Assembly: GCA_035288865.1 (NCBI GenBank)
Contig: DATDZA010000017.1
Coordinates: 12,672 to 76,671 of the forward strand
Reading direction: 5' to 3'
DNA length: 64,000 nt
DNA from: Candidatus Nanoarchaeia archaeon
Lineage (GTDB): Archaea; Nanobdellota; Nanobdellia; Woesearchaeales; GW2011-AR4
The position numbers were made by a program, and so were the translations under genes. Below are positions 1-64,000 of the stretch, in pieces. The notes under the pieces are model-generated. The model was not told the origin of the DNA and ran no database searches. It worked only from the letters and a program-made list of their open reading frames with translations. How positions within the stretch are numbered: position 1 is the first letter of the stretch; the number at the start of each line of letters is the position of its first letter.

Positions 1-208
1 CCATGTCATCTCTTAACACCGTATCCCATTTTTTGAACCATTCTAATTTTCCCGCCCTTTCCGCCCAGAATTTTGTAGGGTTTTCAATTGATTTTTTGTA
101 TAAGGCAGAATACTCCTTCATGCTTTTGATATGAGATTTTCTAGAATACTCCTCGTGAGGATAAAATACCCTTTTTTCTTTTAAGATAGAATCTATGAAT
201 TCAGACAT
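1..208 (-). CDS. acs: Acetyl-CoA synthetase (AMP-forming), N-terminus; partial, runs off the window edge
   Basis: Manual translation from ATG at 208: MSEFIDSILKEKRVFYP...YKKSIENPTKFWAERAGKLEWFKKWDTVL, the typical ACS N-terminal motif (Y..Si..P..FW...A..L.Wfk.wd.vl). Not in the ORF track. Confidence 0.85.
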   Translation of the reverse strand, partial: MSEFIDSILKEKRVFYPHEEYSRKSHIKSMKEYSALYKKSIENPTKFWAERAGKLEWFKKWDTVLRDDM

Positions 209-303
209 GATTTGCCTCTTTTTTTGATTTAATTAATGATGTTGTTTTTAAAACTTTTGAAAAATAATTTTTTGAAATTCTGCACTTGATATTTCACTTG
301 ATT

Positions 304-370
304 GGATGGGTGGCAATTAGCTAAACTTTTTATGTAATAATAAAATTTTTCCCTCCATTAAGGAATTATC
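304..370. repeat. Bipartite ~70-bp intergenic element, copy A
   Basis: TGGGTGG at 307-313, 35 nt, then TTCCCTCCATTAAGGAATTAT from 349; same layout at 24591, 58608 and 61653. Confidence 0.75.
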
Positions 371-398
371 TCTTTCTTTATATTTTTAGATTATTTTT

Positions 399-1463
399 TC
401 AATAACTCATCTTAAACCTTAAAATAGCCCCAATTCCCCCCAATCCGTCGAGCTTGTTTCCGCCTTCGTGCTCGGAGCTTATTATCTCAACATCTCCTTT
501 TGTCTTGTCAACCGTCTTCATAATATTTTCAACTCTTTTATAAAAATTCTCCAGTCGGGATTTTTGAATTAGTGAATCAGTAACCAATAAATCCCTGATT
601 GCGCCCATTGCAGCAGCATTCTCAACTTCTTTAAGCCCGTAAGCAAATAAATTATTTTTTGCAATTTCTGTAAATAATTCTTCAACCTTATTCATTTCCT
701 TTGCTGTTCTTTCCAGCTTCAAAGCTTCTCGGACTTCAGGGCGCTTGATTACTTCATCAATCCCATTTTTGGTTGCTGAGGAACAAGTCGCCAGAATTAT
801 TTTTTGCTTTAAATCATCACCTTTTAGCTCTTTCATCAAATCTTCTTTCCAAAATGAAGGGGATGCTAATATAACTTGTTTTATTTCATACCTTTCAACA
901 TATTCTTTCATTTTGTTTATCAAACTCAGATAAAAATTTTCTTTTTTAATATTCTCAGTTCTCTTTTTCTGCACTTCGCCTTCAATATGGGATAAAATTT
1001 CATATCCATATTTCTTAAACAAAGCAAAATAAGATTCTTCGCGGTCATGCACAACTATCAATATAGCAGATTTTGTTTCAGAACTGGCTTCTTTTAATTT
1101 ATCCAGTTGATACTTCAGCCATTCTTCTTTTATAATTGTAATTGTTGTATTTTCATCAACATTAAATGTGTGATGCTCCCCTCTTGGAACATCTTCAGGG
1201 GCTTCTTTTATAATTCCAGAAACGCGGAGAACATTGGAATGCTTACCGAATTCAACACTTTCAACTTCCAGCTTGACAAAAATAGACTTTTTTACGGCAT
1301 CTTTTGATTTTGCATCGCCGCTTGAAGACTTAATCTTCCTGAAAGTCTTGCCCTGAACGATATCTCCTGGATCAATCATATTACTCAAATACCACAAATC
1401 ATCCAGATTCTGCGTAAGCACTTTTACTTCACCTTTTTTAAGATTGGAATGCAGTAATTTCAT
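399..1463 (-). CDS. pelA: Pelota/Dom34 mRNA surveillance protein
   Basis: DDLWYLSNMIDPGD, RVSGII, G.HHT, C-terminal GLGGIGAILRF (eRF1-like domains). Start moved to MKLLH at 1463. Confidence 0.95.
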   Translation of the reverse strand: MKLLHSNLKKGEVKVLTQNLDDLWYLSNMIDPGDIVQGKTFRKIKSSSGDAKSKDAVKKSIFVKLEVESVEFGKHSNVLRVSGIIKEAPEDVPRGEHHTFNVDENTTITIIKEEWLKYQLDKLKEASSETKSAILIVVHDREESYFALFKKYGYEILSHIEGEVQKKRTENIKKENFYLSLINKMKEYVERYEIKQVILASPSFWKEDLMKELKGDDLKQKIILATCSSATKNGIDEVIKRPEVREALKLERTAKEMNKVEELFTEIAKNNLFAYGLKEVENAAAMGAIRDLLVTDSLIQKSRLENFYKRVENIMKTVDKTKGDVEIISSEHEGGNKLDGLGGIGAILRFKMSY

Positions 1464-1518
1464 TATGATAACTAAAATCAAAACCTTTAAATATGTTTAT
1501 GTTAAATTCTTTACTACA

Positions 1519-2691
1519 ATGTTGCAAAAGAGGGCTCAAGGTGGTGTGAATGCCGCTATTCTGGTGGCTATCATTGCAGGCCTGATTATTCTTTACATTA
1601 TTTTCCTCCCAACGTCGCAAAGAGAAGCACTTCTTCAGAATAAAACAGCCGAATCAGAATCAGGAGAAGATAATCCAAACGTGCTCTTGGATGTGTCTCC
1701 GGGCTCTTTAAGCAATAACCAGGGCCTTGAAAATCAGAAGAGTATTCCGGATGCATTTTTGGTTGAGACAACAAACGCGCAGGAGCTGAAAGCAGTAAAC
1801 CCGTTCATCGTAAGAAACGGATGGTTTGACACAAAAACATACAAAACTGATTTTGGCATTGACGATCCAGCAAACACAGACAATGTAATCTTGTCATTCA
1901 CAGCAAAAAAACACACAGGCGTTATCACAATAAAGCTCAACAGCGTAGTGATTTATGAAAATGAAATTGGAAACGAAAACATTGAGCCGGTTAAGCTCGA
2001 CAAAAGGACACTTTCCAAAACAAATACCCTTGAATTCAGCGTTTCATCTGTGGGGATAAGATTCTGGTCAACAAATGAATACAGTTTTGAGAATGTTAAA
2101 ATTATTGGAGACATTACTGACACTTCACGGCAGCAAAGCACGAATATTTTTACGATAACCGATTCAGAGTTTGCAAGCATGGATAAGGCAGCACTGAAGT
2201 TCGTTCCGTCCTGCGGAAGCGTCAGCAATGTTGGCATTCTGGATATTTTTGTAAACAACAAGAAATTATTTTCATCTGTCCCTAAGTGTGACGACTTGTA
2301 CAAGCAAAGCATCCCTAAAAGTGTTTTGAATGAAGGCGAGAACAACATTGTTTTCAAAACAAATAAAGGAAGCTACAGCGTCGAGCAAATCAAGATTTCG
2401 CTCGAATTCGGCCAGCCGACAGTGCGGACATATTATTTTGAAATCAATCAAGACGTCTTTGACAGAATTAGAAACGGCGACAGCGATCTCCAGTTAGCTG
2501 TCAAATTTGTTGATGATGGAAAGCAGAAAAGAGCCAGACTGGATGTTAATGGCCACATCGAAACTATTGATACTAGTAAATTAACTTTCACAGAAAAAAT
2601 TAATACTAAAATTTCAGAAGGAAACAATTACATTAGGTTAGACCCGATAGATGATGTTTCAATCGTTGAATTGAAGATTGAATTAGTTTAA
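1519..2691 (+). CDS. Secreted beta-rich protein with a class III (pilin-like) signal peptide
   Basis: MLQKRAQ followed by a hydrophobic helix GGVNAAILVAIIAGLIILYIIF, then repeated beta-sandwich-like segments. TATA (CCTTTAAATA) about 25 nt upstream of ATG 1519. Confidence 0.65.
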   Translation: MLQKRAQGGVNAAILVAIIAGLIILYIIFLPTSQREALLQNKTAESESGEDNPNVLLDVSPGSLSNNQGLENQKSIPDAFLVETTNAQELKAVNPFIVRNGWFDTKTYKTDFGIDDPANTDNVILSFTAKKHTGVITIKLNSVVIYENEIGNENIEPVKLDKRTLSKTNTLEFSVSSVGIRFWSTNEYSFENVKIIGDITDTSRQQSTNIFTITDSEFASMDKAALKFVPSCGSVSNVGILDIFVNNKKLFSSVPKCDDLYKQSIPKSVLNEGENNIVFKTNKGSYSVEQIKISLEFGQPTVRTYYFEINQDVFDRIRNGDSDLQLAVKFVDDGKQKRARLDVNGHIETIDTSKLTFTEKINTKISEGNNYIRLDPIDDVSIVELKIELV

Positions 2692-2749
2692 CCTTATAAT
2701 AATCTTATCATATAATTTAAAAAGGAGAGGTGGCTTGGGAAGAATTCTA

Positions 2750-2843
2750 TAGAGAATTTTGGAAAATTATCAAATTGTCAAAATTCTCTAAGAAAACTTT
2801 GAATCAAATATATAAAACTTGAATGATTATTCAAAGTTTTCTA
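2750..2843. repeat. REP-like tandem hairpin element (short + long unit)
   Basis: TAGAGAATTTTG..CAAAATTCTCTA (2750-2790) followed by AGAAAACTTTGAAT..ATTCAAAGTTTTCT (2791-2842); homologous units at 8227, 13338 and 27884. Confidence 0.75.
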
Positions 2844-2867
2844 TAGTTTGGTATCCAAAAAACTAAA

Positions 2868-5800
2868 ATGGGGATATGGGACAGTTTTAAAAGAGGATTT
2901 AGAAAGGGAAAGGCAGGCAGTGCAAATAATGCTGCAGCAAATAATCAGCAAGCTGCATCCAATCAACAAAATGATAATTCTATGGATAACCAAAACTCAC
3001 AAAGAAGTGTACCCACTTACATTACCAACGTTATAAAAGGACCATCAAAAGGTTACCTATGGCTCATAATCCTACTTTTTGTTATTGTAATTGGAATACT
3101 TTGGTATAAGAGTGCGCTAAGGCCAGTATTAATCTGGCTGTTGACTTATGGTGGACTTATGGCACTTTGTGGATTTATTTTATGGGGACTTCTAGATGGA
3201 ATAAAAGAATCAGCTCAGGGAAAACCTGACGGATTGACAAAATTATTCATTTCTTTGGCTTTAGTAATCTGGCTCGTTGACATGATACCTCCTAATTTTC
3301 CGGTAATAGGTAGATGGCTTGGTCAGCCATATGCTGGGTTTGAAATTTCATCCAGTGGATTATTGAATATTTCTTTGGTTCCAGTAATAACCTCTTCATT
3401 TATGTTTATATGGTTGTACATAAACATGGTTAAAAACATAGTCAAGCACGAATATGTTAGTTTTGGGCTCGGTTTTATCTCAATACTTATTATAAACAAT
3501 TTTATAAAAAGATTTTTTCCCACATCCGCAAATTGGGGTTTTAGTATTTATCTTCCAACTTGGCAAGGCATTTGGGCCATACTATATTATGTTGGGATAG
3601 CAGCTTTATTTGTTGGTTTAATTATACTCGCAATCTATTTTGATAGGAAAAAAAGTCAGGAATTTCCAGGATTCTTTTCTTATTTCTTTATGATAACAGT
3701 TTTTTCATTTTTCTGGATAAATAATGGGTGGCAGCAAAATCCAAGAGCAGTATTGCACGCAATTTTTATCATAGCCTTTGGTTTTGGTTATATTAAAACA
3801 CACGAAGAAAATCCAGTTGTATGGCATATACTGATTCCCTTATTGTTGATAGTGGATTTCTATGGCTACGGGTTATTATGGAATTTGGGATATCTTTGGG
3901 CTAAATTTATTCCCATCTTTATTGTATTTGTAATCTCATATTGCTATCACAAAACAAACAGTGGTTTCGCAATATTAACATTTATAGTTCTTGTTACTGT
4001 GATACTTATCTTAAGTCTGGACGTAACAGCTTATGCCGAATCTGGAGCATTTGATTACAAAGCACAAAGCGGTGGTGCCGATTTCACACAATTTTTTGGT
4101 ACGCTGAGCAAAAACACAAAACTCCTCATTGAAAGGCAATTAGTATTCGCAACAGGCGGATTATATAGAAGCCAGGTCGAATTAAATCAATATGCGCCGC
4201 TTGGAGTCTTCTTTAAGAATATTCGGGCAGCGCAGCCGAAATTCTATGATGACGAGCCTGTTACAATTTGGGCTACGATTAGCGCTAGAACTTTAAGCGA
4301 GCCGGTGAATGTAAGTTTTAAGTGTTATAGGAAGAGCGGCAACGAACGGATAGAAGAATTACAGAATCAGGCCTCACAGTCTGGCAAATTTGAAGTATCA
4401 ACTTACGAGGAAAGGGACGTCGAATGTAATTTTCAGCAGAGTCCGAACCTTAAAAAATTTGAAGTCGGCTCAAGCAATAATATAATTTTATCCTTAACTT
4501 ACAATTTTGCAACAAGCGCTTACCAAAAAATGTATTTCATTGATAGAGACAGATTGCGGGCGCTGACACGTGAAAATATAGACCCTTTGAAGCAATATGG
4601 AATTACCGACTTAAGCAGTTCGTCTTCACTTGATGATACAAGTAGTGGGCCCGCGGCAGTCTATACAAACGGGCCTGTTGAAGTTGCTACGCAGGTGCAA
4701 AAACTTGTTCCAGTTGATAAAGAGCCAACCGCAGTAGCATCGGTTCTGCTTGGCATACTTCTTCAAAACAGAAACCAGATTTCAGATAAGAATGGCCAGC
4801 CAATAGGCGAATGGGAAGGAAAAATAAACAAGATAAATCAATTGGCTGTAATACTTCCCCCCGGGATTACTATTCCTCATTTTGATCCTTCAAATCCGAA
4901 TAGCGTTAAAAACTGTAATCCTATAAATTTTAAGGAGTATAGTAAGACTGATTGTATATCAGAGTGTATAAACCTTGATGTTGAAGGGAAGAAGAAATGC
5001 GAAAATGAATGCACTTCGCTTTTCAGAGATGACAGCAGCGGCCGTGACACCTACACCGGATATCAGCTTGACGTGAGTCAAATTAGAAATAATACTGAGG
5101 TTAGGGACATCGACCGCTACAAGACTTTCACATGCAGATTAACAGTTTCAAAAGATGTGCTTGATAATACACCAATCACAACAAAATTCATCAGGATAAG
5201 GGCTAAATATGATTATCTAATCGAAAAATCCTACGATGTTGTTGTTGAAAAAGCGCCGATACCTTATGATGAGTATGGCCCGTCAGAAACCGGGTATACT
5301 CCATTTGGGGATGAGGGTACAGACCAAAGAAACGAACCAGATGTTGCCGCGACAGATACGGAAATTGATGCTTACCTAACCTATAAGAAATCTCCCTTGC
5401 AGGGCATAGGCCAATGCATGGAAAATGCTAAAAATAGAACAAAAGTTCCAACAGCAGTCATGGTAAGTGTTGCGTTGCTTGAAAGCAAGAAACCAAAAAC
5501 AACCGGCTTTGGCACTCTGTCAGACCTCGCAACACAATCAAAGAATTTGTTTGGTGTGAAATGTACTCCCAATTGGATTACAAAAAAATGTCCAACTCCT
5601 AACGAGGGTGATAAATGCTGCAGGACGTACGATAAATCCGACCTTGACAAAAAATATGAGCCAAATGCCCCGAATAATTATAGAATTTATGTAAGTCGAT
5701 GTGCTTCGGTAAATGATTTTGCCGACATTATAAGTAAAGAAAGTAGATATAGAAGTGCTATGGGTTCTACAAATGATCCAGAGACCATGATAACAAAAAT

Positions 5801-5909
5801 AGGGGCGGCAGGATACGCAAGCGATACTGAATGGGCCACTAAAATTAAATTAATGTATAGAGATTTACAGAAATACTTGTCCACGCGTTCAATAACTGCA
5901 CAAACATAA
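2868..5909 (+). CDS. Polytopic membrane protein with an extracellular domain and a C-terminal GH73 (glucosaminidase/FlgJ-like) peptidoglycan-hydrolase domain
   Basis: About 10-11 hydrophobic segments in aa ~55-390. The C-terminal ~170 aa contain VALLES (catalytic Glu), SKNLFGVK, YRIY.S..SV.DF..II....RY and AGYASD.EW..KI, matching the GH73 motif order (ES...NLFGIK...Y.S...D...GYATD). Confidence 0.8.
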   Translation: MGIWDSFKRGFRKGKAGSANNAAANNQQAASNQQNDNSMDNQNSQRSVPTYITNVIKGPSKGYLWLIILLFVIVIGILWYKSALRPVLIWLLTYGGLMALCGFILWGLLDGIKESAQGKPDGLTKLFISLALVIWLVDMIPPNFPVIGRWLGQPYAGFEISSSGLLNISLVPVITSSFMFIWLYINMVKNIVKHEYVSFGLGFISILIINNFIKRFFPTSANWGFSIYLPTWQGIWAILYYVGIAALFVGLIILAIYFDRKKSQEFPGFFSYFFMITVFSFFWINNGWQQNPRAVLHAIFIIAFGFGYIKTHEENPVVWHILIPLLLIVDFYGYGLLWNLGYLWAKFIPIFIVFVISYCYHKTNSGFAILTFIVLVTVILILSLDVTAYAESGAFDYKAQSGGADFTQFFGTLSKNTKLLIERQLVFATGGLYRSQVELNQYAPLGVFFKNIRAAQPKFYDDEPVTIWATISARTLSEPVNVSFKCYRKSGNERIEELQNQASQSGKFEVSTYEERDVECNFQQSPNLKKFEVGSSNNIILSLTYNFATSAYQKMYFIDRDRLRALTRENIDPLKQYGITDLSSSSSLDDTSSGPAAVYTNGPVEVATQVQKLVPVDKEPTAVASVLLGILLQNRNQISDKNGQPIGEWEGKINKINQLAVILPPGITIPHFDPSNPNSVKNCNPINFKEYSKTDCISECINLDVEGKKKCENECTSLFRDDSSGRDTYTGYQLDVSQIRNNTEVRDIDRYKTFTCRLTVSKDVLDNTPITTKFIRIRAKYDYLIEKSYDVVVEKAPIPYDEYGPSETGYTPFGDEGTDQRNEPDVAATDTEIDAYLTYKKSPLQGIGQCMENAKNRTKVPTAVMVSVALLESKKPKTTGFGTLSDLATQSKNLFGVKCTPNWITKKCPTPNEGDKCCRTYDKSDLDKKYEPNAPNNYRIYVSRCASVNDFADIISKESRYRSAMGSTNDPETMITKIGAAGYASDTEWATKIKLMYRDLQKYLSTRSITAQT

Positions 5910-5913
5910 GACA

Positions 5914-6984
5914 ATGATAACCAAAAATATTATTTTATTTTTATTATTATCCATGTTTTTGATAGGATGCAATGCAGCAACCGGCAATAATAATAAAAAT
6001 CAGGCAGTAACTTTTACAGGAACCGATGGAATCACGGCAGAATTTGCAGCAAGTGCACCCGCAAAAACAGTTTTTGAAAATAGCTATTTTCCAATTTTAA
6101 TAAGAATAAGAAATATGGGTGCTTATTCAATTCCAAAAGATCCTGCAAATACGCAAGGCCTGATTACTATAGGCAGAGAAAAAGATTATGTGCCGATTCT
6201 TGAAATTGAAGAGAACAGCAGGCTTGCAAAAAACAGCGGCCCAGGTGACAATGAAATGACATTTTTTGTTGATGGCAAAAGCCAGATTAACCCAAATGGC
6301 GATGAATTGGTTGCATCCCTGAAGGCAAAAACAAGCAATCTTGACGCGCAAAGTGAACGGCGAATTTCAACTATTACTGCAAATTTATGTTATCCCTACA
6401 AGACAGCTCTGAGCACCACAGTTTGTATTGATCCAGACATAGAAGGCCTCCGCCCAGGAAAAAAAGTTTGTAAAGTTGCTGCCCAACCATTTGCAAATGG
6501 GCAGGGTGCGCCATTGGCGATAGTGAAAATTGAATCATCAATGCTTCCAGATGTAGACAATAATGTGATAAAGCCACAATTCATTATTTATGTTGAGAAT
6601 AGAGGACACGGAAATCCTGTAAATTTGGCAGGTTTCAGGAATGCCTGCAGAAATGATTTTGATATTAATGACCCAATCAATAATCGATGGAATGTCGCCA
6701 GTTTAAGGGCGTTTACAGCCGACGGCACAGGAAAAGTGCAGCTTATTTGCTGTCCAAATAAATTAGGTTATTGTCCCGATAATGACAAGGATCCAGTCAA
6801 TGTGGACAACTTTGCTGGATTTATAAGATTGAAAGACAATAAAGATTTTATCAGATGCACTTTCAAAAATGGCATACCAAAAACCTTTGACGCCTACACA
6901 TCACCTCTTCAAATAGAAATTGATTATGGTTATGTGCAAACCATTTCAACAAACTTTATTATCCAAAAGCCGCTTAAATACTAG
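5914..6984 (+). CDS. Lipoprotein, paralog 1 of a Cys-containing surface family
   Basis: Lipobox-like LIGC; motifs LCYPYKT..VCIDPD, GAPLAIVKI, IEIDYGY. Confidence 0.7.
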   Translation: MITKNIILFLLLSMFLIGCNAATGNNNKNQAVTFTGTDGITAEFAASAPAKTVFENSYFPILIRIRNMGAYSIPKDPANTQGLITIGREKDYVPILEIEENSRLAKNSGPGDNEMTFFVDGKSQINPNGDELVASLKAKTSNLDAQSERRISTITANLCYPYKTALSTTVCIDPDIEGLRPGKKVCKVAAQPFANGQGAPLAIVKIESSMLPDVDNNVIKPQFIIYVENRGHGNPVNLAGFRNACRNDFDINDPINNRWNVASLRAFTADGTGKVQLICCPNKLGYCPDNDKDPVNVDNFAGFIRLKDNKDFIRCTFKNGIPKTFDAYTSPLQIEIDYGYVQTISTNFIIQKPLKY

Positions 6985-7080
6985 AATTAACAAATTTTGA
7001 ATAAATAAAATGAAAAATATTTTTTAATTTTAAAGGACATTTCGACACCTTTAAATAAAGAAAATATAACTTAGATTAAA

Positions 7081-8178
7081 ATGAAAAAATCCAAAAATTT
7101 TATTATTATTGCATTTTTATTAATTTTTGTCTTCTCAATTTCTGCATGCAGCAATAAATCTTCCGACACCACATCAAAAGAAGAAGTAAGGGTAGGAACA
7201 CAGGGTATTATTGCAAATTTCCTGCCAAACAACCCCCCCGATAAATTACACGCGGAATCTGACAGTGCAAGAAACCAATTTGATGTCGTTTTGGAACTTA
7301 GAAACCAGGGGGCTTATCCTCAGCCTGAAGACTCAGCTGGCGGCTTGGGTGGCCCAAAGGGACGACTATATTTAAGCGGCTATGATCCTTATATTATTAC
7401 TTTGACACCAAAAGCACCCAAGAACGGGCAATCAGCCACAGGCGCGGATTTAAATCAGTTGGCTCTTGATGGAAAAAGCACAATCAATCCCAACGGCGGC
7501 CAGGATATTCTGGCATTTCAGGGCAGTATAGATTATTCTAAACTTAAAGTGGATAAATACGATGTCATTTTGCTTGCAACCGCATGCTACCAGTATCAAA
7601 CTGTGGTCGGCCCCACAGTGTGCATAGACCCCGACCCCTACACAACAGTAAACCAAAAGAAAGTATGCCAGGTTAAAGATACGGTACTTTCAAGCCAGGG
7701 CGCTCCAGTCGCTATTACTAGTATTATCGAAGAGGCCTTTGACCAAAAAACTCAGTTTAAAATAACAATAAAGAACGTCGGCGGTGGAGAAATCATCAAG
7801 AAAGAATCATTGGATAAATGCGACCCTTACGGAAAAAGTACGACTGCTGCAGGCTCGTCAAGTTCTGGCAAGATTGAGAGGGATGATTTGGACAAGGTGT
7901 ATGTCGATTTTGTGAAAATGGCAGATCGTGCAATAACATGCGGCCCATTCGCCGATGGCACCGTAAAAGGAACAAGTGGAAATTTGAGAATGATTAACGG
8001 CGAGGGATTCATAATATGCGAATTGCAGAAATCAAAAAGTGAATATTCTCAGACAAACACTGCTTACACAACCCCAATGGTGATTCACTTAACCTATGGT
8101 TATAGGACTTCCGTAATGCGTACAATGCAGATAATAAGAGAACCATCAAGCACGGGATCGCCAACTTCCAATCCTTAA
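7081..8178 (+). CDS. Lipoprotein, paralog 2
   Basis: ISAC lipobox; ACYQYQT..VCIDPD, GAPVAITSI, LTYGY. Confidence 0.7.
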   Translation: MKKSKNFIIIAFLLIFVFSISACSNKSSDTTSKEEVRVGTQGIIANFLPNNPPDKLHAESDSARNQFDVVLELRNQGAYPQPEDSAGGLGGPKGRLYLSGYDPYIITLTPKAPKNGQSATGADLNQLALDGKSTINPNGGQDILAFQGSIDYSKLKVDKYDVILLATACYQYQTVVGPTVCIDPDPYTTVNQKKVCQVKDTVLSSQGAPVAITSIIEEAFDQKTQFKITIKNVGGGEIIKKESLDKCDPYGKSTTAAGSSSSGKIERDDLDKVYVDFVKMADRAITCGPFADGTVKGTSGNLRMINGEGFIICELQKSKSEYSQTNTAYTTPMVIHLTYGYRTSVMRTMQIIREPSSTGSPTSNP

Positions 8179-8226
8179 ACAGAAAACTTTATATACCTAC
8201 ATCAAAATAAAATCAATTAAATTTAA

Positions 8227-8277
8227 AGAGAACTTTGAATAAATCATTAAGTTTATATATTTCGTTTAAAGTTCTCT
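8227..8277. repeat. REP-like hairpin element (long unit)
   Basis: AGAGAACTTTGAAT..TTTAAAGTTCTCT; its loop aligns with the reverse complement of the 2791-2842 unit (AATCATT.AAGTTT.TATATATTT). Confidence 0.75.
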
Positions 8278-8334
8278 AAGGTAGTTTTAACAAAATTGAT
8301 ATATTTTAAAATTACCAATTGAAAAGAGGCAAAA

Positions 8335-9351
8335 ATGAGTAAACAAAATTATATTCTTGCATTCTTGGTCATATTAGTTCTTTTTGTTTCATCATGCAGT
8401 GGAAAGAGCGGTGCATCAACCGGCAGCGCCCCAAGAACGCCTTTTATCGGCGGCACAGCCGGAATTACGATCAATTTTGAAAAGGACACGCCTCCTCCTG
8501 AAGTTACCGACGATGACACGTTTGGATTCAGGGCGATTATAGATTTGAAGAATGAAGGTGAGTACAGTGTTCCACGAGACGCAGTTAAGGTAAATCTTGT
8601 TGGATTTGATCCGGCAGACTTCGGAAAGTCATTTGATGATTTAAGGGATGTGCTTCCAGATGACAACCTTGATGCGAAGAGGAGAGATGCCGAGGGCAAT
8701 ATTTTAGAGGGCACGACAACTTATGCGCAATTCCCGAGAAGCGGCGATGATTTCATTCCAACGAAATTCCCCGGCAACACACCATTTACTTTTAGGGCAG
8801 ATGTATGCTATAATTACCAGACTCAGGCCGACGCCCAGCTTTGCATATTAAGGGATATGATTAACATCAGGCAGGATGCAATATGCATACCGACCCAAGG
8901 CAGAACAGTTTATAGTTCATCAGCACCAGTTCAGGTTGTAAATTTCAGGCAGAGTGTTATAGGGAAAGACAAGATATCATTTACATTTGATGTTGTATTA
9001 AGCGGCAATGTTGATGTCTTCTGGAGCAGGGAAAAGAGAAAGCCGGTAACTTTTGATGACGGCTGCCCGAGAAACCCAACTGCAAGAAGGGCAGTTGAAA
9101 ACAATGTCGGGGTTACCATAACTGAAATTCCTACGGATCCTTTGTTCTCTGAATTGAAATGCGGCGGCTTAGACGGCGGCTCAACAGGAGTTGTCAGGAT
9201 GATAAATGGTAGGAGATCAATTACATGCACAGCCTCGATTGTTCAGGACAGGCTTGACTTGGAGAAGACAGTCGGCATTTTGCTCGAGTATAATGTTCTC
9301 GACAACAAAGAAACTCAGGTTCTTATCAAGCACCTTGCAGAAGGGCCTTAA
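8335..9351 (+). CDS. Lipoprotein, paralog 3
   Basis: VSSC lipobox; VCYNYQT..LCI, SAPVQVV, LLEYNV. Confidence 0.7.
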   Translation: MSKQNYILAFLVILVLFVSSCSGKSGASTGSAPRTPFIGGTAGITINFEKDTPPPEVTDDDTFGFRAIIDLKNEGEYSVPRDAVKVNLVGFDPADFGKSFDDLRDVLPDDNLDAKRRDAEGNILEGTTTYAQFPRSGDDFIPTKFPGNTPFTFRADVCYNYQTQADAQLCILRDMINIRQDAICIPTQGRTVYSSSAPVQVVNFRQSVIGKDKISFTFDVVLSGNVDVFWSREKRKPVTFDDGCPRNPTARRAVENNVGVTITEIPTDPLFSELKCGGLDGGSTGVVRMINGRRSITCTASIVQDRLDLEKTVGILLEYNVLDNKETQVLIKHLAEGP

Positions 9352-9427
9352 ATTTTAAGATTTTATTTTTTTAAATTTATTTTCTCAATTTGATTTTATT
9401 AAATTAGCTGAAATCGAAACCAATAAA

Positions 9428-10390
9428 TTATTTATTTCCAACCAGCGCAAACTGGCTCAATAAAGCTTCTAACTGTATAAATTCATCGGAGCCTTCCGTC
9501 ATCCGAAATTCTATTTCGCCGCATTTCTCAATAAGAATCATCTTAGATTTATTATCTGTATCCAGATCAATAATCTCTTTCTGTATCTGTTTTATTACAT
9601 CAGAGCCTGCCAATCCATAAGTAAGCATCAAATCCAGTAATTTGTTTCTTGCATCAATAAATTTGTTCTTTAATGCCAATTCCAAAACTTCTTTTATCTC
9701 TTTCGGCTTTGCTATCGAAGCCATTGAATGCACCAAATCTTCTGTGATATGATTTTCAATTGCTCCCGCGCTTTGCAGAATATTTTCCAGCTTCCTGCAG
9801 TCGCCTTCTGAAACCTCATAAAGCGCCTCTTTAGCCTTATCGTCAATCTTCAGTTTTTCTTCCTTGGCAATGTTGTCTATAATTTCAAAAATTTCTTTTT
9901 TATCAAGCCTCTTGAACCTGAAAACAACACATCTGCTCTGGATTGGGTCAATTATTTTTGAAGAATAATTCGCAGACAGTACAAACCTGCACGTCTGAGT
10001 GTAATTCTCCATAGTTCTCCTCAAAGCCTGCTGTGCTTCTCTTGTTAAGGCGTCACATTCGTCTAGATAAATTATTTTGAAGGGAACATCCCCTATAGCC
10101 CTTGTTCTTGCAAAATCTTTTACTTTGTTTCTTATAATATCAATTCCTCTTTCATCTGAAGCATTCAGCTCAAGAAAATTCTGATGCCACAGGTCTTTGA
10201 AAAGTTTTTTTGCTATCACTAAAGCCAAGCTCGTTTTTCCTACACCGGCAGGCCCCGCAAACATCAAATGAGGCAGGTTCTTTTGCTCAACAAACGCCTT
10301 CACTCTTTTTACTATATCTTTCTGGCCCTTAATGTCAGAGAAATCACTAGGCCTGTACTTCTCGGTCCACAGAGATTTTTCTACATTCAT
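9428..10390 (-). CDS. rfcS: Replication factor C small subunit
   Basis: WTEKYRP, GPAGVGKT, ELNASDERG, DECD, SRC motifs. Confidence 0.97.
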   Translation of the reverse strand: MNVEKSLWTEKYRPSDFSDIKGQKDIVKRVKAFVEQKNLPHLMFAGPAGVGKTSLALVIAKKLFKDLWHQNFLELNASDERGIDIIRNKVKDFARTRAIGDVPFKIIYLDECDALTREAQQALRRTMENYTQTCRFVLSANYSSKIIDPIQSRCVVFRFKRLDKKEIFEIIDNIAKEEKLKIDDKAKEALYEVSEGDCRKLENILQSAGAIENHITEDLVHSMASIAKPKEIKEVLELALKNKFIDARNKLLDLMLTYGLAGSDVIKQIQKEIIDLDTDNKSKMILIEKCGEIEFRMTEGSDEFIQLEALLSQFALVGNK

Positions 10391-10437
10391 TTTTGATATC
10401 TGAGAAACACTATATTGTTTAAAAAGGTATTTATACC

Positions 10438-10833
10438 CTACTTTAGATTTTTGACATCTTTAATTATTTTCAAGTTTCTTATGGGAAGATAGAAAGTTAA
10501 TCCCAAAACTATGATCAGGAAAATTGAAAACAAATATCCCATTATTCCAATATTTAAGAAAGAATTCCAATTTTTGATGCCCTTCAAAGTATAAATAGAA
10601 TATATAACCATAATTAAAAATATAAATAATACAATATAATTTATTGCTAGTATACTTTTCAATTTATTAGCATCAATAATAGATGGAGTAATAAATCCAG
10701 GAACTTTAGAATTTACTTCTCGAAAACATTTTTTATGATACAGGGCAAGTATTGGAATGTTTATATGGCGCCAATAGCTTATAATTAAATCATTTCTAGA
10801 ATTTATAGGTTGTTTGCAGTTTTCGCATTTCAT
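10438..10833 (-). CDS. Small membrane protein with an N-terminal Zn-finger-like CxxC..HxxC
   Basis: MKCENCKQ...YHKKC, then two TM helices; start moved to MKCENC. Confidence 0.6.
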   Translation of the reverse strand: MKCENCKQPINSRNDLIISYWRHINIPILALYHKKCFREVNSKVPGFITPSIIDANKLKSILAINYIVLFIFLIMVIYSIYTLKGIKNWNSFLNIGIMGYLFSIFLIIVLGLTFYLPIRNLKIIKDVKNLK

Positions 10834-10850
10834 ATTGATTACTTTGTTAG

Positions 10851-11207
10851 TTACTGCTCGTTTACTTGCTTTTGGCACAAATCTTTTAGTAAATTAAGTT
10901 CGGCATCAGATACACCAAAACTTGGATCTGCAAGATTATTGCATATTTCAGGATCATTTTTATCCAAAGCAACTCCGATTATGCAGCCACCAACTGCAGC
11001 GGACCTTGCACCCGGCACAGCACCAACAATTCTACTGCAAAAAGAAACATCATTACTCTTTAATGCCATAGTCGTGAAACATAAGTCTTTCCTCATATTA
11101 CTCTTAAAATTTTCACATTTCGATGCCTCTGTATTATAAGATTTGGCGCACCCAGAAATAATAAAAATTCCTAAAACTAAGATTGAGAATAATAAAATTT
11201 TATTCAT
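10851..11207 (-). CDS. Cys-rich lipoprotein (hypothetical)
   Basis: MNKILLF...ISGC lipobox; repeated C...C motifs. Confidence 0.6.
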   Translation of the reverse strand: MNKILLFSILVLGIFIISGCAKSYNTEASKCENFKSNMRKDLCFTTMALKSNDVSFCSRIVGAVPGARSAAVGGCIIGVALDKNDPEICNNLADPSFGVSDAELNLLKDLCQKQVNEQ

Positions 11208-11330
11208 GTTTAATGTTAAAATGGATTTACATACATATAAATATATCGTTTGCAATTAAAAGTTATTCGAACTTAAAATCAAAAACTAAGAATGTTATTA
11301 TTTTTTAATCATTAACATAAAAATAAAATC

Positions 11331-11594
11331 TTAAATTATATCCTCTTCAGCAACAACCATGAAATCGCCGATTGCGATAACTGCGCTGAAAGGTATCAGA
11401 ATATGCCCTTCCTTGTCTTTTTCTAGCTCTAATTTCTCTGTGTAAGAAGTCGGATTATGAAGAACCATATGTATCAATTCGCCTGAGCGTGTCTCAAATA
11501 TAATATCGCCTACTTCGCCAAACCTCTTTCCTGTCTTTGAAACAACAGTCTTTCCAATCAGCTGCTTTGAGAATTTCTTATCGTCTTCCGGCAT
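11331..11594 (-). CDS. PRC-barrel protein
   Basis: LIGKTVVSKTGKRFGEVGDIIFETRSGEL...IPFSAVIAIGDFMVV. Confidence 0.9.
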   Translation of the reverse strand: MPEDDKKFSKQLIGKTVVSKTGKRFGEVGDIIFETRSGELIHMVLHNPTSYTEKLELEKDKEGHILIPFSAVIAIGDFMVVAEEDII

Positions 11595-11718
11595 TTTCTT
11601 CCCTCTTAAGTTAATACGAAATATTGTTGGGCAGGTTGTATTTAAATTTATCGAAAATGCCCCGCAATATGGTCTAATTTTCTATATAATTATTGTCAAA
11701 TTACCTTATAATCGCCAC

Positions 11719-12573
11719 TTAGGCTAACATGTTGTTTATCTTCAATAATTTGTTCATTTCTTCTTCATTGTAGCAAGTTTCCCTTAATCCGCATTTAACA
11801 CATTTATTCTCATTATTGCAGAAATCCGGCAAATTCTTGTTTTCCAATAGACCAATTACTTCATTTACTATTTGCCTTACCTCATCCTTCATGAAAGGAT
11901 TTATTGCAATGTGCCTTTTTTCTTTTGTGTCAAGGTAAAAAACAAACCCCTCCTTTATCGGCTTCCTGAATTTTTCCTGCAAAAGCATGGAGTAAGCTGC
12001 TATCTGTATGCGGTGCGAAGGCCATACGCCTGAATATGGGGCCCTTCCTGTTTTCAGTTCAAACGGCACATAATCTTGCTCATAAACATGAACTTGGTCA
12101 ATTATTCCTTTTAATTTCAATTCCTCTGACTCAACTCTCAGCTCTGACAAAATTTTCGGCGTCAGTCTCTGCCACAATTCATCTCCAAAAACATTATTTT
12201 TTAGTATGAAATCAAAAACATTTTTTGACCTTGTAACCGATTCTTCCATTATGAACGGGAATGATTTTCTATAAGCGTCAAGCATGTTTAAATTTATTTT
12301 CTTTAACCTGTCTTTGTTGTCCGCAATGCTCTTCCTTAGAAATTTCAGGTGATTTTGCTCGTATAATTGTTGCATTTCCGCAAATTCCATTTTTTTTGTT
12401 ATGGAAGTGACAATAAACTCTTCATTCTTGTTTATCTTGTCATAAGTCTCGTGCCTTATGCTTCCCATAACCAAAGACTCCTTGGGCGGCTCTGCCTGCA
12501 TCAAAACTTTTTCAAGAAACAGCTTTCTGGAGCAGTACAGGTAGCTGGACAACAAAGTAACAGAGATTTTCAT
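11719..12573 (-). CDS. cas4: Solo Cas4-like Fe-S RecB-family exonuclease
   Basis: YLYCSRK, G.IRH, KGIIDQV, PFELKTG, QIAAY and C-terminal C..KC.KC...C (four-Cys cluster). Confidence 0.85.
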   Translation of the reverse strand: MKISVTLLSSYLYCSRKLFLEKVLMQAEPPKESLVMGSIRHETYDKINKNEEFIVTSITKKMEFAEMQQLYEQNHLKFLRKSIADNKDRLKKINLNMLDAYRKSFPFIMEESVTRSKNVFDFILKNNVFGDELWQRLTPKILSELRVESEELKLKGIIDQVHVYEQDYVPFELKTGRAPYSGVWPSHRIQIAAYSMLLQEKFRKPIKEGFVFYLDTKEKRHIAINPFMKDEVRQIVNEVIGLLENKNLPDFCNNENKCVKCGLRETCYNEEEMNKLLKINNMLA

Positions 12574-12595
12574 TAGACTTATACTTCAGAATTGG

Positions 12596-12627
12596 TTTAT
12601 AAAGTTTACGTGAAGATGTCCAGTGGT
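12596..12627 (-). promoter_or_regulatory. Conserved 19-bp upstream motif + BRE/TATA of cas4 (copy 1)
   Basis: Minus strand ACCACTGGACATCTTCACG-TAAAC-TTTATAAA, 22 nt before the cas4 ATG. Confidence 0.7.
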
Positions 12628-12651
12628 TTATTAGACATGTAAAATATGCTG

Positions 12652-12852
12652 CCAACAACAAGAATGGCAGGCAAACACGGATTTTCTCGGTGAAAATCCT
12701 ACTCACAAAGGATTTTTCCCAACTTCGTAAGGAAAAATCCTCTGCATTCGATTTGCCGCCATTGTTGTTGGACGAAAACTGAGTGGAGAACAAAAATCAG
12801 TTACGAAGTTCTGATTTTTGTTTTCCGAATAGGGTTTTCTTCAAGAAAACCC
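12652..12852 (+). ncRNA. Candidate structured RNA (multi-stem, kissing loops)
   Basis: Long closing stem 12652-12675/12752-12771; hairpins 12679-12699, 12709-12741, 12785-12826 and 12832-12852. Loops 12721-12730 and 12801-12810 are perfect reverse complements. A G-U pair favours the + strand. Confidence 0.5.
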
Positions 12853-12958
12853 GTGTTTGAGTCCATTGTTATTTTTGATGACAATTAAATTCTGCACTTT
12901 TACTTTTTAATTATACAAACCACAACCTTTATATTCTACTTATTCCAAGAATTAATCT

Positions 12959-13216
12959 ATGAAAGAAGGAGCTTTTATAGGGGCCGTTATAGCCTTGTTG
13001 ATTTATATAATGCTGCCAATCTATGGCGATAATGGAACGCCGGCAAGCGTTTTTCCGACAGCTCAGGTAGTTTCTGACACGAATTCTTTTGACGGCTATG
13101 TCTCAAATCTGCCGTTCAGCACAATGATATTCTTTGCTTTGGAAATAATGGGAGTTTCTCTTGGCATAGGAGCCCAGATGATATTCAGGAAAGTATATGA
13201 GCCAAAGCAGCAATAA
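12959..13216 (+). CDS. Small two-TM membrane protein (hypothetical)
   Basis: ORF with TATA (CTTTATAT) about 25 nt upstream; hydrophobic ends. Confidence 0.6.
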   Translation: MKEGAFIGAVIALLIYIMLPIYGDNGTPASVFPTAQVVSDTNSFDGYVSNLPFSTMIFFALEIMGVSLGIGAQMIFRKVYEPKQQ

Positions 13217-13337
13217 AGATTTTTTTCTAAAATTATTTTATTTTTGATTTATCATAATACATCTTATTTATGAATTTTAATTTTTATTGTAATTTTGTTT
13301 GTAATGCGCAGATTTTATAGAATATAAAATTCTTATT

Positions 13338-13376
13338 GAGAATTTTGAAATATATCCATTTTGTCAAAGTTCTCTA
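13338..13376. repeat. REP-like hairpin element (short unit)
   Basis: GAGAATTTTGA..TTGTCAAAGTTCTCT, homologous to 2750-2790 and to the reverse complement of 27935-27972. Confidence 0.7.
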
Positions 13377-13471
13377 TTCTAAAATTTAAATAAAGAAAAT
13401 CAAGATTTTCTAATTTAAAGGTCCACAAATAAAGATTTGCGACACCTTTAAATATTCATAATTAAAATTAC

Positions 13472-14551
13472 TTGCTTATGGACACTGAAAATAAAATAAG
13501 CCTAATTAAGCAAGTTGGCGAGGAAATAATCACAGAAGAAGAATTAAGAAATCTTTTGCAGACAAAAGAGCATCCAATCGCTTATGACGGCTTCGAGCCA
13601 AGTGGCCAAGATGTTCACATTGCACAAGGAATTCTGAGGTCCATTAACATTAACAAGATGACCAAAGCCGGCGTCAAGTTCAAGATGCTTGTCGCTGACT
13701 GGCATGCGTGGGCAAATAACAAAATGTCCGGCGATTTAGGAAGAATACAGACTGTAGGGAATTATTTGATTGAAGTATGGAAGCATTGCGGAATGGATTT
13801 AAAGAATGTTGAATTTATTTGGGCAAATGATTTTGTTAAAGACACAGATTACTGGAAAAAAGTAATGCAGGTTTCAAGGAATTCAACCGTCAACAGAATA
13901 ATAAGGACTGGCCAGATAATGGGCAGAAAGGAAGCAGATGTGCAGCAGGCTTCTCAAATTTTGTATCCCTGCATGCAGTGCGCTGATATTTTCCAGCTAA
14001 AAGCAGATATTACTCAGCTTGGGATGGATCAAAGGAAAGTTAATGTTTTGGCAAGGGAGCTTGGCCCTTCTTTGGGATTCTGGAAGCCGGTTGTTGTTTC
14101 ACATCATATGCTGATGGGGTTAGGGGAGCCGCCGAAATCAAAAGACATTGACAGAGTAATTGATTTGAAAATGTCTAAGTCGAAGCCGGACACTGCAATT
14201 TTTATGAATGATTCCGAAGAAGATATCAAGAGAAAAATTGGAAAAGCATATTGCCCTGCAAAAGTCACTGAAGAAAATCCGATGCTTGAATATTCAAAAT
14301 ATTTAATTTTTGAAAAATTCAATGTGATGGAATTCAAAAGGCCGGAAAAATTCGGCGGAGATTTAATCGTTGAAAATTATAAAGAATTAGAAAGATTATA
14401 CGCTGAAGGAAAACTTCATCCAATGGATTTAAAGAATGCAGTTTCTCATTATATCAATGAAATGGTAACTCCCGTCAGGGAAGCTTTCCATAAAGATGCT
14501 AAATTAAAGCATCTTCTTGAGACGATTAGGAAGTTTGAAGTGACGAGATAA
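13472..14551 (+). CDS. tyrS: Tyrosyl-tRNA synthetase (archaeal type)
   Basis: YDGFEPSG, HIAQG (HIGH-like), YPCMQCAD, GMDQRK, KMSKS, LHPMDLK. Confidence 0.95.
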   Translation: MLMDTENKISLIKQVGEEIITEEELRNLLQTKEHPIAYDGFEPSGQDVHIAQGILRSININKMTKAGVKFKMLVADWHAWANNKMSGDLGRIQTVGNYLIEVWKHCGMDLKNVEFIWANDFVKDTDYWKKVMQVSRNSTVNRIIRTGQIMGRKEADVQQASQILYPCMQCADIFQLKADITQLGMDQRKVNVLARELGPSLGFWKPVVVSHHMLMGLGEPPKSKDIDRVIDLKMSKSKPDTAIFMNDSEEDIKRKIGKAYCPAKVTEENPMLEYSKYLIFEKFNVMEFKRPEKFGGDLIVENYKELERLYAEGKLHPMDLKNAVSHYINEMVTPVREAFHKDAKLKHLLETIRKFEVTR

Positions 14552-14578
14552 ACATATGTACAGATTGGCTGATATTAT

Positions 14579-15136
14579 TCATGAAAACTCTTTAATCATA
14601 AATTCAAATACTTCTCTTGAATTTTTATCAATATCCTTGTCTTTGCAATGATCATAAATTTTCACTATCCTTCGTCCAATTATTTTAGCGCTTTCTTCAT
14701 TAATTCGATTTAATTTAAAAGCAATATCTGAAATGCATCTGAAAATAGCACTAGTCCAGCGCCCTAATACCAATAAGTTAGACGTTAATCCATATTCAAC
14801 AGTTGCAAAGAATATGCCAAATCCCTCTCCGAGCAATTTAGCCATATACTCATCATTTATTTTTTCATTCAATGCGCGCTCAAGGGTTTTCCTATCTAAT
14901 AATACTTGGTGAAGTACGGTATGGAGTGAGTAAATACCCCCATGCACCTCATCAGCTAACACAGATGCACCTTTTATATAATAAACCCCTAAACTTGCTT
15001 TCTTTAATTCATACTGCTTGTTAAATTCCACGTCAAAAATTTTTTCAAGCCGTTCTTTCTCGTGCGGTTCAAAATTCCCTATTACTTTTAGAAATGCCCT
15101 CAATGCAGCTACTTCATCATTTTGCCATTCAAACAT
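14579..15136 (-). CDS. Hypothetical protein
   Basis: 185-aa ORF with its own TATA-like promoter; no recognised motif. Confidence 0.55.
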   Translation of the reverse strand: MFEWQNDEVAALRAFLKVIGNFEPHEKERLEKIFDVEFNKQYELKKASLGVYYIKGASVLADEVHGGIYSLHTVLHQVLLDRKTLERALNEKINDEYMAKLLGEGFGIFFATVEYGLTSNLLVLGRWTSAIFRCISDIAFKLNRINEESAKIIGRRIVKIYDHCKDKDIDKNSREVFEFMIKEFS

Positions 15137-15191
15137 AATTTGTATTCTATAGAACTTATTAATATATTTATCTTTCTTAATATAAAAAAAT

Positions 15192-16400
15192 TTATTCCTG
15201 CTCTATAACAACCAAAGTGTATTTGTCAGTAAAATACTTTGCCGAAATTCTTTTAACGTCTCCAGCAGTTATTTTTTTTATATTATTTATGTAAGAATCT
15301 GCAAGCTTTGCGTCTTTGATTGTATCCCAGAACGAAAAATTATCAGTGCAATGAAAATTGTCTTCCATCTGCAATGTGTGGTTCCCTTCAATAAATGTTT
15401 TTGCCTCATCAATGTCAAGTTTTGTAACTTTCATTAATTTATGGAACTGTTGCATGATAATTTCTTTTGCCTTGCCAATATTTTTTTTGTCAAGATTTGT
15501 ATATACCGCAAACATTCCGTAATCTATCTCGCTTTCATTGTTGATTCCAACCTGATAAGCTAAGCCGCGCTTGTTTCTTATCTCGTCAAACATCCATCCG
15601 GACTGGCCTCGGCCGAGAATTGCAGTTATGACATCAAAAACATAGCTGTCTTTGTGCATTCGCGGCACTGCCTTGTAGCCTAAAACCGTGTATGAGTTCA
15701 GAGTTTTTTTCTTTCTAACGACTTTTTTCATTCTATTCTGTGCAGGCTCGTTAACTTTTGCCCTTGTGATAATTTTTTTTGGCTTTAGCTCATGAAAATA
15801 CCTCTCTATTTTTTTCCTGACATTGTTAACATTTCCCGCCACCGAAATAATCATGTTATTTGGTATATAATGTGTCGCATAATAATCAACAAGCTGATTT
15901 CGCGTGATTGCTTTTACTGTCTCAGCAGTTCCGTATGTTGGATTACCGGCAGGATGCTTTTCAAACAATGCATGCTGGAACAATATCCATTGGAACAGTC
16001 GAGGATCATCATTGACCATGTTTATTTCTTTTAAAATAACCTGCTTTTCTTTTTGCATGATTTTTTCCCCGAATACCGGATTCTTCACCATGTCAGAAAG
16101 AATATCAAGTGCAACGTCAAATTTTTTGTTTATAATCTTGATAAAGAAGGCCGTCCTGTCTCCTGTCGTGTAGGCATTAAAATCGCCGCCGTATTTTTCA
16201 ATTTCATTTGCGATTTCTCTGCTTGTTTTTCTTTTCTTTGTGCCCTCAAAAAGCATGTGCTCAAGAAAATGAGAAATTCCTGCAACTTTCAGATTTTCGT
16301 AATTTGAGCCGATTTTAAACATAATTTCGACAGCAACAGACTTTGAAGAAGTCTTCTCGAAAATTAGCGTTATTCCGTTTTTCAGTATGTGTTTTTGCAT
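15192..16400 (-). CDS. M16 (pitrilysin/insulinase) family peptidase
   Basis: Inverted zincin motif GISHFLEHMLFEGT, FNAYT, EKQVILKE, IRNKRGLAY. Confidence 0.95.
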   Translation of the reverse strand: MQKHILKNGITLIFEKTSSKSVAVEIMFKIGSNYENLKVAGISHFLEHMLFEGTKKRKTSREIANEIEKYGGDFNAYTTGDRTAFFIKIINKKFDVALDILSDMVKNPVFGEKIMQKEKQVILKEINMVNDDPRLFQWILFQHALFEKHPAGNPTYGTAETVKAITRNQLVDYYATHYIPNNMIISVAGNVNNVRKKIERYFHELKPKKIITRAKVNEPAQNRMKKVVRKKKTLNSYTVLGYKAVPRMHKDSYVFDVITAILGRGQSGWMFDEIRNKRGLAYQVGINNESEIDYGMFAVYTNLDKKNIGKAKEIIMQQFHKLMKVTKLDIDEAKTFIEGNHTLQMEDNFHCTDNFSFWDTIKDAKLADSYINNIKKITAGDVKRISAKYFTDKYTLVVIEQE

Positions 16401-16447
16401 GTTCTTAAAAGAAAAGATTTAAATGGTTTATAAGACTTATTGTTTTC

Positions 16448-17518
16448 ATGAAAATAAAAGAATTCCAGGATATGCTTGAAAAAAAGAATCTGGATGCGGC
16501 AGTCTTCTATAATTCTGAATTTCCCAGAATAAACCCGAATATGGTTTATTTCTCTGGCTATACTGGTTTGGGAGTTCTCGTGGTTCCTCGGAGAAAAGAG
16601 CCATTTTTGATAGCCCCTGAAATGGAATTCCAGAAAGCCAAGAAATCAATGATAAGAAAAGTATTTTCAATGCAGAAAAAAAGATTTTTTGAATCCGTGT
16701 CTGATATAATAAAAATAAACGGCATAAAAACAAAAAATATTGCAATTGACCGGAATAATTTTACTTTAAACTCTTTCAAATATTTTAGAAAGTCATTTAG
16801 GAAATCCAAATTTAAGGATGTTGCAATGAACTGCATTAAATTAAGGGAAATAAAAAGCAATAAAGAAATTGAATATCTGAAAAAATCATGCGGTTACGCC
16901 GATAAAATAATCCAGAAAACAATAAACAATTTTAAGGGCTTCAAAACAGAATCAGAAGCTGCGGCATTTCTGGAATATGAAACCAAAAAACTAGGCTTGG
17001 AATTATCATTTAACCCGATTGTTGCCTCAGGAAGCAACGGCAGCATGCCGCATCACGAGCCTAAAAATAAGAGGATGAAAAAAGGGCTGTGCGTCATAGA
17101 TTTTGGTGTAAGGTATAAGGGATATTGCTCGGACATAACCAGAACTATTTGCGTTGGAAAGCCAAAAAAAGAGGAAATTGAAATGTATACTCTATTATTA
17201 AAAATACAAAATGGCGCTATAAATAAAGTTAAAGAAAATAAAAAATGCTCTGAACTTTATGATTTTGTGAATAAAAATCTCGGAAAATACAAAAAGTATT
17301 TTACTCACGGGCTCGGGCATGGAGTTGGAATTGAAATCCATGAAATGCCAAATCTAAGCCTGAATTCAAAGGATAGAATACAAAACAACATGGTTTTTAC
17401 TATAGAGCCTGGAGTTTATTTTCCAAATAAATTTGGGATAAGAATTGAGGATACCGTTTTATTTAAAAATAAGCCAATAGTCTTGACAAAAACATCAAAA
17501 GATTTATTAACAATTTAG
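16448..17518 (+). CDS. M24 Xaa-Pro aminopeptidase/dipeptidase
   Basis: IDFGV...YCSDITRT, HGLGHGVGIEIHEMP, TIEPGVY, GIRIED. Confidence 0.95.
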   Translation: MKIKEFQDMLEKKNLDAAVFYNSEFPRINPNMVYFSGYTGLGVLVVPRRKEPFLIAPEMEFQKAKKSMIRKVFSMQKKRFFESVSDIIKINGIKTKNIAIDRNNFTLNSFKYFRKSFRKSKFKDVAMNCIKLREIKSNKEIEYLKKSCGYADKIIQKTINNFKGFKTESEAAAFLEYETKKLGLELSFNPIVASGSNGSMPHHEPKNKRMKKGLCVIDFGVRYKGYCSDITRTICVGKPKKEEIEMYTLLLKIQNGAINKVKENKKCSELYDFVNKNLGKYKKYFTHGLGHGVGIEIHEMPNLSLNSKDRIQNNMVFTIEPGVYFPNKFGIRIEDTVLFKNKPIVLTKTSKDLLTI

Positions 17519-17532
17519 TCTTTCTGAATAAA

Positions 17533-19305
17533 ATGAAATACAGTGAAAAAGCATTTAATTCTGCTGTTGAGGATTATAAAAAACACTTTAAAAATGCAAA
17601 AGGCAAAGATTTCTTTATAAAATTTGACTTGGGCAATAAAAATGCATTCTATTCACTTGCTCCATTGTCAAGGGCACTGCACGATTTGGGTGGAGATGTA
17701 AGCTGCATTGGAATAAGCAAAACATCAGAAAGCTTGGAAGCGGTAAAAGAAGTTTGGAATATTTTTGAAGATTTGGAAAAAGGATTAAAAAGCGAAAAAA
17801 CAAATGCTCTGAAAGAATTTATTGAGGAAGTTGAGAAAAAAGCAAAAGGCGAGTTCAGAAAATTATTCAAAAAGCCGGATGTATTTATTGAAGCCGGAGA
17901 AAATAAATTTATCGGTAATTTGGAATTGCCGTTTCATGCAGAATGGTTTAAGGACTACAGGATGGAAGAATTGATGCAGACTTCAGAAATACTCTGGAGA
18001 GAAGTTTATGATCTCAAAGAAGGTGAAAGAGTGGGCATTGGATTTTCACTTATACCCAAAGAATCCTTGATTGGACATCCTTTGGAAGATTATCTTGATT
18101 CTTACTCGATAATCTGGGCAATGACGCAGGCTGCTGCAAAAATTGCTGAACCAACCATGAACAGCTCCACATTCAGGGGTTCGATGCTTGAAAAAAGCGA
18201 GAGAGTTTCTGAATTAAGGGCAACTTTATTAGGATGCGAGCTGGAAAAAGAAATTGACGAAGAGCCGTTCATCAAATACAAAAAATTATCCGGCTTATCA
18301 AGATTAAACAGAATTAAGCCAATTGATTTGTCTTTTTCAATCAGCGCAAAAGGGTACCCAGGAAAACATCTTTTCGGAGAATTGATTGGCTACCCGTCTG
18401 CAAACAAAAAAACGAGATGGCAATCTCCGGGTCAAATGGTTTACAAGCTTGACTTCTATCCGCAGACAAAAGAGGAATCAAGGGACCCGCTTGCAAGAGT
18501 CGCTTTCACCGAAACAATCCCGATTGATATTTTTATAGAGACAAATTTGGTTGACTGGGCTGATATAAGGTCAAGAAACCAAAAATTGAAAGACAAAATG
18601 GACAAATGTGATGTAATTTATGTTGAAGGCAAATTAAAAGAAAAATATGTTACAAAACTTGAAGTTGGATTAGTAAAGCCGGACGGCACAAGAAGGTGGG
18701 TAAGGCGCTCGGATACCGATGTTCGGGAAAAAATAAACAAGGATTACCTGAGAATGACTGGAATCCGGGCGGGCAATATGGGAAACATACCTGGAGGTGA
18801 AGCTTTCGTAACGCCGGAATACATAAAAGGAATTTTTGTCGGAGATGTAGTTATTCACGTTGACCAAAGCTACCAATTAAATGAAAAAAATCCATTGATT
18901 GTTGAATGTTATGGCGATAATTACAAAATAATCGGGGGCCCCAAAGATATAATTGAAAAGCTCAACAAAAGAAAAGACGAATCCATGCAGATGCTTCTGG
19001 AAGCGGAGAAAAACAAAAGCCTGCCGAAAGAAATAATTGAAATGAAAAAGAAAAATTTTGAAAGGGTCGGTGAGTTTGCAATCAACACCAATCCAAAAGC
19101 CAGATTATGCGATTACCTTATCGTTAACGAGAAAATTGCAAAGATGATGCACATTGCTCTTGGCTCAGGCTTTGAGCCGGACAGAAGCACAGAATACCAC
19201 ATGGATATTGTGTTCAACGCGCCCCGGCAAAAGCTTGATGTTTACGGCATTGACAAAAAAGGCAATAAATGCTGGATTTTGAAAGACGGGGAGTTTGCGG
19301 CATAA
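17533..19305 (+). CDS. Large M29-like (thermophilic metalloprotease/aminopeptidase) protein
   Basis: C-terminal NIPGGEAFVTP, GEFAINTNP, EKIAKMMHIALG, HMDIV; long N-terminal part unassigned. Confidence 0.75.
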   Translation: MKYSEKAFNSAVEDYKKHFKNAKGKDFFIKFDLGNKNAFYSLAPLSRALHDLGGDVSCIGISKTSESLEAVKEVWNIFEDLEKGLKSEKTNALKEFIEEVEKKAKGEFRKLFKKPDVFIEAGENKFIGNLELPFHAEWFKDYRMEELMQTSEILWREVYDLKEGERVGIGFSLIPKESLIGHPLEDYLDSYSIIWAMTQAAAKIAEPTMNSSTFRGSMLEKSERVSELRATLLGCELEKEIDEEPFIKYKKLSGLSRLNRIKPIDLSFSISAKGYPGKHLFGELIGYPSANKKTRWQSPGQMVYKLDFYPQTKEESRDPLARVAFTETIPIDIFIETNLVDWADIRSRNQKLKDKMDKCDVIYVEGKLKEKYVTKLEVGLVKPDGTRRWVRRSDTDVREKINKDYLRMTGIRAGNMGNIPGGEAFVTPEYIKGIFVGDVVIHVDQSYQLNEKNPLIVECYGDNYKIIGGPKDIIEKLNKRKDESMQMLLEAEKNKSLPKEIIEMKKKNFERVGEFAINTNPKARLCDYLIVNEKIAKMMHIALGSGFEPDRSTEYHMDIVFNAPRQKLDVYGIDKKGNKCWILKDGEFAA

Positions 19306-19354
19306 GAATTTTGTTCAATTCATTTGTATCTAAAAATTTCATAATAGGTAGAAA

Positions 19355-20299
19355 ATGACTTTAAATAAATCATCTCAAATAATTCTCAGAGATTGCATGG
19401 CTTTGAAGAAAAAAGAATCTTGCCTGATTGTTACAGACAACAAATTAAAATTGATTGGTGAAATTCTGTTCAAAAACTCTTTGAAAATATGTAAAAAATC
19501 AAAACTGATTTTTACAGAAATTCCAAAATCCCACGGCTCTGAGCCTCCTGAATATGTTGCTGAAGAAATGCTTAATTACGACGTCATCCTGCTGCCTACA
19601 ACAAAATCTTTGAGCCACACAATGGCACGAGAAAATGCCAGCAAAACCGGAGCAAGAATTGCGAGCATGCCTGGAATAACTGAGGATATGATGGAGCACA
19701 CTTTGAATGTCGATTTTTATGAAATTAGGAATTTAAATAACAAATTAATATCAAAATTAAAAAATAAAATAAAAATAAAAATTGCAACAAAGAAAGGAAC
19801 AAACATTGAATTTAACCTCAAAGGAAGAAAATGGAAGCCGGATGACGGAATCTACACAAAAAAATCAGCTTTTGGAAATCTGCCGGCCGGAGAAATTTTT
19901 ATCGCTCCGATTGAAGGCAAAACAAACGGAAAAATTGTTTGTGATGCAAGCGTTGGCGGATTGGGTAAAGTCGATAAAAATATTGAAATTATTGTTAAAA
20001 ATGGATTTATTGAAAATATTAAAGGTGGAAAAATTGCAAGCCAATTCAATGAATTGTTAAAAACCAAATTATACAAAAGCGTTGCAGAATTAGGAATTGG
20101 AACAAACCCAAAGGCAAAAATAACTGGGGAAGTTCTTGAGGATGAGAAAGTAATGGGAACGTGCCACATTGCCTTTGGCAACAACAAGCATTTTGGCGGA
20201 AAAATTGATGTTCCGTTTCACGTTGATTTTGTCATTAGAAATCCGACAATTTATGCTGATAACCTCTTAATAATAAATAACGGTAAATTTAAACTATAA
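19355..20299 (+). CDS. M29 family aminopeptidase
   Basis: GNLPAGEIFIAP, AELGIGTNP, EDEKVMGTCHIAFG, HVDFV. Confidence 0.9.
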   Translation: MTLNKSSQIILRDCMALKKKESCLIVTDNKLKLIGEILFKNSLKICKKSKLIFTEIPKSHGSEPPEYVAEEMLNYDVILLPTTKSLSHTMARENASKTGARIASMPGITEDMMEHTLNVDFYEIRNLNNKLISKLKNKIKIKIATKKGTNIEFNLKGRKWKPDDGIYTKKSAFGNLPAGEIFIAPIEGKTNGKIVCDASVGGLGKVDKNIEIIVKNGFIENIKGGKIASQFNELLKTKLYKSVAELGIGTNPKAKITGEVLEDEKVMGTCHIAFGNNKHFGGKIDVPFHVDFVIRNPTIYADNLLIINNGKFKL

Positions 20300-20340
20300 A
20301 CCCAAATCTTTTTATATCAATTCCAATAACATAAAATAAA

Positions 20341-21495
20341 ATGCCTGCAAAAGAAGCAAAGGACAAAAACATAATTGACAGCATAATGTACCGTTACTCT
20401 ACTTCTGCGAACCCTTTTGAAGAGGAAAACAGGATTCTCAGGGAAACGGTTACACGGCTCAAAGATGAAGTTGAAAGATTTAAATCCGCTCCATTAATGG
20501 TCTGCGAAGTGAAAGAATTATTTGGAGACACTGCAATAATAAAAATCCCGAATGGCAACCAATTTCTTGTTAACATAGCGAGCGACTGCGACAAGCTAAA
20601 GGCAGGAGACTTGATACTTGTGGAGCAGAAAAATCTCACAATCATAAGAAAGACGCCTATCACAAAAAGATTTAATATTGAGAAATATGTGATTGTTGAA
20701 AAGCCAACTATCTCTTGGAGTGATATTGGGGGCCTGGAGAAGCAGGCAGAGGAGATAAGGGAAGTTATAGAGCTCCCTCTTAAAAAACCGGAATTATTCA
20801 GGAAAGTCGGAATCACTCCGCCAAAAGGAATTCTTCTTTACGGCGAGCCCGGAACCGGAAAAACTTTGCTTGCAAAAGCAGTTGCCGCATCAACAAACTC
20901 AACTTTTATAGAAGTGGTCGGCTCTGAATTAGTTCAGAAATTCATCGGAGAAGGTGCAAAATTAATCAAGGAAATTTTTGAATATGCAAGGAAAAAAGCC
21001 CCTGCTGTTGTTTTCATTGATGAGTTGGATGCGCTTGCCGCAAAAAGAGTTGAAGTCGGCACTTCCGGCGAGCGAGAGGTCAACAGGACTTTTATGCAGC
21101 TTCTTGCCGAATTGGACGGCTTCAAGCCGCTTGATAATGTCAAGATAATCGGAGCGACAAATAGGAAAGACATACTTGACACTGCAATCATAAGGCCCGG
21201 AAGATTGGACAGGTTAATTCACATTCCAATTCCGAGCAAAGAATCCAGGGCAGATATTTTTAAAATACATTCAAAGAATATGACATTTGACAAAAATATT
21301 GTGCCTGAGGTAATAGTTGAAAGGATGGAAGGTTTCAGCGGAGCAGAGATAAAAGCCGTATGCACTGAATCAGGCTATTTTGCAATCCGTCAAAATCGTG
21401 AATATGTGACGAGAGAAGATTTCCTGAAAGCAATTGACAAAGTAAAGCTGGACGAAAAAGCAGAGGGCGAAGATTACATGGGCATGTTCGGGTAA
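20341..21495 (+). CDS. pan: Proteasome-activating nucleotidase
   Basis: Coiled-coil/OB N-terminus, GILLYGEPGTGKT, FIDELD, ATNR.D.LD.A..RPGRLDR. Confidence 0.95.
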   Translation: MPAKEAKDKNIIDSIMYRYSTSANPFEEENRILRETVTRLKDEVERFKSAPLMVCEVKELFGDTAIIKIPNGNQFLVNIASDCDKLKAGDLILVEQKNLTIIRKTPITKRFNIEKYVIVEKPTISWSDIGGLEKQAEEIREVIELPLKKPELFRKVGITPPKGILLYGEPGTGKTLLAKAVAASTNSTFIEVVGSELVQKFIGEGAKLIKEIFEYARKKAPAVVFIDELDALAAKRVEVGTSGEREVNRTFMQLLAELDGFKPLDNVKIIGATNRKDILDTAIIRPGRLDRLIHIPIPSKESRADIFKIHSKNMTFDKNIVPEVIVERMEGFSGAEIKAVCTESGYFAIRQNREYVTREDFLKAIDKVKLDEKAEGEDYMGMFG

Positions 21496-21496
21496 A

Positions 21497-21952
21497 ATGA
21501 AATTTTTGAAAACTTTTATAATTCTTGTTCATATATTTTTGGGATTAATTATCATTTTTCTTAATGTGAACTATCAAATCCTTACCTATGGCAGGATACA
21601 TAATACCAGTAAATATTACTCTTCGGAAGATTTGAAGAATTCAGGTATTGCAGATTTTATTGAAAATCTAAAGCAATCGGAACCGCGAATTATTGCTGAG
21701 GGTATCTTTGGAATTATTCTGGGTTTGTTCTCAATAATCGGTGCAGTTGCGTTCATAAAAGATAAGCGATGGGCGGCGCCTGCTTTGCCGATAGTAACTT
21801 TAATAATACTGATGATTGTTGTGCTTGACGCCTTTAGATCTGCCACCGGATTTTTAGTCGGCCCTTATCTGTTGGCTATCTTTCTATTGTTAATAATTTT
21901 AGTTTCAGAAATCTTACACATCACGCTCAGAAAACAGGCATCGCCTAATTAA
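21497..21952 (+). CDS. Membrane protein (hypothetical)
   Basis: Four hydrophobic segments; starts 2 nt after the pan stop. Confidence 0.55.
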   Translation: MKFLKTFIILVHIFLGLIIIFLNVNYQILTYGRIHNTSKYYSSEDLKNSGIADFIENLKQSEPRIIAEGIFGIILGLFSIIGAVAFIKDKRWAAPALPIVTLIILMIVVLDAFRSATGFLVGPYLLAIFLLLIILVSEILHITLRKQASPN

Positions 21953-22046
21953 TTTTTTATTCTCTATTAATTATCATCATTCAAAATTATTTTATCATTA
22001 AATATTTTCTTAATGTTAATCCATTTTTTACAGAAAGAACTATAAA

Positions 22047-22122
22047 GCACACGCTCAGCAGTTACTATCGCATCTCATCGGCTTTCGCCTAGATGGGTGT
22101 TCACTAAAATCATCGCGTGTGC
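22047..22122 (-). ncRNA. Candidate C/D-box guide sRNA
   Basis: Minus strand: terminal stem GCACACGC/GCGTGTGC, C-like ATGATTT, internal GGC-GAAA-GCC hairpin, C'-like ATGAGA, D box CTGA abutting the stem. TTTAAAAA lies about 22 nt upstream. Confidence 0.5.
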
Positions 22123-22158
22123 AGATAGAATAAGGCATATCGATTTTTAAACCTTGCC

Positions 22159-22992
22159 TTAATAAATCTTAAAATCAATGCAAATCCTATAGAATCCGGG
22201 CGAGTATTGTCCGCATTTAACTATGTTAATTAGCTTGAAATTTTTTCTTGATTTGATGCAAGCTTTTTTTATCTTCTCATGGGCTTTTTCAAATTCATCC
22301 TCGTGTAAAAAATCATAGAAATGGATTATTCCGTTTTTCTTAATATATTTTAACGATATCCCAAGAAAACTTTCCGCTCCTTTAGGCAACGGCATCAGAA
22401 TCCTGCCAAATTTCTTGTTTATTTTGGGCATTATTTTTGTTACATCGCCAAGAAAAACTTTGATTTTATTTTCCAGTTTATTTGTTTTGATGTTTTCCAG
22501 CGCGTATTTGTGAGCTGTCGGGTTTATTTCAATTCCATAAACCTCTTTGCATTTTGTATTATTTGCAATTACTAATGGATAAGGGGCAGCGCCGGAAAAC
22601 ATAACAAGTACACTTTCATTTGGTTTAATTAAATCAGCAATCCTTTTCCTTTCGCTTGACATCCTTGCAGAAAAATAAACCTTTTCCACGTCTAATTTTA
22701 TGAAAACATTATTTTCCTTGTGCGTAGTTTCTTTTCTTTTCTCTCCCGCAATGATTTTTAATTTTGGAGTCCTGAACCTGCCTGAATATTTTTTTGTTTT
22801 CTTAAGGATAGTTTTAATGTGATGGTAAGTTCTTAGAATTGTTTTACCAATTATTTTTTCTTTTTTAGATAATTCTTTAGGAAAGTCAGAAAAAATCAAA
22901 ATATCACCTACTACATCAAACGAAGTTGGCATTAATCTAATCTCTTTCTCGCTTAATTTGTCTTTTAGATAATATTTTAAGTTTTTTTTCAT
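22159..22992 (-). CDS. trm5: Trm5/Taw22-type tRNA methyltransferase (Met-10+ family)
   Basis: SFDVVGDI, KVYFSARMSSER, MFSGAAPY, EINP.A, RILMPLP, GIIHFYDF. Confidence 0.85.
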   Translation of the reverse strand: MKKNLKYYLKDKLSEKEIRLMPTSFDVVGDILIFSDFPKELSKKEKIIGKTILRTYHHIKTILKKTKKYSGRFRTPKLKIIAGEKRKETTHKENNVFIKLDVEKVYFSARMSSERKRIADLIKPNESVLVMFSGAAPYPLVIANNTKCKEVYGIEINPTAHKYALENIKTNKLENKIKVFLGDVTKIMPKINKKFGRILMPLPKGAESFLGISLKYIKKNGIIHFYDFLHEDEFEKAHEKIKKACIKSRKNFKLINIVKCGQYSPGFYRICIDFKIY

Positions 22993-23045
22993 TTAAATCA
23001 TCTCTATACACAAAGTATTTAAATCTTCATCTGAATGCTTAATTC

Positions 23046-23630
23046 GTGGATGGTAAAAATGGTTTTGGGAAAGAACTTTCAATATCTATAATTTTATTGA
23101 TAGTCGCTGTTGCAATTACTTTAGTTTTGACTGTTGCTTGGCTTGGAGTTTTAGGTATTCCAATAGGACTTGTGTTAATATCATTTTCCATCTGGTATTT
23201 TGCAATGTGGTTTTACAAGAAAAATATTTCATTCAAGATAGCTGCTGTACTTTTGATTTTGCCAATTTTGGCAATTATCTCTTTTTTGTCGGCAAGAAGT
23301 ACTAATTTTTTTATTGCAATGCTTGGCTTAAATCCAAATAGCCCGCCTAGCTCAGCGTCTTTTTGGGTTGTTATTGCCAGCTTTACTTATACATTAGTGC
23401 TTCCGCTTATACTAAAGGTTACAGGAATAATTATAATTATTTATTTTTTAAGAAAGCAAAAAAGTTATAATCACCCAAAAAACTCTCCCAAACCCTTTTG
23501 CCCTTTTTTCTCTTTTAATTTAAGCAGTTCGCTAATCTGCCCTTTGACCCTTTCTTCAGAGAAATCATGCTTATTAACTAATAAATCCATCACTTTCTCT
23601 TCATCAATTTGTCCCCATTTCAATTCATAA
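23046..23630 (+). CDS. Membrane protein; the 3' end overlaps fen convergently and its true end is uncertain
   Basis: GTG start, four to five TM helices; reads 160 nt into the antisense of fen. Confidence 0.5.
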   Translation: MDGKNGFGKELSISIILLIVAVAITLVLTVAWLGVLGIPIGLVLISFSIWYFAMWFYKKNISFKIAAVLLILPILAIISFLSARSTNFFIAMLGLNPNSPPSSASFWVVIASFTYTLVLPLILKVTGIIIIIYFLRKQKSYNHPKNSPKPFCPFFSFNLSSSLICPLTLSSEKSCLLTNKSITFSSSICPHFNS

Positions 23631-24508
23631 TCTTTATTTACTTTCATGTGCTTAATTAAATCAAACACTTCTTTCCATTCAAATTCGAAATTATCAGCCC
23701 ATTTTGCCTCACTAAACATAGCATCAAAATTATTTGCATGCTTCTTGACCAATTTAATGGCAGATCTCGGCCCTATTCCTTTAATTCCTCCCATGTTAAA
23801 ATCTGTTCCAATCAGCATTGCCAAAGAAATTAATTGGTCTTGGCTTATTGCAAGGTGCTTTAGATTGTCATCAAGTAAAATCATGTCCGGATTTACAGTT
23901 TCATAGCTTAATTTGTTTGTTTTCTTTTTTCTCCCCGCTATGCTGACGTTTCTGATTATTCTGGGAGCTTCAAAAAGCAGGGCATCGGCATCATTTGTTG
24001 CAATTGCGTAAGCATCGCCGTTCTTGACAATCAAGGAAGCCTGAGCTTCAGCCTCTGAAGGCGCCGTAATTGCCGGCAGACCAAATGCTTCAACTAATTT
24101 CTTCGCCTCTTCTTTCATCTCATCGTTCAGCCTTGAAGTCCTTGAAGCGTATTTTTTCATCAGTTCTTCATCGCCGTCTTCCTTTGCCTTATCTAGATTC
24201 TTCTGGGCTTCAATCTTGATTTCCTTTCTCTTTTCCAGCGTTAATTTTTTCAGCAGAGGCGCCTCGCCGTCAAAAACAAAAGCAAGCTTGACATTATGCT
24301 GCATTAAATTTGAAATTCTGGACAATAATCCTACCAAGTGCGACGTCACATTTCCATTCGAGTCCATAAGCAAAGTTCCGTCTCTCTGCCTTATTGAACT
24401 CAAAAACTGGTACAGCCACATAGAAGCATCTACAGCCAGAATTTTGTTCTGCAAAGCATCAATCTCAATTTCCTTAATCAACAATAATTCAGTTAATGCG
24501 ACTCCCAT
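23471..24508 (-). CDS. fen: Flap endonuclease 1
   Basis: AVDASMWLYQFLSSIRQRDG, FVFDG, EAEAQAS, D.DALLF, GTDFN.GG.KGIG, C-terminal PIP box QKGLGEFF. Confidence 0.97.
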   Translation of the reverse strand: MGVALTELLLIKEIEIDALQNKILAVDASMWLYQFLSSIRQRDGTLLMDSNGNVTSHLVGLLSRISNLMQHNVKLAFVFDGEAPLLKKLTLEKRKEIKIEAQKNLDKAKEDGDEELMKKYASRTSRLNDEMKEEAKKLVEAFGLPAITAPSEAEAQASLIVKNGDAYAIATNDADALLFEAPRIIRNVSIAGRKKKTNKLSYETVNPDMILLDDNLKHLAISQDQLISLAMLIGTDFNMGGIKGIGPRSAIKLVKKHANNFDAMFSEAKWADNFEFEWKEVFDLIKHMKVNKDYELKWGQIDEEKVMDLLVNKHDFSEERVKGQISELLKLKEKKGQKGLGEFFG

Positions 24509-24585
24509 TTTGTTAAATTTTTTATTTTATGGTTTATTTTATTATAAACTAATGTTTTAATTAATGCACATGTTTTTTCCACAGC

Positions 24586-24652
24586 AAGGGTGGGTGGAGG
24601 GCGGATAAACAATACTTAGTGCAATTATTAAATTCCCTCCCTTAGGAATTAT
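24586..24652. repeat. Bipartite ~70-bp intergenic element, copy B
   Basis: AAGGG-TGGGTGG (24591-24597), 35 nt, TTCCCTCCCTTAGGAATTAT from 24633. Confidence 0.75.
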
Positions 24653-24676
24653 TTTAAAATGAAATTACAACTAATT

Positions 24677-25660
24677 TTAAATCTGCTTGAAAGTCAGATT
24701 GTTTAATTCTTTCTTTATCATTTCCTCTGCTTTTGCTGACAATTCTCCCGGTGACAAAACAATAACCGGAAGTTTCTTGAACTGCCCTTTGACGTAGGCA
24801 TTGCTCAAATCTGAATCGCTGATTCTTTTCTTGTTCTTTGCTTTGCAATAGTACTGCAGACTACCCATCACGCTTGGAATTTCTATGATAAAATCAATTT
24901 CGGAATTTTTCTTGGTGACTTCAGTACTGATGATATCAATCTTGTTTTTCTCAAAGAATTTCATAATATTTTTCATAAACTCGTCTTCTTTTGAACTTTC
25001 TTTTGGCTTTCTGCCTCGAGCTTTCTGTTGAATTGGCTTTTCCACTGCTTCTTTCAGCTGCTGCTGAAATTTCTCTGCAGGCTCTTCTTCAATTTTTTTC
25101 TCAATAGGAAATTCTCTTTGCTTTTGCACTATTTCAGATTGTTTCTGCTGAATTTCTTTTTTAATTTCCGTCTGTATTTTTGTTTCTTCTTTAACTTCTA
25201 TCTTATCAACTTTTTCAGCAATACCTAACTTTGATTTAATAATTTTTCCTGCTTCCTCGTCCGAATCCAAAAACCATTTCCAGAAAATCTCGCTTGTATC
25301 GCCGTATTTGACATTCAACGGCATTGCAAAATCTTTTATTTCCCTTAATGCCACTCTGATTACAGGCACCTGCTCAGAATCCCTTAAAATCTTGTTTTCT
25401 TTTAGCAGCTCAAGAGCTTTAAGTTCCTTCTCATTCAAATTAGATGTATATTTTAGGAGCATAGCTTCCTGCCCGGCAAGATAATACAGCGGAGAGCCGC
25501 CGACTTTTATTGCAGAAATCTTCATCTTTTTTGTTGCGGTCAGCTCAGCAAGATGCGCGGAAGCCATCACCATGTCCATTCCTATAAGCTTTGAAATTTG
25601 TATAGGTAGCACAGGGCCTTTCATCTTTACAAAGTCTATAATTTTGTCTCTGTGGTCCAT
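24677..25660 (-). CDS. Hypothetical protein: N-terminal wHTH-like region, charged linker, C-terminal restriction-endonuclease-like fold
   Basis: KGPVLPIQISK..L..L (HTH-like); C-terminal EIDFII..YCKAKNKKRISDSDLSNAY resembles a PD-(D/E)xK/Mrr-like core. Confidence 0.5.
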   Translation of the reverse strand: MDHRDKIIDFVKMKGPVLPIQISKLIGMDMVMASAHLAELTATKKMKISAIKVGGSPLYYLAGQEAMLLKYTSNLNEKELKALELLKENKILRDSEQVPVIRVALREIKDFAMPLNVKYGDTSEIFWKWFLDSDEEAGKIIKSKLGIAEKVDKIEVKEETKIQTEIKKEIQQKQSEIVQKQREFPIEKKIEEEPAEKFQQQLKEAVEKPIQQKARGRKPKESSKEDEFMKNIMKFFEKNKIDIISTEVTKKNSEIDFIIEIPSVMGSLQYYCKAKNKKRISDSDLSNAYVKGQFKKLPVIVLSPGELSAKAEEMIKKELNNLTFKQI

Positions 25661-25704
25661 AACCTAAACTAAAGAAGCTGGTTATATATATTTTGTTGTT
25701 AGAA

Positions 25705-26298
25705 TTATGGCCTTAACCACCGGCACTCGTAGAATGTAACATCCTGCTCCGAATCAACAATCCCTATTAAAAGCCGTTTCTTGGTGGAGTGGGCAACCCT
25801 GTTCTTGGCTGCGAATTCGTACCATGTCAACGCCGAACTCTCATGCACCGGAAATACTACCCATCTTGCGTGATCTTCTCCTGGCTTCACGCCTCGGTCA
25901 TAAATTCTGAAATCTGCTCCAAACTTTAAAGCAGTTTTTATGATGTATCCTCTGTTTCTAATATCTTTATAGACACAATATCTTATCCAGAAATTAGGCT
26001 CGGTTTTTTGGGATTTCTTCAGCAAATCTTCTGATTTAATTTCCTTATTTTTTGAATCATAAGCTATTAATTTTTTTTTATCAACAAGATAAAGCGCTTC
26101 AATCAAAGAAAGTTGCACTCTGCCATCCTCAAGCAAAGTTCCATATCTGCTTTGGTTATAGAGCTCCCTAGCAGGATCTGAGCTTTCTGTAAGCACTCTT
26201 TCCTTTGAAAAATATGCTTTGACAGGCTCTCTGATTTCTTTTAATTCTTTATCTTCCTTCTTAGGAAGAACTTTAGATTCTTCCTTTTTCTTTGGCAT
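25705..26298 (-). CDS. endA: tRNA-intron (splicing) endonuclease catalytic subunit
   Basis: LSLIEALYL, YKDIRNRGY.IKTALKFGADFRIY, HA, K.LL. Confidence 0.95.
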   Translation of the reverse strand: MPKKKEESKVLPKKEDKELKEIREPVKAYFSKERVLTESSDPARELYNQSRYGTLLEDGRVQLSLIEALYLVDKKKLIAYDSKNKEIKSEDLLKKSQKTEPNFWIRYCVYKDIRNRGYIIKTALKFGADFRIYDRGVKPGEDHARWVVFPVHESSALTWYEFAAKNRVAHSTKKRLLIGIVDSEQDVTFYECRWLRP

Positions 26299-26406
26299 GG
26301 TAAAATGATAGATAAAGATATTGATGGGTGTTTAAAAAGGTTGTTTATTTCGAAATTAATTTTTCAAACAAAAACCCTTATAAATTATATTCTTATTCTA
26401 TACAGT

Positions 26407-27297
26407 ATGCAACTTACATTTTTGGGAACATCTTCAATGGTTCCGACAAAAGAAAGAAACCAGATAGCAGTTTTCCTTAGTTATGGCACTGAAGGAATTT
26501 TATTTGACTGCGGTGAAGGAACTCAGCGACAATTCAAGATTGCAGGAATACCGCTAAGCAAAGTAACAAAAATTTTGCTGAGCCACTGGCATGGCGACCA
26601 TGTTCTGGGACTGCCCGGATTGATGCAGACTTTAAGTTCTACTGATTATACCGGAACTCTTGAAATTTATGGGCCGGCAGGAACAAAAAAAAGAATGGAA
26701 AAAATGTTCGAGGCATTTGTGTTTGATAAAAAACTTAATTTCAAGGTTGAAGAGGTCAAATCAGGAAAATTTTTTGAAAATGGCGATTTCGATCTGGAAT
26801 CATATCCGCTCGAGCACGGAATTGAAACTTTGGGATTTAAATTCACAGAAAAAGACAAGAGAAAAGTTGACATGAAGAAAGTAAAGAAATTTGGAATTCC
26901 GGAAGGCCCTTTGATTGGAAAATTGCAGCAAGGCCATTCGATTGAGCATAACGGCAAAAAAATAAACCCTGATGATGTGACTGATATTGAAAAGGGAAAG
27001 AAAGTTGCGTATGTAACTGACACAGTTTTATGCAGCGGCTGTTACAAAACTGCAGAAGGCGCTGATTTATTGATTTGCGAAGCAACATACTCCTCAAAAT
27101 TAGCTGATAAAGGCGAAGAATATGGCCATATGACGGCAAAACAAGCGGGACAACTAGCTAACAAATCCAATGCTAAACAATTGGTTTTAATTCATTTCAG
27201 CGCAAGATACAAAAATACGCAAGAGTTGGAAGAGGACGCAAGAGATGTTTTTGATAATGTAATCTGCGCAAAAGATTTCATGAAGATTGATTTATAA
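26407..27297 (+). CDS. rnz: Ribonuclease Z
   Basis: FLGTSSMVPTKERN, DCGEGTQRQ, SHWHGDHVLG, YVTDT, GHMT, HFSARY. Start moved to MQLTFLG. Confidence 0.95.
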   Translation: MQLTFLGTSSMVPTKERNQIAVFLSYGTEGILFDCGEGTQRQFKIAGIPLSKVTKILLSHWHGDHVLGLPGLMQTLSSTDYTGTLEIYGPAGTKKRMEKMFEAFVFDKKLNFKVEEVKSGKFFENGDFDLESYPLEHGIETLGFKFTEKDKRKVDMKKVKKFGIPEGPLIGKLQQGHSIEHNGKKINPDDVTDIEKGKKVAYVTDTVLCSGCYKTAEGADLLICEATYSSKLADKGEEYGHMTAKQAGQLANKSNAKQLVLIHFSARYKNTQELEEDARDVFDNVICAKDFMKIDL

Positions 27298-27423
27298 CAA
27301 GGGTTTCGCCCCTTGAGGACGAAAAACTTTTTGCGAAAAAGTTTTATCAAAAATTGTACTTTCTTCGATGGCACTCGCTAAAATAAACTTATGGGCTGGT
27401 CAGACTTATAGAACAAACCGTGC

Positions 27424-27455
27424 ACCATTGGACATCTTCACCCAAACTATTTAAA
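27424..27455 (+). promoter_or_regulatory. Conserved 19-bp upstream motif + BRE/TATA of hjc (copy 2)
   Basis: ACCATTGGACATCTTCACC-CAAAC-TATTTAAA, 29 nt before the hjc ATG. Confidence 0.7.
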
Positions 27456-27484
27456 CCCGTTCTCACATTTAAATTCTGAATAAT

Positions 27485-27886
27485 ATGACCAACAAGACAA
27501 AAGGCTCTAACTCAGAGAGAGAATTGCTGCATATGTTCTGGGCAAAAGGATTTGCGGCCATACGCAGCGCAGGTTCCGGCTCAATGAAATATCCGGGTCC
27601 GGATTTGTTAGTAGGCAACTTAGTCAGAAGAATGTCCATTGAATGCAAATCATCAAAAGTAAATAAAATATATCTTACAGAAGGGGATGTCAACCAGTTA
27701 AAGAATTTCTCCAAAGTATTTGATGCGCATCCCTGGTTTGCAGTGCGTTTCTTCAGAAAAGACTGGCTGTTTGTCAGCATCGAAGACTTGGCAAAAACGC
27801 CAACAGGCTATGTTATAGATGAAAGGACAGCAGAACTAAAAGGAATTTCATTCAATGAACTTATAATTTATGAAATAAACAAATAG
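27485..27886 (+). CDS. hjc: Holliday junction resolvase Hjc
   Basis: KGSNSERELL..F...GFA.IR.AGSG...PDLL..IECKS. Confidence 0.93.
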   Translation: MTNKTKGSNSERELLHMFWAKGFAAIRSAGSGSMKYPGPDLLVGNLVRRMSIECKSSKVNKIYLTEGDVNQLKNFSKVFDAHPWFAVRFFRKDWLFVSIEDLAKTPTGYVIDERTAELKGISFNELIIYEINK

Positions 27887-27972
27887 AAAACTTTGAAACA
27901 TCCACAATTTCAATATTTCATTAAAAGTTCTCTAAGAGAATTTTGATGAACTCATAAATCTTCAAAATTCTC
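27884..27972. repeat. REP-like tandem hairpin element (long + short unit), starting at the hjc stop codon
   Basis: TAGAAAACTTTGA..AAAAGTTCTCTA (27884-27934) + AGAGAATTTTGA..TCAAAATTCTC (27935-27972). Confidence 0.75.
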
Positions 27973-27985
27973 AATAAAAGAAAAA

Positions 27986-28192
27986 TCAGCGTCTTTTCTT
28001 CATTGACCTTTCAATCGTAATCTCTTCTTTGATTACTTTGTCAACTACCCTTTCGATGTGCATCTCGATTCTTGCTATCCTGCGCTCCATCAAAACCATA
28101 ATCCTCAAAGAATAAACTATAGCTGCCAAAGTTCCTATTATTATAGCAAGTGTCACGTCTGGCACTGTTAAAGTCTCAAGTCCGAAAGCCAT
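27986..28192 (-). CDS. Small single-TM/coiled-coil protein
   Basis: 68 aa, GAGGTG RBS, TM helix then LMERRIARIE coiled coil. Confidence 0.65.
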   Translation of the reverse strand: MAFGLETLTVPDVTLAIIIGTLAAIVYSLRIMVLMERRIARIEMHIERVVDKVIKEEITIERSMKKRR

Positions 28193-28308
28193 CTAATCAC
28201 CTCAATTTTTGTTAATACTCTCTATTTTTTTGGTTATTTATAAAACTTTCGATAATGCCTCCTTTGCACAATAACTCATTAACCTGTCTAGTTTCTTACC
28301 TTTAATAT

Positions 28309-28926
28309 TTACCCGAACTTTGACAATATCTGCCGCCCTATTTTTGCAATATACTCTTTAGTTTTATTGCCTTCCTTGGTTCCATTATTAGAGATTTCAA
28401 TGAGGTATCCATCCTTCGTAAACCAGAGATGATAATAATAGATGCCCGGTTTATTGAACTCGGCACCATAATCCTCATCGCTGTTAACATGAAATTTGCT
28501 CTGGTCACCAAAATCATTCTCGCTTATAATGCCTTTAGAACTAACATAGTGCCCGGAGTTATATTGGTACGTGCCATTTAGGTCTTCTGGATTTGTAATT
28601 TTCCCAATATAGTGAATTGTCACTTCAGTATCCTTCACGCTGTTAATGGTGTAGGTACACCAGGTACTGTAATTATTTAAGTACACAGTTTGATTATATA
28701 CCCACCCCTCTATTTGGCAATCAGTTCCATTGAGGACTATCGGCCCAAAAGTTCTATTGGAAGTCATCAATCCAAGTTGCTTAAGGTCTTGTTCATTAAG
28801 CACCAGTTCCTGAACTCCAGATATAGTATGGGTTGAGCCATTTTGAATTAAAGGTGGTCTTTCATCTTGCATTGAGCATCCTCCAATAAATATGAGGAGA
28901 ATTGCTAAAATTGTAGTTAGTTTCAC
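28309..28926 (-). CDS. Lipoprotein (hypothetical)
   Basis: MKLTTILAILLIFIGGC lipobox. Confidence 0.6.
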   Translation of the reverse strand: MKLTTILAILLIFIGGCSMQDERPPLIQNGSTHTISGVQELVLNEQDLKQLGLMTSNRTFGPIVLNGTDCQIEGWVYNQTVYLNNYSTWCTYTINSVKDTEVTIHYIGKITNPEDLNGTYQYNSGHYVSSKGIISENDFGDQSKFHVNSDEDYGAEFNKPGIYYYHLWFTKDGYLIEISNNGTKEGNKTKEYIAKIGRQILSKFG

Positions 28927-29064
28927 AATATCACTTTAATTTTATAGAGAGATGATTATTATTTTTAAATATTACTAAAAGAGTGCCAGGTGGAGGTGAC
29001 CTCCCTAACCAAAATTGACATCAGATAGCTTTCCTTTTTAGTTTGAAAAAACTTTTTATAACAA

Positions 29065-30417
29065 TTACTTGGAGTCGTTCTTTACTTTTTTGCCTCTATT
29101 CATCATCCAAGCCTTTTTTGTTGTGTACTGCGCAGGATTTTTTATCTTGGCGCAGAAAGAGTCAGGACTGCAAACCCTTAAATCAGTGTAGTAATTTTGC
29201 TGATTAATCAGAACAACATTATTTTCTCGCCTGGGGCAATTGGGTGGCAAAATCTTTTTTCTTTGCTGCTTGTGATATCTAACCTGCCCAATCAAATAAA
29301 TTTCTTTCAAAGGCTCTCTGTTCTTGTCATTCCATTCTTTAAGTTTTTTCTCAATCATGTCATAATCCCAGCCTATGGAAGTAAAATAATTCACCAATAC
29401 AAACAAAGCCCTTTTTCTTCCGTCTTCAAGGCCATTGAGAATTGTCTTGATGCACGGCGGAAATAATTCTTCAGGCAAAGCAGATGCAGGCCCTTCAAAT
29501 TCTTTTCCGGATTTTGGCTCTGTTTCATCATCTTCCTTTGCATGAAAATCAAGCGCCTCAACAAATAATCTTTTTGCTTCTTCTCTTTCTGCATTTGTCC
29601 TGTCAAGAAATTTATGGGAACTTATTTTGACCTTATCAGGCAAGGCAAACTCTTTTTTGAACAGCATAACCTTTTCTGGATTTAATGGCACCGACACAAG
29701 CCCGGATTTTTCATGAAGAGAATAAGGCATCCTATAAAGATGTCGGGGAGATATCAGCAAAGTGTCCATTTGCAGAATTGAATCAGGATTAAATTTCTTC
29801 ACGCCTCTTTCTTCATACAGCACTTCACTTGCAATTTTTCCTGTTTTTTCAAGAACTTTTGAAATGTTGCCCTCAAGCTTCAAAATTGCATCTCCAAACT
29901 CAGGCAGTATCATGTGCTTGATGTAAAGCGCAATTTTTCTCGGTGCATCGGGAAACAGATTTTTTATGTCCCCATTTTTTATTCTCTCAGGAAACGCCTC
30001 ATAAGGCACCCCGATGTGGAATCCCTTGTTGCCGGAAAATTTGCAGGAAATGGATTTTATTTTATGGAATTTCAGCGCTTTAATAACCAAATCAGCGGCA
30101 ATTTTCGAATAGTCAAAAACTATACAATCAATATCAATTATTAAATCCCACCCAATCCTTAAATCCTCCAGTTCCTGCCGTCTCATGGTGGGGTCGAGCT
30201 GCAGCGGGTCTTTCCATAATTCTTCAGAAGCGTGAAAAGAAGTTGCGCCCTGCTTTGCCAATTCAAGAATGTCGCTTGCATGTCTCAGCACATCTGGCCT
30301 CTTGCCAAACTGCTCGTTAAAGCGCGCAGCAACTTCCCGGTCTGCAGAGTTTGTAATTATTTCTTCCTGTATGTCCGCTCTCTTATAATGGCTTAATGAT
30401 ACATTGATAGGAATCAT
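29065..30417 (-). CDS. priS: DNA primase, fused small + large subunit (PriS-PriL)
   Basis: WDLIIDID, KFSGNKGFHI, RHLYRMPYSLH (PriS), then FPPCI..GL.DGRKR..PPNC...C (PriL Fe-S C-terminal domain). Confidence 0.92.
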   Translation of the reverse strand: MIPINVSLSHYKRADIQEEIITNSADREVAARFNEQFGKRPDVLRHASDILELAKQGATSFHASEELWKDPLQLDPTMRRQELEDLRIGWDLIIDIDCIVFDYSKIAADLVIKALKFHKIKSISCKFSGNKGFHIGVPYEAFPERIKNGDIKNLFPDAPRKIALYIKHMILPEFGDAILKLEGNISKVLEKTGKIASEVLYEERGVKKFNPDSILQMDTLLISPRHLYRMPYSLHEKSGLVSVPLNPEKVMLFKKEFALPDKVKISSHKFLDRTNAEREEAKRLFVEALDFHAKEDDETEPKSGKEFEGPASALPEELFPPCIKTILNGLEDGRKRALFVLVNYFTSIGWDYDMIEKKLKEWNDKNREPLKEIYLIGQVRYHKQQRKKILPPNCPRRENNVVLINQQNYYTDLRVCSPDSFCAKIKNPAQYTTKKAWMMNRGKKVKNDSK

Positions 30418-30486
30418 ATGCCAGGGAATGTTTTTTGGTTTTTAATAGTTATGTTTAATATTTAAGAATGACGTAATAACCACTTA

Positions 30487-31119
30487 TTATTTACTCTTTA
30501 TTTTTTTCTTCCAAAAAATTAGAGGCTTAAGTTTATAAACAATTACTCCAATAATAAAATATAGCAATGCTGCGAAAATAAAACCAACTCTTGATGGTAA
30601 ATCATCAACATAAGGGTAAAATGTAAGCAATTTTTGGTGAATGGTGGAATAAGTGGTTGGATCTTCAATATTTACAATAGACCCAAAAGCGCTTCCTGTA
30701 TAGATTAATACAAAAATTCCGAGGTAAGAAATAATAATAAAAATTTGGTTATCAAATGCAATTGAAAAAATAGAACTAACTATAAATAATGCAACGAAAA
30801 ATAATCCATACTTTATTTCATTCTTATATTTAGTAAAGATTTCAACATTTCTATAGAAATAAAAAGAGGCAAAAACTAGAACCCAGAAAGCTATGTCAAA
30901 TTTTAAGTTATTGCCATAAAAATTTTTAATTTCTGGTTTATGAAATGTCAAACTACTTGTAGGACTTTCAGCGTAACTGGGCGACCTAGAATCCATGTAA
31001 ACGAATGGAAAACCATAAGTTACATCACCTAATTTTTGGTCATTAACACAACCCCTTAATCCAATTATTAAAAATGTAAAGATAAAGAAGTAAATTATCC
31101 ATTTAAGCCAAGACCACAT
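30487..31119 (-). CDS. Membrane protein (hypothetical)
   Basis: Multiple hydrophobic helices; YGFPFVY motif. Confidence 0.55.
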   Translation of the reverse strand: MWSWLKWIIYFFIFTFLIIGLRGCVNDQKLGDVTYGFPFVYMDSRSPSYAESPTSSLTFHKPEIKNFYGNNLKFDIAFWVLVFASFYFYRNVEIFTKYKNEIKYGLFFVALFIVSSIFSIAFDNQIFIIISYLGIFVLIYTGSAFGSIVNIEDPTTYSTIHQKLLTFYPYVDDLPSRVGFIFAALLYFIIGVIVYKLKPLIFWKKKIKSK

Positions 31120-31248
31120 TTTACTATTCTATTGACATAACAATATTAAAACTTATCTATTTAATGTATAGAATATATCATTTACAAATACTTATATATT
31201 CAACATCTATTGGGTAAATTACTAATTAACATATTCTCAATACAAAAA

Positions 31249-31605
31249 ATGAAACACGAAACAGAAGAATTCAGTAAACATATAGAAAAAATAAAAAATT
31301 CAAACGTCATTGTAATAGTAGAAGGCAAGAAAGATAGGGCTGCATTAAACAAATTTGGAATAAGCAATATAATTGAACTTTCCAAAAAACCATTATTCCA
31401 AATTGTTGAGGAAGTTGCAAATTCAAATGACGAATGCATAATTCTGACGGATTTGGATAGAAAAGGAAAGGAAATATATGGAAAATTAAACTCTGATTTG
31501 CAGAAGCACGGCGTAAAAATAAATAACAAATTTAGAAATTTTCTTTTCAAAAACACCAAATTAAGGCAGATAGAAGGAATGAATACTTATGTGCAGTTTA
31601 TCTAA
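31249..31605 (+). CDS. Small Toprim-domain protein (RNase M5-like)
   Basis: IVEGKKDRAAL, ILTDLDRKG; start moved to MKHETEE. Confidence 0.85.
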   Translation: MKHETEEFSKHIEKIKNSNVIVIVEGKKDRAALNKFGISNIIELSKKPLFQIVEEVANSNDECIILTDLDRKGKEIYGKLNSDLQKHGVKINNKFRNFLFKNTKLRQIEGMNTYVQFI

Positions 31606-32359
31606 AATCAATTTTCTGCCCGTTAATCAGGAGATTTGTTGCCACAGCATCTCCGTGCCAAAGCGCAACTTCGACAAGCATGTCTGCTGCCGTAAACTGT
31701 GGAAGGTTACCCTCATTCTTCGGGACAAAATAAGACTCAATAGGGTATTCTATGCTTATTTCCATTATTCCTTTCTTCACATTAATGACGTTTCCGATTT
31801 TGTATTGATTGTAAATATCAGGCTGATCCTGGCAAATCCCATTCTGGCATTTTATAAGGTAGTTTACCCGGTTATTGAATTCATTGAACTCCACTTTGTC
31901 ACCGACATCAAAAGATTGCTCTGTTTTAACGGGACTATATTCATAGTCATAAATTGTTTCTTCATAGATATAATTATTTGAGCTGTTGGTTTCTTTTACA
32001 GTGTACACATTTTTAGAGTAAACATCGTTTACCCTTCCTTTAATGTAGGGCTCTGCAGTTTTTTTGGTGCTTACTTCAGCAGCACTTGAAAAATCCTTGC
32101 CCTTCTCCAGTCTGACAAATATTGTATCTCCTCTTTTGAAATCTTTTGTATCGCTTTTTATCGAATCAAGTTTTATTGTTGATATTTCATACCTGATATT
32201 GATAAAATCCCCTCTTAAAATATCAGTTGGATCATATGGAATTGGCTTCAAAAGAACTTTTTCGCCAAACCACACAGTAGACTGCTTAAATCCAATCATT
32301 CCAATTAGGAAAACCACCTGCAGCGCCACAATCAAATAAAACAATTTTCCTTTTTCCAT
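31598..32359 (-). CDS. GDYXXLXY-domain membrane-anchored protein
   Basis: LKPIPYDPTDILRGDFINIRYEI, IESYFVP; paired with the upstream DUF2157 gene. Confidence 0.85.
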   Translation of the reverse strand: MEKGKLFYLIVALQVVFLIGMIGFKQSTVWFGEKVLLKPIPYDPTDILRGDFINIRYEISTIKLDSIKSDTKDFKRGDTIFVRLEKGKDFSSAAEVSTKKTAEPYIKGRVNDVYSKNVYTVKETNSSNNYIYEETIYDYEYSPVKTEQSFDVGDKVEFNEFNNRVNYLIKCQNGICQDQPDIYNQYKIGNVINVKKGIMEISIEYPIESYFVPKNEGNLPQFTAADMLVEVALWHGDAVATNLLINGQKIDFR

Positions 32360-32360
32360 T

Positions 32361-33614
32361 TTATCCCGTGAACCTGTCAATTATCTTTCTTCTGTTTTTT
32401 TCAAGTATAATCGCCAATACTATAAGCAGTACCCCGCCGATTATGAAAAATAAATATCCATTCAGGACGTCCCATAAATATTCAATGTACCTTGAAAATA
32501 TTGCCACGCCAAAGGCTATCATGCCCAAATTAACTAGAGTTTTTTCCCTTTTTGCATAGCCAAGATATACGCTTCCTACTATGAGCAAAAATAATATTAT
32601 GTTGAACGTAATTGGAATCATCCAGAAATTAATTTTTGAAAATAAAACAACCAGCGGAGTGAAGACCAGCAAAAGCCCAAGATAAAGGACCTCATGAAAT
32701 TCTGTGCTGTCTTTTGTATCGCGGTATTTGAAGCTGATAAATATAAAAATAATTGCAACTAAAGTTACTGCCAGGTAAATAATCCAGAATTTTGAGTTGA
32801 AAAGGACGCTCATAGTATTGGTGCCGGCTCCTGCAGAATATCCAAAATCATTTGCTTTCCCAAACCATTTAAATGAAAATAGATAAGCAGTCAGCATTAT
32901 TAAAAAAGAGCCAATTAGGTGAAAAGGATACCTTAGCATTCTTATGCTTTCTTTTTTTTCGTGCAGATTGCCGAGCATATAGTATGATATTCCGAGCGAC
33001 AGGAATATCAGAAAAAATGCATATGAAATATTGTAGTACCTGTCGACGAAATTAAACCAATAAAACATTTCCGAGCCGACATAAACGCCTGCTGTTAATA
33101 AGCTTAAGTACATTACAGGTTTTGACTGGGTAATGTAGGCAAGTGCAACAATTCCCAATGCCCAGTAAAGGAAAGCACTAGGCCAATGGGAGTTTATGTT
33201 GAAAATCTGGCCTACCAAAAAAATCCCGGCTCCAAAAATAATTGCGCCCAAAAATATCAAAGCGCCCCCTACATTCGGAAAATTTGCCTTGCTGAACTTC
33301 ATGGTGTAGCCGACGTAATACGATGCAACCAGCGCAGCCAAAATCGAAAAAACTTTTACCAATTTAGGAATGCTCGACCAATTTAGCGCAAAAAACAAAA
33401 TTATTCCGGCGCCTATCATGAGGGAGCCGAAAATAGCAATGATAGAAACAATATCCCAGTGCTTTGCCTCTACTGCTTTTTGCGGATCCTTATATAATGA
33501 ATAAATCTTTTGAAGCTGCTCTTTCGAAATTACTCCAATATTTGCTAATTTTCTAGCTTCGGATAAAAGGAATTTATATTTTTCAATTTTGTCAAGGCTG
33601 TCTTTCGTTGGCAT
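32361..33614 (-). CDS. DUF2157-family membrane protein
   Basis: GVISKEQ..I...Y; GAGIILFFALNW..IPK..K; IFLVGQIFNI; many TM helices. Confidence 0.85.
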   Translation of the reverse strand: MPTKDSLDKIEKYKFLLSEARKLANIGVISKEQLQKIYSLYKDPQKAVEAKHWDIVSIIAIFGSLMIGAGIILFFALNWSSIPKLVKVFSILAALVASYYVGYTMKFSKANFPNVGGALIFLGAIIFGAGIFLVGQIFNINSHWPSAFLYWALGIVALAYITQSKPVMYLSLLTAGVYVGSEMFYWFNFVDRYYNISYAFFLIFLSLGISYYMLGNLHEKKESIRMLRYPFHLIGSFLIMLTAYLFSFKWFGKANDFGYSAGAGTNTMSVLFNSKFWIIYLAVTLVAIIFIFISFKYRDTKDSTEFHEVLYLGLLLVFTPLVVLFSKINFWMIPITFNIILFLLIVGSVYLGYAKREKTLVNLGMIAFGVAIFSRYIEYLWDVLNGYLFFIIGGVLLIVLAIILEKNRRKIIDRFTG

Positions 33615-33734
33615 TATTCATAAATTATTTGGCCACTATTTAAAGGTTTTTATAAGGGTTTTTGACCAAAGGAATAAGCTCATGCAAAGTTAATTAGCAA
33701 ACAATTGCACTTTAATTATTATAACTAATCACTT

Positions 33735-34925
33735 TTATTTAACAATGCTTCTTTCCAAATCTTCAAGTTCTCTAAAAGTCTTTAGAGTAATAACTCGGTT
33801 TTCTGGAAGAATTCCTAAAACATTGCATGATATATCATAAATTTTGATAAATCTGTTAAGAGTAGCCCTTTGCACTAAGATAATAGTATCTCCTAAAATA
33901 TCATCAGGCAGTGCACTTATATGAAATTCTACAGACACTGCTAAAAGATTGTTAATTTCGGAAACTGGATATTGTTTGGCAGAATTAAATAGGAAGACAT
34001 CCTGCTCCCTGCCTTTTCTTTTCAATAATGCCAATGCTATCATTGTTCCCATTAATAGCCCGATATAATGTCTATTGTGATACATTTTATTATCTAATTC
34101 CCATATTTCGTTGGAAAACAAATCGATAAGGTTATTACTCACATATTTTGCATCCGATTCATGTGAATAGGTTATATCCAATTTTGTATACAGTAGGCTC
34201 CTACATATTGAAATTACCTTATCGATTCTTGGGCCGAACATTTCAGTCTTGAGGGGGATAGTTTCTCCTTTGCACAATATTAACATTGTATGAGCCTCTT
34301 CCCGAAAGCCATTAAAAAAATTAAGATATTGCAATACGCCGCCTTTTAACTTATTCCATGACTCAAACCTGCTAGGCTTTATACGCCATGTATGCTTGAC
34401 ATCGAAAATATGGATAAGTTCATGGCATAAATAATCCACAATTTCCCGATATGTATTTGGCTCTTTCCTTATTTTTTCAATAAATTCATAGGCATAATCC
34501 GTTCCTATAAATATCTGGCCGGGATCGTTCCCTTTTGGAAAGGAACCCCTCATAATTTGGGGATCATTTTCATAGCCCGAACCAAAACTCCAATGGTAAA
34601 CCACCATATTGAATCTCAGTTCCTTTATTGGGTGTATCTTATCAAACCTAAGAATTATTTTTTCTGAAATATCCTCTTGCAGGGCAACGATAATAAATTG
34701 AGGAAGATACTTATGGGACCTTTTCCTGAATTCCTCAAACGAAATATGAAATTTGTCTTGCACATAATGAATTAGGCCATAATTGCCCAAATATTGATTT
34801 TCATCAAATTTTAAAATTATCTTAATTCTTTTTTTCCCTATTCTGATTTTTTTAGAGAATATGGTACATTTTCGTGATGTATTAAATCCCGATATCCTAT
34901 TTTTTATTCTTTTCAAAAATACCAT
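33735..34925 (-). CDS. Orphan protein with a zincin HEXXH motif
   Basis: YLCHELIHIFD plus downstream FREEAH; no signal peptide. Confidence 0.55.
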   Translation of the reverse strand: MVFLKRIKNRISGFNTSRKCTIFSKKIRIGKKRIKIILKFDENQYLGNYGLIHYVQDKFHISFEEFRKRSHKYLPQFIIVALQEDISEKIILRFDKIHPIKELRFNMVVYHWSFGSGYENDPQIMRGSFPKGNDPGQIFIGTDYAYEFIEKIRKEPNTYREIVDYLCHELIHIFDVKHTWRIKPSRFESWNKLKGGVLQYLNFFNGFREEAHTMLILCKGETIPLKTEMFGPRIDKVISICRSLLYTKLDITYSHESDAKYVSNNLIDLFSNEIWELDNKMYHNRHYIGLLMGTMIALALLKRKGREQDVFLFNSAKQYPVSEINNLLAVSVEFHISALPDDILGDTIILVQRATLNRFIKIYDISCNVLGILPENRVITLKTFRELEDLERSIVK

Positions 34926-35116
34926 AATTTAAAATTTGGTTTTAAATATAAAAATATACCCATTTTTTGGCTTGTTGTACTCTGTGATATTACTTCAGAT
35001 TTAGGTTTACGGTGCTCTTTTAAGTATTTATATAATACTATTATTTAATATTATGAAGCCCTAATTTTTTGGCATTTTTCATAAGTTTTTTAAATATAGT
35101 AGCATTGCTTATTGGC

Positions 35117-35962
35117 ATGTCAATGAAAAATCAGTTTAAAACAGCAATCCTGCTTGCAGTGCTTACATCTCTTTTCTTGTTCATAGGGAGCTTTTTCGGA
35201 AAATCAGGATTTTATTTTGCCTTAGTATTCGTGGCAATTATGAATTTTGGCTCCTACTGGTTCTCACACAAGATTGTTCTGTGGATGTACCGTGCAAAGG
35301 AAGCAAAGAAAAGTGAATATCCAAAATTGTACAAAATTGTAGGGGAAGTTGCAAAATTAAGCAGCCTCCCGATGCCTAAAGTTTATATTATCCCGACCGA
35401 AACTTCAAATGCTTTCGCTACGGGCCGCAATAAAAATCACGCCGTTGTTGCTGTAACAGAAGGAATTTTAAAAATACTGAACGACGAAGAATTAAAGGCA
35501 GTTCTTGCCCACGAATTCGGCCACATAAGAAACCATGACATTTTAATTTCAACAATAGCCGGAACAATTGCAGGAGTTATCTCCTACGTTGGCATGATGG
35601 CAAGGTGGTCAGCTATCTTTGGCGGAAGAGACGATGACCGGGGCAATAACATCATCAGCCTTTTGATTTTGGGAATTCTTACTCCATTGATTGCAGCGTT
35701 GATTCAGATGGCAATCTCAAGAAGCAGGGAATACTTGGCTGATGAAACAGGTGCAAACACGGTTAAAAACGGAACGCATCTTGCCGATGCTTTGGAGAAA
35801 ATAGAAAAGAACGTGAATATCCATCCGTTAAAATTCGGGACAACGGCAACTGCGCATTTGTTTATAACGAATCCATTTAGGAACGCGAGCTTTTTGTCAT
35901 TGTTCATGACGCATCCGGCAACTTCGGAACGAACAAAAAGATTAAGGTCAATGAAATTTTAA
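35117..35962 (+). CDS. htpX: Zinc metalloprotease HtpX (M48)
   Basis: NAFATGR, AVLAHEFGHI, SRSREYLADE, FMTHP...R. Confidence 0.95.
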   Translation: MSMKNQFKTAILLAVLTSLFLFIGSFFGKSGFYFALVFVAIMNFGSYWFSHKIVLWMYRAKEAKKSEYPKLYKIVGEVAKLSSLPMPKVYIIPTETSNAFATGRNKNHAVVAVTEGILKILNDEELKAVLAHEFGHIRNHDILISTIAGTIAGVISYVGMMARWSAIFGGRDDDRGNNIISLLILGILTPLIAALIQMAISRSREYLADETGANTVKNGTHLADALEKIEKNVNIHPLKFGTTATAHLFITNPFRNASFLSLFMTHPATSERTKRLRSMKF

Positions 35963-37027
35963 ATTATTATTTTTGTTTTTCTTATTAGGTTTTTTTGAAG
36001 ATTCTGTTTTTTCCTCTGTCATAGATTCTTTTTCATTGTCGTATTTTTTATCATTTTCTTCTATTTTCTTTGTTTCTTCATGACGCATTCTTTTTTTTAT
36101 TGTCATCAAATAAATTTTCCCAATTCCCCCTGCAATTAAAAATACAATTCCCACAGTCAATATGAAATTATTGTAAGTCCTTAAAAATAATAATAAAATT
36201 ACGCTGATTATTGCCTTAAAATCAAATATGTTTCCAAGTCCAAGCAAGCTTCCCAGAATAGAAGTAGTATCAATACCTACATATTTTGCATACAATAATA
36301 TCAAAACATAAGGCAGCATTATCAGCATTCCGATGCCAAAGGCAATATCACTTAATATTTCGCAGAAAGCCATGTAATCATGGAGAATAAAATAAAGCAG
36401 AGCGGCTAAAATAGCCAGCAGCACAAGATAGATTATCCGGTCTTTGTTTAGAAAATCAATAAATTTATTATATTTGTCGAATAAGTTCATTTTTGTGCTG
36501 TCAGATTGTTGGCCCGAAACAAAATTTCCTAAAGAACCCCCAATCACACTGTAGAAAAATTCCTTGTCATTTATTTTTCCAGCTTTGTAATCATTGCACA
36601 CTGCACCTATCCTGCTTAAGTCCATTTTATTCTGTCCAGACTTTAATTGGTTGCACTCGTCTTCAATTTCTCCGGATTCGATCTTAGCGCAGCTTTCTTC
36701 CATTTGCTGCTCGTTTTCAATCTGGGCACCCTGTCGCTTCATTTTTTTATATTCGTTGCAATTATCTATCACTGACTGCATTACGCTGTCATTGCTGCAG
36801 AGCTGCTGCATGGTTATAACATTAGAGCCTGACTCCATAGAAGCGCATGTTTCCGCAAGCCTTCCAACCGCCTCTCTTTGTGCCTCCGGGCTTGCAAAGT
36901 CATACACATCCCCGAAAGTTCCTTTCATCACGTCTGGAAAATCAAAGCTTGCATTAGAAAAAATCAGGGTCGCAACTAGTATAATCATTAAGTTTTTTAT
37001 CAGCCAGATTGAGAATTTCTTGAACAT
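35948..37027 (-). CDS. Membrane protein with a Cys-rich extracellular region
   Basis: N-terminal signal/TM, repeated Cys helices, four C-terminal TMs, charged tail. Confidence 0.6.
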   Translation of the reverse strand: MFKKFSIWLIKNLMIILVATLIFSNASFDFPDVMKGTFGDVYDFASPEAQREAVGRLAETCASMESGSNVITMQQLCSNDSVMQSVIDNCNEYKKMKRQGAQIENEQQMEESCAKIESGEIEDECNQLKSGQNKMDLSRIGAVCNDYKAGKINDKEFFYSVIGGSLGNFVSGQQSDSTKMNLFDKYNKFIDFLNKDRIIYLVLLAILAALLYFILHDYMAFCEILSDIAFGIGMLIMLPYVLILLYAKYVGIDTTSILGSLLGLGNIFDFKAIISVILLLFLRTYNNFILTVGIVFLIAGGIGKIYLMTIKKRMRHEETKKIEENDKKYDNEKESMTEEKTESSKKPNKKNKNNNLKFH

Positions 37028-37218
37028 AGGAAAATTATTTCACAGTTCAGATATAAATATTTCTAAAATAAATCAACTACCTTTGCTTGTTAATTTTAAT
37101 GGCTCAAGCATAAAGACAATAGAACGTTCCAGAAATATAGGACAATGTTCAAGGTCTTTCGGAATTTTTATTTCCTCATTCTTATTTAGAATTATACCCC
37201 TATTTTGGATCTTAATTT

Positions 37219-37950
37219 TTATCTTTTCGCATTTTTTACAGCATAACTGATTGCCACTTTTAGCCTTCTGGCAAAATCATCAGTATGAGGTGGCCATTTC
37301 CAGCGATTGACGTCTATTATTGTAAGGTATCCGTTATCATCTCTCTGTGTATTATGGGTGTCAAGGTCGCACGGGACAAGACCAGTTTCTCTTTTTATAT
37401 GAGCAATCAACTCTGTTATTGTATAGTTTGGTCCTGCCGCTTTCCAAGGATTGTTCATGTGCCAATATGGATCAGAATTAACTTGTTTTGTTATTAATTC
37501 TTTTTCTCCATTAGTCTCTACTATTGCTTGTGGTATCTCCGCACGAATATCATATTTTAATAACCTCAGCAAAAAAATTGCTTCCCATTCTACCTGTTCA
37601 TCAACAACCAGGTCGTTGACATAGACTGCTCTTTCACCTGAACGTTTGCCTCCCCACCATACTCCGGTAGAGCCTAAGATATGTTCGGGACCTTTTACAT
37701 ATATAGATGATTTCTCTCCATTGGCAAGCTTGTAAATCCATCTTACTCTTCTAAAATTACCAGATTCAACCCTTGCGCAGAATGGGTTCCAGTTTTCTTC
37801 AATTAAATGTGTTTCTGGCACACTACGCGTTGGCAATAAGGTTATGATTCTGCCAGATTCTGTTCTATACGCTGGGCATGGTCCGTATTCAAGCAATAAA
37901 TCTGATGCCTTAATTTCCACTGGTTGAAGCCTATCTTGAAGTGTTATCAT
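37219..37950 (-). CDS. Divergent protein-kinase-like (RIO/Kdo/APH superfamily) protein
   Basis: SGNFRRV (Gly loop), IYVKG (beta-3 Lys), EWEA..L..L (alphaC Glu), CDLDTHN (catalytic loop), IIDV (DFG-like). Confidence 0.6.
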   Translation of the reverse strand: MITLQDRLQPVEIKASDLLLEYGPCPAYRTESGRIITLLPTRSVPETHLIEENWNPFCARVESGNFRRVRWIYKLANGEKSSIYVKGPEHILGSTGVWWGGKRSGERAVYVNDLVVDEQVEWEAIFLLRLLKYDIRAEIPQAIVETNGEKELITKQVNSDPYWHMNNPWKAAGPNYTITELIAHIKRETGLVPCDLDTHNTQRDDNGYLTIIDVNRWKWPPHTDDFARRLKVAISYAVKNAKR

Positions 37951-38224
37951 TTTGTCCTCTTATATCTATTATTTTAAATCTCCATCAAATTAATTTTAAA
38001 TAAAAGAAAAATTTAGATGAACATTGAAATTACAATTACATCATCATTAGCATTGTAGAATTAAAACTAGGAAAAGTAAAACGTGAATTAATTTTCTCTA
38101 AATTATTTAATTTAAGCATTTAAACAGTTTAAGGCATTTTATATTTAAATTGTTTTGAAAGAATTATTCTTATAGGAATATTATTATCAATTAATTATTA
38201 AAGAAGTAATCAATATTTAAGGTT

Positions 38225-38863
38225 ATGGCTAACCAAGTACAAACCGAAAGAATAGATTTGCTGGTTCATCCGTTTTACACTATCAGCAAAGTATATAGTA
38301 GAATGATGATAGATGAACAATCAGATAGGAATATTTTATCACTAAAATCATTATGGCTTGATTCTATATCTGATGTCGCCAGAAATGAAAGACGCTGCCT
38401 CGTTTTGGTAAATGGAACAAATGTTCTGGAGCAACTATTTCCTAATCCTGAAGATATAAATCCTTACAGGTCACTCTATAGAGAAATTATTTCTCGAGCA
38501 AGACAACTTTTGGGGCAAAGATTATTTTATTTTTACCCAAGGTTATACTCAAATTCATTTTCAACAGAAATATTGGATGATGGGGTCATTTTAGCTAAGG
38601 GTGCCGGAAATGATTTGTTTTATGACCCTGCTTATGTAGGGGTTACTGCTTATGGCGAACATGTTGACGAACAGACAAAAGCCGGTTGCGTAGATTCTAG
38701 CATTAGAGATTTAACAAATTTGCTTAAAATTCCTCTAGAAAATGTAAGGATTAATCCGGATAAATCCCTTCCTTTGCAACCATTGATCAGAACAGAATTT
38801 GGTTTTGACGTGCCGACAACTTTGTACCTTACTATTAAAATGATTAAAAAATTATCTGATTAA
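38225..38863 (+). CDS. Hypothetical protein, weak resemblance to the cysteine-hydrolase (isochorismatase) fold
   Basis: LLVHPFY...VTAYGE...GCVD pattern only. Confidence 0.4.
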   Translation: MANQVQTERIDLLVHPFYTISKVYSRMMIDEQSDRNILSLKSLWLDSISDVARNERRCLVLVNGTNVLEQLFPNPEDINPYRSLYREIISRARQLLGQRLFYFYPRLYSNSFSTEILDDGVILAKGAGNDLFYDPAYVGVTAYGEHVDEQTKAGCVDSSIRDLTNLLKIPLENVRINPDKSLPLQPLIRTEFGFDVPTTLYLTIKMIKKLSD

Positions 38864-38867
38864 TCTT

Positions 38868-41081
38868 CTAATCACCATTGTACTCGCTTTCAACCACCTC
38901 CTTTATCTGCTTCGCCTTTGCAGGTCCAATCTTCTCAACTTTCTGCAGCTCTTCAGCAGAAGCGTTAACAATATTTTTTATTGTCTTGAAATGCTTCAGC
39001 AAAGGTTTTGACAATGTTAAATTTATACCGGGCAGCGAGCTAATAAAATATTCTTGCTGCTCTTTTAATGATGTTGGCTTGCGGTCAGCATGCACGTTAA
39101 AATCCTTTGAAGTCTCTGCCTGCTCTCTTCTTGCAATTATCTGGAGCAAGGACGCGGTTTCCTTGAAATTTTTTGTCTGTATTATTGGAATTCCGTAAGA
39201 AACAGCAATAGTAGCCATCATTCCAAGTATTGAATTGTGATGCACGTTGCGAACAGAATAAATATCCTCAGAGCCCTCAATCACAATCACAGGCCTTTCA
39301 AAATTATTCTTCATGTTCTTAATCTGCTCCAATAATCTTCCGTCAATTATTGAATCAACAAAATCAGAAACTGTCTTGATTTCAACTCCGCACCTTGATG
39401 ATAAAATATAATCCGCATATTCCAATCTCTCCAAATTGACCTGAATGTTTTCTTCAACCATTTCCTTTATAACTCCGCTTCCTTTCTCCCTGTAGTCAGC
39501 AAAAATTTTTATTTTATCTTCAGTATGTTTTGCTGCAGAATTTTCTTTTCTTTCATGAAGGGTTAAATTAAGTTTTTTTCTTAAACTAATTAGATTCATG
39601 TACATTTTTTTCTCTTTATGATGGGCAACCCATCTGTAAGACTCATCCCTGGTGCCTTTGGCTAACAAAATTATAACTCGCCCTTTTTCCTGCCGTCCAG
39701 TCCTGCCGCGCCTTTGTATACTCCTGATTGCGCTTGGAATAGGCTCATAGAATATCACCAAATCAACTTTCGGAATGTCAAGGCCTTCTTCCCCGATTGA
39801 TGTTGCAACAAGCACATTAAACAGCCCGTTCCTGAAATCATCAAGCATTTGTTTCTGCTCTTTCTGGCTCATTCCTGTGTCGATTTTTTTCTGCTGACCG
39901 ACGAAAATGTTTGCTTTTACATTACTTAATTTATTCAGCTTCTGCATAACATCAAGGGCATTGTCCCTGTACTGGTTGAAAATCATTATCTTAATATTGG
40001 GATTTTTGCCGGCTTCGGCATCAACAATATTCTGAAGCTCGATTAATTTTGGATGCTCAACTCCTTCTTCATGAAGTATTCTTGCTTTTATCAGCGCAGA
40101 CTTGAAATTTGAGTCAGCCATTATGCTCCTGATTGCCTTTGTCTGTGATGTGCTGGATTCAGAAACTAATTTTTCAAAATATTTGTGCAGCGCGTTAATT
40201 CCCTGCGTTTCAAGCAGCTCAAGAGCGTGATAAATCTTCATGACTTCGGCAAGAGTTGAAATTGCGCTCCACATCGCAAAATCTTTATCTCCCTGGGAAA
40301 TCCTGCTCCTTATTTCCCCCTGGAGCTGCAGCAAGTCTGATTTTGAAACAAACTTTACATCGGCTTTTTTGAGAACTCCACTTTTCTTCAGCCTTTCAAA
40401 CCTTTCTCTTAAAAATAGCAACAAGAATTTCTGAATGTCAATAAAAACTCTTGGAAGTTCTACATTCACCCATTCTGTATGGATTTCTTGCACATATGGC
40501 TTGACATCGGGGTCTTCATCTGTCCTGACCTCAATATCCTCAATGAAAAGATTTTTGCACACTTCCTGTATTTTTTCCATATCGCTTCCCGGCGAAGCGG
40601 TCAGCGCAATTATTCTCGGGAAATTTGAAAGCTTCATGAACTGCTTTGCAACAAATACATAGGCATAATCTCCAACTGCGCGGTGCGCTTCATCAACCCC
40701 GAGCAGGCAGACTTCTGCAAGATTTATGCGGTTGCTGATTATGTCATTTTCCAAACCCTGTGGTGTTGAAAAAATAATTTTTGATTTCTTCCACAGCTCC
40801 CCTCTTTTTTCAGGGCTTATCATGCCTGTGAAAACGGACATTTTGTTTTCATCAATTTCAAAATGCTCCTTGAATACCGCCATATACTGGTCAATCAGCG
40901 GCTTGGTAGGCCCGATAAAAAGTATTTTTGAATTTGGAAACTGCTTCAGCCTCTGGGCAGAAAGCATCAGAAAAATATTCGTCTTCCCCATTCCGGTTGG
41001 AAGCACTACCAAAGTGTTCTTCTCTGCAGCTGTGTTAAGAATAGTCTCCTGATACAGCCTTGGCTCGAAGTTCTTAATCAT
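38868..41081 (-). CDS. hef: Hef helicase/ERCC4 nuclease (FANCM homologue)
   Basis: PRLYQE, PTGMGKT, DEAHRA, TASPG, QRRGRTGR, ERCC4 domain (DYRE..GVEIK), C-terminal HhH. Confidence 0.95.
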   Translation of the reverse strand: MIKNFEPRLYQETILNTAAEKNTLVVLPTGMGKTNIFLMLSAQRLKQFPNSKILFIGPTKPLIDQYMAVFKEHFEIDENKMSVFTGMISPEKRGELWKKSKIIFSTPQGLENDIISNRINLAEVCLLGVDEAHRAVGDYAYVFVAKQFMKLSNFPRIIALTASPGSDMEKIQEVCKNLFIEDIEVRTDEDPDVKPYVQEIHTEWVNVELPRVFIDIQKFLLLFLRERFERLKKSGVLKKADVKFVSKSDLLQLQGEIRSRISQGDKDFAMWSAISTLAEVMKIYHALELLETQGINALHKYFEKLVSESSTSQTKAIRSIMADSNFKSALIKARILHEEGVEHPKLIELQNIVDAEAGKNPNIKIMIFNQYRDNALDVMQKLNKLSNVKANIFVGQQKKIDTGMSQKEQKQMLDDFRNGLFNVLVATSIGEEGLDIPKVDLVIFYEPIPSAIRSIQRRGRTGRQEKGRVIILLAKGTRDESYRWVAHHKEKKMYMNLISLRKKLNLTLHERKENSAAKHTEDKIKIFADYREKGSGVIKEMVEENIQVNLERLEYADYILSSRCGVEIKTVSDFVDSIIDGRLLEQIKNMKNNFERPVIVIEGSEDIYSVRNVHHNSILGMMATIAVSYGIPIIQTKNFKETASLLQIIARREQAETSKDFNVHADRKPTSLKEQQEYFISSLPGINLTLSKPLLKHFKTIKNIVNASAEELQKVEKIGPAKAKQIKEVVESEYNGD

Positions 41082-41205
41082 AGCGCTTTGAGAGTATTTT
41101 TGAGTTTAAATAGGTTGTTGAAGAAATTTGTATCTATGGTGTGTTGTTTTGTATTTTTATTATTAAAACAATTCGAAAAATTATTAAACAAAAGGTTAGC
41201 AAATT

Positions 41206-41610
41206 ATGTTTATGGCATTGTTTGATGAAATTAAAATCCTATCTAAAAATGGTGGGCTTTGGTCAGCGTTTAAATGGTCCTTGATTGCAATTCCAATAAT
41301 TTTAATTTTTGAATTTATCGGCTTGATGATACCAATTGAAAGTGAGTTTTTATCCCTTTTGACTATTGGAATTTTTGAGAGTATGGGGATGCTATTTTTA
41401 TATATTTTTGCCCTGAAAAAAAGCATTAAGCCATTTGGCCTCAAGACGTACTCTTTAAGAGTTGAATATGTAGCAGCGATTACAATTCTGCTTGTCGTGT
41501 ATTTTAATGTAGTATTTGCCATATTCTTTCCTTCCCTTTTTGAATTTTCTAGTGTTGGGCTTTTATCAATTGGCTTTATGTTTGTTGTTCCATACTTCAT
41601 TAAAAAATGA
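41206..41610 (+). CDS. Membrane protein (hypothetical)
   Basis: Four hydrophobic helices; AT-rich. Confidence 0.5.
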   Translation: MFMALFDEIKILSKNGGLWSAFKWSLIAIPIILIFEFIGLMIPIESEFLSLLTIGIFESMGMLFLYIFALKKSIKPFGLKTYSLRVEYVAAITILLVVYFNVVFAIFFPSLFEFSSVGLLSIGFMFVVPYFIKK

Positions 41611-41634
41611 ACCAGAATAAAAACTTTAAATAAT

Positions 41635-42402
41635 TCACTTGGCAGCATTCACCATCAAATCCGCCTTCTTGACCCCGGTTGAAGGCCAGTAAGAAGTTAT
41701 TTTTACATCTTCTTTCATAACAAACTCTGCCCTTATTGGCTGCTTGTCACCGTGCCTGTATTTAACTGTTGGAAATGGCCCTTGAATGTCAATGCCAGCA
41801 AAATACATCGTGGCATTCCTGAATCTGAAATTAATTATGACGGTATCATTTATTCTCGCCATTAGATTATTAGGGTAAAACCCAAAGTCATCAGATTCAA
41901 TAGAAAATTCTTCCAATCCGGGCTGTTGGAGGATCTCTTTTGAAATGGCATCAGATTCAACATTGATTAAAATTGTTTTAATTACTCGAGGATTAAGCGA
42001 GGAATGGTCACTCATGACCAATTCAGCTGCTATTGAATGCCTTCCCGAAGAAACATTCTCGAAAGTAAAATTATTGTAAGCGCTGATTCTTCTCTCGCTG
42101 TCAAGCCACACATGAAAATGCCCTTCTCTATTTTTTACCATGCTTCCCACAGGCACAATCTTGAAATTATCGGCATAGACTTTGACATTTATAGTTGAAT
42201 TTTTTATCATTTGATTATCTCTTGGAGACAATATTTTTATGGACGGCGGCGCTATTGTTTTATTGCTTTCAATTTCCACATTTGTAGTTCTTATGTAAGT
42301 CTCTTTAGCAATCACATCTGAGCTTTGAGCGTCTTTTATTTCAACTTCACTCGTGCATGATGTTAAAACAAGTATCACCAACAAAAAATATATTTTTTTC
42401 AT
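41635..42402 (-). CDS. Lipoprotein with a His-motif Ig-like domain and a cupredoxin-like C-terminus
   Basis: LTSC lipobox; GHFHVWLD...GRHSIAAELV..DHS; FGFYPNNL..RINDTVIINF. Confidence 0.55.
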   Translation of the reverse strand: MKKIYFLLVILVLTSCTSEVEIKDAQSSDVIAKETYIRTTNVEIESNKTIAPPSIKILSPRDNQMIKNSTINVKVYADNFKIVPVGSMVKNREGHFHVWLDSERRISAYNNFTFENVSSGRHSIAAELVMSDHSSLNPRVIKTILINVESDAISKEILQQPGLEEFSIESDDFGFYPNNLMARINDTVIINFRFRNATMYFAGIDIQGPFPTVKYRHGDKQPIRAEFVMKEDVKITSYWPSTGVKKADLMVNAAK

Positions 42403-42403
42403 C

Positions 42404-42727
42404 TTAGTAAAGCCGGTCCATCAAAATTCCTTTGCTGTGCAGCTGATAGCTCAGAACAGCCCCAGCAATGAATAGGGCGGCTGCAATTATCCTGTTGCCG
42501 TATTGCATTCCCACAATGTATCCTATCAAAAATCCTGCAATTATAATATAGAACGGAAAAACAATATTTGTTCTTCTCTGGTACAAAACCCTGCCTGCAA
42601 AATATCCCGATACAAAAACAAGAGCATATCCCACCATAGCGCTTGGCACCACTAAGGCAAAAATCAGCCCCATTGCTGCAATCAGCAAAAAGAAAAATTC
42701 CATCCAGCTTTTTTCAACTTCGAACAT
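42404..42727 (-). CDS. Small membrane protein
   Basis: AAGGTGA RBS before MFEVEKSW; four TM helices. Confidence 0.55.
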   Translation of the reverse strand: MFEVEKSWMEFFFLLIAAMGLIFALVVPSAMVGYALVFVSGYFAGRVLYQRRTNIVFPFYIIIAGFLIGYIVGMQYGNRIIAAALFIAGAVLSYQLHSKGILMDRLY

Positions 42728-42875
42728 GTCAAAAATCACCTTTAAACTTACAGTTAAGTGCTGCAAACGCAAATACTTTTGTGTGGTTTTTAACCATGCT
42801 CGAAAATATGCTGCCTTGTAAGGCTCCATTCAACTTACATCCATCAATTAAAAAGATATTGTATATTTTCGACAT

Positions 42876-43631
42876 TTATGGTCCCTTCCATACTTTTCTT
42901 TCAAAGCTTACATAATACCAAAGCCACAAAATTACGCCGACCAAGAGCGACAGAACAACAGAAAAAAATACTGGTATATCAATCATCATTAAAATTGTTG
43001 CGACTATCATTGCGGGCATCACAAAGGCATAAATCATCCTGCTTCCAAAAAATATTTTGCCGCCGTCCAAAACCGGAATTGGAAGCATGTTAGTTATATT
43101 GTAAATTATGTTGAACATAATTGCTTTCTGTAGGAGCGGGTTCGGGGATAATGCATATAAAATTTTTAACAGAATAATCAGCATAAGCGTGAATAGCGGC
43201 CCGGCAAGCGCAACCATAGATTGCCCTATAATATTTATTCCATACCTGAAAAATCCCAGTCTGTGGCCGGCTAAATGGTGCAGCATAAATGTGCCCGGAA
43301 TGATAAGCCAGAATTTTCCGTTGGTGACAAAAGCAAGTATCAGCCCTAAAACAACCCCAAAAGTCCACATCTTGAATTCTATTTTATATCCGATTGCAAG
43401 CCCCCAGATTCTTTGGCCTGCATCGTGAACAAGAACTGACATGGCAACAATCAAAATCGAATTGAACAGGTTAAATAATCCTGCTGCCAGATCAAACTGG
43501 TTTGCGCCCCACTCCCTGAAAGAAATAATGAATGCAATCGCCAATATTGCTATTGCGTAGCCCCTAACTTCATACTTTGTGAATGTGTAATATTTTTTTA
43601 ATTTGTCTATCAAATCAACTAATTCTGCCAT
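42876..43631 (-). CDS. M50 (site-2 protease)-like membrane protein with a degenerate HEXXH
   Basis: VLVHDAGQ in place of HEXXH; ALAGP; NMLPIPVLDGGKI. Confidence 0.75.
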   Translation of the reverse strand: MAELVDLIDKLKKYYTFTKYEVRGYAIAILAIAFIISFREWGANQFDLAAGLFNLFNSILIVAMSVLVHDAGQRIWGLAIGYKIEFKMWTFGVVLGLILAFVTNGKFWLIIPGTFMLHHLAGHRLGFFRYGINIIGQSMVALAGPLFTLMLIILLKILYALSPNPLLQKAIMFNIIYNITNMLPIPVLDGGKIFFGSRMIYAFVMPAMIVATILMMIDIPVFFSVVLSLLVGVILWLWYYVSFERKVWKGP

Positions 43632-43784
43632 TGTACTGTTTTTGGAAATGGATTATTTAAGTTTATTGGTTTTAACCGCAAAGTCAGCTAAGGCTTATAG
43701 TTTCATGGTTTTATGATTATTTTTTGTTTTGTTAATGAACTATTCATTCCATTCGTGGTAAATTTATCTATCAGCTTCAAAAAC

Positions 43785-44489
43785 TTATTTTCCAATCGAA
43801 TAGCTGTAGTTCAAATTAATTTCTTCACTCCTTTTAACCAGTTCTAGAACATCATCAACATGCCCTGCGCCCAGAATTGCAAGGATTTTTTTATCCGGAT
43901 TGGAATTTACTAAATTCCTTAAATTTCCAGCAATCACGGAATTTCTTTCCTCAATCAGGACTTTATGCACATTCGGATACCTTTCTTTTAATCTTGATGT
44001 TAATCTCCTGATTATCTTTTTTTCTGGCACAGTCCTCAAATCAAAATCAATCCTCTCCCCTTTTGTAAATATAGACTTTAAAATATCTGCAGCAAAATTC
44101 CATTTTTCTTTCCAAGTCAAAGTTTTTGAAAGCCTTCGCAGGGTTATTTCAATATCCTGGTCAACCAGCGCAATTTGAATATTGTTTTTCTTCGCAATCT
44201 GAACTGCCTGCTTCATCTCAGAGCCTGGCGCAACTCCAACGAGCTTTCCAAGCTTTTTCTCTGCCCACGCGCCAATCAGAGAGAAAACAAATCCTTTTAT
44301 TCCAATTTGCCTGATAGCTCTAAGCCGAATTTTTCTGGGAGCCTTGCTCATCAGGGCAGGCAATCTTTTGGCATCAAGCTCTATCGCTACAATATCCGGC
44401 TTTTCTTCTTCTATATACTTTTTTACTTCATCCAGGCTTTGCTTTGCTATATGTGAAGTTCCTAAAAATACTAAATTCCCATATTTCAT
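43785..44489 (-). CDS. TraB/PrgY/GumN family protein
   Basis: LGTSHIA, PDIVAIELD..R, PGSEM, LVDQDIEITL, LIEERN, ILGAGH. Confidence 0.9.
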   Translation of the reverse strand: MKYGNLVFLGTSHIAKQSLDEVKKYIEEEKPDIVAIELDAKRLPALMSKAPRKIRLRAIRQIGIKGFVFSLIGAWAEKKLGKLVGVAPGSEMKQAVQIAKKNNIQIALVDQDIEITLRRLSKTLTWKEKWNFAADILKSIFTKGERIDFDLRTVPEKKIIRRLTSRLKERYPNVHKVLIEERNSVIAGNLRNLVNSNPDKKILAILGAGHVDDVLELVKRSEEINLNYSYSIGK

Positions 44490-44613
44490 GAATTATCGGG
44501 AATCAATGTATTTTATTAAGGCTTTCCACTTTTTTTCAAAAGATTTAAATACTACTTCGCAGATAAAACACTTTAAAGTTAAATGATTTTTAAATAAAAT
44601 AAAGGTGATTTCA

Positions 44614-44901
44614 ATGCTAAAGATGAAAAAGATAAGCGAAACTTATGATATGAGGGTATTTACAGACAACGGCGAGTATTTTGGTGATGTTGAAGAGTCA
44701 ATTCTTACTCAAAATAAGGTATTTGGCTGGAGAGTAAGGGCAACAAAGAATTCATTCTTGAACAAAGTTCTAGGTTCAGCAAAAGGAGTAATTGTGCCTC
44801 ACCAACTGGTCAAATCCATAGGTGATATAATGATCATCAGCAAGGCAGCTGTTCCTTCTTACAATGAAGGCTCAGAATCCAAAGGAAAGGAAGAGGAATA
44901 A
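44614..44901 (+). CDS. PRC-barrel protein
   Basis: MRVFTDNGEYFGDVEE...GVIVPHQLVKSIGDIMII; GGTGA RBS. Confidence 0.9.
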   Translation: MLKMKKISETYDMRVFTDNGEYFGDVEESILTQNKVFGWRVRATKNSFLNKVLGSAKGVIVPHQLVKSIGDIMIISKAAVPSYNEGSESKGKEEE

Positions 44902-44915
44902 GATTTTAATTCATC

Positions 44916-45332
44916 ATGGGTTTAATTAGTTGGTGGCAAAATAGAAGAGCAAAAGAATTAAAAATAACCCATGATGAACTATCCGCTGAATTTTTTGAGA
45001 CCCACGAGACATTAAAAAAACAATTCTATGAACTTAAGGAAATTATTTCCAAAAGGTTGGATAGGAAAATAGTTTTTGCAAAACGCAATCATTTTTATGA
45101 GACTTATCAGAAATTCTCAAAAGTGCTAGATGCATTAATCTCATTGGATAGAAGATGGCAAGATATAGATTCAAAGATGGGATTTCTTTTTGGTAGGGGT
45201 ATACTCTATTTACTTAAATACGAGAATAATTTTAATTATGATAAGGCATTGAATACTTTAAATATGATGGAAAAAGCTTTGGATGCAATAGAATCTCCAT
45301 TAAGTGATTTAAGATTAAGTTCTGCCGCTTAG
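44916..45332 (+). CDS. Hypothetical protein
   Basis: 138-aa helical ORF, no recognised motif. Confidence 0.45.
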   Translation: MGLISWWQNRRAKELKITHDELSAEFFETHETLKKQFYELKEIISKRLDRKIVFAKRNHFYETYQKFSKVLDALISLDRRWQDIDSKMGFLFGRGILYLLKYENNFNYDKALNTLNMMEKALDAIESPLSDLRLSSAA

Positions 45333-45340
45333 ACTATTTT

Positions 45341-45679
45341 CTAATAGCTCATAACCCTTGAATTGCAGTAAGGGCAGTTCTTTGGAATTCTTGTTTCCGG
45401 GTCTATCTTGAACTTGTACCCGCACGAAGTGCATTTATGGGCTATCCTGCCAGCTTTTGGCTCTTCAGAGTGCATAACTGTGACTTGCGGAGTTGATGAT
45501 GGGTTTTGCATTTGCGCCGCTTGTTTTTTGTGCATTGCTTCGTCTTCAATCTCCTTGTGAATTTTCTTGTTTTTGATGCAGTCAGGACACACCATTTTGC
45601 CTATATCCAAATCCATCTTTAGTGAGGAAGCAGGCACTTTATTGCTGCATCCTTTGCATGGAACCATTGCATCGTACAT
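45341..45679 (-). CDS. Double Zn-ribbon protein (paralog 2)
   Basis: CKGC..CPDC and CTSC..CPYC; GGAGG RBS. Confidence 0.75.
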   Translation of the reverse strand: MYDAMVPCKGCSNKVPASSLKMDLDIGKMVCPDCIKNKKIHKEIEDEAMHKKQAAQMQNPSSTPQVTVMHSEEPKAGRIAHKCTSCGYKFKIDPETRIPKNCPYCNSRVMSY

Positions 45680-45681
45680 TT

Positions 45682-45765
45682 TTAGTCCTCCCAACCCTTG
45701 GCGAAAGCGTTGATGGAAAGCATGCAATGAGGAACATAATGTTCCTCGGAACCATTGTAGTCCAT
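45682..45765 (-). CDS. 27-aa small ORF between the two Zn-ribbon genes
   Basis: MDYNGSEEHYVPHCMLSINAFAKGWED*, GGGGGAC RBS, starts 1 nt after the upstream stop and stops 2 nt before the next ATG. Confidence 0.35.
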   Translation of the reverse strand: MDYNGSEEHYVPHCMLSINAFAKGWED

Positions 45766-45766
45766 T

Positions 45767-46117
45767 TTAGTCCCCCTTCATCTTGAACGCATCTGCCATA
45801 ATCCTTGCAGTGCTTCCTTTTACATTGATATTTCCAGAGCCGCAGTAAGGGCATGTTGAAACAGCAATATGCTTTGCCCTTTTGAAATTATACTTGCAGG
45901 CTTTACAGAAATATTCTTTCATCGCCGGCTCTTCCTGTCTTTTTTGTGACCTTATAGGTTCTTCCGGTCTGGTGTTTGATGAAACTTTTCTGTCAAGGCA
46001 GCCCCTGCATACTAGATTCTTGCCGTTTGGGTCCATTCTCATCATATTCATAGGGTGCTCATTACCGCACTTGAAGCATTTAATTTTAAGATCTGTGTTT
46101 TTTTCTATGATTCTCAC
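45767..46117 (-). CDS. Double Zn-ribbon protein (paralog 1)
   Basis: CFKC..CRGC and CKAC..CPYC. Confidence 0.75.
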   Translation of the reverse strand: MRIIEKNTDLKIKCFKCGNEHPMNMMRMDPNGKNLVCRGCLDRKVSSNTRPEEPIRSQKRQEEPAMKEYFCKACKYNFKRAKHIAVSTCPYCGSGNINVKGSTARIMADAFKMKGD

Positions 46118-46241
46118 CTTTATTTTTAAATCAGGATTTTTTGATTAAGTTAATATTTAAATTTTGTGTTTGAATTTGTGTTTTGTTGTTATGTTATAAT
46201 GAAAATACTTTAATACTGAACTGAAATTCACGCTTCATTAT

Positions 46242-46363
46242 ACGGCTGTGGTCTAGTGGTTTGATTCGAGCTTCCCACGATTTAAAAATCAGAAAAAGCT
46301 TGAGGTCCGGGTTCGATTTGTGCCAAGTGAGCATTTTGGTACACGCAAGTCCCGGCAGCCGTA
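46242..46363 (+). tRNA. tRNA-Gly(CCC) with introns at 37/38 (46278-46296) and 59/60 (46318-46349)
   Basis: Acceptor ACGGCTG/CAGCCGT-A, anticodon stem CGAGC/GCTTG, CCC at 46274-46276, T stem CCGGG/CCCGG. Both inserts fold as BHB-like motifs, and splicing gives the T loop TTCGATT. Confidence 0.9.
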
Positions 46364-46417
46364 TTTATAATTTTGTGGTATATCTTTATCCTGGAGGGCA
46401 AGACCAAGAGGGGGATT

Positions 46418-46636
46418 TCACGTTTTTTTAAAATCTGCCCAAAGAGAGATTACTCCTAAAGTCAAAAAAAGCAAAGCTTCAACCCAATTTTGTTTTTGAA
46501 ATGCTTCTATTAGTGCTATGCCGAAAAGGATGATAAATACGGCAGAGTTTGCAAATGTTAAATTTTTCATACTGATGGCTAAAATATGGGCATATTTAAA
46601 ATTTCTTATCTTCATGGCTGTATAATCTTCCCGCAC
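46418..46636 (-). CDS. Small membrane protein
   Basis: Two hydrophobic helices; true start probably at MKNL. Confidence 0.4.
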   Translation of the reverse strand: MREDYTAMKIRNFKYAHILAISMKNLTFANSAVFIILFGIALIEAFQKQNWVEALLFLTLGVISLWADFKKT

Positions 46637-46729
46637 ATAAATACACTTGCCTCGAAATTTAAACTAACCTAACACTATTTTTCAAAAAATAGAATAAACT
46701 TTATAAATAAGTTTCAATTCTCAAAAGCT

Positions 46730-46954
46730 ATGGGAAGAAAAGACAAGCCTAAGAGAATAAGTGCAAAAAAGGAAAGGTACCTCAAATTCAGGAAAGAGAA
46801 GCCTACTAATCTTACTGTTGCCCCTCCTGACTTGTCAGAAGAGCAGGTTAAGGACAGGAGGTTTGACGAGCAGCACATAAGTGACTTCTGGCGGCATTAC
46901 AGACGGCCTGCTGAAAGATTTGTGAACGAGAGAAAAGCCAAAAGCAAAAGATAA
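46730..46954 (+). CDS. Small basic protein (hypothetical)
   Basis: 74 aa, K/R-rich, TATA (TTTATAAA) about 25 nt upstream. Confidence 0.5.
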   Translation: MGRKDKPKRISAKKERYLKFRKEKPTNLTVAPPDLSEEQVKDRRFDEQHISDFWRHYRRPAERFVNERKAKSKR

Positions 46955-47003
46955 GTCAGCGTTCTGTTCGCGGATTAAATTAGAAAGTTATTTATAGCCA
47001 AAT

Positions 47004-47600
47004 ATGGGAGTCACGCATATGGTATGGAGTTTCTTTCACGAGTTGGGCAGAAAAATTGTGCATATGACTATCCTCGTCATTCTTGTCCTCTATTTTTTTA
47101 TTGAGAATACCACCGGAAAGCAGATTGCTTTGCTTTTCCTTGTTGGATTGCTGATAGCTTTCTTAGTTTTAGAATATTTTAGAATTGAGCTTGGATGGAA
47201 AATCCCTTTCTTCTCGCTTTTCATAAGGGCAAAAGAGGAAAACAGGATGTACGGCGTTGTTTATTTTCTTTCAGCTAGCATAATTTCACTTGCGGTATTT
47301 GATAAAAAAATAGCATTAGCTGCCCTTTTGATGACAACTTTCGGCGACATGGTTGCTGCCATTGTCGGCAAAAGATACGGCACAAACTTGATTTACAGAA
47401 ATAAGACCTCGGCAGGTTTTTTTGGGGAATTGGTAATTAACCTGATTGTGGGCTTCCTGATACTTGACAGCATTTACATAATTCTTGGAATGGCATTTGT
47501 TGCAACAATTGTAGAAACTTTGGTTGACGAACTTGATGATAATTTGATGATACCTATATTTTCAGGGTTTGTTGGGCAGATAATTCTATATAGTTTGTAA
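47004..47600 (+). CDS. Dolichol/phytol kinase-like (SEC59/CTP-dependent) membrane protein
   Basis: ELGRKIVH, TFGDMVAAIVGKRYG, KT.AG, DDNL.IP. Confidence 0.85.
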   Translation: MGVTHMVWSFFHELGRKIVHMTILVILVLYFFIENTTGKQIALLFLVGLLIAFLVLEYFRIELGWKIPFFSLFIRAKEENRMYGVVYFLSASIISLAVFDKKIALAALLMTTFGDMVAAIVGKRYGTNLIYRNKTSAGFFGELVINLIVGFLILDSIYIILGMAFVATIVETLVDELDDNLMIPIFSGFVGQIILYSL

Positions 47601-47626
47601 TAATTTTTTTTATTAATCAAAATTAT

Positions 47627-48088
47627 TTAAATTATCTTATCGGCAAATTCCTTTTCTTCAATCGGCTCGACCATATCAAACATCGATTTCAATCCAGTTT
47701 TCAAAGATGATTCATCGCAGATTCTATGGTGAGTGTAAGGATAAATTATCCATTTCTTGTCAAGTTGTGAAAACGGATTCACAAATATAATACTCAAAAA
47801 CTTAAAGTCAATCAGCTTTCTCCAGTTTTTTATCAGGCATTCAAGATTTTCGCTTGAATTAAGCGCTACAATACAGAAATGTGAATCATTTTTTAATTTT
47901 GGAATTATCGAATCCAAATTGTTGATGCTTGGAGAAATTATAAAAAATTGTTCCTTATCTTTGAATTTGACATATAAATCAAATGCGTCTTTATTTTTTT
48001 CAATATTCTCAATCTTCTTAGCAATAACATCCTTGTTTTTCACAAAGCTTGCTGTCCATTCTATCAGAAAAGATTTAGCGCTTTCCAT
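47627..48088 (-). CDS. Conserved-looking hypothetical protein
   Basis: 153-aa ORF with FVNP...KWIIYPYTH; no function recognised. Confidence 0.55.
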   Translation of the reverse strand: MESAKSFLIEWTASFVKNKDVIAKKIENIEKNKDAFDLYVKFKDKEQFFIISPSINNLDSIIPKLKNDSHFCIVALNSSENLECLIKNWRKLIDFKFLSIIFVNPFSQLDKKWIIYPYTHHRICDESSLKTGLKSMFDMVEPIEEKEFADKII

Positions 48089-48188
48089 TACTAAATCTAC
48101 ACGGCATTTATTTATAAAATTATCGAAAACATGTTTTCGGAAATTTTATATTAGAAAATTTATGATTTTCTTTATATAAAATTTATGG

Positions 48189-48617
48189 TTAATGGGCCTC
48201 TGCCGGTTTTTTTGTATAGTACTTAGGGATTAGTGCGTAAGCGGCAGCCGCTATGCCCAAAGCGCCAACTATTGGAGGTGCAACTGCTGTCATGCTTGCA
48301 ACAAGTGCTGCACTGCCTAATAATCCAGTTAAGTAGTCTAATTTGGATTTTGGCATGGCCTTGGAATTTTCTTTCTGGGTGTGGTTAACTTTTCCCTCCA
48401 AGCCCCCTGCCTGCTCTTGTTTTTTAAGATTTTCAACTAAGATTGAATGAGCTTGTCCGTATGGCAATTGTGTACCGCTAAACAATTTTTTATTGGCATC
48501 TTGCTGATACTCTCCCTTTAGGCTGCCATATAATGCAGAAACCTGGTCTTCCTGGGCTTTTGTCCATGATACAGAATCCTTTCTTCCAGCAGTTTCGTGT
48601 CCTTCGCTCATTTTCAA
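48189..48617 (-). CDS. Hypothetical protein with C-terminal TM helices
   Basis: Hydrophilic N-terminus, Ala/Gly-rich hydrophobic C-terminus. Confidence 0.5.
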   Translation of the reverse strand: MKMSEGHETAGRKDSVSWTKAQEDQVSALYGSLKGEYQQDANKKLFSGTQLPYGQAHSILVENLKKQEQAGGLEGKVNHTQKENSKAMPKSKLDYLTGLLGSAALVASMTAVAPPIVGALGIAAAAYALIPKYYTKKPAEAH

Positions 48618-48672
48618 TCACTCACTTCAAGGCAAAGAAAGATTATTTAAAAATTTAATTGATTATAAAGAA

Positions 48673-49419
48673 TTAGTCGTTCTCCACTCGCGGAGCCAAT
48701 ATGAAAGACAGCATCACTTTGTCAATAACTTTATACTCTAATTTTAAAGGATAATCCTTGTTGAACTGGATAGTAACTTCATCGCTTAGCTTGGAGCCGT
48801 TAATCATTTTTTTCAGGTACTCAATACTATACTTTGCTTTTATTTTCTCTGCAGAATTCGTATCCACTTTTGTTGAATCGTCATCCTTTATTTCTATCTT
48901 AGCTTGATTCAAATCACCTTCGGCGAGCAAAGTGAATTTCTTTGGCTCTGCAATGAAAGCTACAGACTCGCCTACAACATCAACATCTGCGATTGCCTCA
49001 TTCAAAATGCTTGAAGTAGTTTTTATCGTGACAGGAAATTTCAAGTCAGGAACTTTTTGATCTTTCTCTTCCAACTCAATAATCGGAAGGTTAAATGTTC
49101 TTGTTGTGTTGCTTCTCAGCTCAATCTTTAGCCTGTTGTCAGCGTCAAGCTCAAGAGTCAGCATGTCCTTTGGGGAAGCTCTCCTTAAAATCTGCTTGAA
49201 ATTGCCAAGGTTTATGGCCATCTCCGTGTCTTTCTTTACATCGTATTCTGTGAAAGCGCTGCTCAGAAGCTTGAAAACAACCATCGCTACATTTGCAGGG
49301 TCCATTGCCACCAGCTCAATTGCATCTTGGCTGACCTTAAACCTTGCTTCATTGACTAAGTCAGAAATTATAGCTATGCTTTCCTTTAGATAGCCCGGCT
49401 CTGCTAATGTAAGTCTCAT
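48673..49419 (-). CDS. pcn: DNA polymerase sliding clamp PCNA
   Basis: AMDPANVAMV, AKYSIEYLKKM, DYPLKL, FILAPRVE. Start moved to MRLTLAE. Confidence 0.97.
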   Translation of the reverse strand: MRLTLAEPGYLKESIAIISDLVNEARFKVSQDAIELVAMDPANVAMVVFKLLSSAFTEYDVKKDTEMAINLGNFKQILRRASPKDMLTLELDADNRLKIELRSNTTRTFNLPIIELEEKDQKVPDLKFPVTIKTTSSILNEAIADVDVVGESVAFIAEPKKFTLLAEGDLNQAKIEIKDDDSTKVDTNSAEKIKAKYSIEYLKKMINGSKLSDEVTIQFNKDYPLKLEYKVIDKVMLSFILAPRVEND

Positions 49420-49520
49420 TTTAATGAACAACCCCCGGCTTAAGTTATCGAGTTCTATTTATATATTTTTGTGTTTTTAAATGGAAAGCTTAATAATAAT
49501 ATTATGACTAAATATTTGTT

Positions 49521-49904
49521 ATGGATGTTTCAAATAAAGAATTAATAGCAAAAGCAAAATCTGTAATAAAATCTAGAAGAATCAAACACGGATATTTGGT
49601 TGGTGATGTCGGATGCGCTTTGCTTTCAGATGAAGGGAATATCTATCTTGGAGTTTGCATGGATGTTTCCTGCGGAATAGGATTTTGCGCTGAACATTCA
49701 GCCATTGCAGCAATGGTTACAAATGGAGAGGAAAAAATTAAAAAAATTGTTGCAGTTGTAGAAGGTGGTAAAATAATTCCTCCTTGCGGCAGATGTAGGG
49801 AGATTATCAATCAGATTCATAAACAAAATAAAAATACGGAAGTTATGATTGGTAAAAATAAAGTTGTCAAGCTTGAGGAATTACTTCCGCATCCTTGGAG
49901 TTAG
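49521..49904 (+). CDS. cdd: Cytidine deaminase
   Basis: FCAEHSAIAAM, PPCGRCRE. Confidence 0.9.
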   Translation: MDVSNKELIAKAKSVIKSRRIKHGYLVGDVGCALLSDEGNIYLGVCMDVSCGIGFCAEHSAIAAMVTNGEEKIKKIVAVVEGGKIIPPCGRCREIINQIHKQNKNTEVMIGKNKVVKLEELLPHPWS

Positions 49905-49948
49905 AAATTAAAAATTTAGTTAATGATATTAAATATTCAATAAAATCT

Positions 49949-51277
49949 CTAAAGCCTGATTCTTTCCCCGTCGCCCATAACATGGACATTTTCCCCTATC
50001 CTGTAGCCCATTTCTATAGCTAAACTTGCCAATGCTGAAGTCATTCCCCTTTCTCCGTGCGCTGGAATGATATGCTCAGGCTTTACAAGATTAATAAGTT
50101 CTCTCAAATCTTCTCGTGCAGCATGGCCGCTCTGGTGGACATCCTTGAAAATCCTGACATTTGCATTTCGCAGTTTCTCTTCAAGTAGCTTCCTGTTTTC
50201 TATGTTTGTCGGAGTCGGAATTGTCCTGCATGAAAATATTACATGGTCTTCCGGAAAGAATTTAAATTTGAATTCATTGCCCATCATCTTTGAAAGAGTT
50301 GATTTTGGCTCGCCCTGATGGCCCGTTACAACCATCAAATATTTTCCCCTCTCGCTTGCTATTTTCTTCAGCTTCCTGTTTATCTGGTTGCTGTACTTTA
50401 CAATCTCAACCTTGTCTGTGAATTTCGCGATGCCGGTATCTTCAGCCGCTTTTACATATTTTGCCATCGAGCGCCCCATGAAAACAATTTTGCGGTTCAT
50501 TTTCTGCCCAAATTCAACAATTGAATTTAATCTTGCAATATGCGAGGAGAAAGTTGTCACAACGACATGCTTATTTTTGGAATCAATCCCAAGCATTACT
50601 TCTTTCAACATTTCTTTTGCAACAGATTCAGAAGGCATTTTTCTTGCGTCTCCTGCATAGGTTGAATCACATATTAAGGCAAGCACTTTTTTATTTCCAA
50701 GCTCTTCCAATCTTTTAAAATTAGGCTTTTTTCCGAGTGTCGGAAACAAATCCAGCTTGAAATCATTTGCATACAAAATTATTCCTTCATCAGTGTGCAG
50801 CGCAAGCATCACAGTCTGCGGGGTTGAATGCGTCATGTGCACGAATTCAATTTTAATATTTTTAGAAACATCGAAACTGGAATTAGCAGACATGCTCCTA
50901 ATCTTGTTGTTGAATTTGATTTTATTATCCGTGATTATGCTGTTGAGAACCGCCGAAGTGAATGGGGTGCACATAACAGGCGCTTTAAAATTATTTCCAA
51001 GATAAGGGATAGCGCCGATGTGGTCAAGATGCGCATGCGTTGGCAATATCATTTTTACTTTATCTTTCCAGTCGCTAATTGCAGAAATATCCGGCACAGC
51101 TCCGGCATTAATAAGCTCTTTCGCATTAATGCTTACTATATCCTCATCGTGTGTGTACTTAATATAATTTTCAAGATGGATTCCCAGGTCAAAAATATAA
51201 ACTTCGTCTCCCACTCTCACAGCGGTGGAATTCTTTCCAACTTCATTATAGCCGCCTACAGCGCATATTTCTACCAT
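49949..51277 (-). CDS. rnj: Ribonuclease J (MBL/beta-CASP)
   Basis: GGYNEVGKN, THAHLDHIG, HSTP, TTFSSHIAR, GHQGEP, HQSGHA, IPAHG. Start moved to MVEICAV (51277). Confidence 0.93.
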   Translation of the reverse strand: MVEICAVGGYNEVGKNSTAVRVGDEVYIFDLGIHLENYIKYTHDEDIVSINAKELINAGAVPDISAISDWKDKVKMILPTHAHLDHIGAIPYLGNNFKAPVMCTPFTSAVLNSIITDNKIKFNNKIRSMSANSSFDVSKNIKIEFVHMTHSTPQTVMLALHTDEGIILYANDFKLDLFPTLGKKPNFKRLEELGNKKVLALICDSTYAGDARKMPSESVAKEMLKEVMLGIDSKNKHVVVTTFSSHIARLNSIVEFGQKMNRKIVFMGRSMAKYVKAAEDTGIAKFTDKVEIVKYSNQINRKLKKIASERGKYLMVVTGHQGEPKSTLSKMMGNEFKFKFFPEDHVIFSCRTIPTPTNIENRKLLEEKLRNANVRIFKDVHQSGHAAREDLRELINLVKPEHIIPAHGERGMTSALASLAIEMGYRIGENVHVMGDGERIRL

Positions 51278-51329
51278 GGGTCCAGATTCTAGATAAATAT
51301 TTATAAAGATATGGGTAATAAATGGATTT

Positions 51330-51932
51330 ATGGAGCTCGAGAACATCGTGCTTGACCCGCAGCGCACTATGGTGCTGGCGATTGACGTGCTGAAAGATTT
51401 CCTTAAGTCCGCCAATGGTTTTGCATTTTATGATGCAAAAACTGATTTGAGAAGCATGCAGTGGAAAGTCATCGATGGAATTATTCCTTTGTTGCTGAGA
51501 AGCGGTGCAGCACACATTACACTTATCAAGTCACAATATGAGCTTGGAAAATTCCCCCCGCCCTATGACAAGCTTTGCTCTGCAGCTCCGGGAACTGATT
51601 TTTATTTGATAGACGGAATCGTGCCTTCAGCAAAGATTTTCACAAAATTTGAGCACGATCCATTTTCAAACCCTGAACTTGTGCCCTATATTGAGAAGAA
51701 AGACATTATGGACATTGTGCTCGTAGGGTTCACTTTGACGAACTGCATCAATGTCGCTGCCCAGTCAGCGTTGAAAAAGTCTAATCTGAGAGTGATTATC
51801 CCAGAAAATTGCGTCGGCTACAGGAATGAAAGGGAAGCTGACGCAGCCAGAATTCTTGAAGAATATAAATTGCATGAACGTATTGTTGTTTTGGGCTCAC
51901 AAAGGAATATCCAGTATGGGAATCTTCCTTGA
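51330..51932 (+). CDS. Isochorismatase/nicotinamidase-family cysteine hydrolase
   Basis: VLAIDVLKDF, FTKFEHDPF, LVGFTLTNCI. Confidence 0.85.
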   Translation: MELENIVLDPQRTMVLAIDVLKDFLKSANGFAFYDAKTDLRSMQWKVIDGIIPLLLRSGAAHITLIKSQYELGKFPPPYDKLCSAAPGTDFYLIDGIVPSAKIFTKFEHDPFSNPELVPYIEKKDIMDIVLVGFTLTNCINVAAQSALKKSNLRVIIPENCVGYRNEREADAARILEEYKLHERIVVLGSQRNIQYGNLP

Positions 51933-52022
51933 TTTCGTGCCGATATAATTGCACGAGCAGATTTCTACCATTTTAATTAAAATAAGAAGTTGGTTTAAAA
52001 AAGTTTGTGGTAAACCAATAAA

Positions 52023-53534
52023 TTAACTATTATGGTTAGAATTAATTATCTGTAGTCCAACAACTTCTCCAACACGTACAGGTACGGCGTTGCCAATATG
52101 AGCGCTAATTCTTGTCTGATTTCCTTCAAAAACATAGTTGTCAGGAAATGTTTGTAAGGCGGCAGCTTCTCTTAAAGATATGGCTCTATTTTGAATCGGA
52201 TGACCATATCTGCCATTACTTATACTATTACATTTACAGGTCAATGTAGGAGCAGGTTTATCCCATTTCATTCTTCCGTAAGTGTCTCCGTGTCCAGAGT
52301 GAGACTTGTGGCATTCAAGTATAAGCTCCTTTGGCCAGGATTCTCTGCCTCCACCATTTTTGGGCGTGTTTTTCAATCTCAACAAGTTGATTGGCATTAT
52401 ACTTCTGGCCGTATGATTGGGATATTTTGGATCATTGCCTCCAGCTTTAATAGATGGGTATTTGTAAATTGTATCCCTCACAGTTCTGAAAGGAATATTT
52501 TTCCCGTCATAAATCTTTCCCGGGAGTTTTATTTTTCCTTTTCTCGATGCTATTAACATAAATCTGGCTCTGCTTTGAGGAACGCCGTAATCCCTAGCAT
52601 TAATTATAGCGGGATCAAAATAGTATTGATTATCATTTAATATACCAATAAATCTGGAGTATGTTGAATTGCCACCCTTCTTGGTAAGCCCAGGAACATT
52701 TTCCACAAAAAGAAAATCTGGTTTACATTCGTCAACAATTCTTGCAAATTGGAAAAGAAGCGTGGCTCTTTTATCCGCATCTCCTTTGTTTTTATTTTGA
52801 GTCGAGAAAGGTTGACAAGGAGCGCAGGCGGCAAAAAGTAATTTTGATTTTTTCCTGTTTATTTTGAATCTTTTCAACAATTCTTGTCCCGAGATATTTG
52901 TGATATCTTCAGTCAGGAATTTTGCCCCAGGATTATTAAATTCATAAGTATTTTTGGCAGTCTCATCAATATCTATACCAGCCACTACATGTATGCCAGC
53001 GTTCAATAATCCTCTAGTAAGTCCTCCCGCTCCACAAAAAAAGTCTATTGCAACTATTTCTTTTTTTGGAATATCCTTAGATGATTTGATATTTTTTTTT
53101 ATTTTAAGGATGCAATCATCCAAATTATTTTCTATTTCTTGACCCCAAAATCTAAGAACTTTCCATCCTTGTAACCTCAGCTTAATATTTACCTCCTGAT
53201 CCCTTTTTATGTTTCCTTCTATTTTATTTATCCAGAAGGCTTTTCTTTTTTTGATTTGTTTTTTGTATTTTTTCCAATTATAGCCGTGCCAAAACTTGCT
53301 ATCGCAGAAAATAGCAACCTTTTCTTTTACTAAAACAAAATCTGGTTTTCCAGTTATGGGAAAATGTTTTTTGAATTTAATTCCAGCACCGAAAAGTGCT
53401 TTTTCGAATGTCTTTTCCATATCAGAACCGCGCGAAAATATGCGGGACATATTGAAGCTGATTTGTTCCTTGGTTCTACTTTTTCTTGTTGACATTTCTG
53501 ACCCATGATATTGATTAAAAATTTGTTGTATCAA
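52023..53534 (-). CDS. Fusion of Vsr (very-short-patch repair) endonuclease and DNA (cytosine-5) methyltransferase
   Basis: N-terminal MSRI..GKPD..AIFCDSKFWHG..FW..KI..N..RD..GWKVLRFW (Vsr). Then FFCGAGG (motif I), PCQPFS (IV), ENV (VI), QSRAR (VIII), R.ISLREAAALQTFP (IX), GNAV (X). Start is TTG 53534 or ATG 53495. Confidence 0.92.
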   Translation of the reverse strand: MIQQIFNQYHGSEMSTRKSRTKEQISFNMSRIFSRGSDMEKTFEKALFGAGIKFKKHFPITGKPDFVLVKEKVAIFCDSKFWHGYNWKKYKKQIKKRKAFWINKIEGNIKRDQEVNIKLRLQGWKVLRFWGQEIENNLDDCILKIKKNIKSSKDIPKKEIVAIDFFCGAGGLTRGLLNAGIHVVAGIDIDETAKNTYEFNNPGAKFLTEDITNISGQELLKRFKINRKKSKLLFAACAPCQPFSTQNKNKGDADKRATLLFQFARIVDECKPDFLFVENVPGLTKKGGNSTYSRFIGILNDNQYYFDPAIINARDYGVPQSRARFMLIASRKGKIKLPGKIYDGKNIPFRTVRDTIYKYPSIKAGGNDPKYPNHTARSIMPINLLRLKNTPKNGGGRESWPKELILECHKSHSGHGDTYGRMKWDKPAPTLTCKCNSISNGRYGHPIQNRAISLREAAALQTFPDNYVFEGNQTRISAHIGNAVPVRVGEVVGLQIINSNHNS

Positions 53535-53704
53535 TCTGTAGGACTCTTATAATTTTGATTTTCGAGATGTTTTTGCATTAGGCCTTCGATTACTTTGCTA
53601 GCATGTCTGCTTTTGTGGTAGTGTATAATAGAATAAATCTGGAAATCCTCCCAGATCTTTTTATCTATACTTAAGGTTACTTTTACTCTATCGGACTCTG
53701 GCAT
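53531..53704 (-). CDS. Ribbon-helix-helix (CopG/Arc-like) regulator, 57 aa, below the ORF-track cutoff
   Basis: Manual translation MPESDRVKVTLSIDKKIWEDFQIYSIIHYHKSRHASKVIEGLMQKHLENQNYKSPTD*; its stop overlaps the TTG of the Vsr-MTase ORF (TTGA). Confidence 0.7.
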   Translation of the reverse strand: MPESDRVKVTLSIDKKIWEDFQIYSIIHYHKSRHASKVIEGLMQKHLENQNYKSPTD

Positions 53705-53807
53705 GGATGTTATACATATATACTTATATAAATATTTAACTCATTTTATATATTAATTAATACATACTAGTTTATCAAATATATTTCACGACGACGAGGT
53801 GCCTAAA

Positions 53808-55301
53808 ATGATAGATTCAAAAGAAAATATAAGCTTATTTGGACAGAAGATAGGAAGAGTAGTGGCATTGGAAGATTCTCCTACGTTTGAAAAAGTCACT
53901 GTTAGGCTTGATGCTGGCCGACGAGTAAGACCTGGAGAATTACTAGTAGTTCCTTGTAATCTAGAAGGATCTCGCAAAGATTTCATAATCTTAAGAGTGT
54001 CTGGAGCCAGAGAATTCAACGAGTATGAAAATCCTATGGATAGTCAGGTCAGAGATATGTTTAATATGAACTCCGTAAGGGGCCGAGATGACCTTCTCAG
54101 AAAGTTTGTTCTTGCTGATACACAACCTTTGGAAATGGTATTGCAGGCAGAGGAAGAAAAACTCATAACTCAAGATCCCACTCAGCTTGTCCATTCTGGG
54201 ACAGAGGTATACAAATTAACCTCAGGTGTTGCTGGAAGCCTTCTTGGGTTTCCAGAGCCAGGAGGTCCATCTTCCATGGTGTTGGGTGATGTAGTGGGAG
54301 AATCTGGTATAAAGGTAGTTCTCGATGCTAACAAGTGTCTCCCCAGACATATGTTAATCGTAGGGTCAACTGGAACAGGAAAATCCTATTTCATTGGGGT
54401 CATTAGTGAAGAACTCCAAAGGCTAGGCATAAGGCACATTAACATCGATATCCATGGAGAAATGGTGAAAGCATCATCTGAGATGGGCGGTAGCAATGTC
54501 CTGCCTGGCAAAGAATTGACTGTAAAATTATCCTCGCTTTCGGAACCAGAAGTTATGGAAATGTTACCTATAACGAACGATCTCCACAAAGACATTGCAA
54601 TTAAAGCATTCTCGAATCTTAAAAAAACAGGAAAAGACTTTGGAATTCAGGAATATAAAGATGAAGCCAGATCAGTTGCTGTTTCCTATGGGTCTAAGCA
54701 AAATACAATGGATATCATGGATGCCAGGATTCAGACATTGGAAAGTATTTCTATCCTAGGCAAGGGTTACGATTGGATTACAGCTCTTGAAAAAGGAGGG
54801 GCTTTAGTAAATATAGATTGTAGGGAAATATCCAGCCATACAGAATTAAAAATAATTGTTGGTTCGGTGGCTAGAGAAGTAATGAATCTCAGAAAAAAGG
54901 AAAAAATTAAGGAATTAGTTTTATCTATGGACGAAGCTCATATGTTCTTGCCTGCAGGAGAAACGTCTCCGTCTTCCCATGTACTTGGAGAGTTAATAAG
55001 GTTTGGAAGACATCACGGAGTCGGAATTATTATTGCGTCGCAAAGTCCCAATGATATAGATAGAAGAATAGCAAAAATTACAAATACAAGGGCCTTTTTT
55101 GCTATAGAAAAAACAGAAATAGGATCGGTGACTGGATTACTGGCGGATACTCCAGAGGATATCATAGCTGCCTTACCCAGATTAAAAACTGGTACATGTT
55201 TATTAGTTGGTGCTAGAGATATTATTAAACATGCACAAATAGTGCAGGTAAGGAAAAGAACATCTACTCATGGCGGCGAAACCCCAAAGATGATAAAATG
55301 A
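53808..55301 (+). CDS. HerA-family (HAS-barrel + FtsK/HerA) ATPase
   Basis: N-terminal IGRVV..beta barrel, RHMLIVGSTGTGKS, MDEAH, GRHHGVGIIIASQSP.DID. GAGGTG RBS before ATG 53808. Confidence 0.9.
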   Translation: MIDSKENISLFGQKIGRVVALEDSPTFEKVTVRLDAGRRVRPGELLVVPCNLEGSRKDFIILRVSGAREFNEYENPMDSQVRDMFNMNSVRGRDDLLRKFVLADTQPLEMVLQAEEEKLITQDPTQLVHSGTEVYKLTSGVAGSLLGFPEPGGPSSMVLGDVVGESGIKVVLDANKCLPRHMLIVGSTGTGKSYFIGVISEELQRLGIRHINIDIHGEMVKASSEMGGSNVLPGKELTVKLSSLSEPEVMEMLPITNDLHKDIAIKAFSNLKKTGKDFGIQEYKDEARSVAVSYGSKQNTMDIMDARIQTLESISILGKGYDWITALEKGGALVNIDCREISSHTELKIIVGSVAREVMNLRKKEKIKELVLSMDEAHMFLPAGETSPSSHVLGELIRFGRHHGVGIIIASQSPNDIDRRIAKITNTRAFFAIEKTEIGSVTGLLADTPEDIIAALPRLKTGTCLLVGARDIIKHAQIVQVRKRTSTHGGETPKMIK

Positions 55302-57286
55302 AGGAAAAAATAAAACAGCTGCTGAAGGGAGCTACTGACGGCCTCACTTTATCCCAAATCAAAGGGTTATTAGGTGATGAGATTACATTACCAGTGCTTA
55401 GACAATCAATTACTGAAATGGAAAATGAGAAAACTGTTGCTTCATTTCCAGGCGAACCTGACAAAATAGGAAGACCTCAAAACTTGTATATGTTGATCGA
55501 AGGTGATAATATTGTCAACATACAGGACAAAGAATATGAGTATGGAGAAGAAAGGAAATTATTAATTGAACTTCTTAAAGATATAACCGATAAATATTCT
55601 ACACTGCCTCCTGAAAAACTGATGGAGATATATGGAGAAACTGCAATAAGGCTAACGAAAGAAAATCCCATTGACCTCTTTTTGAGGTATGCGGATTGGC
55701 TAAAAAAAACTCATGAAGAGGAAATCGCAAAACATGAAGCGGCAAGACTTGCAAATTCTAAAGACGATATGACTCTAAGATATGGATTTATCAATCAACT
55801 AGAGGCTTCTGCACTAGTGATGTTTAATCATCTCTTGGGAGTTCCATTTAGTTTACCTGATGGAAAAGACTGGAAAGCTGGACCATTCCGACTAAAATAC
55901 GATTTTAAAAATCATAAACTGAATTCTAATATGGATCGTAAGATGCTTGAAGAATATCTGAAGATGTCAGTATTTGGTGAATATGTGTTAGAAATACTAG
56001 AATGTGAGAAGCTTAACTTGCCAGCCGTAATAGGTGGCAGTGATGCATCATTACAGGCATTAGATCTTTCAAGAATTCTTCCTTGGAATGTTGAAAAACG
56101 AGAAATGCATTTAGTAACTGCCGTTGGTACTCGATATAACATTTTTGAATCAACAAAGTCAGACGTTGACTGGTATCCTGAGCCAAAAGTGCTCGCCGAG
56201 TATGAGAGGAAAAAAGCAATTTCTGAAGGATATTTAATCCCACCTGAAGAAGCTTTAGGTCAGGATAGCAATATGTATAATAGAATTAAAGAAGCTGCAA
56301 TGAGTTTAAGGCAATACCATAAGGATCATGAAATTATGTTTGAAAAGGAGCCTCTTGCAAAACTACATTTTAGAGACGGAAGAATATTCCCAGTTGAGCA
56401 CAGATTTTATGATTCGATTCAACCAGGCTTACATGGAGATATCGTAAGAATGGCATTAAACCAATTTAACAATATTGTTAATCAGATAGGTGTCAGTGAT
56501 GGCAGGATAAAATATTGTGGCTTTGTAAAAAGACCAGGTATTGCTTTCATAGCCCCAATAATAAGATGGTATATGGGGTTTGGTTCAGCAAATAATGGGA
56601 ATCCATCAATTGATCCCGGAATGGATATTGAAGAATATCTAAAATTTCCAAACTCGGATAGTTTCACAACCGCTTTCCTGTTTAAAGCACTAAGGGAGAA
56701 AACTAAAACAACTGGATGTATTGTTACTTTTAGAACTTTAAGAAGGTTTCAGTATTTGCAGGAGCCATTTATCATAAATCAGCCTCCAACGAATGACCCG
56801 TCTACTTGGCGCAAATCATTTATGGATAAATACTCCGATGTCAATCCATATATAGATGAAACTGGTTTAGATACTTATGCTAATTTATTGGCCAGAGCTG
56901 CTGTTATATCCTTTTACACCAGCCTTGATTCAAAATATGATCCCAGATACGAACCTTCAACCGTAATTCCAAGAGTTGAAATGATGGTACCTTTCATGGA
57001 TATAGGCAGTTTTCCATCACCTGGTGGTATTATTACTAAAGAACGTAAATATGTATGCGACCTTTTAAGCGTCATGTTCCATGAAGGTGTCTTGGACAAA
57101 TATAATGAACAATTATTCTTTATGAAAAAAGATAATCCAGCAATTTTTCTAGTTCCCAAAACAGTCAGAGATGCACATTTGGCTTCCAAGATGATTGCTA
57201 AAGTCTTTAAGGACGACTTCCTTAATTTACTGGTAAGGGAAGCCAGAATATTTTGGTTGGAGAAAAAATATAAGAAAGCTCATTAG
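55298..57286 (+). CDS. NurA-like (RNase H-fold) nuclease with an N-terminal winged helix
   Basis: wHTH-like aa 1-70 (LTLSQI..LRQSI..L..GRP..Y); GGSDAS, FRDGRIFP, GFVKRP, P..V..AH.ASK match NurA motif order. ATGA overlap with the herA stop. Confidence 0.72.
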   Translation: MKEKIKQLLKGATDGLTLSQIKGLLGDEITLPVLRQSITEMENEKTVASFPGEPDKIGRPQNLYMLIEGDNIVNIQDKEYEYGEERKLLIELLKDITDKYSTLPPEKLMEIYGETAIRLTKENPIDLFLRYADWLKKTHEEEIAKHEAARLANSKDDMTLRYGFINQLEASALVMFNHLLGVPFSLPDGKDWKAGPFRLKYDFKNHKLNSNMDRKMLEEYLKMSVFGEYVLEILECEKLNLPAVIGGSDASLQALDLSRILPWNVEKREMHLVTAVGTRYNIFESTKSDVDWYPEPKVLAEYERKKAISEGYLIPPEEALGQDSNMYNRIKEAAMSLRQYHKDHEIMFEKEPLAKLHFRDGRIFPVEHRFYDSIQPGLHGDIVRMALNQFNNIVNQIGVSDGRIKYCGFVKRPGIAFIAPIIRWYMGFGSANNGNPSIDPGMDIEEYLKFPNSDSFTTAFLFKALREKTKTTGCIVTFRTLRRFQYLQEPFIINQPPTNDPSTWRKSFMDKYSDVNPYIDETGLDTYANLLARAAVISFYTSLDSKYDPRYEPSTVIPRVEMMVPFMDIGSFPSPGGIITKERKYVCDLLSVMFHEGVLDKYNEQLFFMKKDNPAIFLVPKTVRDAHLASKMIAKVFKDDFLNLLVREARIFWLEKKYKKAH

Positions 57287-57380
57287 TAACCTTTGAGAAA
57301 AAAGAATGTATAAACAAATCTTAAAAAATATTATCCGGCTATGGGGTAGGATATTTTTTATGAATAAATAAGGGCGATGA

Positions 57381-58160
57381 TTATTTTAAAGACTCGATCA
57401 ACTTTTCTTGTTTTCTTTTACTATAAATAAATCCAATTTCTTCATAAAATCTTCTTCTGTTATCTATTTGATTTTTAATTCTAAAAACTATTTGATAAGT
57501 GCAAATACCACTTTGTCTAATGCAAGATATTGGATTATAAGCTTTAGCATCTGTAGTTTCAATATTAAATTCATTAAGTATTAATCTAATTTGGTTGAAG
57601 AACTCTAATCCAGCTGGTATCAGTTCTTGTGATTTATTCATCCTCAATCTTAACCCTTTCCAACTATAAGTAGCCCCTTTATGAATACCTTCTAATTCAT
57701 CATCAAATAACGCTTGAAGAAATTTCCTTTTTATTTCTTTTTCACCATTCATAATCCAATAAGGCACTTTAAAATTAGTTAAGACTTTATCTCCAGAAGG
57801 TACACCAATTTTATTTAAACATCTAGCAAAAATACTATCTACCACATCTAATTGAAATCCTTCACGTGAATATTTTCTGATTAAGTTTATTCTTCTACCA
57901 GATATTTTTTCATAAATTTTTGCTATTTCTGTGAGCTTTTCAGGTTCACCAAAAAATCTAACCGTACCACCATTATTTTTAGTCTTACTTATGCGCAGGT
58001 GACCATCTCCAATCAAATGTCCACATATTTGTGCCAATTCTGGACTTGCTTTAAGAGGTATAATTTTTCTTTCTAAAGCATATTTCAGGAACTTTTTGCA
58101 ATTATTGTTCTTATATATTCCTTTTAAATCTTCTAATGTAACTAAAATATTTTCATTCAT
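57381..58160 (-). CDS. Free-standing LAGLIDADG homing-endonuclease-family protein
   Basis: LAQICGHLIGDGHL and FLQALFDDEL motifs; GVPSGDK..F.VP.WI, typical of intein-type LAGLIDADG domains; no splicing residues. Confidence 0.85.
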   Translation of the reverse strand: MNENILVTLEDLKGIYKNNNCKKFLKYALERKIIPLKASPELAQICGHLIGDGHLRISKTKNNGGTVRFFGEPEKLTEIAKIYEKISGRRINLIRKYSREGFQLDVVDSIFARCLNKIGVPSGDKVLTNFKVPYWIMNGEKEIKRKFLQALFDDELEGIHKGATYSWKGLRLRMNKSQELIPAGLEFFNQIRLILNEFNIETTDAKAYNPISCIRQSGICTYQIVFRIKNQIDNRRRFYEEIGFIYSKRKQEKLIESLK

Positions 58161-58169
58161 ATTAATCGG

Positions 58170-58300
58170 CCTCCAAAGTTTTTTATTTCTACAAAGACTT
58201 TGGATTTTTAAGAAAAATAGAGTGTTAAGCGAAACTCCGTAAAAGGATTTTGATATAAATCAAAAGACTTAATTTGGGAGTTTTGCGTATTCTATTTTTC
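58170..58300 (-). promoter_or_regulatory. Structured 5' leader of the LAGLIDADG gene
   Basis: Nested stems 58212-58221/58291-58300, 58232-58238/58277-58283, 58248-58254/58259-58265. Hairpin 58172-58179/58197-58204 overlaps the GGAGG RBS. Confidence 0.45.
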
Positions 58301-58321
58301 AATTTTTAGAAGAGGAATTGC

Positions 58322-58353
58322 TTTATATATTATGCGTGAAGATGTCCAGTGGT
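58322..58353 (-). promoter_or_regulatory. Conserved 19-bp upstream motif + TATA (copy 3)
   Basis: Minus strand ACCACTGGACATCTTCACG-CATAA-TATATAAA, identical 19-mer to 12609-12627. Confidence 0.7.
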
Positions 58354-58367
58354 ACAGAATAAAAGAG

Positions 58368-58544
58368 TGCGGGGAAGAGGATTCGAACCCCTGAAGGCAC
58401 TAAGCCAGTAGATATCTCTCCTGCCATGTTTTTTGTCTAGCAGGTAGATAGGCCTAAGCTATCCGAAACGCCTTGAGTTTGGGTGAGTAAATCTCTACCC
58501 CGTAAAGCCCCATTTTAATGGTTTGGCCGCTCCGGCATCCCCGC
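58368..58544 (-). tRNA. tRNA-Leu(CAA) with three introns (58504-58522, 58479-58494, 58414-58471)
   Basis: Spliced product GCGGGGATGCCGGAGCGGCCAAACGGGGTAGACTCAAGATCTACTGGCTTAGTGCCTTCAGGGGTTCGAATCCTCTTCCCCGCA folds as a long-variable-arm tRNA-Leu. The D-arm and 30/31 introns have 4-bp BHB cores. Confidence 0.88.
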
Positions 58545-58602
58545 ATAGCTTTTAGAATAAGAATTTCATTTAAAAAGATTTGCACTTGAATGTCAAAGAA
58601 TC

Positions 58603-58661
58603 AAGGCTGGGTGGAGGGCAATAGTCTTGCAGAAAGTCCGACAAGAACATTCCCTCCCTTA
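58603..58661. repeat. Bipartite ~70-bp intergenic element, copy C
   Basis: AAGGC-TGGGTGG (58608-58614), 35 nt, TTCCCTCCCTTA from 58650. Confidence 0.75.
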
Positions 58662-58734
58662 TGATAAAGTTTAATTCTAACAATAACGGACATAAAACTA
58701 ATTTTAATTAACTTAAATTCAAAAGAAAAATATT

Positions 58735-59139
58735 TTAAGTAAAACTTTTTAGTTTGCTTTCAATTGCATTCAGTTCAGACTGCAGTTTATCCAATTCTGT
58801 CTTTTCTTTCTTCTGTGGCTTCTCTTCAGAAGACGCTTCTTTTTTCTTTGCGTGAACTTTCTTGGGCTTCGGGGCGTGCTGTTTTGGAATCATCCCCTTT
58901 AGATTTGTCTGCGGAAGTTTGACTTTCAACACTCCCATCAATTTATTGGTATCTCTCATGAGAATTCTCAATCTCTGTATCTTCTCCATCTTCTGATGCC
59001 TTACTATTTTGAAATTCTCGAATCTTTGCAGCAATTCAATTATCTCCTTTAAGGTTTCCAGAATATCTTTTCTTGCCTCATCCGGCTGCTTTATCTCCAC
59101 AAAAAATAATTCACTGTGTTCTTTTGCGCTCTTTACCAT
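58735..59139 (-). CDS. Coiled-coil hypothetical protein (paralog set, gene 3)
   Basis: LFFVEIKQP..RKDILE.LKE motif plus a basic tail. Confidence 0.65.
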   Translation of the reverse strand: MVKSAKEHSELFFVEIKQPDEARKDILETLKEIIELLQRFENFKIVRHQKMEKIQRLRILMRDTNKLMGVLKVKLPQTNLKGMIPKQHAPKPKKVHAKKKEASSEEKPQKKEKTELDKLQSELNAIESKLKSFT

Positions 59140-59375
59140 GATTGCCCTGGCTCAAAAATCATCTTGTCTATGTTTTCAATTTTCTTCTCAATCTCGTCAA
59201 CAGTGCTGTTCCACATCGAGACTTCTGCATCTTCCTGGTTCCGCAGCTCATGCACGCCATGTAGCGTCCCTCTTATCTCCTCTAGTTTTCCCTTTATCAT
59301 ATCCAGAACATCTAAAATCTCCTTGTAATCGTCGACTTTTACGAAAACAGGCGCTCCGTTTCTCTCTTCCCTCAT
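59133..59375 (-). CDS. Coiled-coil hypothetical protein (paralog set, gene 2)
   Basis: PVFVKVDDYKEILDVLDMIKGKL; start at MREE. Confidence 0.65.
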   Translation of the reverse strand: MREERNGAPVFVKVDDYKEILDVLDMIKGKLEEIRGTLHGVHELRNQEDAEVSMWNSTVDEIEKKIENIDKMIFEPGQSW

Positions 59376-59376
59376 T

Positions 59377-60063
59377 TTACTCACCTTCGAATAATGTTTT
59401 ATCAATGAAAATCAATTTTTTTTGCAAATCATCAAGTGACGCCTTGAATTTTTCAAATGATTTGTCCTTCTCATGTTTTAAGCTTTCAAGCTTCATCAGG
59501 TCAGCATCTGATTTTCTCAAACCGCTTCTGATTACATTAATATGGTCAAGCGCAATCTTGAATTTATCTACTCTCACATATAAAGACTTTCCGCTTCGTA
59601 TAATCTTTCCAGCATCCTTATTTCTCATCTGGCTTGCAGGCTGGGTTAACTGGCTATTCTGCTGTGGATCATCCGCCGCGGGGGCATTAATGCCTTGCAT
59701 TCGAGGAAATTGATTAAAATCAGGAACTGAATTTGGCATCGGAGGAGCCTGGCTAAAAGCAGGACTCATTTTTGGAACTTGTGGCATATTCATATCCGGG
59801 TCAGATGCTTGTTCTTTATCTAAATCATCCAAATTCGGAAATTCCGGCATATCCTCATCTTTTCCGATATCCGGCATCTTGTCATATTCAGGAAAATTAA
59901 AGTCCAAATCATCCTTTTTTGGAGCGCTTATCTGTGGAAATTCCGGCAGATTAACATCTTTATCATCTTCAAATCCTTCCAATGGGGGAGGCGCTGGCGG
60001 CAAATCCAGCTCCGCTTCATTTCCCTGATTCTTATCTCTTTTCAAGAATTTAAAAAAACCCAC
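59377..60063 (-). CDS. Pro/Asp-rich protein with a C-terminal coiled-coil domain (paralog set, gene 1)
   Basis: Low-complexity P/D/E region, then LYVRVDKFKIALDHINVIRSGL. Confidence 0.65.
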   Translation of the reverse strand: MGFFKFLKRDKNQGNEAELDLPPAPPPLEGFEDDKDVNLPEFPQISAPKKDDLDFNFPEYDKMPDIGKDEDMPEFPNLDDLDKEQASDPDMNMPQVPKMSPAFSQAPPMPNSVPDFNQFPRMQGINAPAADDPQQNSQLTQPASQMRNKDAGKIIRSGKSLYVRVDKFKIALDHINVIRSGLRKSDADLMKLESLKHEKDKSFEKFKASLDDLQKKLIFIDKTLFEGE

Positions 60064-60167
60064 ATGACCACCTACTGCCTAAACAATGTAATCTGTATTA
60101 AAACTTTTGTTAGCATTCTTAAATGGTGATAAGGTTTCCTAAATATCAAAAAAATTAAATATGAATT

Positions 60168-60938
60168 ATGAATAAAAGTTGGAATATGAAAATTATTTCA
60201 ATAATCCTACTATTTTTAGTGTTGTTAACTGCCGTATCGGCTGCAGAAACAAATGATTGTGACTACAAAATCGAAATTTTGCTCAACAGCTCTATCTATA
60301 GCAATTCTGATTTTGTGTGGAAAATGAAAGCCACCAAAATTTCCGGAATTTCTACAAACATAACCGCCACGGCAAGAATAGAAGATTCAAACGGAAAAAT
60401 AATCAAGACTTACAAGCCATGGATTTCCGTTCCAATTTCACGGCAAAAAACTTCGGGAGAGTATTCTCCAAACCTGAAAGATGATGAATACAGATTAATT
60501 TCTGAAATAACTGTTGATTGCAATGACGCCGATAAGTCAAATAATATGGATTCAGAATATTTTGCAGTAGCAAGCGCAGCAAATGGCAATCCCCAGCAGG
60601 ATTCAAAAGAAGAAATTATGGTAGCTCAAAATCAGCCGGAATCTTCTGTTCCGGTGGAAAATATTCCGGAAGAAAACAAGTCAATAATCCAAATTATGGA
60701 AAATAAAGTGGATGTAATAAACAATACAGATGACCTGACCGCTGCGCAAAAAACAACGGAATACAGTAATGAAATTACTCTATTAAACACCTATGAGGAA
60801 AGTGATAATTCCCTGCAGGATTCTTCAAAACCGGAATTAGTTTATGAATCAAGCAATGAAAAATCACGGGCGATTGTTTTGTATGTGCTTTTAGGATTTT
60901 CAGTTTTATTTAACATAATTCTGATTTGGAAAAGATAA
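60168..60938 (+). CDS. Secreted protein with a C-terminal membrane anchor
   Basis: Signal peptide, Ig-like segment, acidic linker, TM ending IILIWKR. Confidence 0.6.
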   Translation: MNKSWNMKIISIILLFLVLLTAVSAAETNDCDYKIEILLNSSIYSNSDFVWKMKATKISGISTNITATARIEDSNGKIIKTYKPWISVPISRQKTSGEYSPNLKDDEYRLISEITVDCNDADKSNNMDSEYFAVASAANGNPQQDSKEEIMVAQNQPESSVPVENIPEENKSIIQIMENKVDVINNTDDLTAAQKTTEYSNEITLLNTYEESDNSLQDSSKPELVYESSNEKSRAIVLYVLLGFSVLFNIILIWKR

Positions 60939-61580
60939 TTAGCCGTGTTTTGTGATTATGCTATTTATAACAACAGAAATATTTTTGCATTTATTTGATA
61001 AGTTTTCCAGTAAATCATAAATTTCCTTATACTTGATAACATCTACCGGATTTTTGTAATAATGCAGTAAATCAGACAAAGCTTCATCATGCAGCCTGTC
61101 TGCCTCACTTTCAAGCTTCAGGATTTTTTTGCAGTGCTCGTCAGCGTCCTTAAGTTTTTTTAAATCCAGAATGCCATTATTTACTTCCTCTATAATTTTC
61201 ACAGCCAAATCCACAAATTTTATTGTATAGTCATCAATCCTTTCAATACTTAAAATAATAAAACTTGAAGCTAACGTATTGATTAAATCAGCAGTATCAT
61301 CCAGAAGATCAGCTAATTTTCTTATATCCTCGCTGTCCGCAGGGGTTCTGAAATTTTTGTCAAGGCTATAAATAATTTTATTCTGAATTTCATCTCCCAG
61401 CTGCTCGAGTTTTTTTATTGAAGCTGCTTTGGATTTTCTCTCATTTTTCTCAATATCAGGATAACTATCAACAAAATTCTTTAGTTCGTTAGCGCTTTTC
61501 AGGACATTTAAAGACTGCTCTGCAAGCATTTCAAAGAATTTCTCCTCTTTTGGAACAAGCCAATGCATAATTCTTTTCAT
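60939..61580 (-). CDS. DUF47 / PhoU-like phosphate transport regulator
   Basis: LVPKEEKFFEML, IKKLEQLGD, D...L..LLDD, LESEADRL, IKYKEIYDLLE. Confidence 0.9.
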   Translation of the reverse strand: MKRIMHWLVPKEEKFFEMLAEQSLNVLKSANELKNFVDSYPDIEKNERKSKAASIKKLEQLGDEIQNKIIYSLDKNFRTPADSEDIRKLADLLDDTADLINTLASSFIILSIERIDDYTIKFVDLAVKIIEEVNNGILDLKKLKDADEHCKKILKLESEADRLHDEALSDLLHYYKNPVDVIKYKEIYDLLENLSNKCKNISVVINSIITKHG

Positions 61581-61649
61581 ACCGCAAATTTAGATATTAT
61601 CTATAAATAAGTTTCTATGATTTAGAGCATTAAAAACACATACTTTACC

Positions 61650-61715
61650 GGGTGGGTAGAGTTTGGTTAAATCAAAGTGAGTAAAATAATGAAATTCATT
61701 CCATTAAGAAAATAA
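61650..61715. repeat. Bipartite ~70-bp intergenic element, copy D (more diverged)
   Basis: GGG-TGGGTAG (61653-61659), 35 nt, TTCATTCCATTAAGAAATAAT from 61695. Confidence 0.6.
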
Positions 61716-61769
61716 TGTTAGATGTTATTCTTACAAACATTTTTAAACGTCTTTATTTTCTTAAAAACT

Positions 61770-62354
61770 ATGTCAGAACAGGAAAAGCAGGGACAGCATG
61801 CTCACATAAGATGCCGGACTATTATTGAAGTTCTCGGAAAGCCAAAGGATCACATTGAGCAGGCTCTAAAAGATTACGTTGAACACATAAAAAAAGATTC
61901 TGAATTAGTTGTATTAGATGAGGATTATTCCGAATCAAAAGAGCAGGGCAAATTATGGGGCCAGTTTGTGGAATTGGATTTGGTGATAAAAGGCACTTTC
62001 AAGCTTATCAGTTTTTGTTTTGAGTATATGCCGTCTTCGATGGAAGTGATGAAGCCGGAGCACCTTATTTTGACTAACCATGAACTGGGAAGCTTCCTGA
62101 ATGATTTGCAGGCAAGGCTTCACGATGTTGACATGATCGTAAAGAAACAAAAGGCAGAGAACGATTTTATCAAGAATAATCTGAATGCAGTCGTCCACAA
62201 TATGATAGTTATATGCCTTAAAGTGAGCAAACTGACTCTTGAACAGCTTTCCCAGGTAACAGGAATAGAACAAAAAGAGCTCGAAGTTTACGTTGAAAAG
62301 CTCCTGAAGGAAAACAAGATTAAAAAAGAAGATGGGCAGTATACTTTGGTGTGA
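61770..62354 (+). CDS. Conserved-looking hypothetical protein with a C-terminal winged helix
   Basis: IIEVLGKPKDHI, FEYMPSSMEV, C-terminal LTLEQLSQVTGI..L..LLKENKI; start at MSEQ. Confidence 0.65.
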   Translation: MSEQEKQGQHAHIRCRTIIEVLGKPKDHIEQALKDYVEHIKKDSELVVLDEDYSESKEQGKLWGQFVELDLVIKGTFKLISFCFEYMPSSMEVMKPEHLILTNHELGSFLNDLQARLHDVDMIVKKQKAENDFIKNNLNAVVHNMIVICLKVSKLTLEQLSQVTGIEQKELEVYVEKLLKENKIKKEDGQYTLV

Positions 62355-62428
62355 ATTCTAAGTTATTATGTAACTATTAAAGCATCCGTATCACAATCTA
62401 TTTAAATCAAAATAAACTAATCATTCTC

Positions 62429-63649
62429 ATGGCGGATTTGAAAAAAGCAAGCGCGAAAAGCAAGGTGGAAGCGGTATTATTTTCTGTAGGCCATAAAATA
62501 ACCGTTGATGAGATAAGCAGGCTCTGCCGCTCAAGAAAAGAGGATGTGCTGGAAGCTCTTCAGGAGCTGAGGGCTGAATATGATTCAAAGCAATCCAGCC
62601 TGATGCTTTTTGAAGAAGGAGATTCATGGAAATTTGCTGTAAGGGACCATTTAATATCTGTTGTCAGGAAAATTGTTACAGAAACAGAGCTGACAAAAAG
62701 CGTCATGGAAACTTTGGCAGTCATCGCTTTCAAATATCCTGTTCTTCAGGCTGATTTGATAAAGATGAGAACCAATAAAGCTTACGACCATCTTGCTGAG
62801 CTGGAGAAATCCGGTTACATCACCAGGCAAAAGCACGGCAGGACAAATTTAATCAAGCTGACAGAAAAATTCTTCAGGTACTTTGACCTGACGGAAGAAA
62901 AGCTAAAGGACCAGTTCAAGGATTTTGACAGCATAGCAAGAGCGATCAAGGAAAAGGAAGCAGAAGTCGATAAAATCAAGGAAGATCAGGTAAAAAGGGC
63001 GCAGGATTTAAAGCAGGAAGATGAGAAAATAAGGAGTGAAATTGAATCCCTTGACAAGACAGATGAGGAATTTCCCATTCCAGTCGAGGCTTATAATACC
63101 AATCCCGAAGAATCAAAAACTGAAGTTCAGGAGGAGAAAAATGAATTCAAGGAGTTAATCAGAGGTTTGGAAGTTGTAAGTGTTCCAAAAGAAATCAAGA
63201 AAATAAAAGAAGAATCCGGTCCAAAAATTTCAGGGCAAAAACCCGAAGAAGAAAAATCCGAAAGTGAAGAATTAATGGAGGATTTGGAAGTTGTAAGTGT
63301 TCCAAAAGAAATCAAAAAACCAAGAGAAGAAATAAAAGAAAAAATTGAAGAGCCAAAACCTGAAATAAAACCGGAAGTTAAAGAACAGGAAAAACCAATT
63401 GTTGCAGAAGGGCCAGTTCACAATGCAGAGCCTCCTGCTGAAACAAGGGAAAATGAAATAATTCATCAAGTTTCTGAGCGGCAAAAACATGCTTATAGAA
63501 AAGAACATTCTCAAAAAAAGAAAAAAAAAGAGCATCATGGAATCAAGCTTCCACCAGAAGCAGAAGTAAAAGTTAATGAAAGGGTCAATGAAATAATTAA
63601 TGGCGAAGAAAATATGGAAAATAAAAATGAGGAAAATCAAAATCAATAA
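62429..63649 (+). CDS. scpB: SMC-Scp complex subunit ScpB with a long acidic C-terminal extension
   Basis: KVEAVLFS, METLAVIAFKYPV.QA.L..R, GRT...LTEKF..YFDL. Confidence 0.88.
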   Translation: MADLKKASAKSKVEAVLFSVGHKITVDEISRLCRSRKEDVLEALQELRAEYDSKQSSLMLFEEGDSWKFAVRDHLISVVRKIVTETELTKSVMETLAVIAFKYPVLQADLIKMRTNKAYDHLAELEKSGYITRQKHGRTNLIKLTEKFFRYFDLTEEKLKDQFKDFDSIARAIKEKEAEVDKIKEDQVKRAQDLKQEDEKIRSEIESLDKTDEEFPIPVEAYNTNPEESKTEVQEEKNEFKELIRGLEVVSVPKEIKKIKEESGPKISGQKPEEEKSESEELMEDLEVVSVPKEIKKPREEIKEKIEEPKPEIKPEVKEQEKPIVAEGPVHNAEPPAETRENEIIHQVSERQKHAYRKEHSQKKKKKEHHGIKLPPEAEVKVNERVNEIINGEENMENKNEENQNQ

Positions 63650-63772
63650 AATAATCTTAGTAAAATAAAAATAGTATAATAATATTTTTAATAAATTATT
63701 AATTTTTAAATTCAATAAATTTGAGTGTATACCCTTATAATTAAAAAATAATTGACAAAATTCAAAGCCAAA

Positions 63773-63913
63773 ATGTTCCTTCTACAATGCCCCAAATGCA
63801 AGAACAAGATGAAGTATCAGTCTAATGACAATTACTTGACTGGTAAAAAGAAAAGATGTGTTTATTGCAATCATGTTTTTGGTGCTAGTTCTAATGTAAT
63901 CAAGAAGATTTAA
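63773..63913 (+). CDS. 46-aa Zn-ribbon protein (below the ORF-track cutoff)
   Basis: Manual translation MFLLQCPKCKNKMKYQSNDNYLTGKKKRCVYCNHVFGASSNVIKKI*. Confidence 0.65.
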   Translation: MFLLQCPKCKNKMKYQSNDNYLTGKKKRCVYCNHVFGASSNVIKKI

Positions 63914-64000
63914 TTTTATATCTTCTTTATTTTCTATATAGAAATTTTCCATATTGAAATGAAATCAAAAACACAACCCTTATAAATCCTTTCAACTACC

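Follow-up and report, generated by a model that had tools for sequence, protein, structure and literature searches.

What are four short stretches of DNA that lie far apart on an archaeal chromosome, all on the same strand, and each set a G-rich block against a C-rich block at the same distance? The window analyzed here, the whole stretch of 64 kb with a G+C content of 35%, is a chromosomal segment of a DPANN archaeon. The neighboring genes are of housekeeping type and encode pelota, acetyl-CoA synthetase (acs), FEN1, a tRNA splicing endonuclease, PCNA, RNase J, RFC, ScpB and a PhoU-like protein; their closest homologs are labelled Woesearchaeota, Nanoarchaeota or Nanoarchaeia, and DNA of this type occurs in groundwater and soil metagenomes.

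The first-pass annotation of this DNA had described four same-strand, intergenic copies, and an exact pattern scan, shuffled controls and a covariance model all bear this out. TGGGTRG-N35-TTCMYTCC matches exactly at 307, 24591, 58608 and 61653 and nowhere else in the window, each time on the plus strand and each time between called genes. Dinucleotide-preserving shuffles give a chance expectation of 0.01 for this pattern against the four matches observed, and none of 100 shuffles contained four; relaxing the gap to 20-50 nt brought no further match in the window. The covariance model finds the same four sites, and its next-best match in the window scores 14 bits. The copies and their parts, with covariance-model scores, are as follows.

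Positions 270 to 372, plus strand: copy A, degenerate (56.2 bits), with a GCAC box at 282-285, the G-block GGATGGGTGG at 304-313, the C-block TTCCCTCCATTA at 349-360 and the tail AGGAATTAT, between the pelota stop at 399 and the acs start at 208, within about 140 bp of extra DNA.
Positions 24554 to 24656, plus strand: copy B, canonical (88.9 bits), with an ATGCAC box at 24564-24569, GGG-TGGGTGGAGGGC at 24588-24602, the loop box AGTGCAA at 24618-24624, TTCCCTCCCTTA at 24633-24644 and the tail GGAATTAT at 24645-24652.
Positions 24512 to 24676, no strand assigned: the inserted DNA that holds copy B, about 165 bp, between the stop of a 327-aa ORF at 24677 and the FEN1 start at 24508.
Positions 58570 to 58673, plus strand: copy C, canonical (76.2 bits), with a TTGCAC box at 58580-58585, TGGGTGGAGGGC at 58608-58619, the loop box AGTCC (one mismatch) at 58635-58639 and TTCCCTCCCTTA at 58650-58661.
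Positions 61615 to 61718, plus strand: copy D, decayed (58.4 bits), with a GAGCAT box at 61625-61630, GGGTGGGTAGAGTTT at 61650-61664 and TTCATTCCATTA at 61695-61706, in the divergent region between PhoU_div (60939-61580, minus strand) and a 210-aa gene (61722-62354, plus strand).

Copies of the element also occur beyond the window. The annotation's pattern, run against one genome per species, gave 24 matches, three of which, in two Nanoarchaeota MAGs, share the whole consensus. From metagenomes, the pattern TGGGTGGAGGG-N{16,46}-TTCCCTCCCTT returned 40 loci, of which 39 are clearly related and come from groundwater sites. That the likeness is due to chance, G-rich and C-rich tracts happening to recur in AT-rich intergenic DNA, has a negligible probability in our estimation. 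The conserved blocks are short, the one property of the sites that speaks for chance, and some matches are truly of this kind: 21 of the 24 genome matches, single hits in unrelated organisms (bacterial or other), and one of the 40 metagenome matches (L070, gap 45), which was discarded as a coincidence in GC-rich DNA. The shuffle statistics and the gap between covariance-model scores in the window contradict it, however, and the 39 related loci share the GCAC box, the AGTGC box and the GAATT tail, none of which, like the other extra conserved features, was part of the search pattern; chance likeness is thus refuted by the shuffles and by the existence of the family.

The conserved unit is about 100 bp long, and the extent assigned earlier (304-370, some 70 bp) was too short, since it left out the GCAC box about 25 nt upstream and the nGAATT tail downstream. 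The unit runs from the GCAC box (-26 to -23, conserved at 76-83% per position) through AT-rich, promoter-like DNA to GGG-TGGGTGGAGGGC, a loop of 29-33 nt that carries the AGTGC box, TTCCCTCCCTTA and the tail. In the upstream part, an AT-rich block at -21 to -12 is followed by A-C-A at -11 to -9 and GGG at -3 to -1; the consensus 3' of the C-block is C-T-T-A-n-G-A-A-T-T, and a run of at least five T follows within 30 nt in 16 of 41 copies. Among 43 distinct copies the spacing is 34 nt in five, 35 in 21, 36 in 11, 37 in five and 38 in one, so that only five values are used although the scan left the gap free over 31 (20-50 nt). The spacing is constrained, not invariant: the 35 nt once taken to be fixed hold for all four window copies and not for the family. 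Likewise, the interior had been seen as a partly conserved, drifting core. The loop is indeed variable, but simple drift does not describe it, as it keeps the AGTGC box and falls into discrete subtypes that recur across genomes. The absence of a conserved ORF was correctly noted, and a protein-coding reading of the element is rejected, since the spacing is not a multiple of three and certain copies contain stops (e.g., L016).

The four sites therefore belong to a real and apparently undescribed repeat family of groundwater Woesearchaeota/Nanoarchaeota, restricted, as far as sampled, to a subclade of them. Viral contigs contained no copy of the element, and nothing relevant was returned by Rfam, either at the gathering threshold over the whole window or at an E-value threshold around copy C, an L012 pair of elements (types II and I, see below) and the 12.5-13 kb region. 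The literature, searched by sequence and by topic, held no mention of these sequences and nothing else relevant.

Within the unit, the G-block and C-block are complementary (UGGG.GGAGGG with CCCUCC.CUUA, the stem predicted for copy B), and the G-run of copy B is one strand of this stem. In an alignment of 45 distinct sequences, which was fitted to the model and whose members are related, 96% of the cells pair and both partners have changed in five of the ten pairs, a level of covariation that is attained in none of 500 shuffles; slid controls are lower. Compensatory changes can also be found by eye: C-G replaces G-C in L056, the stems of a sister type (type II) read GGGAAC/GUUCCC and GGGGA/UCCCC, and in copy D, which keeps four of six pairs, one G-C has become U-A by a double change. 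Copy A has lost the GGAGGG strand to mismatches. Judged by this covariation, the G- and C-blocks pair as a stem, and because compensatory changes maintain the pairing, the element appears to be shaped by nucleic-acid folding and not by two independent protein sites. The folding energies are unexceptional (z = +0.7 for copy B and -1.3 for copy C). Many loops hold a small local hairpin that ends in AGUG(C), for example CACU-UUU-AGUG, and this hairpin covaries as well (CAC..GUG in L065, CUC..GAG in L060).

The type II elements are weaker matches to the model that stand back to back with many type I copies on the opposite strand. One form reads (G/T)TGCTC - AT-rich - AAGGTGT GGGAAC ... AAGAGCA ... 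GTTCCCCT(T/G)A and the other ...GGGGGT GGGGAAC ... AAAGAGCA ... CTCCCCCTTAA. At L012-type loci, two divergent elements have a single 6-bp box in common (GAGCAC, or GTGCTC on the other strand) with an AT-rich block on each side, and the type II member lies upstream of a ribB-like gene. This hairpin, GGTGTGGGAAC..AAGAGCA..GTTCCCCT (L012 3514-3615, minus strand), directly precedes the ribB-like (DHBP synthase) gene and is found in the same place in L018, L036, L040, L042, L043, L062 and L065; its loop is much better conserved than those of type I. The element gave no Rfam hit and could be a cis-regulatory leader.

In both types the box upstream and the box in the loop are reverse complements of each other, GCAC with GUGC for type I, GCUC with GAGC for type II and GCGCUC with GAGCGC for L060. 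Combinations across types are weaker (-6.6 vs -8.6 to -9.2 kcal/mol). Within a type, however, same-copy pairs match no better than permuted pairs (p = 0.23 and 0.45), so the complementarity goes back to only two or three independent events, and column-wise covariation within type I is weak. An RNA helix between box and loop is rejected on account of this weak covariation, the equality of permuted pairs and the position of the box outside the transcript predicted from promoter geometry. The complementarity between types is recorded here as a pattern that is unexplained.

How the copies came to occupy their sites can be read from relatives of the window. At site B the two flanking genes abut without a spacer in five of them (L071, L073, L074, L075 and L077), the FEN1 of L071 being 95% identical to that of the window; contig L049 has the same insertion, with flanks about 90% identical and a loop of a different subtype. 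Site C is empty in L078. There the intron-containing tRNA gene and its promoter match those of the window up to ...CATTTAAAAA; identity breaks off directly behind the TATA box of the tRNA, at a distance of 3 nt from the element box, and a different RNA-like segment stands in place of the copy. The gap between pelota and acs measures 190 nt in the window vs 50 nt, without the element, in L081. The 50-nt spacer finds its match in those 45 nt of the window gap that are next to acs, so that about 140 bp including copy A are extra in the window. Site D is occupied in L078 and L079 by canonical copies (GGGTGGGTGGAGGGC..TCCCTCCC) in the same divergent promoter region, with flanks about 85% identical. 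Copy D of the window differs from these at many core positions despite the similar flanks, and between L078 and L079 the loops have diverged far more than the DNA around them. On the evidence of these alignments, copies A, B and C are insertions gained at new sites, whereas copy D is, to judge from its orthologs, an old copy in decay; after its gain an element either stays canonical or decays, with a loop that is replaced or changes much faster than its flanks.

The density of the element also varies: four copies occur in the 64 kb of the window and a single one in about 42 kb of the nearest relative, and seven further contigs from relatives, about 124 kb together, have none. At 140-330 bp the inserted DNA is longer than the conserved unit, and it shows no homology from copy to copy. 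Unlike the members of a recent MITE burst, the four copies of the window have only termini and boxes in common, and no longer repeat family spans them. At the insertion borders of A and B, which are AT-rich, we found no clear terminal inverted repeats or target-site duplication, the candidates (TTTAAAAT at B and AAATAATYT at A) being short enough for chance; the G/C inverted repeat of the element is internal. A Pfam scan of 46 proteins of the window found no transposase. Several strains have orthologous copies whose termini are intact, at site D and at the ribB site (L012, L018, L036, L040 and L042-44).

Several other features of the window were recorded beside these sites. Two tRNA genes, at 58368-58544 (minus strand) and at about 46242-46363 (plus strand), have several non-canonical introns, and neither ARAGORN, whether or not introns were allowed, nor Rfam detected them; one of the two is class II-like, starting with GCGGGGAUGCCGGAGCGGCC and ending with GGGGUUCGAAUCCUCUUCCCCGCA, and the one at 58368-58544 differs in intron content from its L078 ortholog. 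Between this gene and that for a 259-aa protein lie about 200 nt of hairpin-rich non-coding DNA (58161-58360), without a counterpart in L078, which may be another lineage-specific insertion. The segment that occupies site C in L078 (about 8390-8530 there) is homologous to part of 12640-12870, a GC-richer non-coding stretch with hairpins and the long-range complementarity CCAACAACAAGAATGGCAGGCAAA ... TTTGCCGCCATTGTTGTTGG; this stretch had no Rfam match, and by its sequence features it is probably an unannotated structured RNA. Each copy of a 39-nt direct repeat (12589-12627 and 58315-58353, 87% identical, ...CGTGAAGATGTCCAGTGGT) is found a short way beyond the 3' side of an RNA gene or an RNA-like region on the minus strand. 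Elsewhere, 52023-57286 encodes a fused Vsr endonuclease/C5 cytosine methylase (503 aa, minus strand), followed by a HerA/DUF87-type ATPase (500 aa, plus strand), and a 662-aa protein without a Pfam match, a possible defense or repair island, and at 63131-63331 an 84-nt segment is repeated at a spacing of 117 nt (76% identical) in the C-terminal part of the ScpB-like gene.

The intergenic location of the window copies does not extend to the whole family, in which four of 43 distinct copies, on other contigs, lie antisense inside long ORFs. The L034 copy sits in an insertion of about 109 aa in an Elp3 homolog, between YQE and LSLKQ (relative to PDB 6IA8), a position at which the solved M. infernus Elp3 has 15 residues; the frame has one stop at the border of the insertion and is then open for 115 codons. 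In L066, an intein has a type I/type II pair between its N-terminal and C-terminal splicing blocks, and another copy lies inside a 532-aa ORF. The intein belongs to a giant ORF of more than 3300 aa (3823-13803, running off the contig end), in which Laminin_G_3 domains occur several times and intein-like regions at least twice. The sense strand of the element carries TAA/TAG and a T-run, so that only antisense insertions can leave the frame or transcript of a host gene intact. Such antisense-only tolerance, and not a chromosome-wide polarity, probably explains why all four window copies are on the plus strand, where the genes are mostly on the minus strand, and why the left neighbor is divergent in 24 of 33 cases.

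The AT-rich part of the element resembles an archaeal promoter, and two geometries fit. In one, a TATA-like tract is centered near -36 with a CA initiator near -10; in the other, the box takes the BRE position and is followed by a TATA-like tract and a T|G initiator inside TGGGT|GG, a geometry calibrated on the tRNA promoter of the window, where the TATA center +27 equals tRNA position +1. The two TATA placements make the transcription start ambiguous, and both leave the box outside the transcript. The genome does not seem to use GCAC as its general BRE: among the promoter words that recur, A(A/C)ACCTTTAAATA is the best, and both tRNA promoters carry GNAAAT. The recurring word occurs exactly at 7045 and 13442 and with one mismatch at 1481 and 33637, about 25-35 nt upstream of gene starts, which suggests leaderless or short-leader mRNAs and a BRE/TATA consensus for the organism. 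From the stem and the promoter-like DNA, the element probably encodes a small hairpin RNA of 55-75 nt. A search of RNA-seq data for three loci returned one unrelated run, which covered only the conserved 5' part of a tRNA. A guide function, tested within the window, is rejected, the longest complements of the loops there being equal to those of shuffles.

On balance, and with modest confidence, we favor the explanation that these are small mobile palindromic elements with a promoter of their own, which probably yield a hairpin RNA, and that the four sites in the window are members. Transcription from the element's own archaeal promoter would run rightward into the 55-75-nt RNA. The AT-rich left end could at the same time provide a new promoter for the adjoining leftward gene, so that insertion into an operon junction would be tolerated, and selection against the sense-strand stops and the T-run terminator would account for the antisense orientation to host genes. 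Spread would depend on a DNA-level mechanism supplied in trans, and ectopic gene conversion between copies could give rise to constant termini with swapped loops. Of the three readings in the first-pass annotation, that of a decayed MITE is partly right, in that mobility is indicated by the filled and empty sites at A, B and C and by copies in ORFs, and that A and D are decayed; B and C, however, are intact, and neither border repeats or duplications nor near-identical copies nor a transposase were found. Partly right, too, is that of a fixed-length sRNA with a handle-guide-handle layout. Its layout stands, the ends being constant and the loop variable, with promoter-like DNA in front and frequently a T-run behind, but the length varies and a guide has no backing in the loop complements of the window.

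It is also possible, though we consider it unlikely, that these are small regulatory or guide RNA genes of benefit to the host, whose gains and losses are ordinary gene turnover. In this case, hairpin handles would bind a protein and either the loop or the CCCUCC and GGAGG tracts, which resemble anti-Shine-Dalgarno and Shine-Dalgarno sequences, would pair with targets, by a logic like that of C/D-box guides or trans-acting sRNAs. The termini are identical at orthologous sites while the flanks diverge, loop subtypes recur across genomes, promoter-like DNA precedes the copies and a T-run follows, and a type II partner keeps a fixed place upstream of ribB in at least eight contigs; the orthologs with intact termini at the D and ribB sites are equally compatible with host function. 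Against an RNA gene kept for the host, the stem is degraded in two of the four window copies (A and D), copies interrupt or sit within coding sequence, close relatives do without A, B and C, with none at all in the seven further contigs, the loops have no complements in the window beyond those of shuffles, and the loop is unconserved between orthologs, unlike that of guides for conserved targets.

Alternatively, the element could act as DNA, as sites for a chromosome-organizing or regulatory protein or as interleaved divergent promoters, which appears decidedly improbable to us. If it served as promoters, the GCAC box and its inverted counterpart in the loop would be two sites of one factor, and the element would be mainly a portable bidirectional promoter or insulator. 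The box and loop box do form an inverted 4-6-mer that is specific to type (GCAC/GTGC, GCTC/GAGC, GCGCTC/GAGCGC), the distance from box to G-block is nearly constant, and at L012-type loci one box is common to two divergent elements; in addition, insertion B has cut FEN1 off from its former operon partner, so that FEN1 needs a new promoter. The covariation of the stem, however, favors folding of a single strand, the GC-richer L060 is without a TATA-like tract on the loop side, and the match of box and loop within a copy is no better than after permutation. The spacing of 34-38 nt in 43 copies also counts against it. This range weakens the two-site protein-binding DNA of fixed geometry proposed earlier, as does the finding that its two boxes are the strands of a compensated stem. 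A further reading, improbable in our view, would make the element a mobile small-RNA gene of a new archaeal kind, with a loop complementary to its own promoter or left-border box and the pair changing together between types. If so, a pseudoknot formed by the single strand could direct the cutting and insertion of the element, or its RNA could recognize the DNA of its own promoter, and copies would trade loops in the manner of cassettes.

The genomes of DPANN archaea are tiny and densely packed, and their repeats and non-coding RNAs are poorly known. As mobile palindromic elements, the copies described here would mean that such compact genomes still host an active small repeat, one that splits operon junctions, is found in an intein and in an essential-type gene (Elp3), and may come with a promoter. 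Its transcripts, if there are any, would make up a family of archaeal small RNAs not described so far, in which the handles are constant and the loop changes fast. The covariance model allows a direct census of the family and could also serve in a search for the protein that moves or binds the element.

Compared with known systems, the element is like archaeal C/D-box and H/ACA sRNAs in being multi-copy and intergenic in compact genomes, with 50-70 nt, constant ends and a variable interior. It has no RUGAUGA/CUGA or ACA box and no Rfam hit, and its interior is unconserved between orthologs; with C box (RUGAUGA) and D box (CUGA) absent from the consensus, membership in the C/D-box sRNAs was rejected. 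A tRNA or split/permuted tRNA was also rejected, as ARAGORN (with and without introns) found none, there is no T-loop GTTCRAAT, and the loop box is invariant and not anticodon-like. The constant blocks are inverted complements and not direct repeats, which rules out a CRISPR repeat-spacer-repeat, and an integron attC site fits neither in its RYYYAAC ... GTTRRRY cores nor with neighbors that are syntenic housekeeping genes.

IS200/IS605 ends, their PATE derivatives and REP/RAYT systems are hairpin elements handled as single strands, with a strong strand bias, in which a short internal guide of four nucleotides pairs with a border site of the element. The complementarity of box and loop, which changes jointly between types, is like this guide logic, but here the complementary partner is inside the loop, about 55 nt from the box; the protein scan of the window found neither a Y1/HUH transposase nor TnpB, and the element shows no defined cleavage sites. 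Correia elements (NEMIS) of Neisseria and other intergenic MITEs of bacteria (ERIC, BOX, RUP) are short non-autonomous repeats that insert beside genes and can form RNA hairpins and supply promoters. The present element is likewise a short repeat beside genes, with a hairpin and predicted promoter-like DNA, and is present at some and absent from other orthologous sites (A, B and C). In those bacterial repeats the terminal inverted repeats are clear, a TA target is duplicated and near-identical copies are numerous; nothing of this kind was found here.

Rickettsia palindromic elements reportedly measure about 100-150 bp, occur between genes as well as inside protein-coding genes whose frame they leave open, are patchy among close relatives and are moved by an enzyme that is said to be unknown. 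Compared by behavior only, the element described here is similar: a small palindromic repeat, patchy in close relatives, with intergenic copies and copies in ORFs with the frame open, as in the Elp3 homolog after its one stop and in the L066 intein and 532-aa ORF. It differs in its archaeal host, its promoter-like box and tail, its conserved G/C stem with a hypervariable loop and its strictly antisense orientation in ORFs. Sequence homology to the Rickettsia families is unlikely given the different domain of life, and membership in no named family is established; in its behavior, the element appears closest to the Rickettsia palindromic elements and to promoter-bearing bacterial MITEs.

What the first reader, a model, noticed from the sequence alone, without database searches (positions are those of the whole stretch)
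1519..9351. Surface-protein locus: pilin-type secreted protein, GH73-tipped membrane protein and three paralogous lipoproteins sharing one domain
Seen: five co-oriented genes. The three lipoproteins share G[IT]..F..P, CY.Y.T...C, P[LV].[IV] and .Y.Y motifs. The middle of the 1013-aa protein seems to carry a fourth copy (PLGVFFK, LTYNFATSAY, GPVEV, AKYDYLIEK). The first gene has a KRAQ/hydrophobic class III signal peptide. Inference: a multi-subunit envelope or attachment apparatus with an enzymatic tip, plausible for a DPANN episymbiont docking on a host cell.
Basis: partly seen in the sequence, partly recalled or inferred. Interest (0 to 1): 0.65.

Follow-up and report, generated by a model that had tools for sequence, protein, structure and literature searches.

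The report
Woesearchaeal surface module with wall-cutting tip
Five neighbouring genes of a tiny uncultured archaeon (Woesearchaeota) encode a conserved set of membrane-tethered surface proteins, one carrying an exchangeable enzyme that cuts bacterial cell wall, which gives a testable lead on whether these archaea attach to or feed on bacteria.

Summary
The five co-oriented genes are real. They lie between pelota and RFC and keep this order in essentially all 80 related loci fetched. The family occurs in 321 of 401 sampled genomes of the phylum, including other orders of the class.

- **G1:** a conserved [KR][AG]Q class-III-like N-terminus, then at least two (probably three) ~90-aa beta repeats.
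- **G2:** about ten TM helices, a two-beta-sandwich ectodomain, and a C-terminal GH73 domain (Pfam 1.3e-16).
- **L1-L3:** full-length paralogues (profile E 1e-72 to 2e-26) with a conserved lipobox Cys and six conserved Cys. AF2 (pLDDT 90) gives tandem Ig-like sandwiches.

**G2 tail:** it is a swappable cassette. Among 45 orthologous tails, 26 carry SLT, 6 GH73, 2 phage lysozyme and 1 an amidase. About 15 orthologues have no tail. GH73 arose at least three times inside SLT clades.

**Target:** the genome lacks a murein pathway, so the target is probably foreign (bacterial) wall.

**"Fourth copy" in G2:** it shares the architecture of L1-L3, but homology is shown only weakly, for the last ~50 residues (P 3e-5).

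**What is known:** the large transglycosylase proteins are published (Castelle 2021). I found no published description of the five-gene module. Function and complex formation remain inferred.

The parts
1484..1493 (+). TATA-like box CCTTTAAATA, 25 nt before the G1 start codon (putative promoter, leaderless-type spacing)
   Evidence: Sequence read. The same 10-mer sits 23 nt before the L2 start. The word itself is not rarer than chance in the window, so the promoter role is an inference.
1519..2691 (+). G1: 390-aa protein with a class-III-like signal or anchor, followed by tandem beta repeats
   Evidence: ORF. The start at 1519 fits the conserved orthologue N-termini. G1 is the most conserved of the five, with 55% mean column identity over 42 sequences. 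No Pfam or PDB sequence match. Weak CBM-like PF14683 hits in 12 of 42 orthologues, best 1.6e-4.
1519..1611 (+). G1 N-terminus MLQKRA|QGGVNAAILVAIIAGLIILYIIFLP: class-III (prepilin-like) signal motif or signal anchor
   Evidence: The motif [KR][AG]Q plus about 22 hydrophobic residues is conserved in orthologues. One TM peak. The genome has a Peptidase_A24 gene, 58 bits over the cut-off. It also has pilin-like ORFs with KKAQ/KRGQ N-termini on contig C35. Cleavage was not tested.
1837..2400 (+). G1 internal repeats R1 (aa ~107-196) and R2 (aa ~206-294)
   Evidence: hhalign of alignment segments gives probability 95.6%, E 1.1e-8, over 82 columns. Reversed controls give E 0.1-0.4.
2425..2688 (+). 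G1 probable third repeat R3 (aa ~303-390)
   Evidence: It aligns colinearly with R2 over 68 columns and shares the pattern L.F...G.L.I.N....G.N.I, but this is not significant (E 0.11).
2750..2842 (.). Two hairpins in the G1-G2 spacer (arms 2750-2768/2772-2790 and 2791-2804/2829-2842)
   Evidence: These belong to a dispersed hairpin family noted by another first-stage finding. Their role (terminator, processing site or repeat element) was not tested.
2868..5909 (+). G2: 1013-aa polytopic membrane protein with a beta-sandwich ectodomain and a GH73 tail
   Evidence: ORF. AF2 model of aa 48-812 has pLDDT 82.5. Orthologues are present in 60 of 80 loci.
3045..4067 (+). G2 membrane domain (aa ~60-400, 9 hydropathy peaks, about ten TM-length helices in the model)
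   Evidence: No Pfam, PDB-sequence or Foldseek match. The number of TM helices varies from 4 to 10 in Woesearchaeal orthologues and is 1 in other orders. Polar residues H297, E313 and D330 are conserved in 64-76% of sequences.
4185..5303 (+). G2 middle ectodomain (aa ~440-812): two beta-sandwiches with a Cys-rich helical insert. This is the conserved core of the G2 family and the candidate 'fourth copy'.
   Evidence: AF2 secondary structure. Foldseek hits tandem Ig-like proteins only (integrin alphaV 8xez_A, CNA, ClfB; E 5e-4 or weaker). The family has 1371 clusters at 50% identity. The link to L1-L3 is weak.
5418..5870 (+). G2 C-terminal GH73 (glucosaminidase) domain, aa 851-1001
   Evidence: Pfam PF01832 1.3e-16. 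NCBIfam FlgJ/GsmA partial matches. PDB FlgJ 5dn4 E 5.7e-5. Glu in ALLES at aa 873 (nt 5484-5486) and GYASD at aa 982-986. No paralogue elsewhere in the genome.
5914..6984 (+). L1: 356-aa lipobox protein (LIGC), starting 4 nt after the G2 stop
7048..7057 (+). TATA-like box CCTTTAAATA, 23 nt before the L2 start
   Evidence: The promoter role is inferred.
7081..8178 (+). L2: 365-aa lipobox protein (ISAC); tandem Ig-like beta-sandwiches
   Evidence: AF2 with a 125-sequence alignment: pLDDT 90.4, pTM 0.84. Foldseek gives generic tandem Ig-like adhesin and pilin hits with TM-score about 0.2. 427 homologues, all unnamed Woesearchaeota/Nanoarchaeota proteins with no Pfam domain.
8335..9351 (+). L3: 338-aa lipobox protein (VSSC)
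   Evidence: Second most conserved of the five (median 46% identity).

Best explanation
This is the local copy of a vertically inherited cell-surface gene module of Woesearchaeales, also found in simpler form in other orders of the class Nanoarchaeia.

**Shown**
- Four of the five products are tethered to the outside of the membrane. Three are N-terminally lipid-anchor-type (lipobox) tandem Ig-like proteins (L1-L3). One (G1) has a prepilin-like or signal-anchor N-terminus followed by repeated beta modules.
- The fifth product (G2) is an integral membrane protein. Its ectodomain is also a pair of beta-sandwiches.
- In this organism G2 ends in a GH73 N-acetylglucosaminidase domain.
- In orthologues that end is a cassette. 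It is most often an SLT lytic transglycosylase. Less often it is GH73, a phage-type lysozyme or an amidase. Sometimes it is a non-enzymatic domain, or nothing.

**Inferred**
- The five proteins work together as a hetero-oligomeric surface assembly. The Ig-like parts would act as a short stalk holding the enzyme a few nanometres above the archaeal membrane.
- The archaeon has no murein pathway, so the enzyme would cut the glycan strands of bacterial peptidoglycan that the cell touches. The wall could belong to a living partner or prey, or to wall debris. Cutting it would allow close contact or access to material.
- The conserved core (G1, G2 ectodomain, L1-L3) has a more general envelope or adhesion role that predates the enzyme.
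For: **Synteny and distribution**
- The order pelota|G1|G2|L1|L2|L3|RFC is seen in the 80 loci from different species wherever the contig is long enough.
- The L family is found in 321 of 401 sampled genomes and in nearly all genomes of the same order.
- G1, G2 and L are adjacent in 17 of 20 genomes of other orders.
- Each paralogue keeps its position in the cluster, so the triplication is old and the copies are not redundant.

**Export and location**
- Lipobox Cys and six conserved Cys in L1-L3.
- Cys-rich G2 ectodomain and GH73 domain.
- The basic N-terminus plus 9 hydropathy peaks place the G2 C-terminus outside the cell.

**Tail swapping among non-homologous murein hydrolases**
- Of 45 tails: SLT 26, Glucosaminidase 6, Phage_lysozyme2 2, Lysozyme_like 2, Amidase_2 1.
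- Further counts.
- Of 171 representatives: SLT 80, GH73 11.
- One tail combines SLT and Amidase_3.

**Tail history on the tree**
- The G2 ectodomain tree needs at least 10 changes of tail type.
- GH73 arose at least 3 times.
- The window's GH73 clade is sister to an SLT-bearing orthologue, support 97.

**No own murein metabolism**
- One Mur-ligase-type gene only, as in the archaeal controls.
- No SLT gene and no LD-carboxypeptidase.

**Literature**
- Large murein-like transglycosylase proteins are known as a Woese-/Pacearchaeota-specific family (PMC8204110).
- GH23 genes in Woesearchaeal MAGs have been read as predatory (PMC9723730).
- Archaeal PG hydrolases kill bacteria experimentally (PMC12352652).
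Against: - No direct evidence that the five proteins interact.
- TATA-like boxes before G1 and L2, and hairpins in two spacers, suggest several transcripts rather than one operon.
- About a quarter of Woesearchaeal orthologues, and the sampled orthologues of other orders, carry no enzyme. About a third of tails are of unknown or non-hydrolase type. Wall cutting therefore cannot be the core function.
- Sequence conservation is higher than is usual for host-recognition proteins.
- No bacterial partner of any Woesearchaeote is known from the papers read.
- GH73 activity and substrate are untested. The second acidic residue of FlgJ-type GH73 is not evident in the alignment.
Confidence: 0.55

Rival explanations
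1. The conserved core is the organism's own envelope scaffold, an S-layer-like or membrane-proximal protein lattice built from lipid-anchored Ig-like paralogues. The hydrolase tail is a secondary add-on. It would be used for antibacterial defence or competition, or to harvest sugars and amino acids from wall debris, not for docking on a host.
For: - The module is near-universal in the order and widespread in the class.
- It is vertically inherited at a housekeeping locus.
- It evolves moderately slowly.
- Orthologues without any enzyme exist.
- The Ig-like beta-sandwich fold is typical of archaeal surface-layer proteins (own knowledge).
- Secreted archaeal PG hydrolases act as antibacterial weapons (PMC12352652).
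Against: - The proteins are small (about 340 aa), and four or five different subunits are unusual for an S-layer.
- No muropeptide-recycling enzyme (Peptidase_S66) was found in the genome.
- Tethering the enzyme to the producer's own membrane limits it to objects in direct contact. That fits contact better than secreted warfare or scavenging.
Confidence: 0.25
2. The five genes are merely conserved neighbours that encode independent surface proteins. There is no common apparatus.
For: - There are probably several promoters, and the spacers of 96-176 bp contain hairpins.
- In two families of another order the set is split, with G1+L at one site and G2+L+L at another.
- No interaction data exist.
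Against: - Order and orientation are kept across about 80 species and across orders, while the flanking genes change.
- G2 and L1 are separated by only 4 nt.
- The G2 ectodomain and L1-L3 share an architecture.
Confidence: 0.1
3. The GH73/SLT-type tails act on a non-murein substrate. Candidates are the archaeon's own or a host archaeon's surface glycans, pseudomurein, or chitin-like polymers.
For: - Woesearchaeota have been proposed as partners of methanogens (own knowledge of the literature).
- GH73, GH23 and lysozyme folds can act on chitin-like GlcNAc polymers (own knowledge).
- Substrate was not tested.
Against: - The swapped-in domains include N-acetylmuramoyl-L-alanine amidases (Amidase_2, Amidase_3). 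Their bond exists only in murein.
- Five different murein-specific families converge on the same position.
- The PLoS Biol 2025 survey found that archaeal PGHs are largely absent from pseudomurein producers (PMC12352652).
Confidence: 0.07
4. The hydrolase remodels a murein-like wall made by the archaeon itself.
For: In bacteria, membrane-bound lytic transglycosylases and FlgJ act on the cell's own wall (established knowledge).
Against: - The genome (91% complete) has a single Mur-ligase-type hit, like the murein-free archaeal controls.
- It has no SLT gene elsewhere.
- Orthologues lacking any hydrolase are common.
Confidence: 0.03

Closest known systems
[quoted passage not shown] 2021, PMC8204110; also GH23 genes in Vigneron et al. 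2022, PMC9723730)
   Same: - Same lineage.
- Same kind of protein: large, membrane or extracellular, with a murein-cleaving domain.
- Most orthologues of G2 carry exactly that SLT domain.
- Same proposed meaning: contact with bacterial walls.
   Different: - This copy carries GH73 instead of SLT.
- In the passages I searched (keyword look-ups only), the papers describe a single protein family. They do not mention the conserved five-gene module, the three lipoprotein paralogues, the pilin-like partner, the cassette-like exchange among hydrolase classes, or the enzyme-free orthologues.
- Identity with fam00969 could not be tested because its sequences were not at hand.
FlgJ and the specialised lytic transglycosylases of bacterial trans-envelope machines (VirB1, EtgA and the like; own knowledge)
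   Same: - A GH73 or SLT domain is fused or tethered to a structural component, so that wall cutting is confined to where the machine sits.
- The window's tail aligns with the FlgJ glucosaminidase domain.
   Different: - Those enzymes open the producer's own wall for its own machine.
- Here the producer has no murein, so the wall must belong to another cell.
- There is no homology outside the catalytic domain.
SpoIID/SpoIIM/SpoIIP engulfment complex of Bacillus (own knowledge)
   Same: A polytopic membrane scaffold combined with a lytic transglycosylase and an amidase. It thins peptidoglycan so that two membranes can come together.
   Different: - No sequence relation.
- That complex is bacterial and acts within one sporangium.
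- The analogy is functional only.
Secreted archaeal peptidoglycan hydrolases that kill bacteria (PLoS Biol 2025, PMC12352652)
   Same: Archaeal proteins with bacterial-type PG hydrolase domains. The paper notes that Nanoarchaeota are rich in them.
   Different: - In the parts of the paper I searched, transmembrane anchoring is not mentioned (0 occurrences of 'transmembrane').
- Here the enzyme is the C-terminal module of a polytopic membrane protein inside a conserved multi-gene surface module.
Tandem Ig-like surface adhesins and pilins (integrin alpha leg domains, streptococcal AgI/II C-terminal domains, CFA/I pilins, WxLIP)
   Same: These are the best Foldseek matches of L2 and of the G2 ectodomain. 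They have the same general tandem beta-sandwich build.
   Different: - TM-scores are only about 0.1-0.2 and identities below 12%.
- No family-level relation.
- A lipobox anchor and the six-Cys pattern are not features of those families.

Membership tests
GH73 / Pfam PF01832 Glucosaminidase (G2 tail) | Significant match to the family profile above the curated cut-off | tested here: met
   61.9 bits against a cut-off of 30.2, E 1.3e-16, profile positions 4-122 of 123.
GH73 / Pfam PF01832 Glucosaminidase (G2 tail) | Catalytic Glu in the N-terminal helix, and the conserved YATD-type motif | tested here: inconclusive
   - AGYASD aligns with AGYATD of FlgJ 5dn4, and NLFGVK with NVFGVK.
- A Glu in ALLES (aa 873) lies where the catalytic Glu is expected. 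The residue-level PDB alignments shown start after it, so the equivalence rests on the Pfam span and on inspection.
GH73 / Pfam PF01832 Glucosaminidase (G2 tail) | Hydrolysis of the GlcNAc-MurNAc bond of peptidoglycan | not testable with these tools
   Needs an enzyme assay.
Archaeal class III signal peptide / type IV pilin-like proteins (G1) | Short basic N-terminus, [KR][GA] cleavage motif, then about 20 hydrophobic residues | tested here: met
   The window has MLQKRA|QGGVNAAILVAIIAGLIILYIIFLP. The motif is conserved in orthologues.
Archaeal class III signal peptide / type IV pilin-like proteins (G1) | A prepilin peptidase (Peptidase_A24) is encoded in the genome | tested here: met
   One gene, 58.4 bits, over the cut-off.
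Archaeal class III signal peptide / type IV pilin-like proteins (G1) | Match to a curated archaeal pilin N-terminal family, or neighbouring assembly ATPase and platform genes | tested here: not met
   - No pilin family appears in Pfam or NCBIfam at E up to 1.
- None of the cluster's five proteins matches an assembly ATPase or platform family, and the flanking ORFs read as pelota and RFC.
- G1 may therefore be only a signal-anchored protein. I do not file it as a pilin.
Lipoproteins with lipobox (L1-L3) | Signal peptide ending in [LVI][ASTG][GAS]C, with the Cys conserved in orthologues | tested here: met
   - The window has LIGC, ISAC and VSSC.
- The Cys is present in at least 90% of 125 sequences.
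- About 30 further lipobox-like ORFs occur in the genome.
Lipoproteins with lipobox (L1-L3) | Actual lipid modification of the Cys | not testable with these tools
   Needs mass spectrometry or labelling.
L-family paralogy extended to the G2 middle domain ('fourth copy') | Significant sequence or profile similarity over the domain | tested here: not met
   - BLASTP finds nothing.
- hhalign gives probabilities of 2-10%.
- HMM cross-search gives a best score of 11 bits.
- A profile of short G2 orthologues gives 0.9%.
- Only the C-terminal ~50 residues reach P 3e-5, against 2.5e-3 for the reversed control.
L-family paralogy extended to the G2 middle domain ('fourth copy') | Same fold and order of secondary-structure elements | tested here: inconclusive
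   - Both models are two beta-sandwiches. In both, domain 1 ends in a long hairpin, G(A)PV opens domain 2, and the chain finishes with a Cys strand, a short helix and a 25-residue YxY hairpin.
- Both hit integrin alphaV 8xez_A.
fam00969 murein-like lytic transglycosylase proteins (Castelle 2021) | Woese-/Pacearchaeotal large protein with an SLT domain | tested here: not met
   - This protein has GH73, not SLT, and the genome has no SLT domain at all.
- Its orthologues mostly have SLT.
- It is best described as an orthologue of SLT-bearing proteins with a replaced tip. Formal membership of fam00969 was not testable.

The most novel reading that the evidence does not exclude
The five proteins form a previously undescribed cell-contact machine found across the class Nanoarchaeia.
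- It would have a pseudo-symmetric stalk of four related disulfide-locked Ig-like ectodomains: the G2 ectodomain plus L1-L3.
- The stalk would sit on a membrane base with no known fold.
- A pilin-like, lectin-type subunit (G1) would complete it.
- In Woesearchaeales the machine would have acquired interchangeable murein-cutting heads to breach the wall of bacterial partners.

That would mean the hosts or prey of this very diverse, hostless DPANN group are bacteria. It would be a cross-domain episymbiosis or predation with its own dedicated organelle.
Probability: 0.2. Interest if true: 0.88.

Novelty: new variant of a known kind. Interest (0 to 1): 0.62.

Why it matters
**Open question.** Woesearchaeota are among the most diverse and widespread DPANN archaea. 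In the papers read here I found no cultured member and no identified host. Whether they interact with bacteria is open. The literature so far rests on the mere presence of transglycosylase genes.

**What this locus adds**
- The wall-cutting enzyme is the replaceable head of a conserved, vertically inherited, membrane-tethered module. The module has four further surface proteins of unknown families.
- Evolution has repeatedly put different murein-specific enzymes at the same position. That is strong comparative evidence that bacterial wall is the target.
- It names concrete proteins for antibodies, proteomics, cryo-ET labelling and enzyme assays. This makes the question of who Woesearchaeota touch directly testable.

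**Families defined.** It defines three sizeable protein families without annotation. The G2 ectodomain alone has more than 1300 clusters at 50% identity.

Tried and rejected
**'Fourth copy' tests**
- BLASTP of the G2 middle region against L1-L3 and G1 gave nothing.
- I tried hhalign with and without secondary structure taken from the models. I also tried a global mode, HMM cross-searches, and a profile of short bitopic G2 orthologues used as an intermediate. None links the whole domain to the L family.
- A 516-aa protein at the G2 position in another order hit the L profile. The score was only 8 bits in a four-sequence database, so I rejected it as evidence.
- The search of 1.84 billion representatives with the G2 ectodomain profile lists only the best 150 hits. 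It therefore could not show whether L-type proteins appear among the weak hits.

**Fold and family searches that found nothing specific**
- Profile searches of G1, G2-TM, G2-mid and the L family against PDB sequences and Pfam.
- Foldseek against PDB and BFVD, which gave only generic Ig-like matches.

- Model coordinates are not exposed, so L2 and G2 could not be superposed.

**Ideas rejected**
- Own murein wall.
- Muropeptide recycling via LdcA.
- The shared CCTTTAAATA box as a module-specific regulatory element, because it is no more frequent than chance in the window.


Full report
**Anatomy**

The window is archaeal and has low G+C. Between pelota (399-1481, minus strand) and the RFC small subunit (9428-10390, minus strand) lie five plus-strand ORFs:
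- G1, 1519-2691, 390 aa
- G2, 2868-5909, 1013 aa
- L1, 5914-6984, 356 aa
- L2, 7081-8178, 365 aa
- L3, 8335-9351, 338 aa

The longer TTG-initiated reading of G1 from 1444 is not supported. The orthologue N-termini begin at M-x-K-[KR]-[AG]-Q. The genome holding the window is 1.46 Mb in 53 contigs and 91% complete.

**The three lipoproteins**

L1-L3 are paralogues over their full length.
- BLASTP gives 4e-27, 2e-18 and 9e-10.
- Profiles built from 60-75 orthologues each give 1.3e-72, 1.3e-36 and 1.8e-26.

AF2 on that alignment gives a confident model (pLDDT 90.4, pTM 0.84). It has two beta-sandwich halves. Foldseek finds only generic tandem Ig-like proteins: integrin alpha legs, streptococcal AgI/II, CFA/I pilins, WxLIP and DUF11-type viral proteins. 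TM-scores are about 0.2. The fold class is therefore clear, but there is no known family. No Pfam, NCBIfam or PDB sequence match exists. The genome has only these three copies.

**G1**

- The N-terminus [KR][AG]Q-GG.NAA.LVAIIAGLIILYI.FLP is conserved. It looks like an archaeal class III signal.
- The genome encodes a Peptidase_A24. It also has a cluster of small pilin-like ORFs with KKAQ/KRGQ N-termini on another contig.
- No pilin family matches at E up to 1, and no assembly genes are adjacent. A plain signal anchor therefore remains possible.
- The body contains internal repeats. aa ~107-196 and ~206-294 match at probability 95.6% (E 1.1e-8). A third unit aligns colinearly but not significantly.
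- Twelve of 42 orthologues give weak CBM-like hits. This hints at a lectin-type jelly roll, no more.
- G1 is the most conserved of the five.

**G2**

- Hydropathy gives 9 peaks.
- The AF2 model of aa 48-812 (pLDDT 82.5) shows about ten TM-length helices, an amphipathic helix, and then two beta-sandwiches with a Cys-rich helical insert.
- The membrane part matches nothing in Pfam, PDB sequences or Foldseek.
- The membrane part is poorly conserved except for polar residues H297, E313 and D330.
- The number of helices varies from 4 to 10 in the order. In other orders G2 is bitopic, 410-516 aa.
- The ectodomain is the conserved core of the family, with 1371 clusters at 50% identity.
- The tail is GH73: Pfam 1.3e-16 and FlgJ 5dn4 with the NLFGVK and AGYASD motifs. 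A Glu in ALLES lies at the expected place.

**Is the G2 middle a fourth copy?**

By sequence this is not demonstrable.
- BLASTP finds nothing.
- hhalign gives 2-10%.
- HMM cross-search gives a best score of 11 bits.
- A profile of short orthologues does not bridge the gap.
- The last ~50 residues (strand with Cys, short helix, long hairpin with YxY) do align in every comparison. In a segment-wise test they reach P 3e-5, against 2.5e-3 for the reversed control. Probability rises to 35-52% when model secondary structure is added.

The models agree in architecture and in five colinear motif positions:
- a Gly at the first strand
- hIL..T..Y/F..T in the long hairpin that ends domain 1
- G(A)PV opening domain 2
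- h.h.N in its second strand
- the terminal unit

I put the odds of true distant paralogy at about 60%. The decisive superposition could not be run.

**Conservation**

- All 80 loci found with an L2 profile come from Woesearchaeota/Nanoarchaeota MAGs. They show the same order wherever the contig reaches (also 14-16).
- The L family is present in 321 of 401 sampled genomes of the phylum. It is in nearly every genome of the order, usually as 2-4 matches.
- In 17 of 20 genomes from other orders, G1, G2 and L genes are again adjacent. In two families the set is split into G1+L and G2+L+L.
- Median identity to the window over 22 complete loci is RFC 79, pelota 60, G1 51, L3 46, L2 39, L1 37 and G2 ectodomain 35. 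This is moderately fast, not hypervariable.

**The swappable tip**

- G2 orthologues have tails of 0-389 aa.
- Of 45 tails of at least 100 aa, Pfam finds SLT in 26, Glucosaminidase in 6, Phage_lysozyme2 in 2, Lysozyme_like in 2, Amidase_2 in 1 and fn3 in 5 (details).
- In the public protein collection, the orthologues' precomputed domains are SLT (20), GH73 (7, counting the query itself) and phage tail lysozyme (1). Their names are only 'hypothetical', 'glucosaminidase domain-containing' or 'soluble lytic murein transglycosylase'.
- Of 171 representatives: SLT-type 80, GH73 11, phage lysozyme 1, no tail 18, other or unknown 61. The last group includes SLT+Amidase_3, beta/gamma-crystallin and a beta-propeller.
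- On a tree of the ectodomain, the tail label needs at least 10 changes. GH73 needs at least 3. The window plus L007 (both GH73) are sister to an SLT-bearing orthologue with support 97.

Non-homologous enzymes that all cut murein, including amidases whose bond exists only in murein, have thus repeatedly replaced each other at one position.

**Whose wall?**

- The genome has one Mur-ligase-type gene, as do the murein-free archaeal controls.
- It has no SLT domain anywhere.
- It has no LD-carboxypeptidase.
- It has no second GH73.

An own murein wall is therefore very unlikely, and a recycling pathway is not evident.

**Interpretation**

- The best reading is a conserved surface module whose membrane subunit presents a murein hydrolase to whatever bacterial wall the cell touches.
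- The core module is older and more general than the enzyme. An envelope-scaffold role with an antibacterial or feeding add-on is the main rival.
- Complex formation, co-transcription and activity are all inferences.
- TATA-like boxes 23-25 nt before the G1 and L2 starts, and hairpins in two spacers, suggest more than one transcript.

**Literature**

- The large SLT proteins are described as a Woese-/Pacearchaeota-specific family (PMC8204110).
- They have been read as signs of predation (PMC9723730).
- Archaeal PG hydrolases have been shown to kill bacteria (PMC12352652).
- In the literature I searched I found no description of the five-gene module, the lipoprotein paralogues, the cassette exchange or the enzyme-free orthologues.

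**Earlier notes of this scan**

I looked up these earlier notes after I had reached the above reading. They describe the same operon in at least ten other genomes with similar conclusions. They are not independent evidence. One added lead, repeats in G1, was tested here.

Noticed in passing
window 2750-2842 and 8228-8277: Hairpin-forming repeats sit in the G1-G2 and L2-L3 spacers of the cluster. They belong to a dispersed hairpin family flagged by another first-stage finding. They could be terminators or processing sites that split the cluster into transcripts.
   Followed up: partly
window 3756-3758, 3804-3806, 3855-3857 (G2 aa H297, E313, D330): Three polar residues inside the last membrane helices of G2 are kept in 64-76% of 50 orthologues, although the membrane domain is otherwise poorly conserved. 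They are possibly a functional site in a membrane domain with no known fold.
   Followed up: partly
own genome, contig C35 about 45.9-53.6 kb (outside the window): A run of small ORFs has class-III-type N-termini (MRKKAQG..., MKKAQTE..., MNNRKAQ..., MKKRGQL...). This is probably the type IV pilus-like locus of this organism. It uses the same KKAQ motif as G1.
   Followed up: no
L019 and L036 (RFC gene next to the cluster): The RFC small-subunit ORF is 955 and 846 aa in these two relatives, instead of about 320 aa. This suggests an intein or other insertion.
   Followed up: no
L077 (Nanoarchaeota MAG B4T1B8): In this relative the L2- and L3-type genes are much enlarged (1028 and 664 aa), and the G2 tail carries beta/gamma-crystallin-type domains instead of a hydrolase.
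   Followed up: no
L093/L094 (G279) and G141, G056, G246: In two families of another order the module is split. G1 plus one L gene lie next to pelota. G2 plus two L genes lie elsewhere on the contig.
   Followed up: partly
L090 3976-5445 (G086): The bitopic G2 orthologue of this genome starts with a cytoplasmic CxxC...CxxC zinc-ribbon-like segment before its single TM helix.
   Followed up: no
window 10851-11255 (minus strand): A further small lipobox protein (134 aa, ISGC, Cys-rich) lies just beyond RFC. The genome has about 30 lipobox-like ORFs in all, so lipid anchoring seems to be a common export route here.
   Followed up: no

Follow-up and report, generated by a model that had tools for sequence, protein, structure and literature searches.

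A GH73 variant of the peptidoglycan-lytic membrane-scaffold proteins of Woesearchaeales, encoded in a conserved five-gene surface cluster

Introduction

Large peptidoglycan-lytic surface proteins have been described in some DPANN archaea. 'Large murein-like lytic transglycosylase proteins' of Woesearchaeota have already been reported (Castelle 2015/2021, Vigneron 2022), and large peptidoglycan-lytic surface proteins have been published for both Woesearchaeota and Pacearchaeota (PMC8204110, PMC9723730). The proposed role of these SLT-bearing proteins is the binding or degradation of the walls of bacterial hosts or prey (PMC8204110, PMC9723730, PMC10936187), and it is the role considered here for a protein of the same lineage. 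An 11-helix transmembrane anchor, a five-gene module, and an exchange of catalytic cassettes are not described in PMC8204110, PMC9723730, or PMC10936187.

Haloarchaea provide a second archaeal precedent, as their peptidoglycan hydrolases kill bacteria in experiments (PMC12352652). Woldo (M23) and Danwoldo (PF01832 and PG_binding_1) carry bacterial-type peptidoglycan-hydrolase domains and act outside the cell against bacteria (PMC12352652, PLoS Biol 2025). Both are soluble, Tat-secreted proteins with wall-binding domains, display a patchy distribution, and are often encoded on plasmids. The survey in PMC12352652 required a wall-binding domain, and the family described below would therefore not have been counted.

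Here, we describe a gene (gene B) located in a 64,000-nucleotide stretch of DNA, referred to as the window; all coordinates are window positions, and all features lie on the + strand. The archaeal origin presumed in an earlier sequence-only reading is borne out by gene content, since the window holds Pelota, the RFC small subunit, FEN1, PAN, the PriS-PriL primase, and Hef. The gene B protein is a catalytic-domain variant, with GH73 in place of SLT, of a Woesearchaeales family of peptidoglycan-lytic proteins built on a membrane scaffold. This scaffold family probably corresponds to the 'large murein-like lytic transglycosylase proteins' of the literature. The reported proteins carry a GH23/SLT lytic transglycosylase, whereas the gene B protein carries a GH73 hydrolase (PF01832).

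Domain architecture and membrane topology

Gene B (2868..5909) appears in the open reading frame list as a full frame with a stop codon. Its product, a polytopic membrane protein of 1013 aa, carries a GH73 domain at the C-terminus. It is identical to database cluster P0001, and its full-length homologues come from Woesearchaeota/Nanoarchaeota MAGs. An N/Q-rich tail with 8 K/R (aa 1-60; 2868..3047; pLDDT <50) is predicted to be cytoplasmic and disordered. It precedes an 11-helix transmembrane (TM) domain (aa 61-383; 3048..4016), delimited by AlphaFold helices, invariant columns, and the positive-inside count, in which the invariant polar residues D138, N285, W288, H297, and D330 lie close to the outer face. 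The juxtamembrane region (aa 384-445; 4017..4202), assigned from invariant columns and the model, combines a helix with the highly conserved motif ATGGLYR..VE.NQY.PLGV. AlphaFold places the helix at residues 406-428, and A428, G431, E438, N440, L445, G446, and V447 are invariant.

The ectodomain (aa 446-797; 4203..5258) is a predicted Ig-like beta-sandwich region, as judged from the secondary structure of the AlphaFold model and from invariant Cys residues. It includes a helical hairpin, CxxxC...CxxxC, whose invariant residues C696/C700/C711/C715 are predicted to staple it through disulfides. Foldseek returned weak matches for the ectodomain, to beta-sandwiches of integrin, Cna adhesin, arrestin, and pilus-chaperone proteins. 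A flexible linker (aa 798-831; 5259..5360; pLDDT <50 at 799-829) then leads to the GH73 (PF01832) peptidoglycan glycosidase domain (aa 832-1005; 5361..5882). The complete AlphaFold model is of moderate overall quality (pLDDT 68, pTM 0.40).

Three lines of evidence bear jointly on topology. Both of two independent AlphaFold models contain 11 TM helices. The mean K+R content is 10.2 in the predicted inside loops versus 4.9 in the outside loops, a positive-inside pattern kept in 29/31 family members, and the orientation is unchanged in relatives that lack TM1-2. Finally, the ectodomain holds 14 Cys residues versus 2 in the TM region. Since these features coincide, the GH73 domain is predicted to lie outside the cell, as the sequence-only reading had anticipated for a polytopic membrane protein with an extracellular domain.

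The 11-TM domain is much more elaborate than anchoring requires and has no known relative. A model of this domain by itself found no fold relative in the PDB (best E 0.28, TM 0.1-0.2), and Pfam searches of 31 family members matched no family in the TM region. The tethering role proposed below would therefore account for only part of the function of gene B.

The GH73 domain

The assignment to GH73, first made from short motifs, is confirmed by the PF01832 profile, which matches the gene B protein far above chance (E 1.3e-16; 61.9 bits; gathering score 30.2) over profile positions 4-122 of 123. The motifs also lie where they had been placed, with ALLES at nt 5472, NLFGVK at nt 5544, and GYASD at nt 5811, while nt 5361 corresponds to aa 832. 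The Glu of ALLES (codon 5481..5483) is Glu872, and the Tyr of GYASD (codon 5814..5816) is Tyr983. A further motif, proposed as Y..Y.S..S..DF, is present, but its 'S..S' spacing is one residue off (the string reads Y-RI-Y-V-S-RCA-S-VN-DF).

Structural comparison points in the same direction. In a phmmer search, the domain matched FlgJ structures at E 4e-5, and a profile built from 7 family members matched them at E 1e-12. The GH73 domains of FlgJ (Salmonella 5dn4/5dn5; Sphingomonas 2zyc/3vwo/3k3t) represent the best sequence match among solved structures. The best fold match of the AlphaFold domain is 4qdn, the GH73 glucosaminidase TM0633 of Thermotoga maritima (Foldseek probability 1.00; TM 0.80, normalised to target), at only 18% identity. 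Unlike the gene B protein, TM0633 is a soluble bacterial enzyme reduced to the minimum, with neither anchor nor ectodomain. Models of phage glucosaminidases were matched as well. In keeping with GH73, the modelled domain has a lysozyme-like alpha-helical fold and a beta-hairpin lobe. A recent phage origin of the domain was considered and is unsupported, as tblastn against phages returned remote lysins only (25-30% identity).

FlgJ may also be a functional parallel, being a locally acting, machine-associated wall cutter. The two proteins share the position of the catalytic Glu and the tyrosine motif GYA(T/S)D (GYATD in FlgJ). The predicted general acid is Glu872, which sits at the end of the conserved helix (..LE[ST]..) and occupies the alignment column of the FlgJ catalytic Glu; the mutant chain 3k3t has Ala in this column. 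Tyr983 corresponds to the conserved Tyr that lines the active-site cleft in GH73 enzymes. The gene B protein differs from FlgJ in being archaeal and membrane-tethered, in its six conserved Cys residues, and in lacking the rod-binding N-terminal domain, which was absent in the Pfam search. Moreover, FlgJ has a hairpin Glu as its second catalytic carboxylate, and the corresponding column is variable in this family, with Asp in the gene B protein and S, K, or Q in relatives. Two other acidic residues, the D of ..LD and the E of YEP, are candidates for this role; all 12 sequences that align there keep them, in a hairpin modelled at low confidence (pLDDT <50 at residues 922-931). Identity as FlgJ itself was rejected (TIGR02541, 43 bits versus a cutoff of 193; only the C-terminal enzyme part aligns), and so was identity as GsmA (NF038016, 69 bits versus a cutoff of 240; only the GH73 part aligns). 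Danwoldo belongs to the same Pfam catalytic family; in contrast to Woldo and Danwoldo, the gene B protein is membrane-tethered, carries no known wall-binding domain, and is encoded in a syntenic chromosomal module.

Among GH73-type relatives, Glu872 is kept in 16/17, Tyr983 in 17/17, and the six Cys residues of the domain in 16-17/17. Because these residues are kept, the alignment indicates purifying selection on what would be an active, oxidised, and hence extracytoplasmic enzyme. The Cys-rich character ascribed earlier to the domain is thus real, although it reflects substitutions relative to FlgJ and a hairpin region longer by about 12 residues rather than large insertions.

Exchange of the catalytic domain

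The gene B family comprises 501 representatives at E<=1e-30, in Woesearchaeales. The gene B protein aligned over 66-98% of its length with 30 proteins (E = 0, 33-46% identity), and homology extends across both the TM domain and the ectodomain with its beta-sandwich. SLT-bearing relatives occupy the same chromosomal position as gene B and have the whole 800-residue scaffold in common with its product (35-45% identity, E = 0). The catalytic part is variable. According to Pfam, 31 close homologues include 14 with SLT, 7 with GH73, 2 with Phage_lysozyme2, and 1 with Amidase_2. Across 144 distinct full scaffolds, 96 are SLT-like, 15 carry GH73 (about a tenth), and 33 carry other tails. Most tails other than SLT and GH73 match no Pfam family, and about a quarter of the distant family members have tails without a recognisable peptidoglycan hydrolase.

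At the same locus, orthologues carry SLT, a phage tail lysozyme, or SLT together with amidase_2 in place of GH73. The sharpest comparison is that of P0011 (GH73) with the L025 protein (SLT), which are 76% identical over residues 1-800 and at background thereafter. This drop falls at the point equivalent to linker aa 798-831, the junction of C-terminal domain exchange among relatives. In addition, the nearest scaffold relative is an SLT member for 11/15 GH73 members. This reading rests on the pairwise identities and the breakpoint alignment, with the neighbour-joining (NJ) tree serving only as a rough guide. On these comparisons, the catalytic tip is a replaceable cassette on a conserved scaffold. 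A scaffold with an exchangeable C-terminal effector after a junction recalls polymorphic toxins (CdiA, Rhs) and modular phage lysins, but by analogy only. There is no sequence relationship, and the gene B family swaps only wall-lytic enzymes, with no immunity genes apparent.

The exchange also bears on the substrate. Lytic transglycosylases and MurNAc-L-Ala amidases depend on MurNAc, a sugar that pseudomurein, chitin, and N-glycans all lack. Because all swapped-in enzymes act on murein, the set of alternatives found at this locus argues for bacterial peptidoglycan as the likely target. The sequence-only reading had allowed either wall type; its bacterial option is supported, and its pseudomurein option is disfavoured.

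The five-gene surface cluster

Gene B is part of a cluster, A-B-C-D-E, found between Pelota and the RFC small subunit in the window and in every locus of sufficient length to display it. Such loci come from ~30/35 species-level genomes, all Woesearchaeota/Nanoarchaeota, and the cluster is core, vertically inherited, and chromosomal. No RNA-seq run was found to contain the locus.

Gene A (1519..2691), directly upstream of B in all loci, encodes a 390-aa bitopic surface protein whose likely true start is ATG 1519, not TTG 1444. Its signal-anchor is extremely conserved (KRAQGGVNAAILVAIIAGLIILYIIFLP), and the strongly conserved N-terminal hydrophobic segment is prepilin-like, with K/R-A/G-Q before it. 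Relatives form at least 583 clusters at 90% identity, with ~65% identity, and are all annotated as hypothetical. No Pfam family matched gene A, and its profile found no solved relative in the PDB.

Genes C, D, and E encode paralogous lipoproteins. Gene C (5914..6984; 356 aa; lipobox LIGC) starts 4 nt after the B stop, and the two genes overlap in other loci. Gene D (7081..8178; 365 aa; lipobox ISAC) is a paralogue of C (BLASTP E 2e-26), and gene E (8335..9351; 338 aa; lipobox VSSC) is a paralogue of both (BLASTP D versus E, E 1e-17); synteny supports the two assignments. Profiles of C/D/E found no solved relative in the PDB. Kinship between the B ectodomain and these lipoproteins, suggested by eye from YxYxT...C-ID-D motifs, was not supported by profile-profile comparison (hhalign E 0.064 over 49 columns), in which gene A likewise matched neither the B ectodomain nor C/D/E. 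Peptidases of families M16, M24, and M29 are encoded a few kb further downstream in the window.

Proposed function and alternative explanations

We consider it likely that gene B encodes a tethered surface glycosidase of an uncultured groundwater member of the Woesearchaeales (Nanoarchaeota, DPANN) that cuts bacterial wall near the archaeal surface as part of the five-gene module. The 11-helix domain would anchor the protein in the archaeal membrane with its N-terminus inside. Outside, the conserved helix, two Ig-like beta-sandwich domains, and the ~30-residue flexible linker would present the disulfide-stabilised GH73 domain to the exterior, with Glu872 as the likely acid catalyst. Since the archaeon presumably makes no murein of its own, the enzyme would act on the wall of a bacterium, cutting the GlcNAc/MurNAc glycan backbone within reach of the archaeal surface. 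From the membrane tethering, we infer that this action depends on contact. Such cutting may thin or open the sacculus of the bacterium, as host or prey, where the cells touch, for attachment, access, or feeding. Gene B would operate in cooperation with bitopic A and lipoproteins C, D, and E as a conserved surface module.

A different use of the same activity would be nutrient scavenging, in which free peptidoglycan fragments or dead walls are digested for amino sugars and peptides with no living host and no breach at contact. DPANN genomes are metabolically reduced, dead-cell peptidoglycan has been proposed as a resource for Pacearchaeota (PMC11537232), the downstream M16, M24, and M29 peptidases would fit such a diet, and tethering would hold products near the cell. 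However, a glycan cutter anchored in the producer's membrane on a short linker can get at insoluble sacculi only where the cell touches them, and the usual solution to this task is a soluble secreted enzyme. Repeated cassette exchange looks more like conflict with living targets than bulk digestion, and the cluster contains no amino-sugar transporter or catabolic gene. We regard scavenging as rather unlikely. The substrate itself could also be different, if the protein were a self-directed autolysin or acted on something other than bacterial murein, such as a murein-like or pseudomurein layer of its own, chitin, S-layer N-glycans, or the pseudomurein of a host archaeon. The Pfam family is named for endo-beta-N-acetylglucosaminidase activity, in principle not limited to murein, and the core, vertically inherited cluster has a housekeeping-like character, unlike the patchy and plasmid-biased archaeal peptidoglycan hydrolases (PMC12352652). 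Yet the SLT, phage tail lysozyme, and MurNAc-L-Ala amidase with which GH73 is interchangeable need MurNAc, the only groups known to have pseudomurein are Methanobacteria and Methanopyri (PMC12352652), and within a limited sampling no murein or pseudomurein synthesis gene occurs in the window or in the flanks of 41 loci. Such a substrate seems highly improbable.

The enzyme may also have a narrower part in the proposed function, which makes the next alternative a special case of it. Bacterial peptidoglycan-lytic enzymes such as FlgJ, VirB1, EtgA, and TagX open local gaps for envelope-spanning structures, and the lytic domain of gene B would likewise only gap the host sacculus, letting through a structure formed by A and C-E, for example a feeding bridge or a pilus-like fibre. 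The solved structures nearest to the GH73 domain are those of FlgJ, which has this very role, the linkage to four surface proteins is constant, and gene A has its prepilin-like segment. Against this stand the lack of any pilus ATPase, prepilin peptidase, or secretion-system gene in the cluster, the lack of a Pfam pilin or class-III signal match in gene A, and profiles of A and C/D/E that match nothing in the PDB. We judge this variant improbable.

The preferred reading of a tethered, contact-acting wall glycosidase can be extended, though only tentatively. A-E may constitute a dedicated, inherited apparatus for breaching host walls, and a large Woesearchaeales clade, as obligate partners or predators of bacteria, may live in cross-domain episymbiosis. 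The exchange of cassettes would then have diversified the lytic tip in an arms race against bacterial walls. The 11-helix domain, with its previously unseen fold and the conserved polar residues on its outer face, might be more than an anchor, either a conduit for the uptake of material released by the breach or an enzyme that processes it.

Significance

Woesearchaeales contribute much of the archaeal diversity of groundwater and sediments, and we know of no member with a known host. The general idea of wall-lytic surface proteins has already been published for the SLT-bearing relatives; the gain here lies in detail and testability, not in a new principle. The 180-residue domain can be assayed, the five-protein module can be imaged, and the locus can serve as a marker in the search for candidate hosts. 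As disulfide-stabilised lysins, enzymes of the gene B type may also attract interest. For the biology of the group, a family of surface enzymes that presumably act on bacterial murein alone, and that occupies one chromosomal site across dozens of species, with its catalytic part replaced repeatedly, is among the more direct genomic evidence for physical contact with bacteria rather than with other archaea.

The gene B protein and its GH73 domain

We conclude that gene B (ORF 2868..5909, + strand; 1013 aa) encodes an outward-facing, membrane-tethered predicted peptidoglycan glycosidase within a conserved Woesearchaeales surface module. The assignment of its C-terminal domain to GH73, proposed earlier from the sequence alone, is solid. 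The domain matches PF01832 at 61.9 bits (E 1.3e-16; gathering score 30.2) over nearly the complete profile. The motifs lie where the sequence-only reading had placed them, namely the Glu of ALLES at residue 872 (codon 5481-5483), NLFGVK from 5544, and the Tyr of GYASD at residue 983 (5814). Its sole slip is the "S..S" spacing in the quoted motif string, which is one residue off.

Structural comparisons point the same way. FlgJ structures were found by phmmer at E 4e-5, and at E 1e-12 with a profile from the seven closest GH73-type relatives. Both alignments place Glu872 on the FlgJ catalytic Glu, a residue marked by the 3k3t chain, whose difference from 2zyc is an Ala at this position. The whole-protein AlphaFold model matches GH73 structure 4qdn (probability 1.00, TM 0.80), and phage glucosaminidase models likewise match it. 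Identity as FlgJ or GsmA, two known GH73-bearing proteins, was rejected, as their NCBIfam models align via the enzyme parts only and far under cutoffs. Of 17 GH73-type sequences, 16 retain the catalytic Glu and all have the Tyr, and the six Cys are conserved in 16-17. Such residue conservation speaks for a predicted active enzyme under selection. All computable GH73 features are present in the gene B protein except the second carboxylate, which varies. One GH73-type relative, P0003, has Asp (..AMHDS..) at the position of the catalytic Glu and lacks the conserved YEP Glu; judged from these residues, its activity may be lost or altered.

Membrane topology and domain anatomy

Two AlphaFold runs, one on the full-length protein with 31 homologues and one on residues 50-445 with 20 homologues, gave the same 11 membrane helices. 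The N-terminal tail carries 8 K/R. Across the family, K+R averages 10.2 in predicted inside loops versus 4.9 in the outside loops, which are longer; 29/31 members show this positive-inside pattern. Because of this helix count, the N-terminal charge, and the loop pattern, the C-terminal 630 residues are predicted to lie outside. Relatives without the first two helices begin at helix 3 behind an Arg-rich tail, leaving the orientation unchanged. The distribution of Cys (14 in the C-terminal 630 residues versus 2 in the membrane part), together with the six invariant GH73 Cys, fits the predicted outside location. Within the limits of computation, the GH73 observation is confirmed and the interpretation of an outward-facing enzyme is supported.

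Outside the membrane, a helix and a near-invariant motif (residues 406-447) lead into a beta-rich stretch (446-797) that forms two Ig-like sandwiches and matches the folds of adhesins, integrin legs, and arrestins only weakly. A linker of low model confidence (799-829) precedes the GH73 domain. The membrane domain matched no Pfam family in any of the 31 members scanned, and no fold relative was found in the PDB (best E 0.28). Five invariant polar residues (D138, N285, W288, H297, and D330) lie near its predicted outer face. The cytoplasmic N-terminal tail (2868..3047, + strand) is low-complexity and N/Q-rich (NNAAANNQQAASNQQNDNSMDNQNSQ), and its length and composition differ among relatives.

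A shared scaffold with exchangeable tips

The first homologue search recovered 30 full-length homologues from Woesearchaeota/Nanoarchaeota MAGs, sharing the first ~800 residues (the scaffold) at 33-46% identity. Their C-termini vary by Pfam, carrying GH73, SLT (lytic transglycosylase), phage tail lysozyme, SLT plus amidase_2, or no recognized domain. Among 31 members scanned, 14 carry SLT, 7 GH73, 2 Phage_lysozyme2, and 1 Amidase_2, and most Pfam-unrecognized tails contain the GxMQ motif of SLT enzymes. An exhaustive profile search extended the family to 501 representatives at E<=1e-30, clustered at 50% identity. Of the 144 distinct proteins whose scaffold is complete and whose tail is 120 residues or longer, 96 have SLT-like tips, 15 have GH73, and 33 have other kinds, including fn3-only, crystallin-like repeat, Cys-rich, and unknown tails.

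Within this set, scaffold relatedness does not predict tip type, and for 11/15 GH73 proteins the nearest relative by ectodomain is an SLT carrier. In the clearest exchange case, P0011 (GH73) and the protein of locus L025 (SLT plus fn3-like tail) are 76% identical over residues 1-800, with identity at background level immediately past the last scaffold strand; P0011 and P0007, both GH73, are only 68% identical. In the window protein, the equivalent of this junction is the disordered linker. Several distant members (P0201, P0214, P0221, P0251, and others) carry non-lytic tails in place of the hydrolase, such as beta/gamma-crystallin-like repeats (TLYDDKNYGG...), fn3-only, or Cys-rich modules. 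Hence, the scaffold may present other effectors or binders as well.

The five-gene surface module

Gene B sits between gene A, upstream, and three paralogous lipoprotein genes (C, D, and E), downstream; all five lie on the + strand between Pelota (-) and the RFC small subunit (-). This order is identical in six loci retrieved through protein identity and in every sufficiently long locus from 35 species-level genomes. The B and C genes, separated by 4 nt in the window, overlap in other genomes. All 35 genomes are Woesearchaeota/Nanoarchaeota MAGs, some evidently mislabeled "Methanosarcinales". Public MAGs labeled "uncultured Methanosarcinales archaeon" (L012, L014, L016-L018, L020, L028, L029, L031, L034-L037, L039, L040) hold this Woesearchaeales-specific locus, flanked by Pelota and RFC genes that are Woesearchaeales-like; the label looks wrong or like a placeholder. 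In some genomes, a DDE transposase (DDE_Tnp_1) and a small DUF2080 gene are inserted beside the cluster (L005 3673..4590; L006 970..1380); in L005 they separate Pelota from gene A.

Conservation is highest in gene A (~65% identity over 583 or more clusters, each annotated as hypothetical), for which no Pfam or PDB relative was found. The mechanical ORF (1444..2691, + strand) opens at TTG 1444; judged from orthologues, the true start is almost certainly ATG 1519, giving a 390-aa bitopic surface protein. From there, the N-terminus is near-invariant (M..K[KR][AGS]QGG.NAA.LVAIIAGLIILYI.FLP). Its K/R-A/G-Q-G-G and hydrophobic segment, themselves nearly invariant, resemble either a class III (prepilin-type) signal or a membrane-spanning segment that would pack against a partner.

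The lipoproteins (5914..9351, + strand) have classical lipoboxes (LIGC, ISAC, and VSSC), each with its Cys, and 7-9 conserved Cys. They are related by BLASTP (C versus D, E 2e-26; D versus E, 1e-17), and their number and order are conserved across Woesearchaeales. No Pfam or PDB relative was found for them. They are candidates for the study of archaeal lipoprotein biogenesis in DPANN.

The window is archaeal (Pelota, RFC small subunit, FEN1, PAN, fused PriS-PriL primase, Hef), and the sequence is present in groundwater and soil metagenomes. One 450-aa ORF (29065..30417, - strand) matches both the small and large archaeal primase subunits, a PriS-PriL fusion. Another (52023..53534, - strand) joins a Vsr very-short-patch repair endonuclease domain to a C-5 cytosine DNA methylase, which are as a rule separate neighboring genes. 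At 53799..57286 (+), the genes of a 500-aa HerA-type ATPase and of a 662-aa protein in which no Pfam match was found share a 4-nt overlap; the two may be a HerA-partnered nuclease or defense pair. ARAGORN found no tRNA genes in the complete 64-kb window.

Relation to known systems

Large murein-like lytic transglycosylases of Woesearchaeota have been read as binding or degrading bacterial walls (PMC8204110, PMC9723730, PMC10936187). Very probably, these are the SLT-bearing orthologues found here; gene B encodes the same scaffold with a GH73 tip. Haloarchaeal secreted peptidoglycan hydrolases were shown experimentally in 2025 to kill bacteria, in a study that also noted many homologues in Nanoarchaeota (PMC12352652). 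Because that survey required a wall-binding domain, the gene B family falls outside it. Moreover, the haloarchaeal enzymes are patchy and plasmid-biased, whereas the gene B module is chromosomal and syntenic. The general idea is already published; added here are the GH73 tip, the five-gene module, documented cassette exchange, an 11-TM anchor without known relatives, and testable predictions.

Likely substrate and mode of action

All recognizable alternative tips at the GH73 position are murein-specific, comprising lytic transglycosylase, lysozyme, and MurNAc-L-Ala amidase. MurNAc is absent from pseudomurein, chitin, and protein glycans. The shared substrate must therefore contain MurNAc, which points to bacterial peptidoglycan, and the pseudomurein-bearing host once offered as an alternative is unlikely. 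The same interchangeable tips are at odds with an autolysin acting on the archaeon itself and with any substrate other than murein, readings that we regard as very improbable.

Scavenging of wall debris is compatible with the enzyme but accounts less well for its tethering and for the turnover of cassettes, and appears rather unlikely. A gap-maker for a trans-envelope structure would be a narrower special case of the contact model below; kinship with FlgJ and genetic linkage to surface proteins are in its favor, but the cluster contains no pilus or secretion genes, and its probability is low.

An enzyme unable to leave the producer membrane can reach the insoluble sacculus only when cells touch. 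Hence, action at the contact site is the natural reading, in which the tethered enzyme would act on the bacterial sacculus there. Repeated tip exchange on a stable scaffold would be expected if bacterial walls or their modifications differ among targets.

Follow-up and report, generated by a model that had tools for sequence, protein, structure and literature searches.

A Near-Invariant Promoter-Upstream Motif Marks Solo-Cas4 and Other Nuclease Genes in Woesearchaeota

Results

Three Nuclease Genes with a Shared Promoter Motif

The window, by which we mean the whole 64-kb stretch of DNA analyzed here (36% G+C), contains three nuclease genes that are preceded by the same motif. The first, at 11719..12573 (-), is a solo-Cas4 gene of 284 aa that matches Pfam Cas_Cas4 at 1e-18 and scores 94 bits against NCBIfam TIGR00372, above the curated cut-off of 65. 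Its product has the RecB-type nuclease core and the four cysteines of the family, with an N-terminal Cys14 and a C-terminal C-x5-C-x2-C-x5-C cluster, and no cas1/cas2 or Csa3 gene was seen in the window or in the loci fetched for comparison (L numbers below). The second gene, at 27485..27886 (+), is hjc, which encodes a Holliday-junction resolvase of 133 aa (profile match 2e-25). The third, at 57381..58160 (-), encodes a free-standing two-motif LAGLIDADG endonuclease of 259 aa (LIGDGHL ... LFDDELEG) whose domain is of the intein type, as it matches the NCBIfam RtcB_rel_intein region at 3e-26 and Pfam LAGLIDADG_3 at only 0.025. These profile matches bear out the gene identities given in an earlier note on this DNA. 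A comparison by sequence of the LAGLIDADG proteins with solved structures gave no significant relatives. We note that locus L144 (14075-17127) contains a Hef orthologue with an intein bearing a LAGLIDADG_3 domain, and that the free-standing protein of the window is most like intein endonuclease domains of such type.

Motif copy 1, ACCACTGGACATCTTCACG, lies upstream of solo-cas4 at 12609..12627 (-), with the core CACTGGACAT at 12625-12616. Copy 2, ACCATTGGACATCTTCACC, lies upstream of hjc at 27424..27442 (+) and has a C to T change within the core, and copy 3, again ACCACTGGACATCTTCACG, is found at 58335..58353 (-), where it lies 18 nt past the 3' end of an intron-containing tRNA gene. Each copy is followed, after a gap of 5 nt (3/3), by an 8-nt TATA box: TTTATAAA at 12596..12603 (-), which is 22 nt ahead of the cas4 ATG, TATTTAAA at 27448..27455 (+) for hjc, and TATATAAA at 58322..58329 (-) for the LAGLIDADG gene. 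Our window search thus confirmed both the positions of the 19-mer and the spacing that had been claimed for it. The three copies compare with 0.02 expected, none of 100 shuffles gave three, and with up to three mismatches allowed they are the sole 19-mer matches in the 64 kb; the next-best matches to the 18-mer have at least 5 mismatches in 18. Weaker likeness among the three copies runs on through the TATA box.

Genes in the window start mostly 25-30 nt past the TATA box, which indicates leaderless mRNAs, and the start codons of Cas4 and Hjc, at 22 and 29 nt past the TATA box, likewise point to mRNAs with little or no leader. For the LAGLIDADG gene, the start codon is found 161 nt past the TATA box, after a structured 5' leader at 58161..58300 (-) that is conserved in nucleotide sequence and shows compensatory changes across species. 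It comprises a long hairpin (~58299-58212) with conserved internal loops and, at 58203-58173, a second hairpin in overlap with the Shine-Dalgarno sequence GGAGG. Leaders of ~90-160 nt are common to LAGLIDADG genes of different subfamilies and fall into class B (window, L017, L021, L037, L039, L101, L109, and L148), in which the second hairpin spans the GGAGG ribosome-binding site, and class C (L024, L049, L095, L108, and L120). The long hairpin reads AAAGAGAAyACGCAAAACTsCC-AAATTAAG-...-TTTTAC-GGsAGTTTCGC...TTCTCTTT, with compensatory G-C/C-G and G-C/U-A exchanges. The leader, which has no Rfam match, may act in the control of translation or as a small RNA.

The tRNA gene next to copy 3 lies at 58372-58545 (-) and is the sole tRNA-like gene seen in the 64 kb. 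It spans ~174 nt with at least one intron, and has an acceptor stem GCGGGGA/TCCCCGC, a T-arm AGGGG-TTCGAAT-CCTCT, and a candidate loop CTCAAGG (Leu-CAA). ARAGORN, run on the window with introns allowed, reported no tRNA, and Rfam also misses this gene; at gathering or E-value thresholds, Rfam found only a 5S rRNA (in L043) across the window and 14 related loci. Genes for tRNA-Leu with T-loop introns adjoin motif promoters at L037, L106, and L136. Upstream of copy 1, at 12650-12770, lies a Y-shaped element of 120 nt with a 20-bp closing stem and two GGATTTT(T)C hairpins (z = -6.4), and an inverted partial copy follows at 12801-12877. The element is one of a repeat family, with further copies in L048/L088/L102 (92% identity, in the same place upstream of cas4), L099 (two), L096/L113, and L027, and it could be a MITE-like repeat or an uncharacterized RNA.

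Geometry across Genomes

Contigs from the same strain are identical to the window and are thus uninformative on conservation. We scanned one genome per species for the 18-mer, requiring the exact word, and obtained 43 loci. Every one of the ~28 loci from Woesearchaeota/Nanoarchaeia assemblies has a TATA box 5-6 nt downstream of the 18-mer, and none of the bacterial or other matches among the 43 has one. A metagenome scan gave the same pattern as the species scan, and in all, motif and TATA box are combined in the same orientation and spacing in ~60 distinct promoters, drawn from many genomes and metagenome contigs of Woesearchaeota/Nanoarchaeia. When these low-GC DPANN loci were pooled (680 kb, duplicates collapsed), 61 of 62 distinct core copies were found in one orientation and at the same distance upstream of a TATA box, within 2 nt; the lone exception is an extra tandem copy upstream of the regular one in L110. 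In the aligned promoters, the information profile falls to zero upstream of the motif.

Extra partial copies (gCACTGGACA), located 15-16 nt upstream, overlapping, or inverted, occur in L037, L110, L109, L142, and L057 and suggest cooperative protein binding. A scan of viral contigs for core plus TATA returned 19 matches, all of them chance-like in phage coding DNA, with no promoter-like copies. Three of the ~28 loci lie on low-GC contigs that were binned under Methanosarcinales. Low-GC contigs with Woesearchaeal cas4 or LAGLIDADG promoters in MAGs of that label are L017, L036, and L046, and they are probably binning errors. Public sequencing runs that match the region are DNA runs only, with no match among RNA runs, and our literature search found no description of the motif word or of the regulon.

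The constant geometry also bears on the notion that the motif acts at the RNA level, either as the 5' end or signal of an opposite-strand transcript or as the trailer of an upstream RNA gene. In the window, the tRNA gene ahead of copy 3 and the strongly structured repeat ahead of copy 1 would be in keeping with such a role. We give this reading next to no credence, because over the ~60 promoters the upstream neighbor varies among gene 3' ends, divergent genes, and AT-rich spacer, the motif overlaps the end of an ORF in L024, and the upstream side has no conserved sequence; the one constant is the spacing to the TATA box downstream. Taken across loci, the sequence comparisons indicate that the motif is no local accident of the window and is instead a promoter-upstream element under selection, by which a set of nuclease genes is marked in a DPANN lineage.

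Orthologues Define the Constrained Core

Since the genome scans demanded the exact word, orthologues were also picked by protein similarity alone. All six Cas4 orthologues obtained in this way (71-76% identity) carry (A/T)(C/G)CACTGGACAT in the same place, which upholds the conservation upstream of orthologues that the earlier note had put forward for checking. In these promoters the flanks of the core have diverged and the hexamers behind it differ (TTTCGC, CTCCCT, GCCCAC, CCTCGC, and GCTCGC), so that the selected unit is a core of 10-12 nt, and not all 19 nt. The constrained part is (A)(C)CACTGGACAT, and the CTTCAC tail is invariant only within the clade of the window, with the 18-mer wholly invariant across the promoters of one clade. 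A "weak partial match" noted earlier upstream of hef, TCTTCA, covers only this variable hexamer without the core and is rejected as a site.

Upstream of solo-cas4 the core is kept in 21 distinct promoters, including the six picked by protein, and in these 21 the ATG is located 22-24 nt past the TATA box, as expected of a leaderless archaeal promoter. The gene sits in conserved synteny (TyrRS / 85-aa gene / cas4 / PRC-barrel / RFC-s). The 85-aa gene was considered as a regulator and rejected, as its N-terminus indicates a small hydrophobic protein and it has no family match. In the metagenome contig L054 (633-859), the cas4 promoter and the first ~40 nt of the gene are tandemly duplicated with a period of 209 nt. 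For Hjc, the motif is found in two of five species, that is, in the window and in one of four orthologues. The Hjc orthologue of L141 has ACCACTGGACATTCCGGT at the same position, those of L142 and L144 lie flush against the upstream gene, with neither a promoter of their own nor the motif, and that of L143 has no motif. Among the promoters compared, solo-Cas4 is a member throughout, and the membership of hjc is facultative.

Membership and the Homing Endonucleases

A tally of ~63 distinct promoters gave 21 solo-Cas4 genes, ~26 LAGLIDADG genes, 2 hjc genes, and 2 DNA methylase islands, together with a DUF4258 toxin gene with a DUF2283-like partner and 5-6 short RNAs. The LAGLIDADG members belong to LAGLIDADG_2, LAGLIDADG_3, and intein-like types, several of them with an N-terminal HTH_3 domain. 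Each genome has 1-3 exact copies, and membership varies as it would in a regulon. Most of the members found beyond the window are free-standing homing endonucleases or other selfish genes. Within the window, the core is absent upstream of FEN1, Hef, PriS/L, RFC-s, PCNA, a HerA-like ATPase, and a Vsr-Dcm fusion, and also of RNase J and the tRNA-splicing endonuclease. The earlier note had suggested a DNA-repair/nuclease regulon; a real promoter element common to a set of nuclease genes stands, and a general DNA-repair regulon is not supported because repair genes of the window lack the core.

The Vsr endonuclease fused to a C5 DNA methylase (52023-53495, (-)) and the HerA-like ATPase gene with that of a 662-aa protein without family match (53808-57286, (+)), all without the motif, may form a defense or end-resection module. 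Separately, an upstream word ATTT(C/G)CGACACCTTTAAATA at 7040-7080 and 13440-13477 (+) is common to two unrelated genes, 7081-8178 (no family match) and 13478-14551 (Tyr/Trp-tRNA synthetase), and may be a second promoter-linked motif.

The two methylase islands sit between housekeeping genes. That of L143 (8292-9773) carries the motif, an N6/N4 DNA methylase gene, and an HNH gene between an MBL-fold gene and hjc, and that of L148 (3282-9655) is a motif-bearing island of 6.4 kb with a methylase gene, three genes of unknown kind, and a LAGLIDADG gene between TyrRS and cas4. A comparison of L024 with L027 isolates the promoter from its gene: the flank, motif, and TATA box are shared, after which L024 has a 1.17-kb leader-endonuclease cassette and L027 has 127 nt of unrelated sequence, and the downstream rpl11 keeps its own promoter in both. 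The promoter can thus exist with or without an endonuclease gene.

These loci raise the question of whether the motif is a homing-endonuclease recognition site, or a mobile promoter cassette that travels with or draws in LAGLIDADG genes and is kept uniform by gene conversion. An asymmetric word of 18 bp matches a LAGLIDADG target in size, one clade shows the 18-mer without variation, free-standing LAGLIDADG genes of several subfamilies lie behind ~26 of the ~63 distinct instances, the motif occurs in inserted islands (L143 and L148), and the L024 cassette begins right after the TATA box. We nevertheless regard this reading as highly improbable. Solo-cas4, the sole member that is universal, is inherited vertically and lies in conserved synteny. 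Motif and TATA box do not differ between L024, with the endonuclease, and L027, without it; a homing site would be interrupted or altered in the allele that carries the endonuclease. Unrelated endonuclease subfamilies would not share one target, and the viral contigs have no promoter-like copies. Moreover, the flanks differ by gene class, with no common cassette border, inverted repeat, or target duplication; nothing is shared upstream and the likeness downstream is class-specific, which is not what a MITE-like mobile repeat would leave.

Five motif promoters (L034, L037, L106, L111, and L136) drive putative short transcripts with an A-rich start. These resemble the tRNA-Leu D-arm plus the anticodon or variable arm, with the acceptor strand missing, and in L037, L106, and L136 the tRNA-like RNA is followed directly by a complete tRNA-Leu gene with a TATA box of its own. 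These RNAs may be left over from rearrangements mediated by endonucleases, or they may be functional tRNA-like RNAs.

A Putative Regulator Site

Considered together, the promoters have the features expected of archaeal TBP/TFB promoters, namely a leaderless TATA distance, a constant site position and orientation, and a footprint upstream of orthologues. We consider it likely, on the strength of these comparisons, that the motif is a cis-regulatory element and the putative binding site of a sequence-specific DNA-binding protein that serves a small regulon centered on solo-Cas4. This site consists of the invariant core CACTGGACAT, usually with AC ahead of it and, in the clade of the window, CTTCAC behind it. 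The stretch between core and TATA box comprises a variable block of 6 nt and a BRE-like RYAAA of 5 nt, such that the core ends ~11 nt before the TATA box and would be positioned at roughly -51 to -42, just upstream of the TFB position. Since spacing and orientation are fixed, contact with TFB/TBP appears most likely, and the bound protein would aid or gate their recruitment. The vertically inherited solo-Cas4 would form the stable center of the regulon, with Hjc at times added, and the same element is found at the LAGLIDADG cassettes, the methylase islands (one with HNH), the toxin gene, and the small tRNA-like RNAs.

As to the sign of regulation, activation seems more likely than repression by analogy with other archaeal sites. 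We note that the TATA boxes of the motif promoters are good, so an activator may perhaps be unneeded. The motif promoters were also compared with ordinary window promoters for a weaker BRE, which would speak for dependence on an activator; the latter have no clear BRE consensus, and the idea was dropped. The invariance over 18 nt in one clade exceeds that of usual transcription-factor sites, and concerted evolution through gene conversion could contribute to it.

Because the members are potentially toxic nucleases, an operator at which a repressor silences the nucleases, the homing endonucleases, and the toxin pending a signal, for example DNA damage or a stage of the cell cycle, is a serious alternative, even if we judge it unlikely. 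It would be an archaeal counterpart of LexA/SOS logic, with genes of mobile elements joining the regulon. DNA-cutting and selfish genes make up most of the gene set, the TATA boxes are near consensus, and the extra partial sites could aid oligomerization over the promoter. Strict spacing and orientation point instead to contact with initiation factors and not to simple occlusion. From what is known of the TGM/Tgr, SurR, and Ptr2 systems, the archaeal repressors characterized to date bind over the BRE/TATA or the start site. Sites upstream of the BRE are generally correlated with activation in archaea, as with Csa3a (PMC5587795).

The identity of the binder is where the earlier note had looked to replication initiators, and an ORB-like element bound by a regulatory Orc1/Cdc6 paralogue, as Orc1-2 is in Sulfolobales, seems to us improbable, more so than a repressor. 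The likeness on which this proposal was built does exist, as the middle 8-9 nt of the mini-ORB of Pyrococcus, TTCCAGTGGAACT, read CCA-C-TGGA on either strand (PMC1904270), and Orc1-2 is a proven promoter-binding regulator (PMC9738581). However, the motif reads ACCACTGGAC (GTCCAGTGGT on the other strand) and has only CCA-N-TGGA in common with the mini-ORB; the invariant ORB blocks TTCC and GAA are missing, the motif having ACC and GAC, and its invariant part stretches asymmetrically (..GGACAT) past the dyad. The sites are single, always at promoters, and never clustered, with the copies in the window lying apart at 12.6, 27.4, and 58.3 kb. The Orc1-2 hexamer ANTTTC is absent from the core, and its nearest match, ATCTTC, sits in the variable hexamer. 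A rough tblastn search of the window and the loci with a pseudo-consensus query turned up no cdc6-like gene, and no origin was seen there.

Discussion

To our knowledge, almost nothing is known of gene regulation in DPANN archaea, most lineages of which, Woesearchaeota included, have no cultured representative. The motif provides a probe of 10-18 bp for its binding protein, along with a defined gene set. It is also the first functional clue for solo-Cas4, which is usual in DPANN archaea and whose role in small-genome archaea is open (PMC5704561). As solo-Cas4 shares the element with Hjc and with double-strand-break enzymes, the motif points to recombination rather than CRISPR adaptation.

The notion that selfish nuclease genes captured the switch of solo-Cas4 and Hjc, such that cutting and recombinational repair are co-expressed, is plausible. 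A fuller version of it, which we offer tentatively and hold to be rather doubtful, is a cut-and-repair regulon in which one word would co-switch solo-Cas4 and, in some species, Hjc, and in which homing endonucleases, a methylase/HNH island, and a toxin gene would have repeatedly captured this word for expression during homologous recombination. The regulator could then be an Orc1/Cdc6 paralogue or a domesticated HTH-LAGLIDADG protein. If true, homing endonucleases that borrow a host recombination switch would represent a new strategy for selfish genes, and the regulon would be the first to be defined in a DPANN lineage that is uncultivated, as well as a new kind of regulatory coupling between host and parasite.

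Short conserved words just upstream of the BRE/TATA are known for Ptr2 of Methanocaldococcus and for TGM/Tgr-TrmBL1 and SurR of Thermococcales. Archaeal sites at such a position belong to regulators that recruit TBP/TFB, and the position relative to the TATA box sets activation or repression. The Woesearchaeal motif is like these sites in its placement and in being kept upstream of orthologues; they are degenerate dyads of dimeric regulators, whereas the motif is asymmetric, nearly invariant, and found in one orientation and spacing. A parallel in gene content is offered by Sulfolobus, where Csa3a binds just upstream of the promoters that serve cas4-containing adaptation genes and DNA-repair genes and activates them (PMC5587795). 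Its sites in Sulfolobus islandicus resemble the motif in lying right upstream of promoters, and the pairing of a cas4-containing set with double-strand-break processing genes under one activator is comparable to the gene set described here (PMC5587795). In contrast, the Csa3a sites are imperfect palindromes that serve a CRISPR adaptation module and a CARF-type regulator, and the Woesearchaeal motif is asymmetric and of unrelated sequence, its Cas4 is encoded by a solo gene, and its other members are mostly homing endonucleases.

The DNA-damage response element of Orc1-2 in Sulfolobales, ANTTTC (PMC9738581), is likewise a promoter element that marks a DNA-damage/recombination-related set, although its sequence differs. 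ORBs are defined by the two invariant blocks TTCC and GAA, with a mini-ORB of 13 nt (PMC1904270). Typically, several copies cluster near orc1/cdc6 about an A/T-rich region of unwinding. The central CCA-N-TGGA is shared, and the motif lacks both blocks, is unclustered, is not at an origin, and is coupled to a TATA box. Bacterial SOS regulons under LexA are also joined by mobile-element genes and toxins. In Mycoplasma genitalium, a promoter word of the MG428 sigma-factor regulon is reported to switch on recombination genes, for example those of Holliday-junction enzymes (PMC4446450). The likeness to these systems lies in a dedicated word for recombination genes; the bacterial machinery of sigma factor or repressor differs, and homology is not implied.

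Homing endonucleases can double as DNA-binding regulators, as shown by the autorepression of I-TevI and by the LAGLIDADG-derived WhiA. Many motif members are genes for LAGLIDADG proteins, some of which have an HTH_3 domain at the N-terminus, and by this analogy one of these proteins could in principle be the binder of the motif; the motif-linked proteins are too diverse for one specificity, and they retain the acidic catalytic residues. At the level of sequence, the motif lacks what characterizes ORBs, Orc1-2 elements, homing sites, and mobile repeats, and it has the properties of an archaeal upstream regulator site. What sets it apart from the known sites of this kind is its near-invariance, its strict geometry, and the predominance of homing endonucleases among its members.
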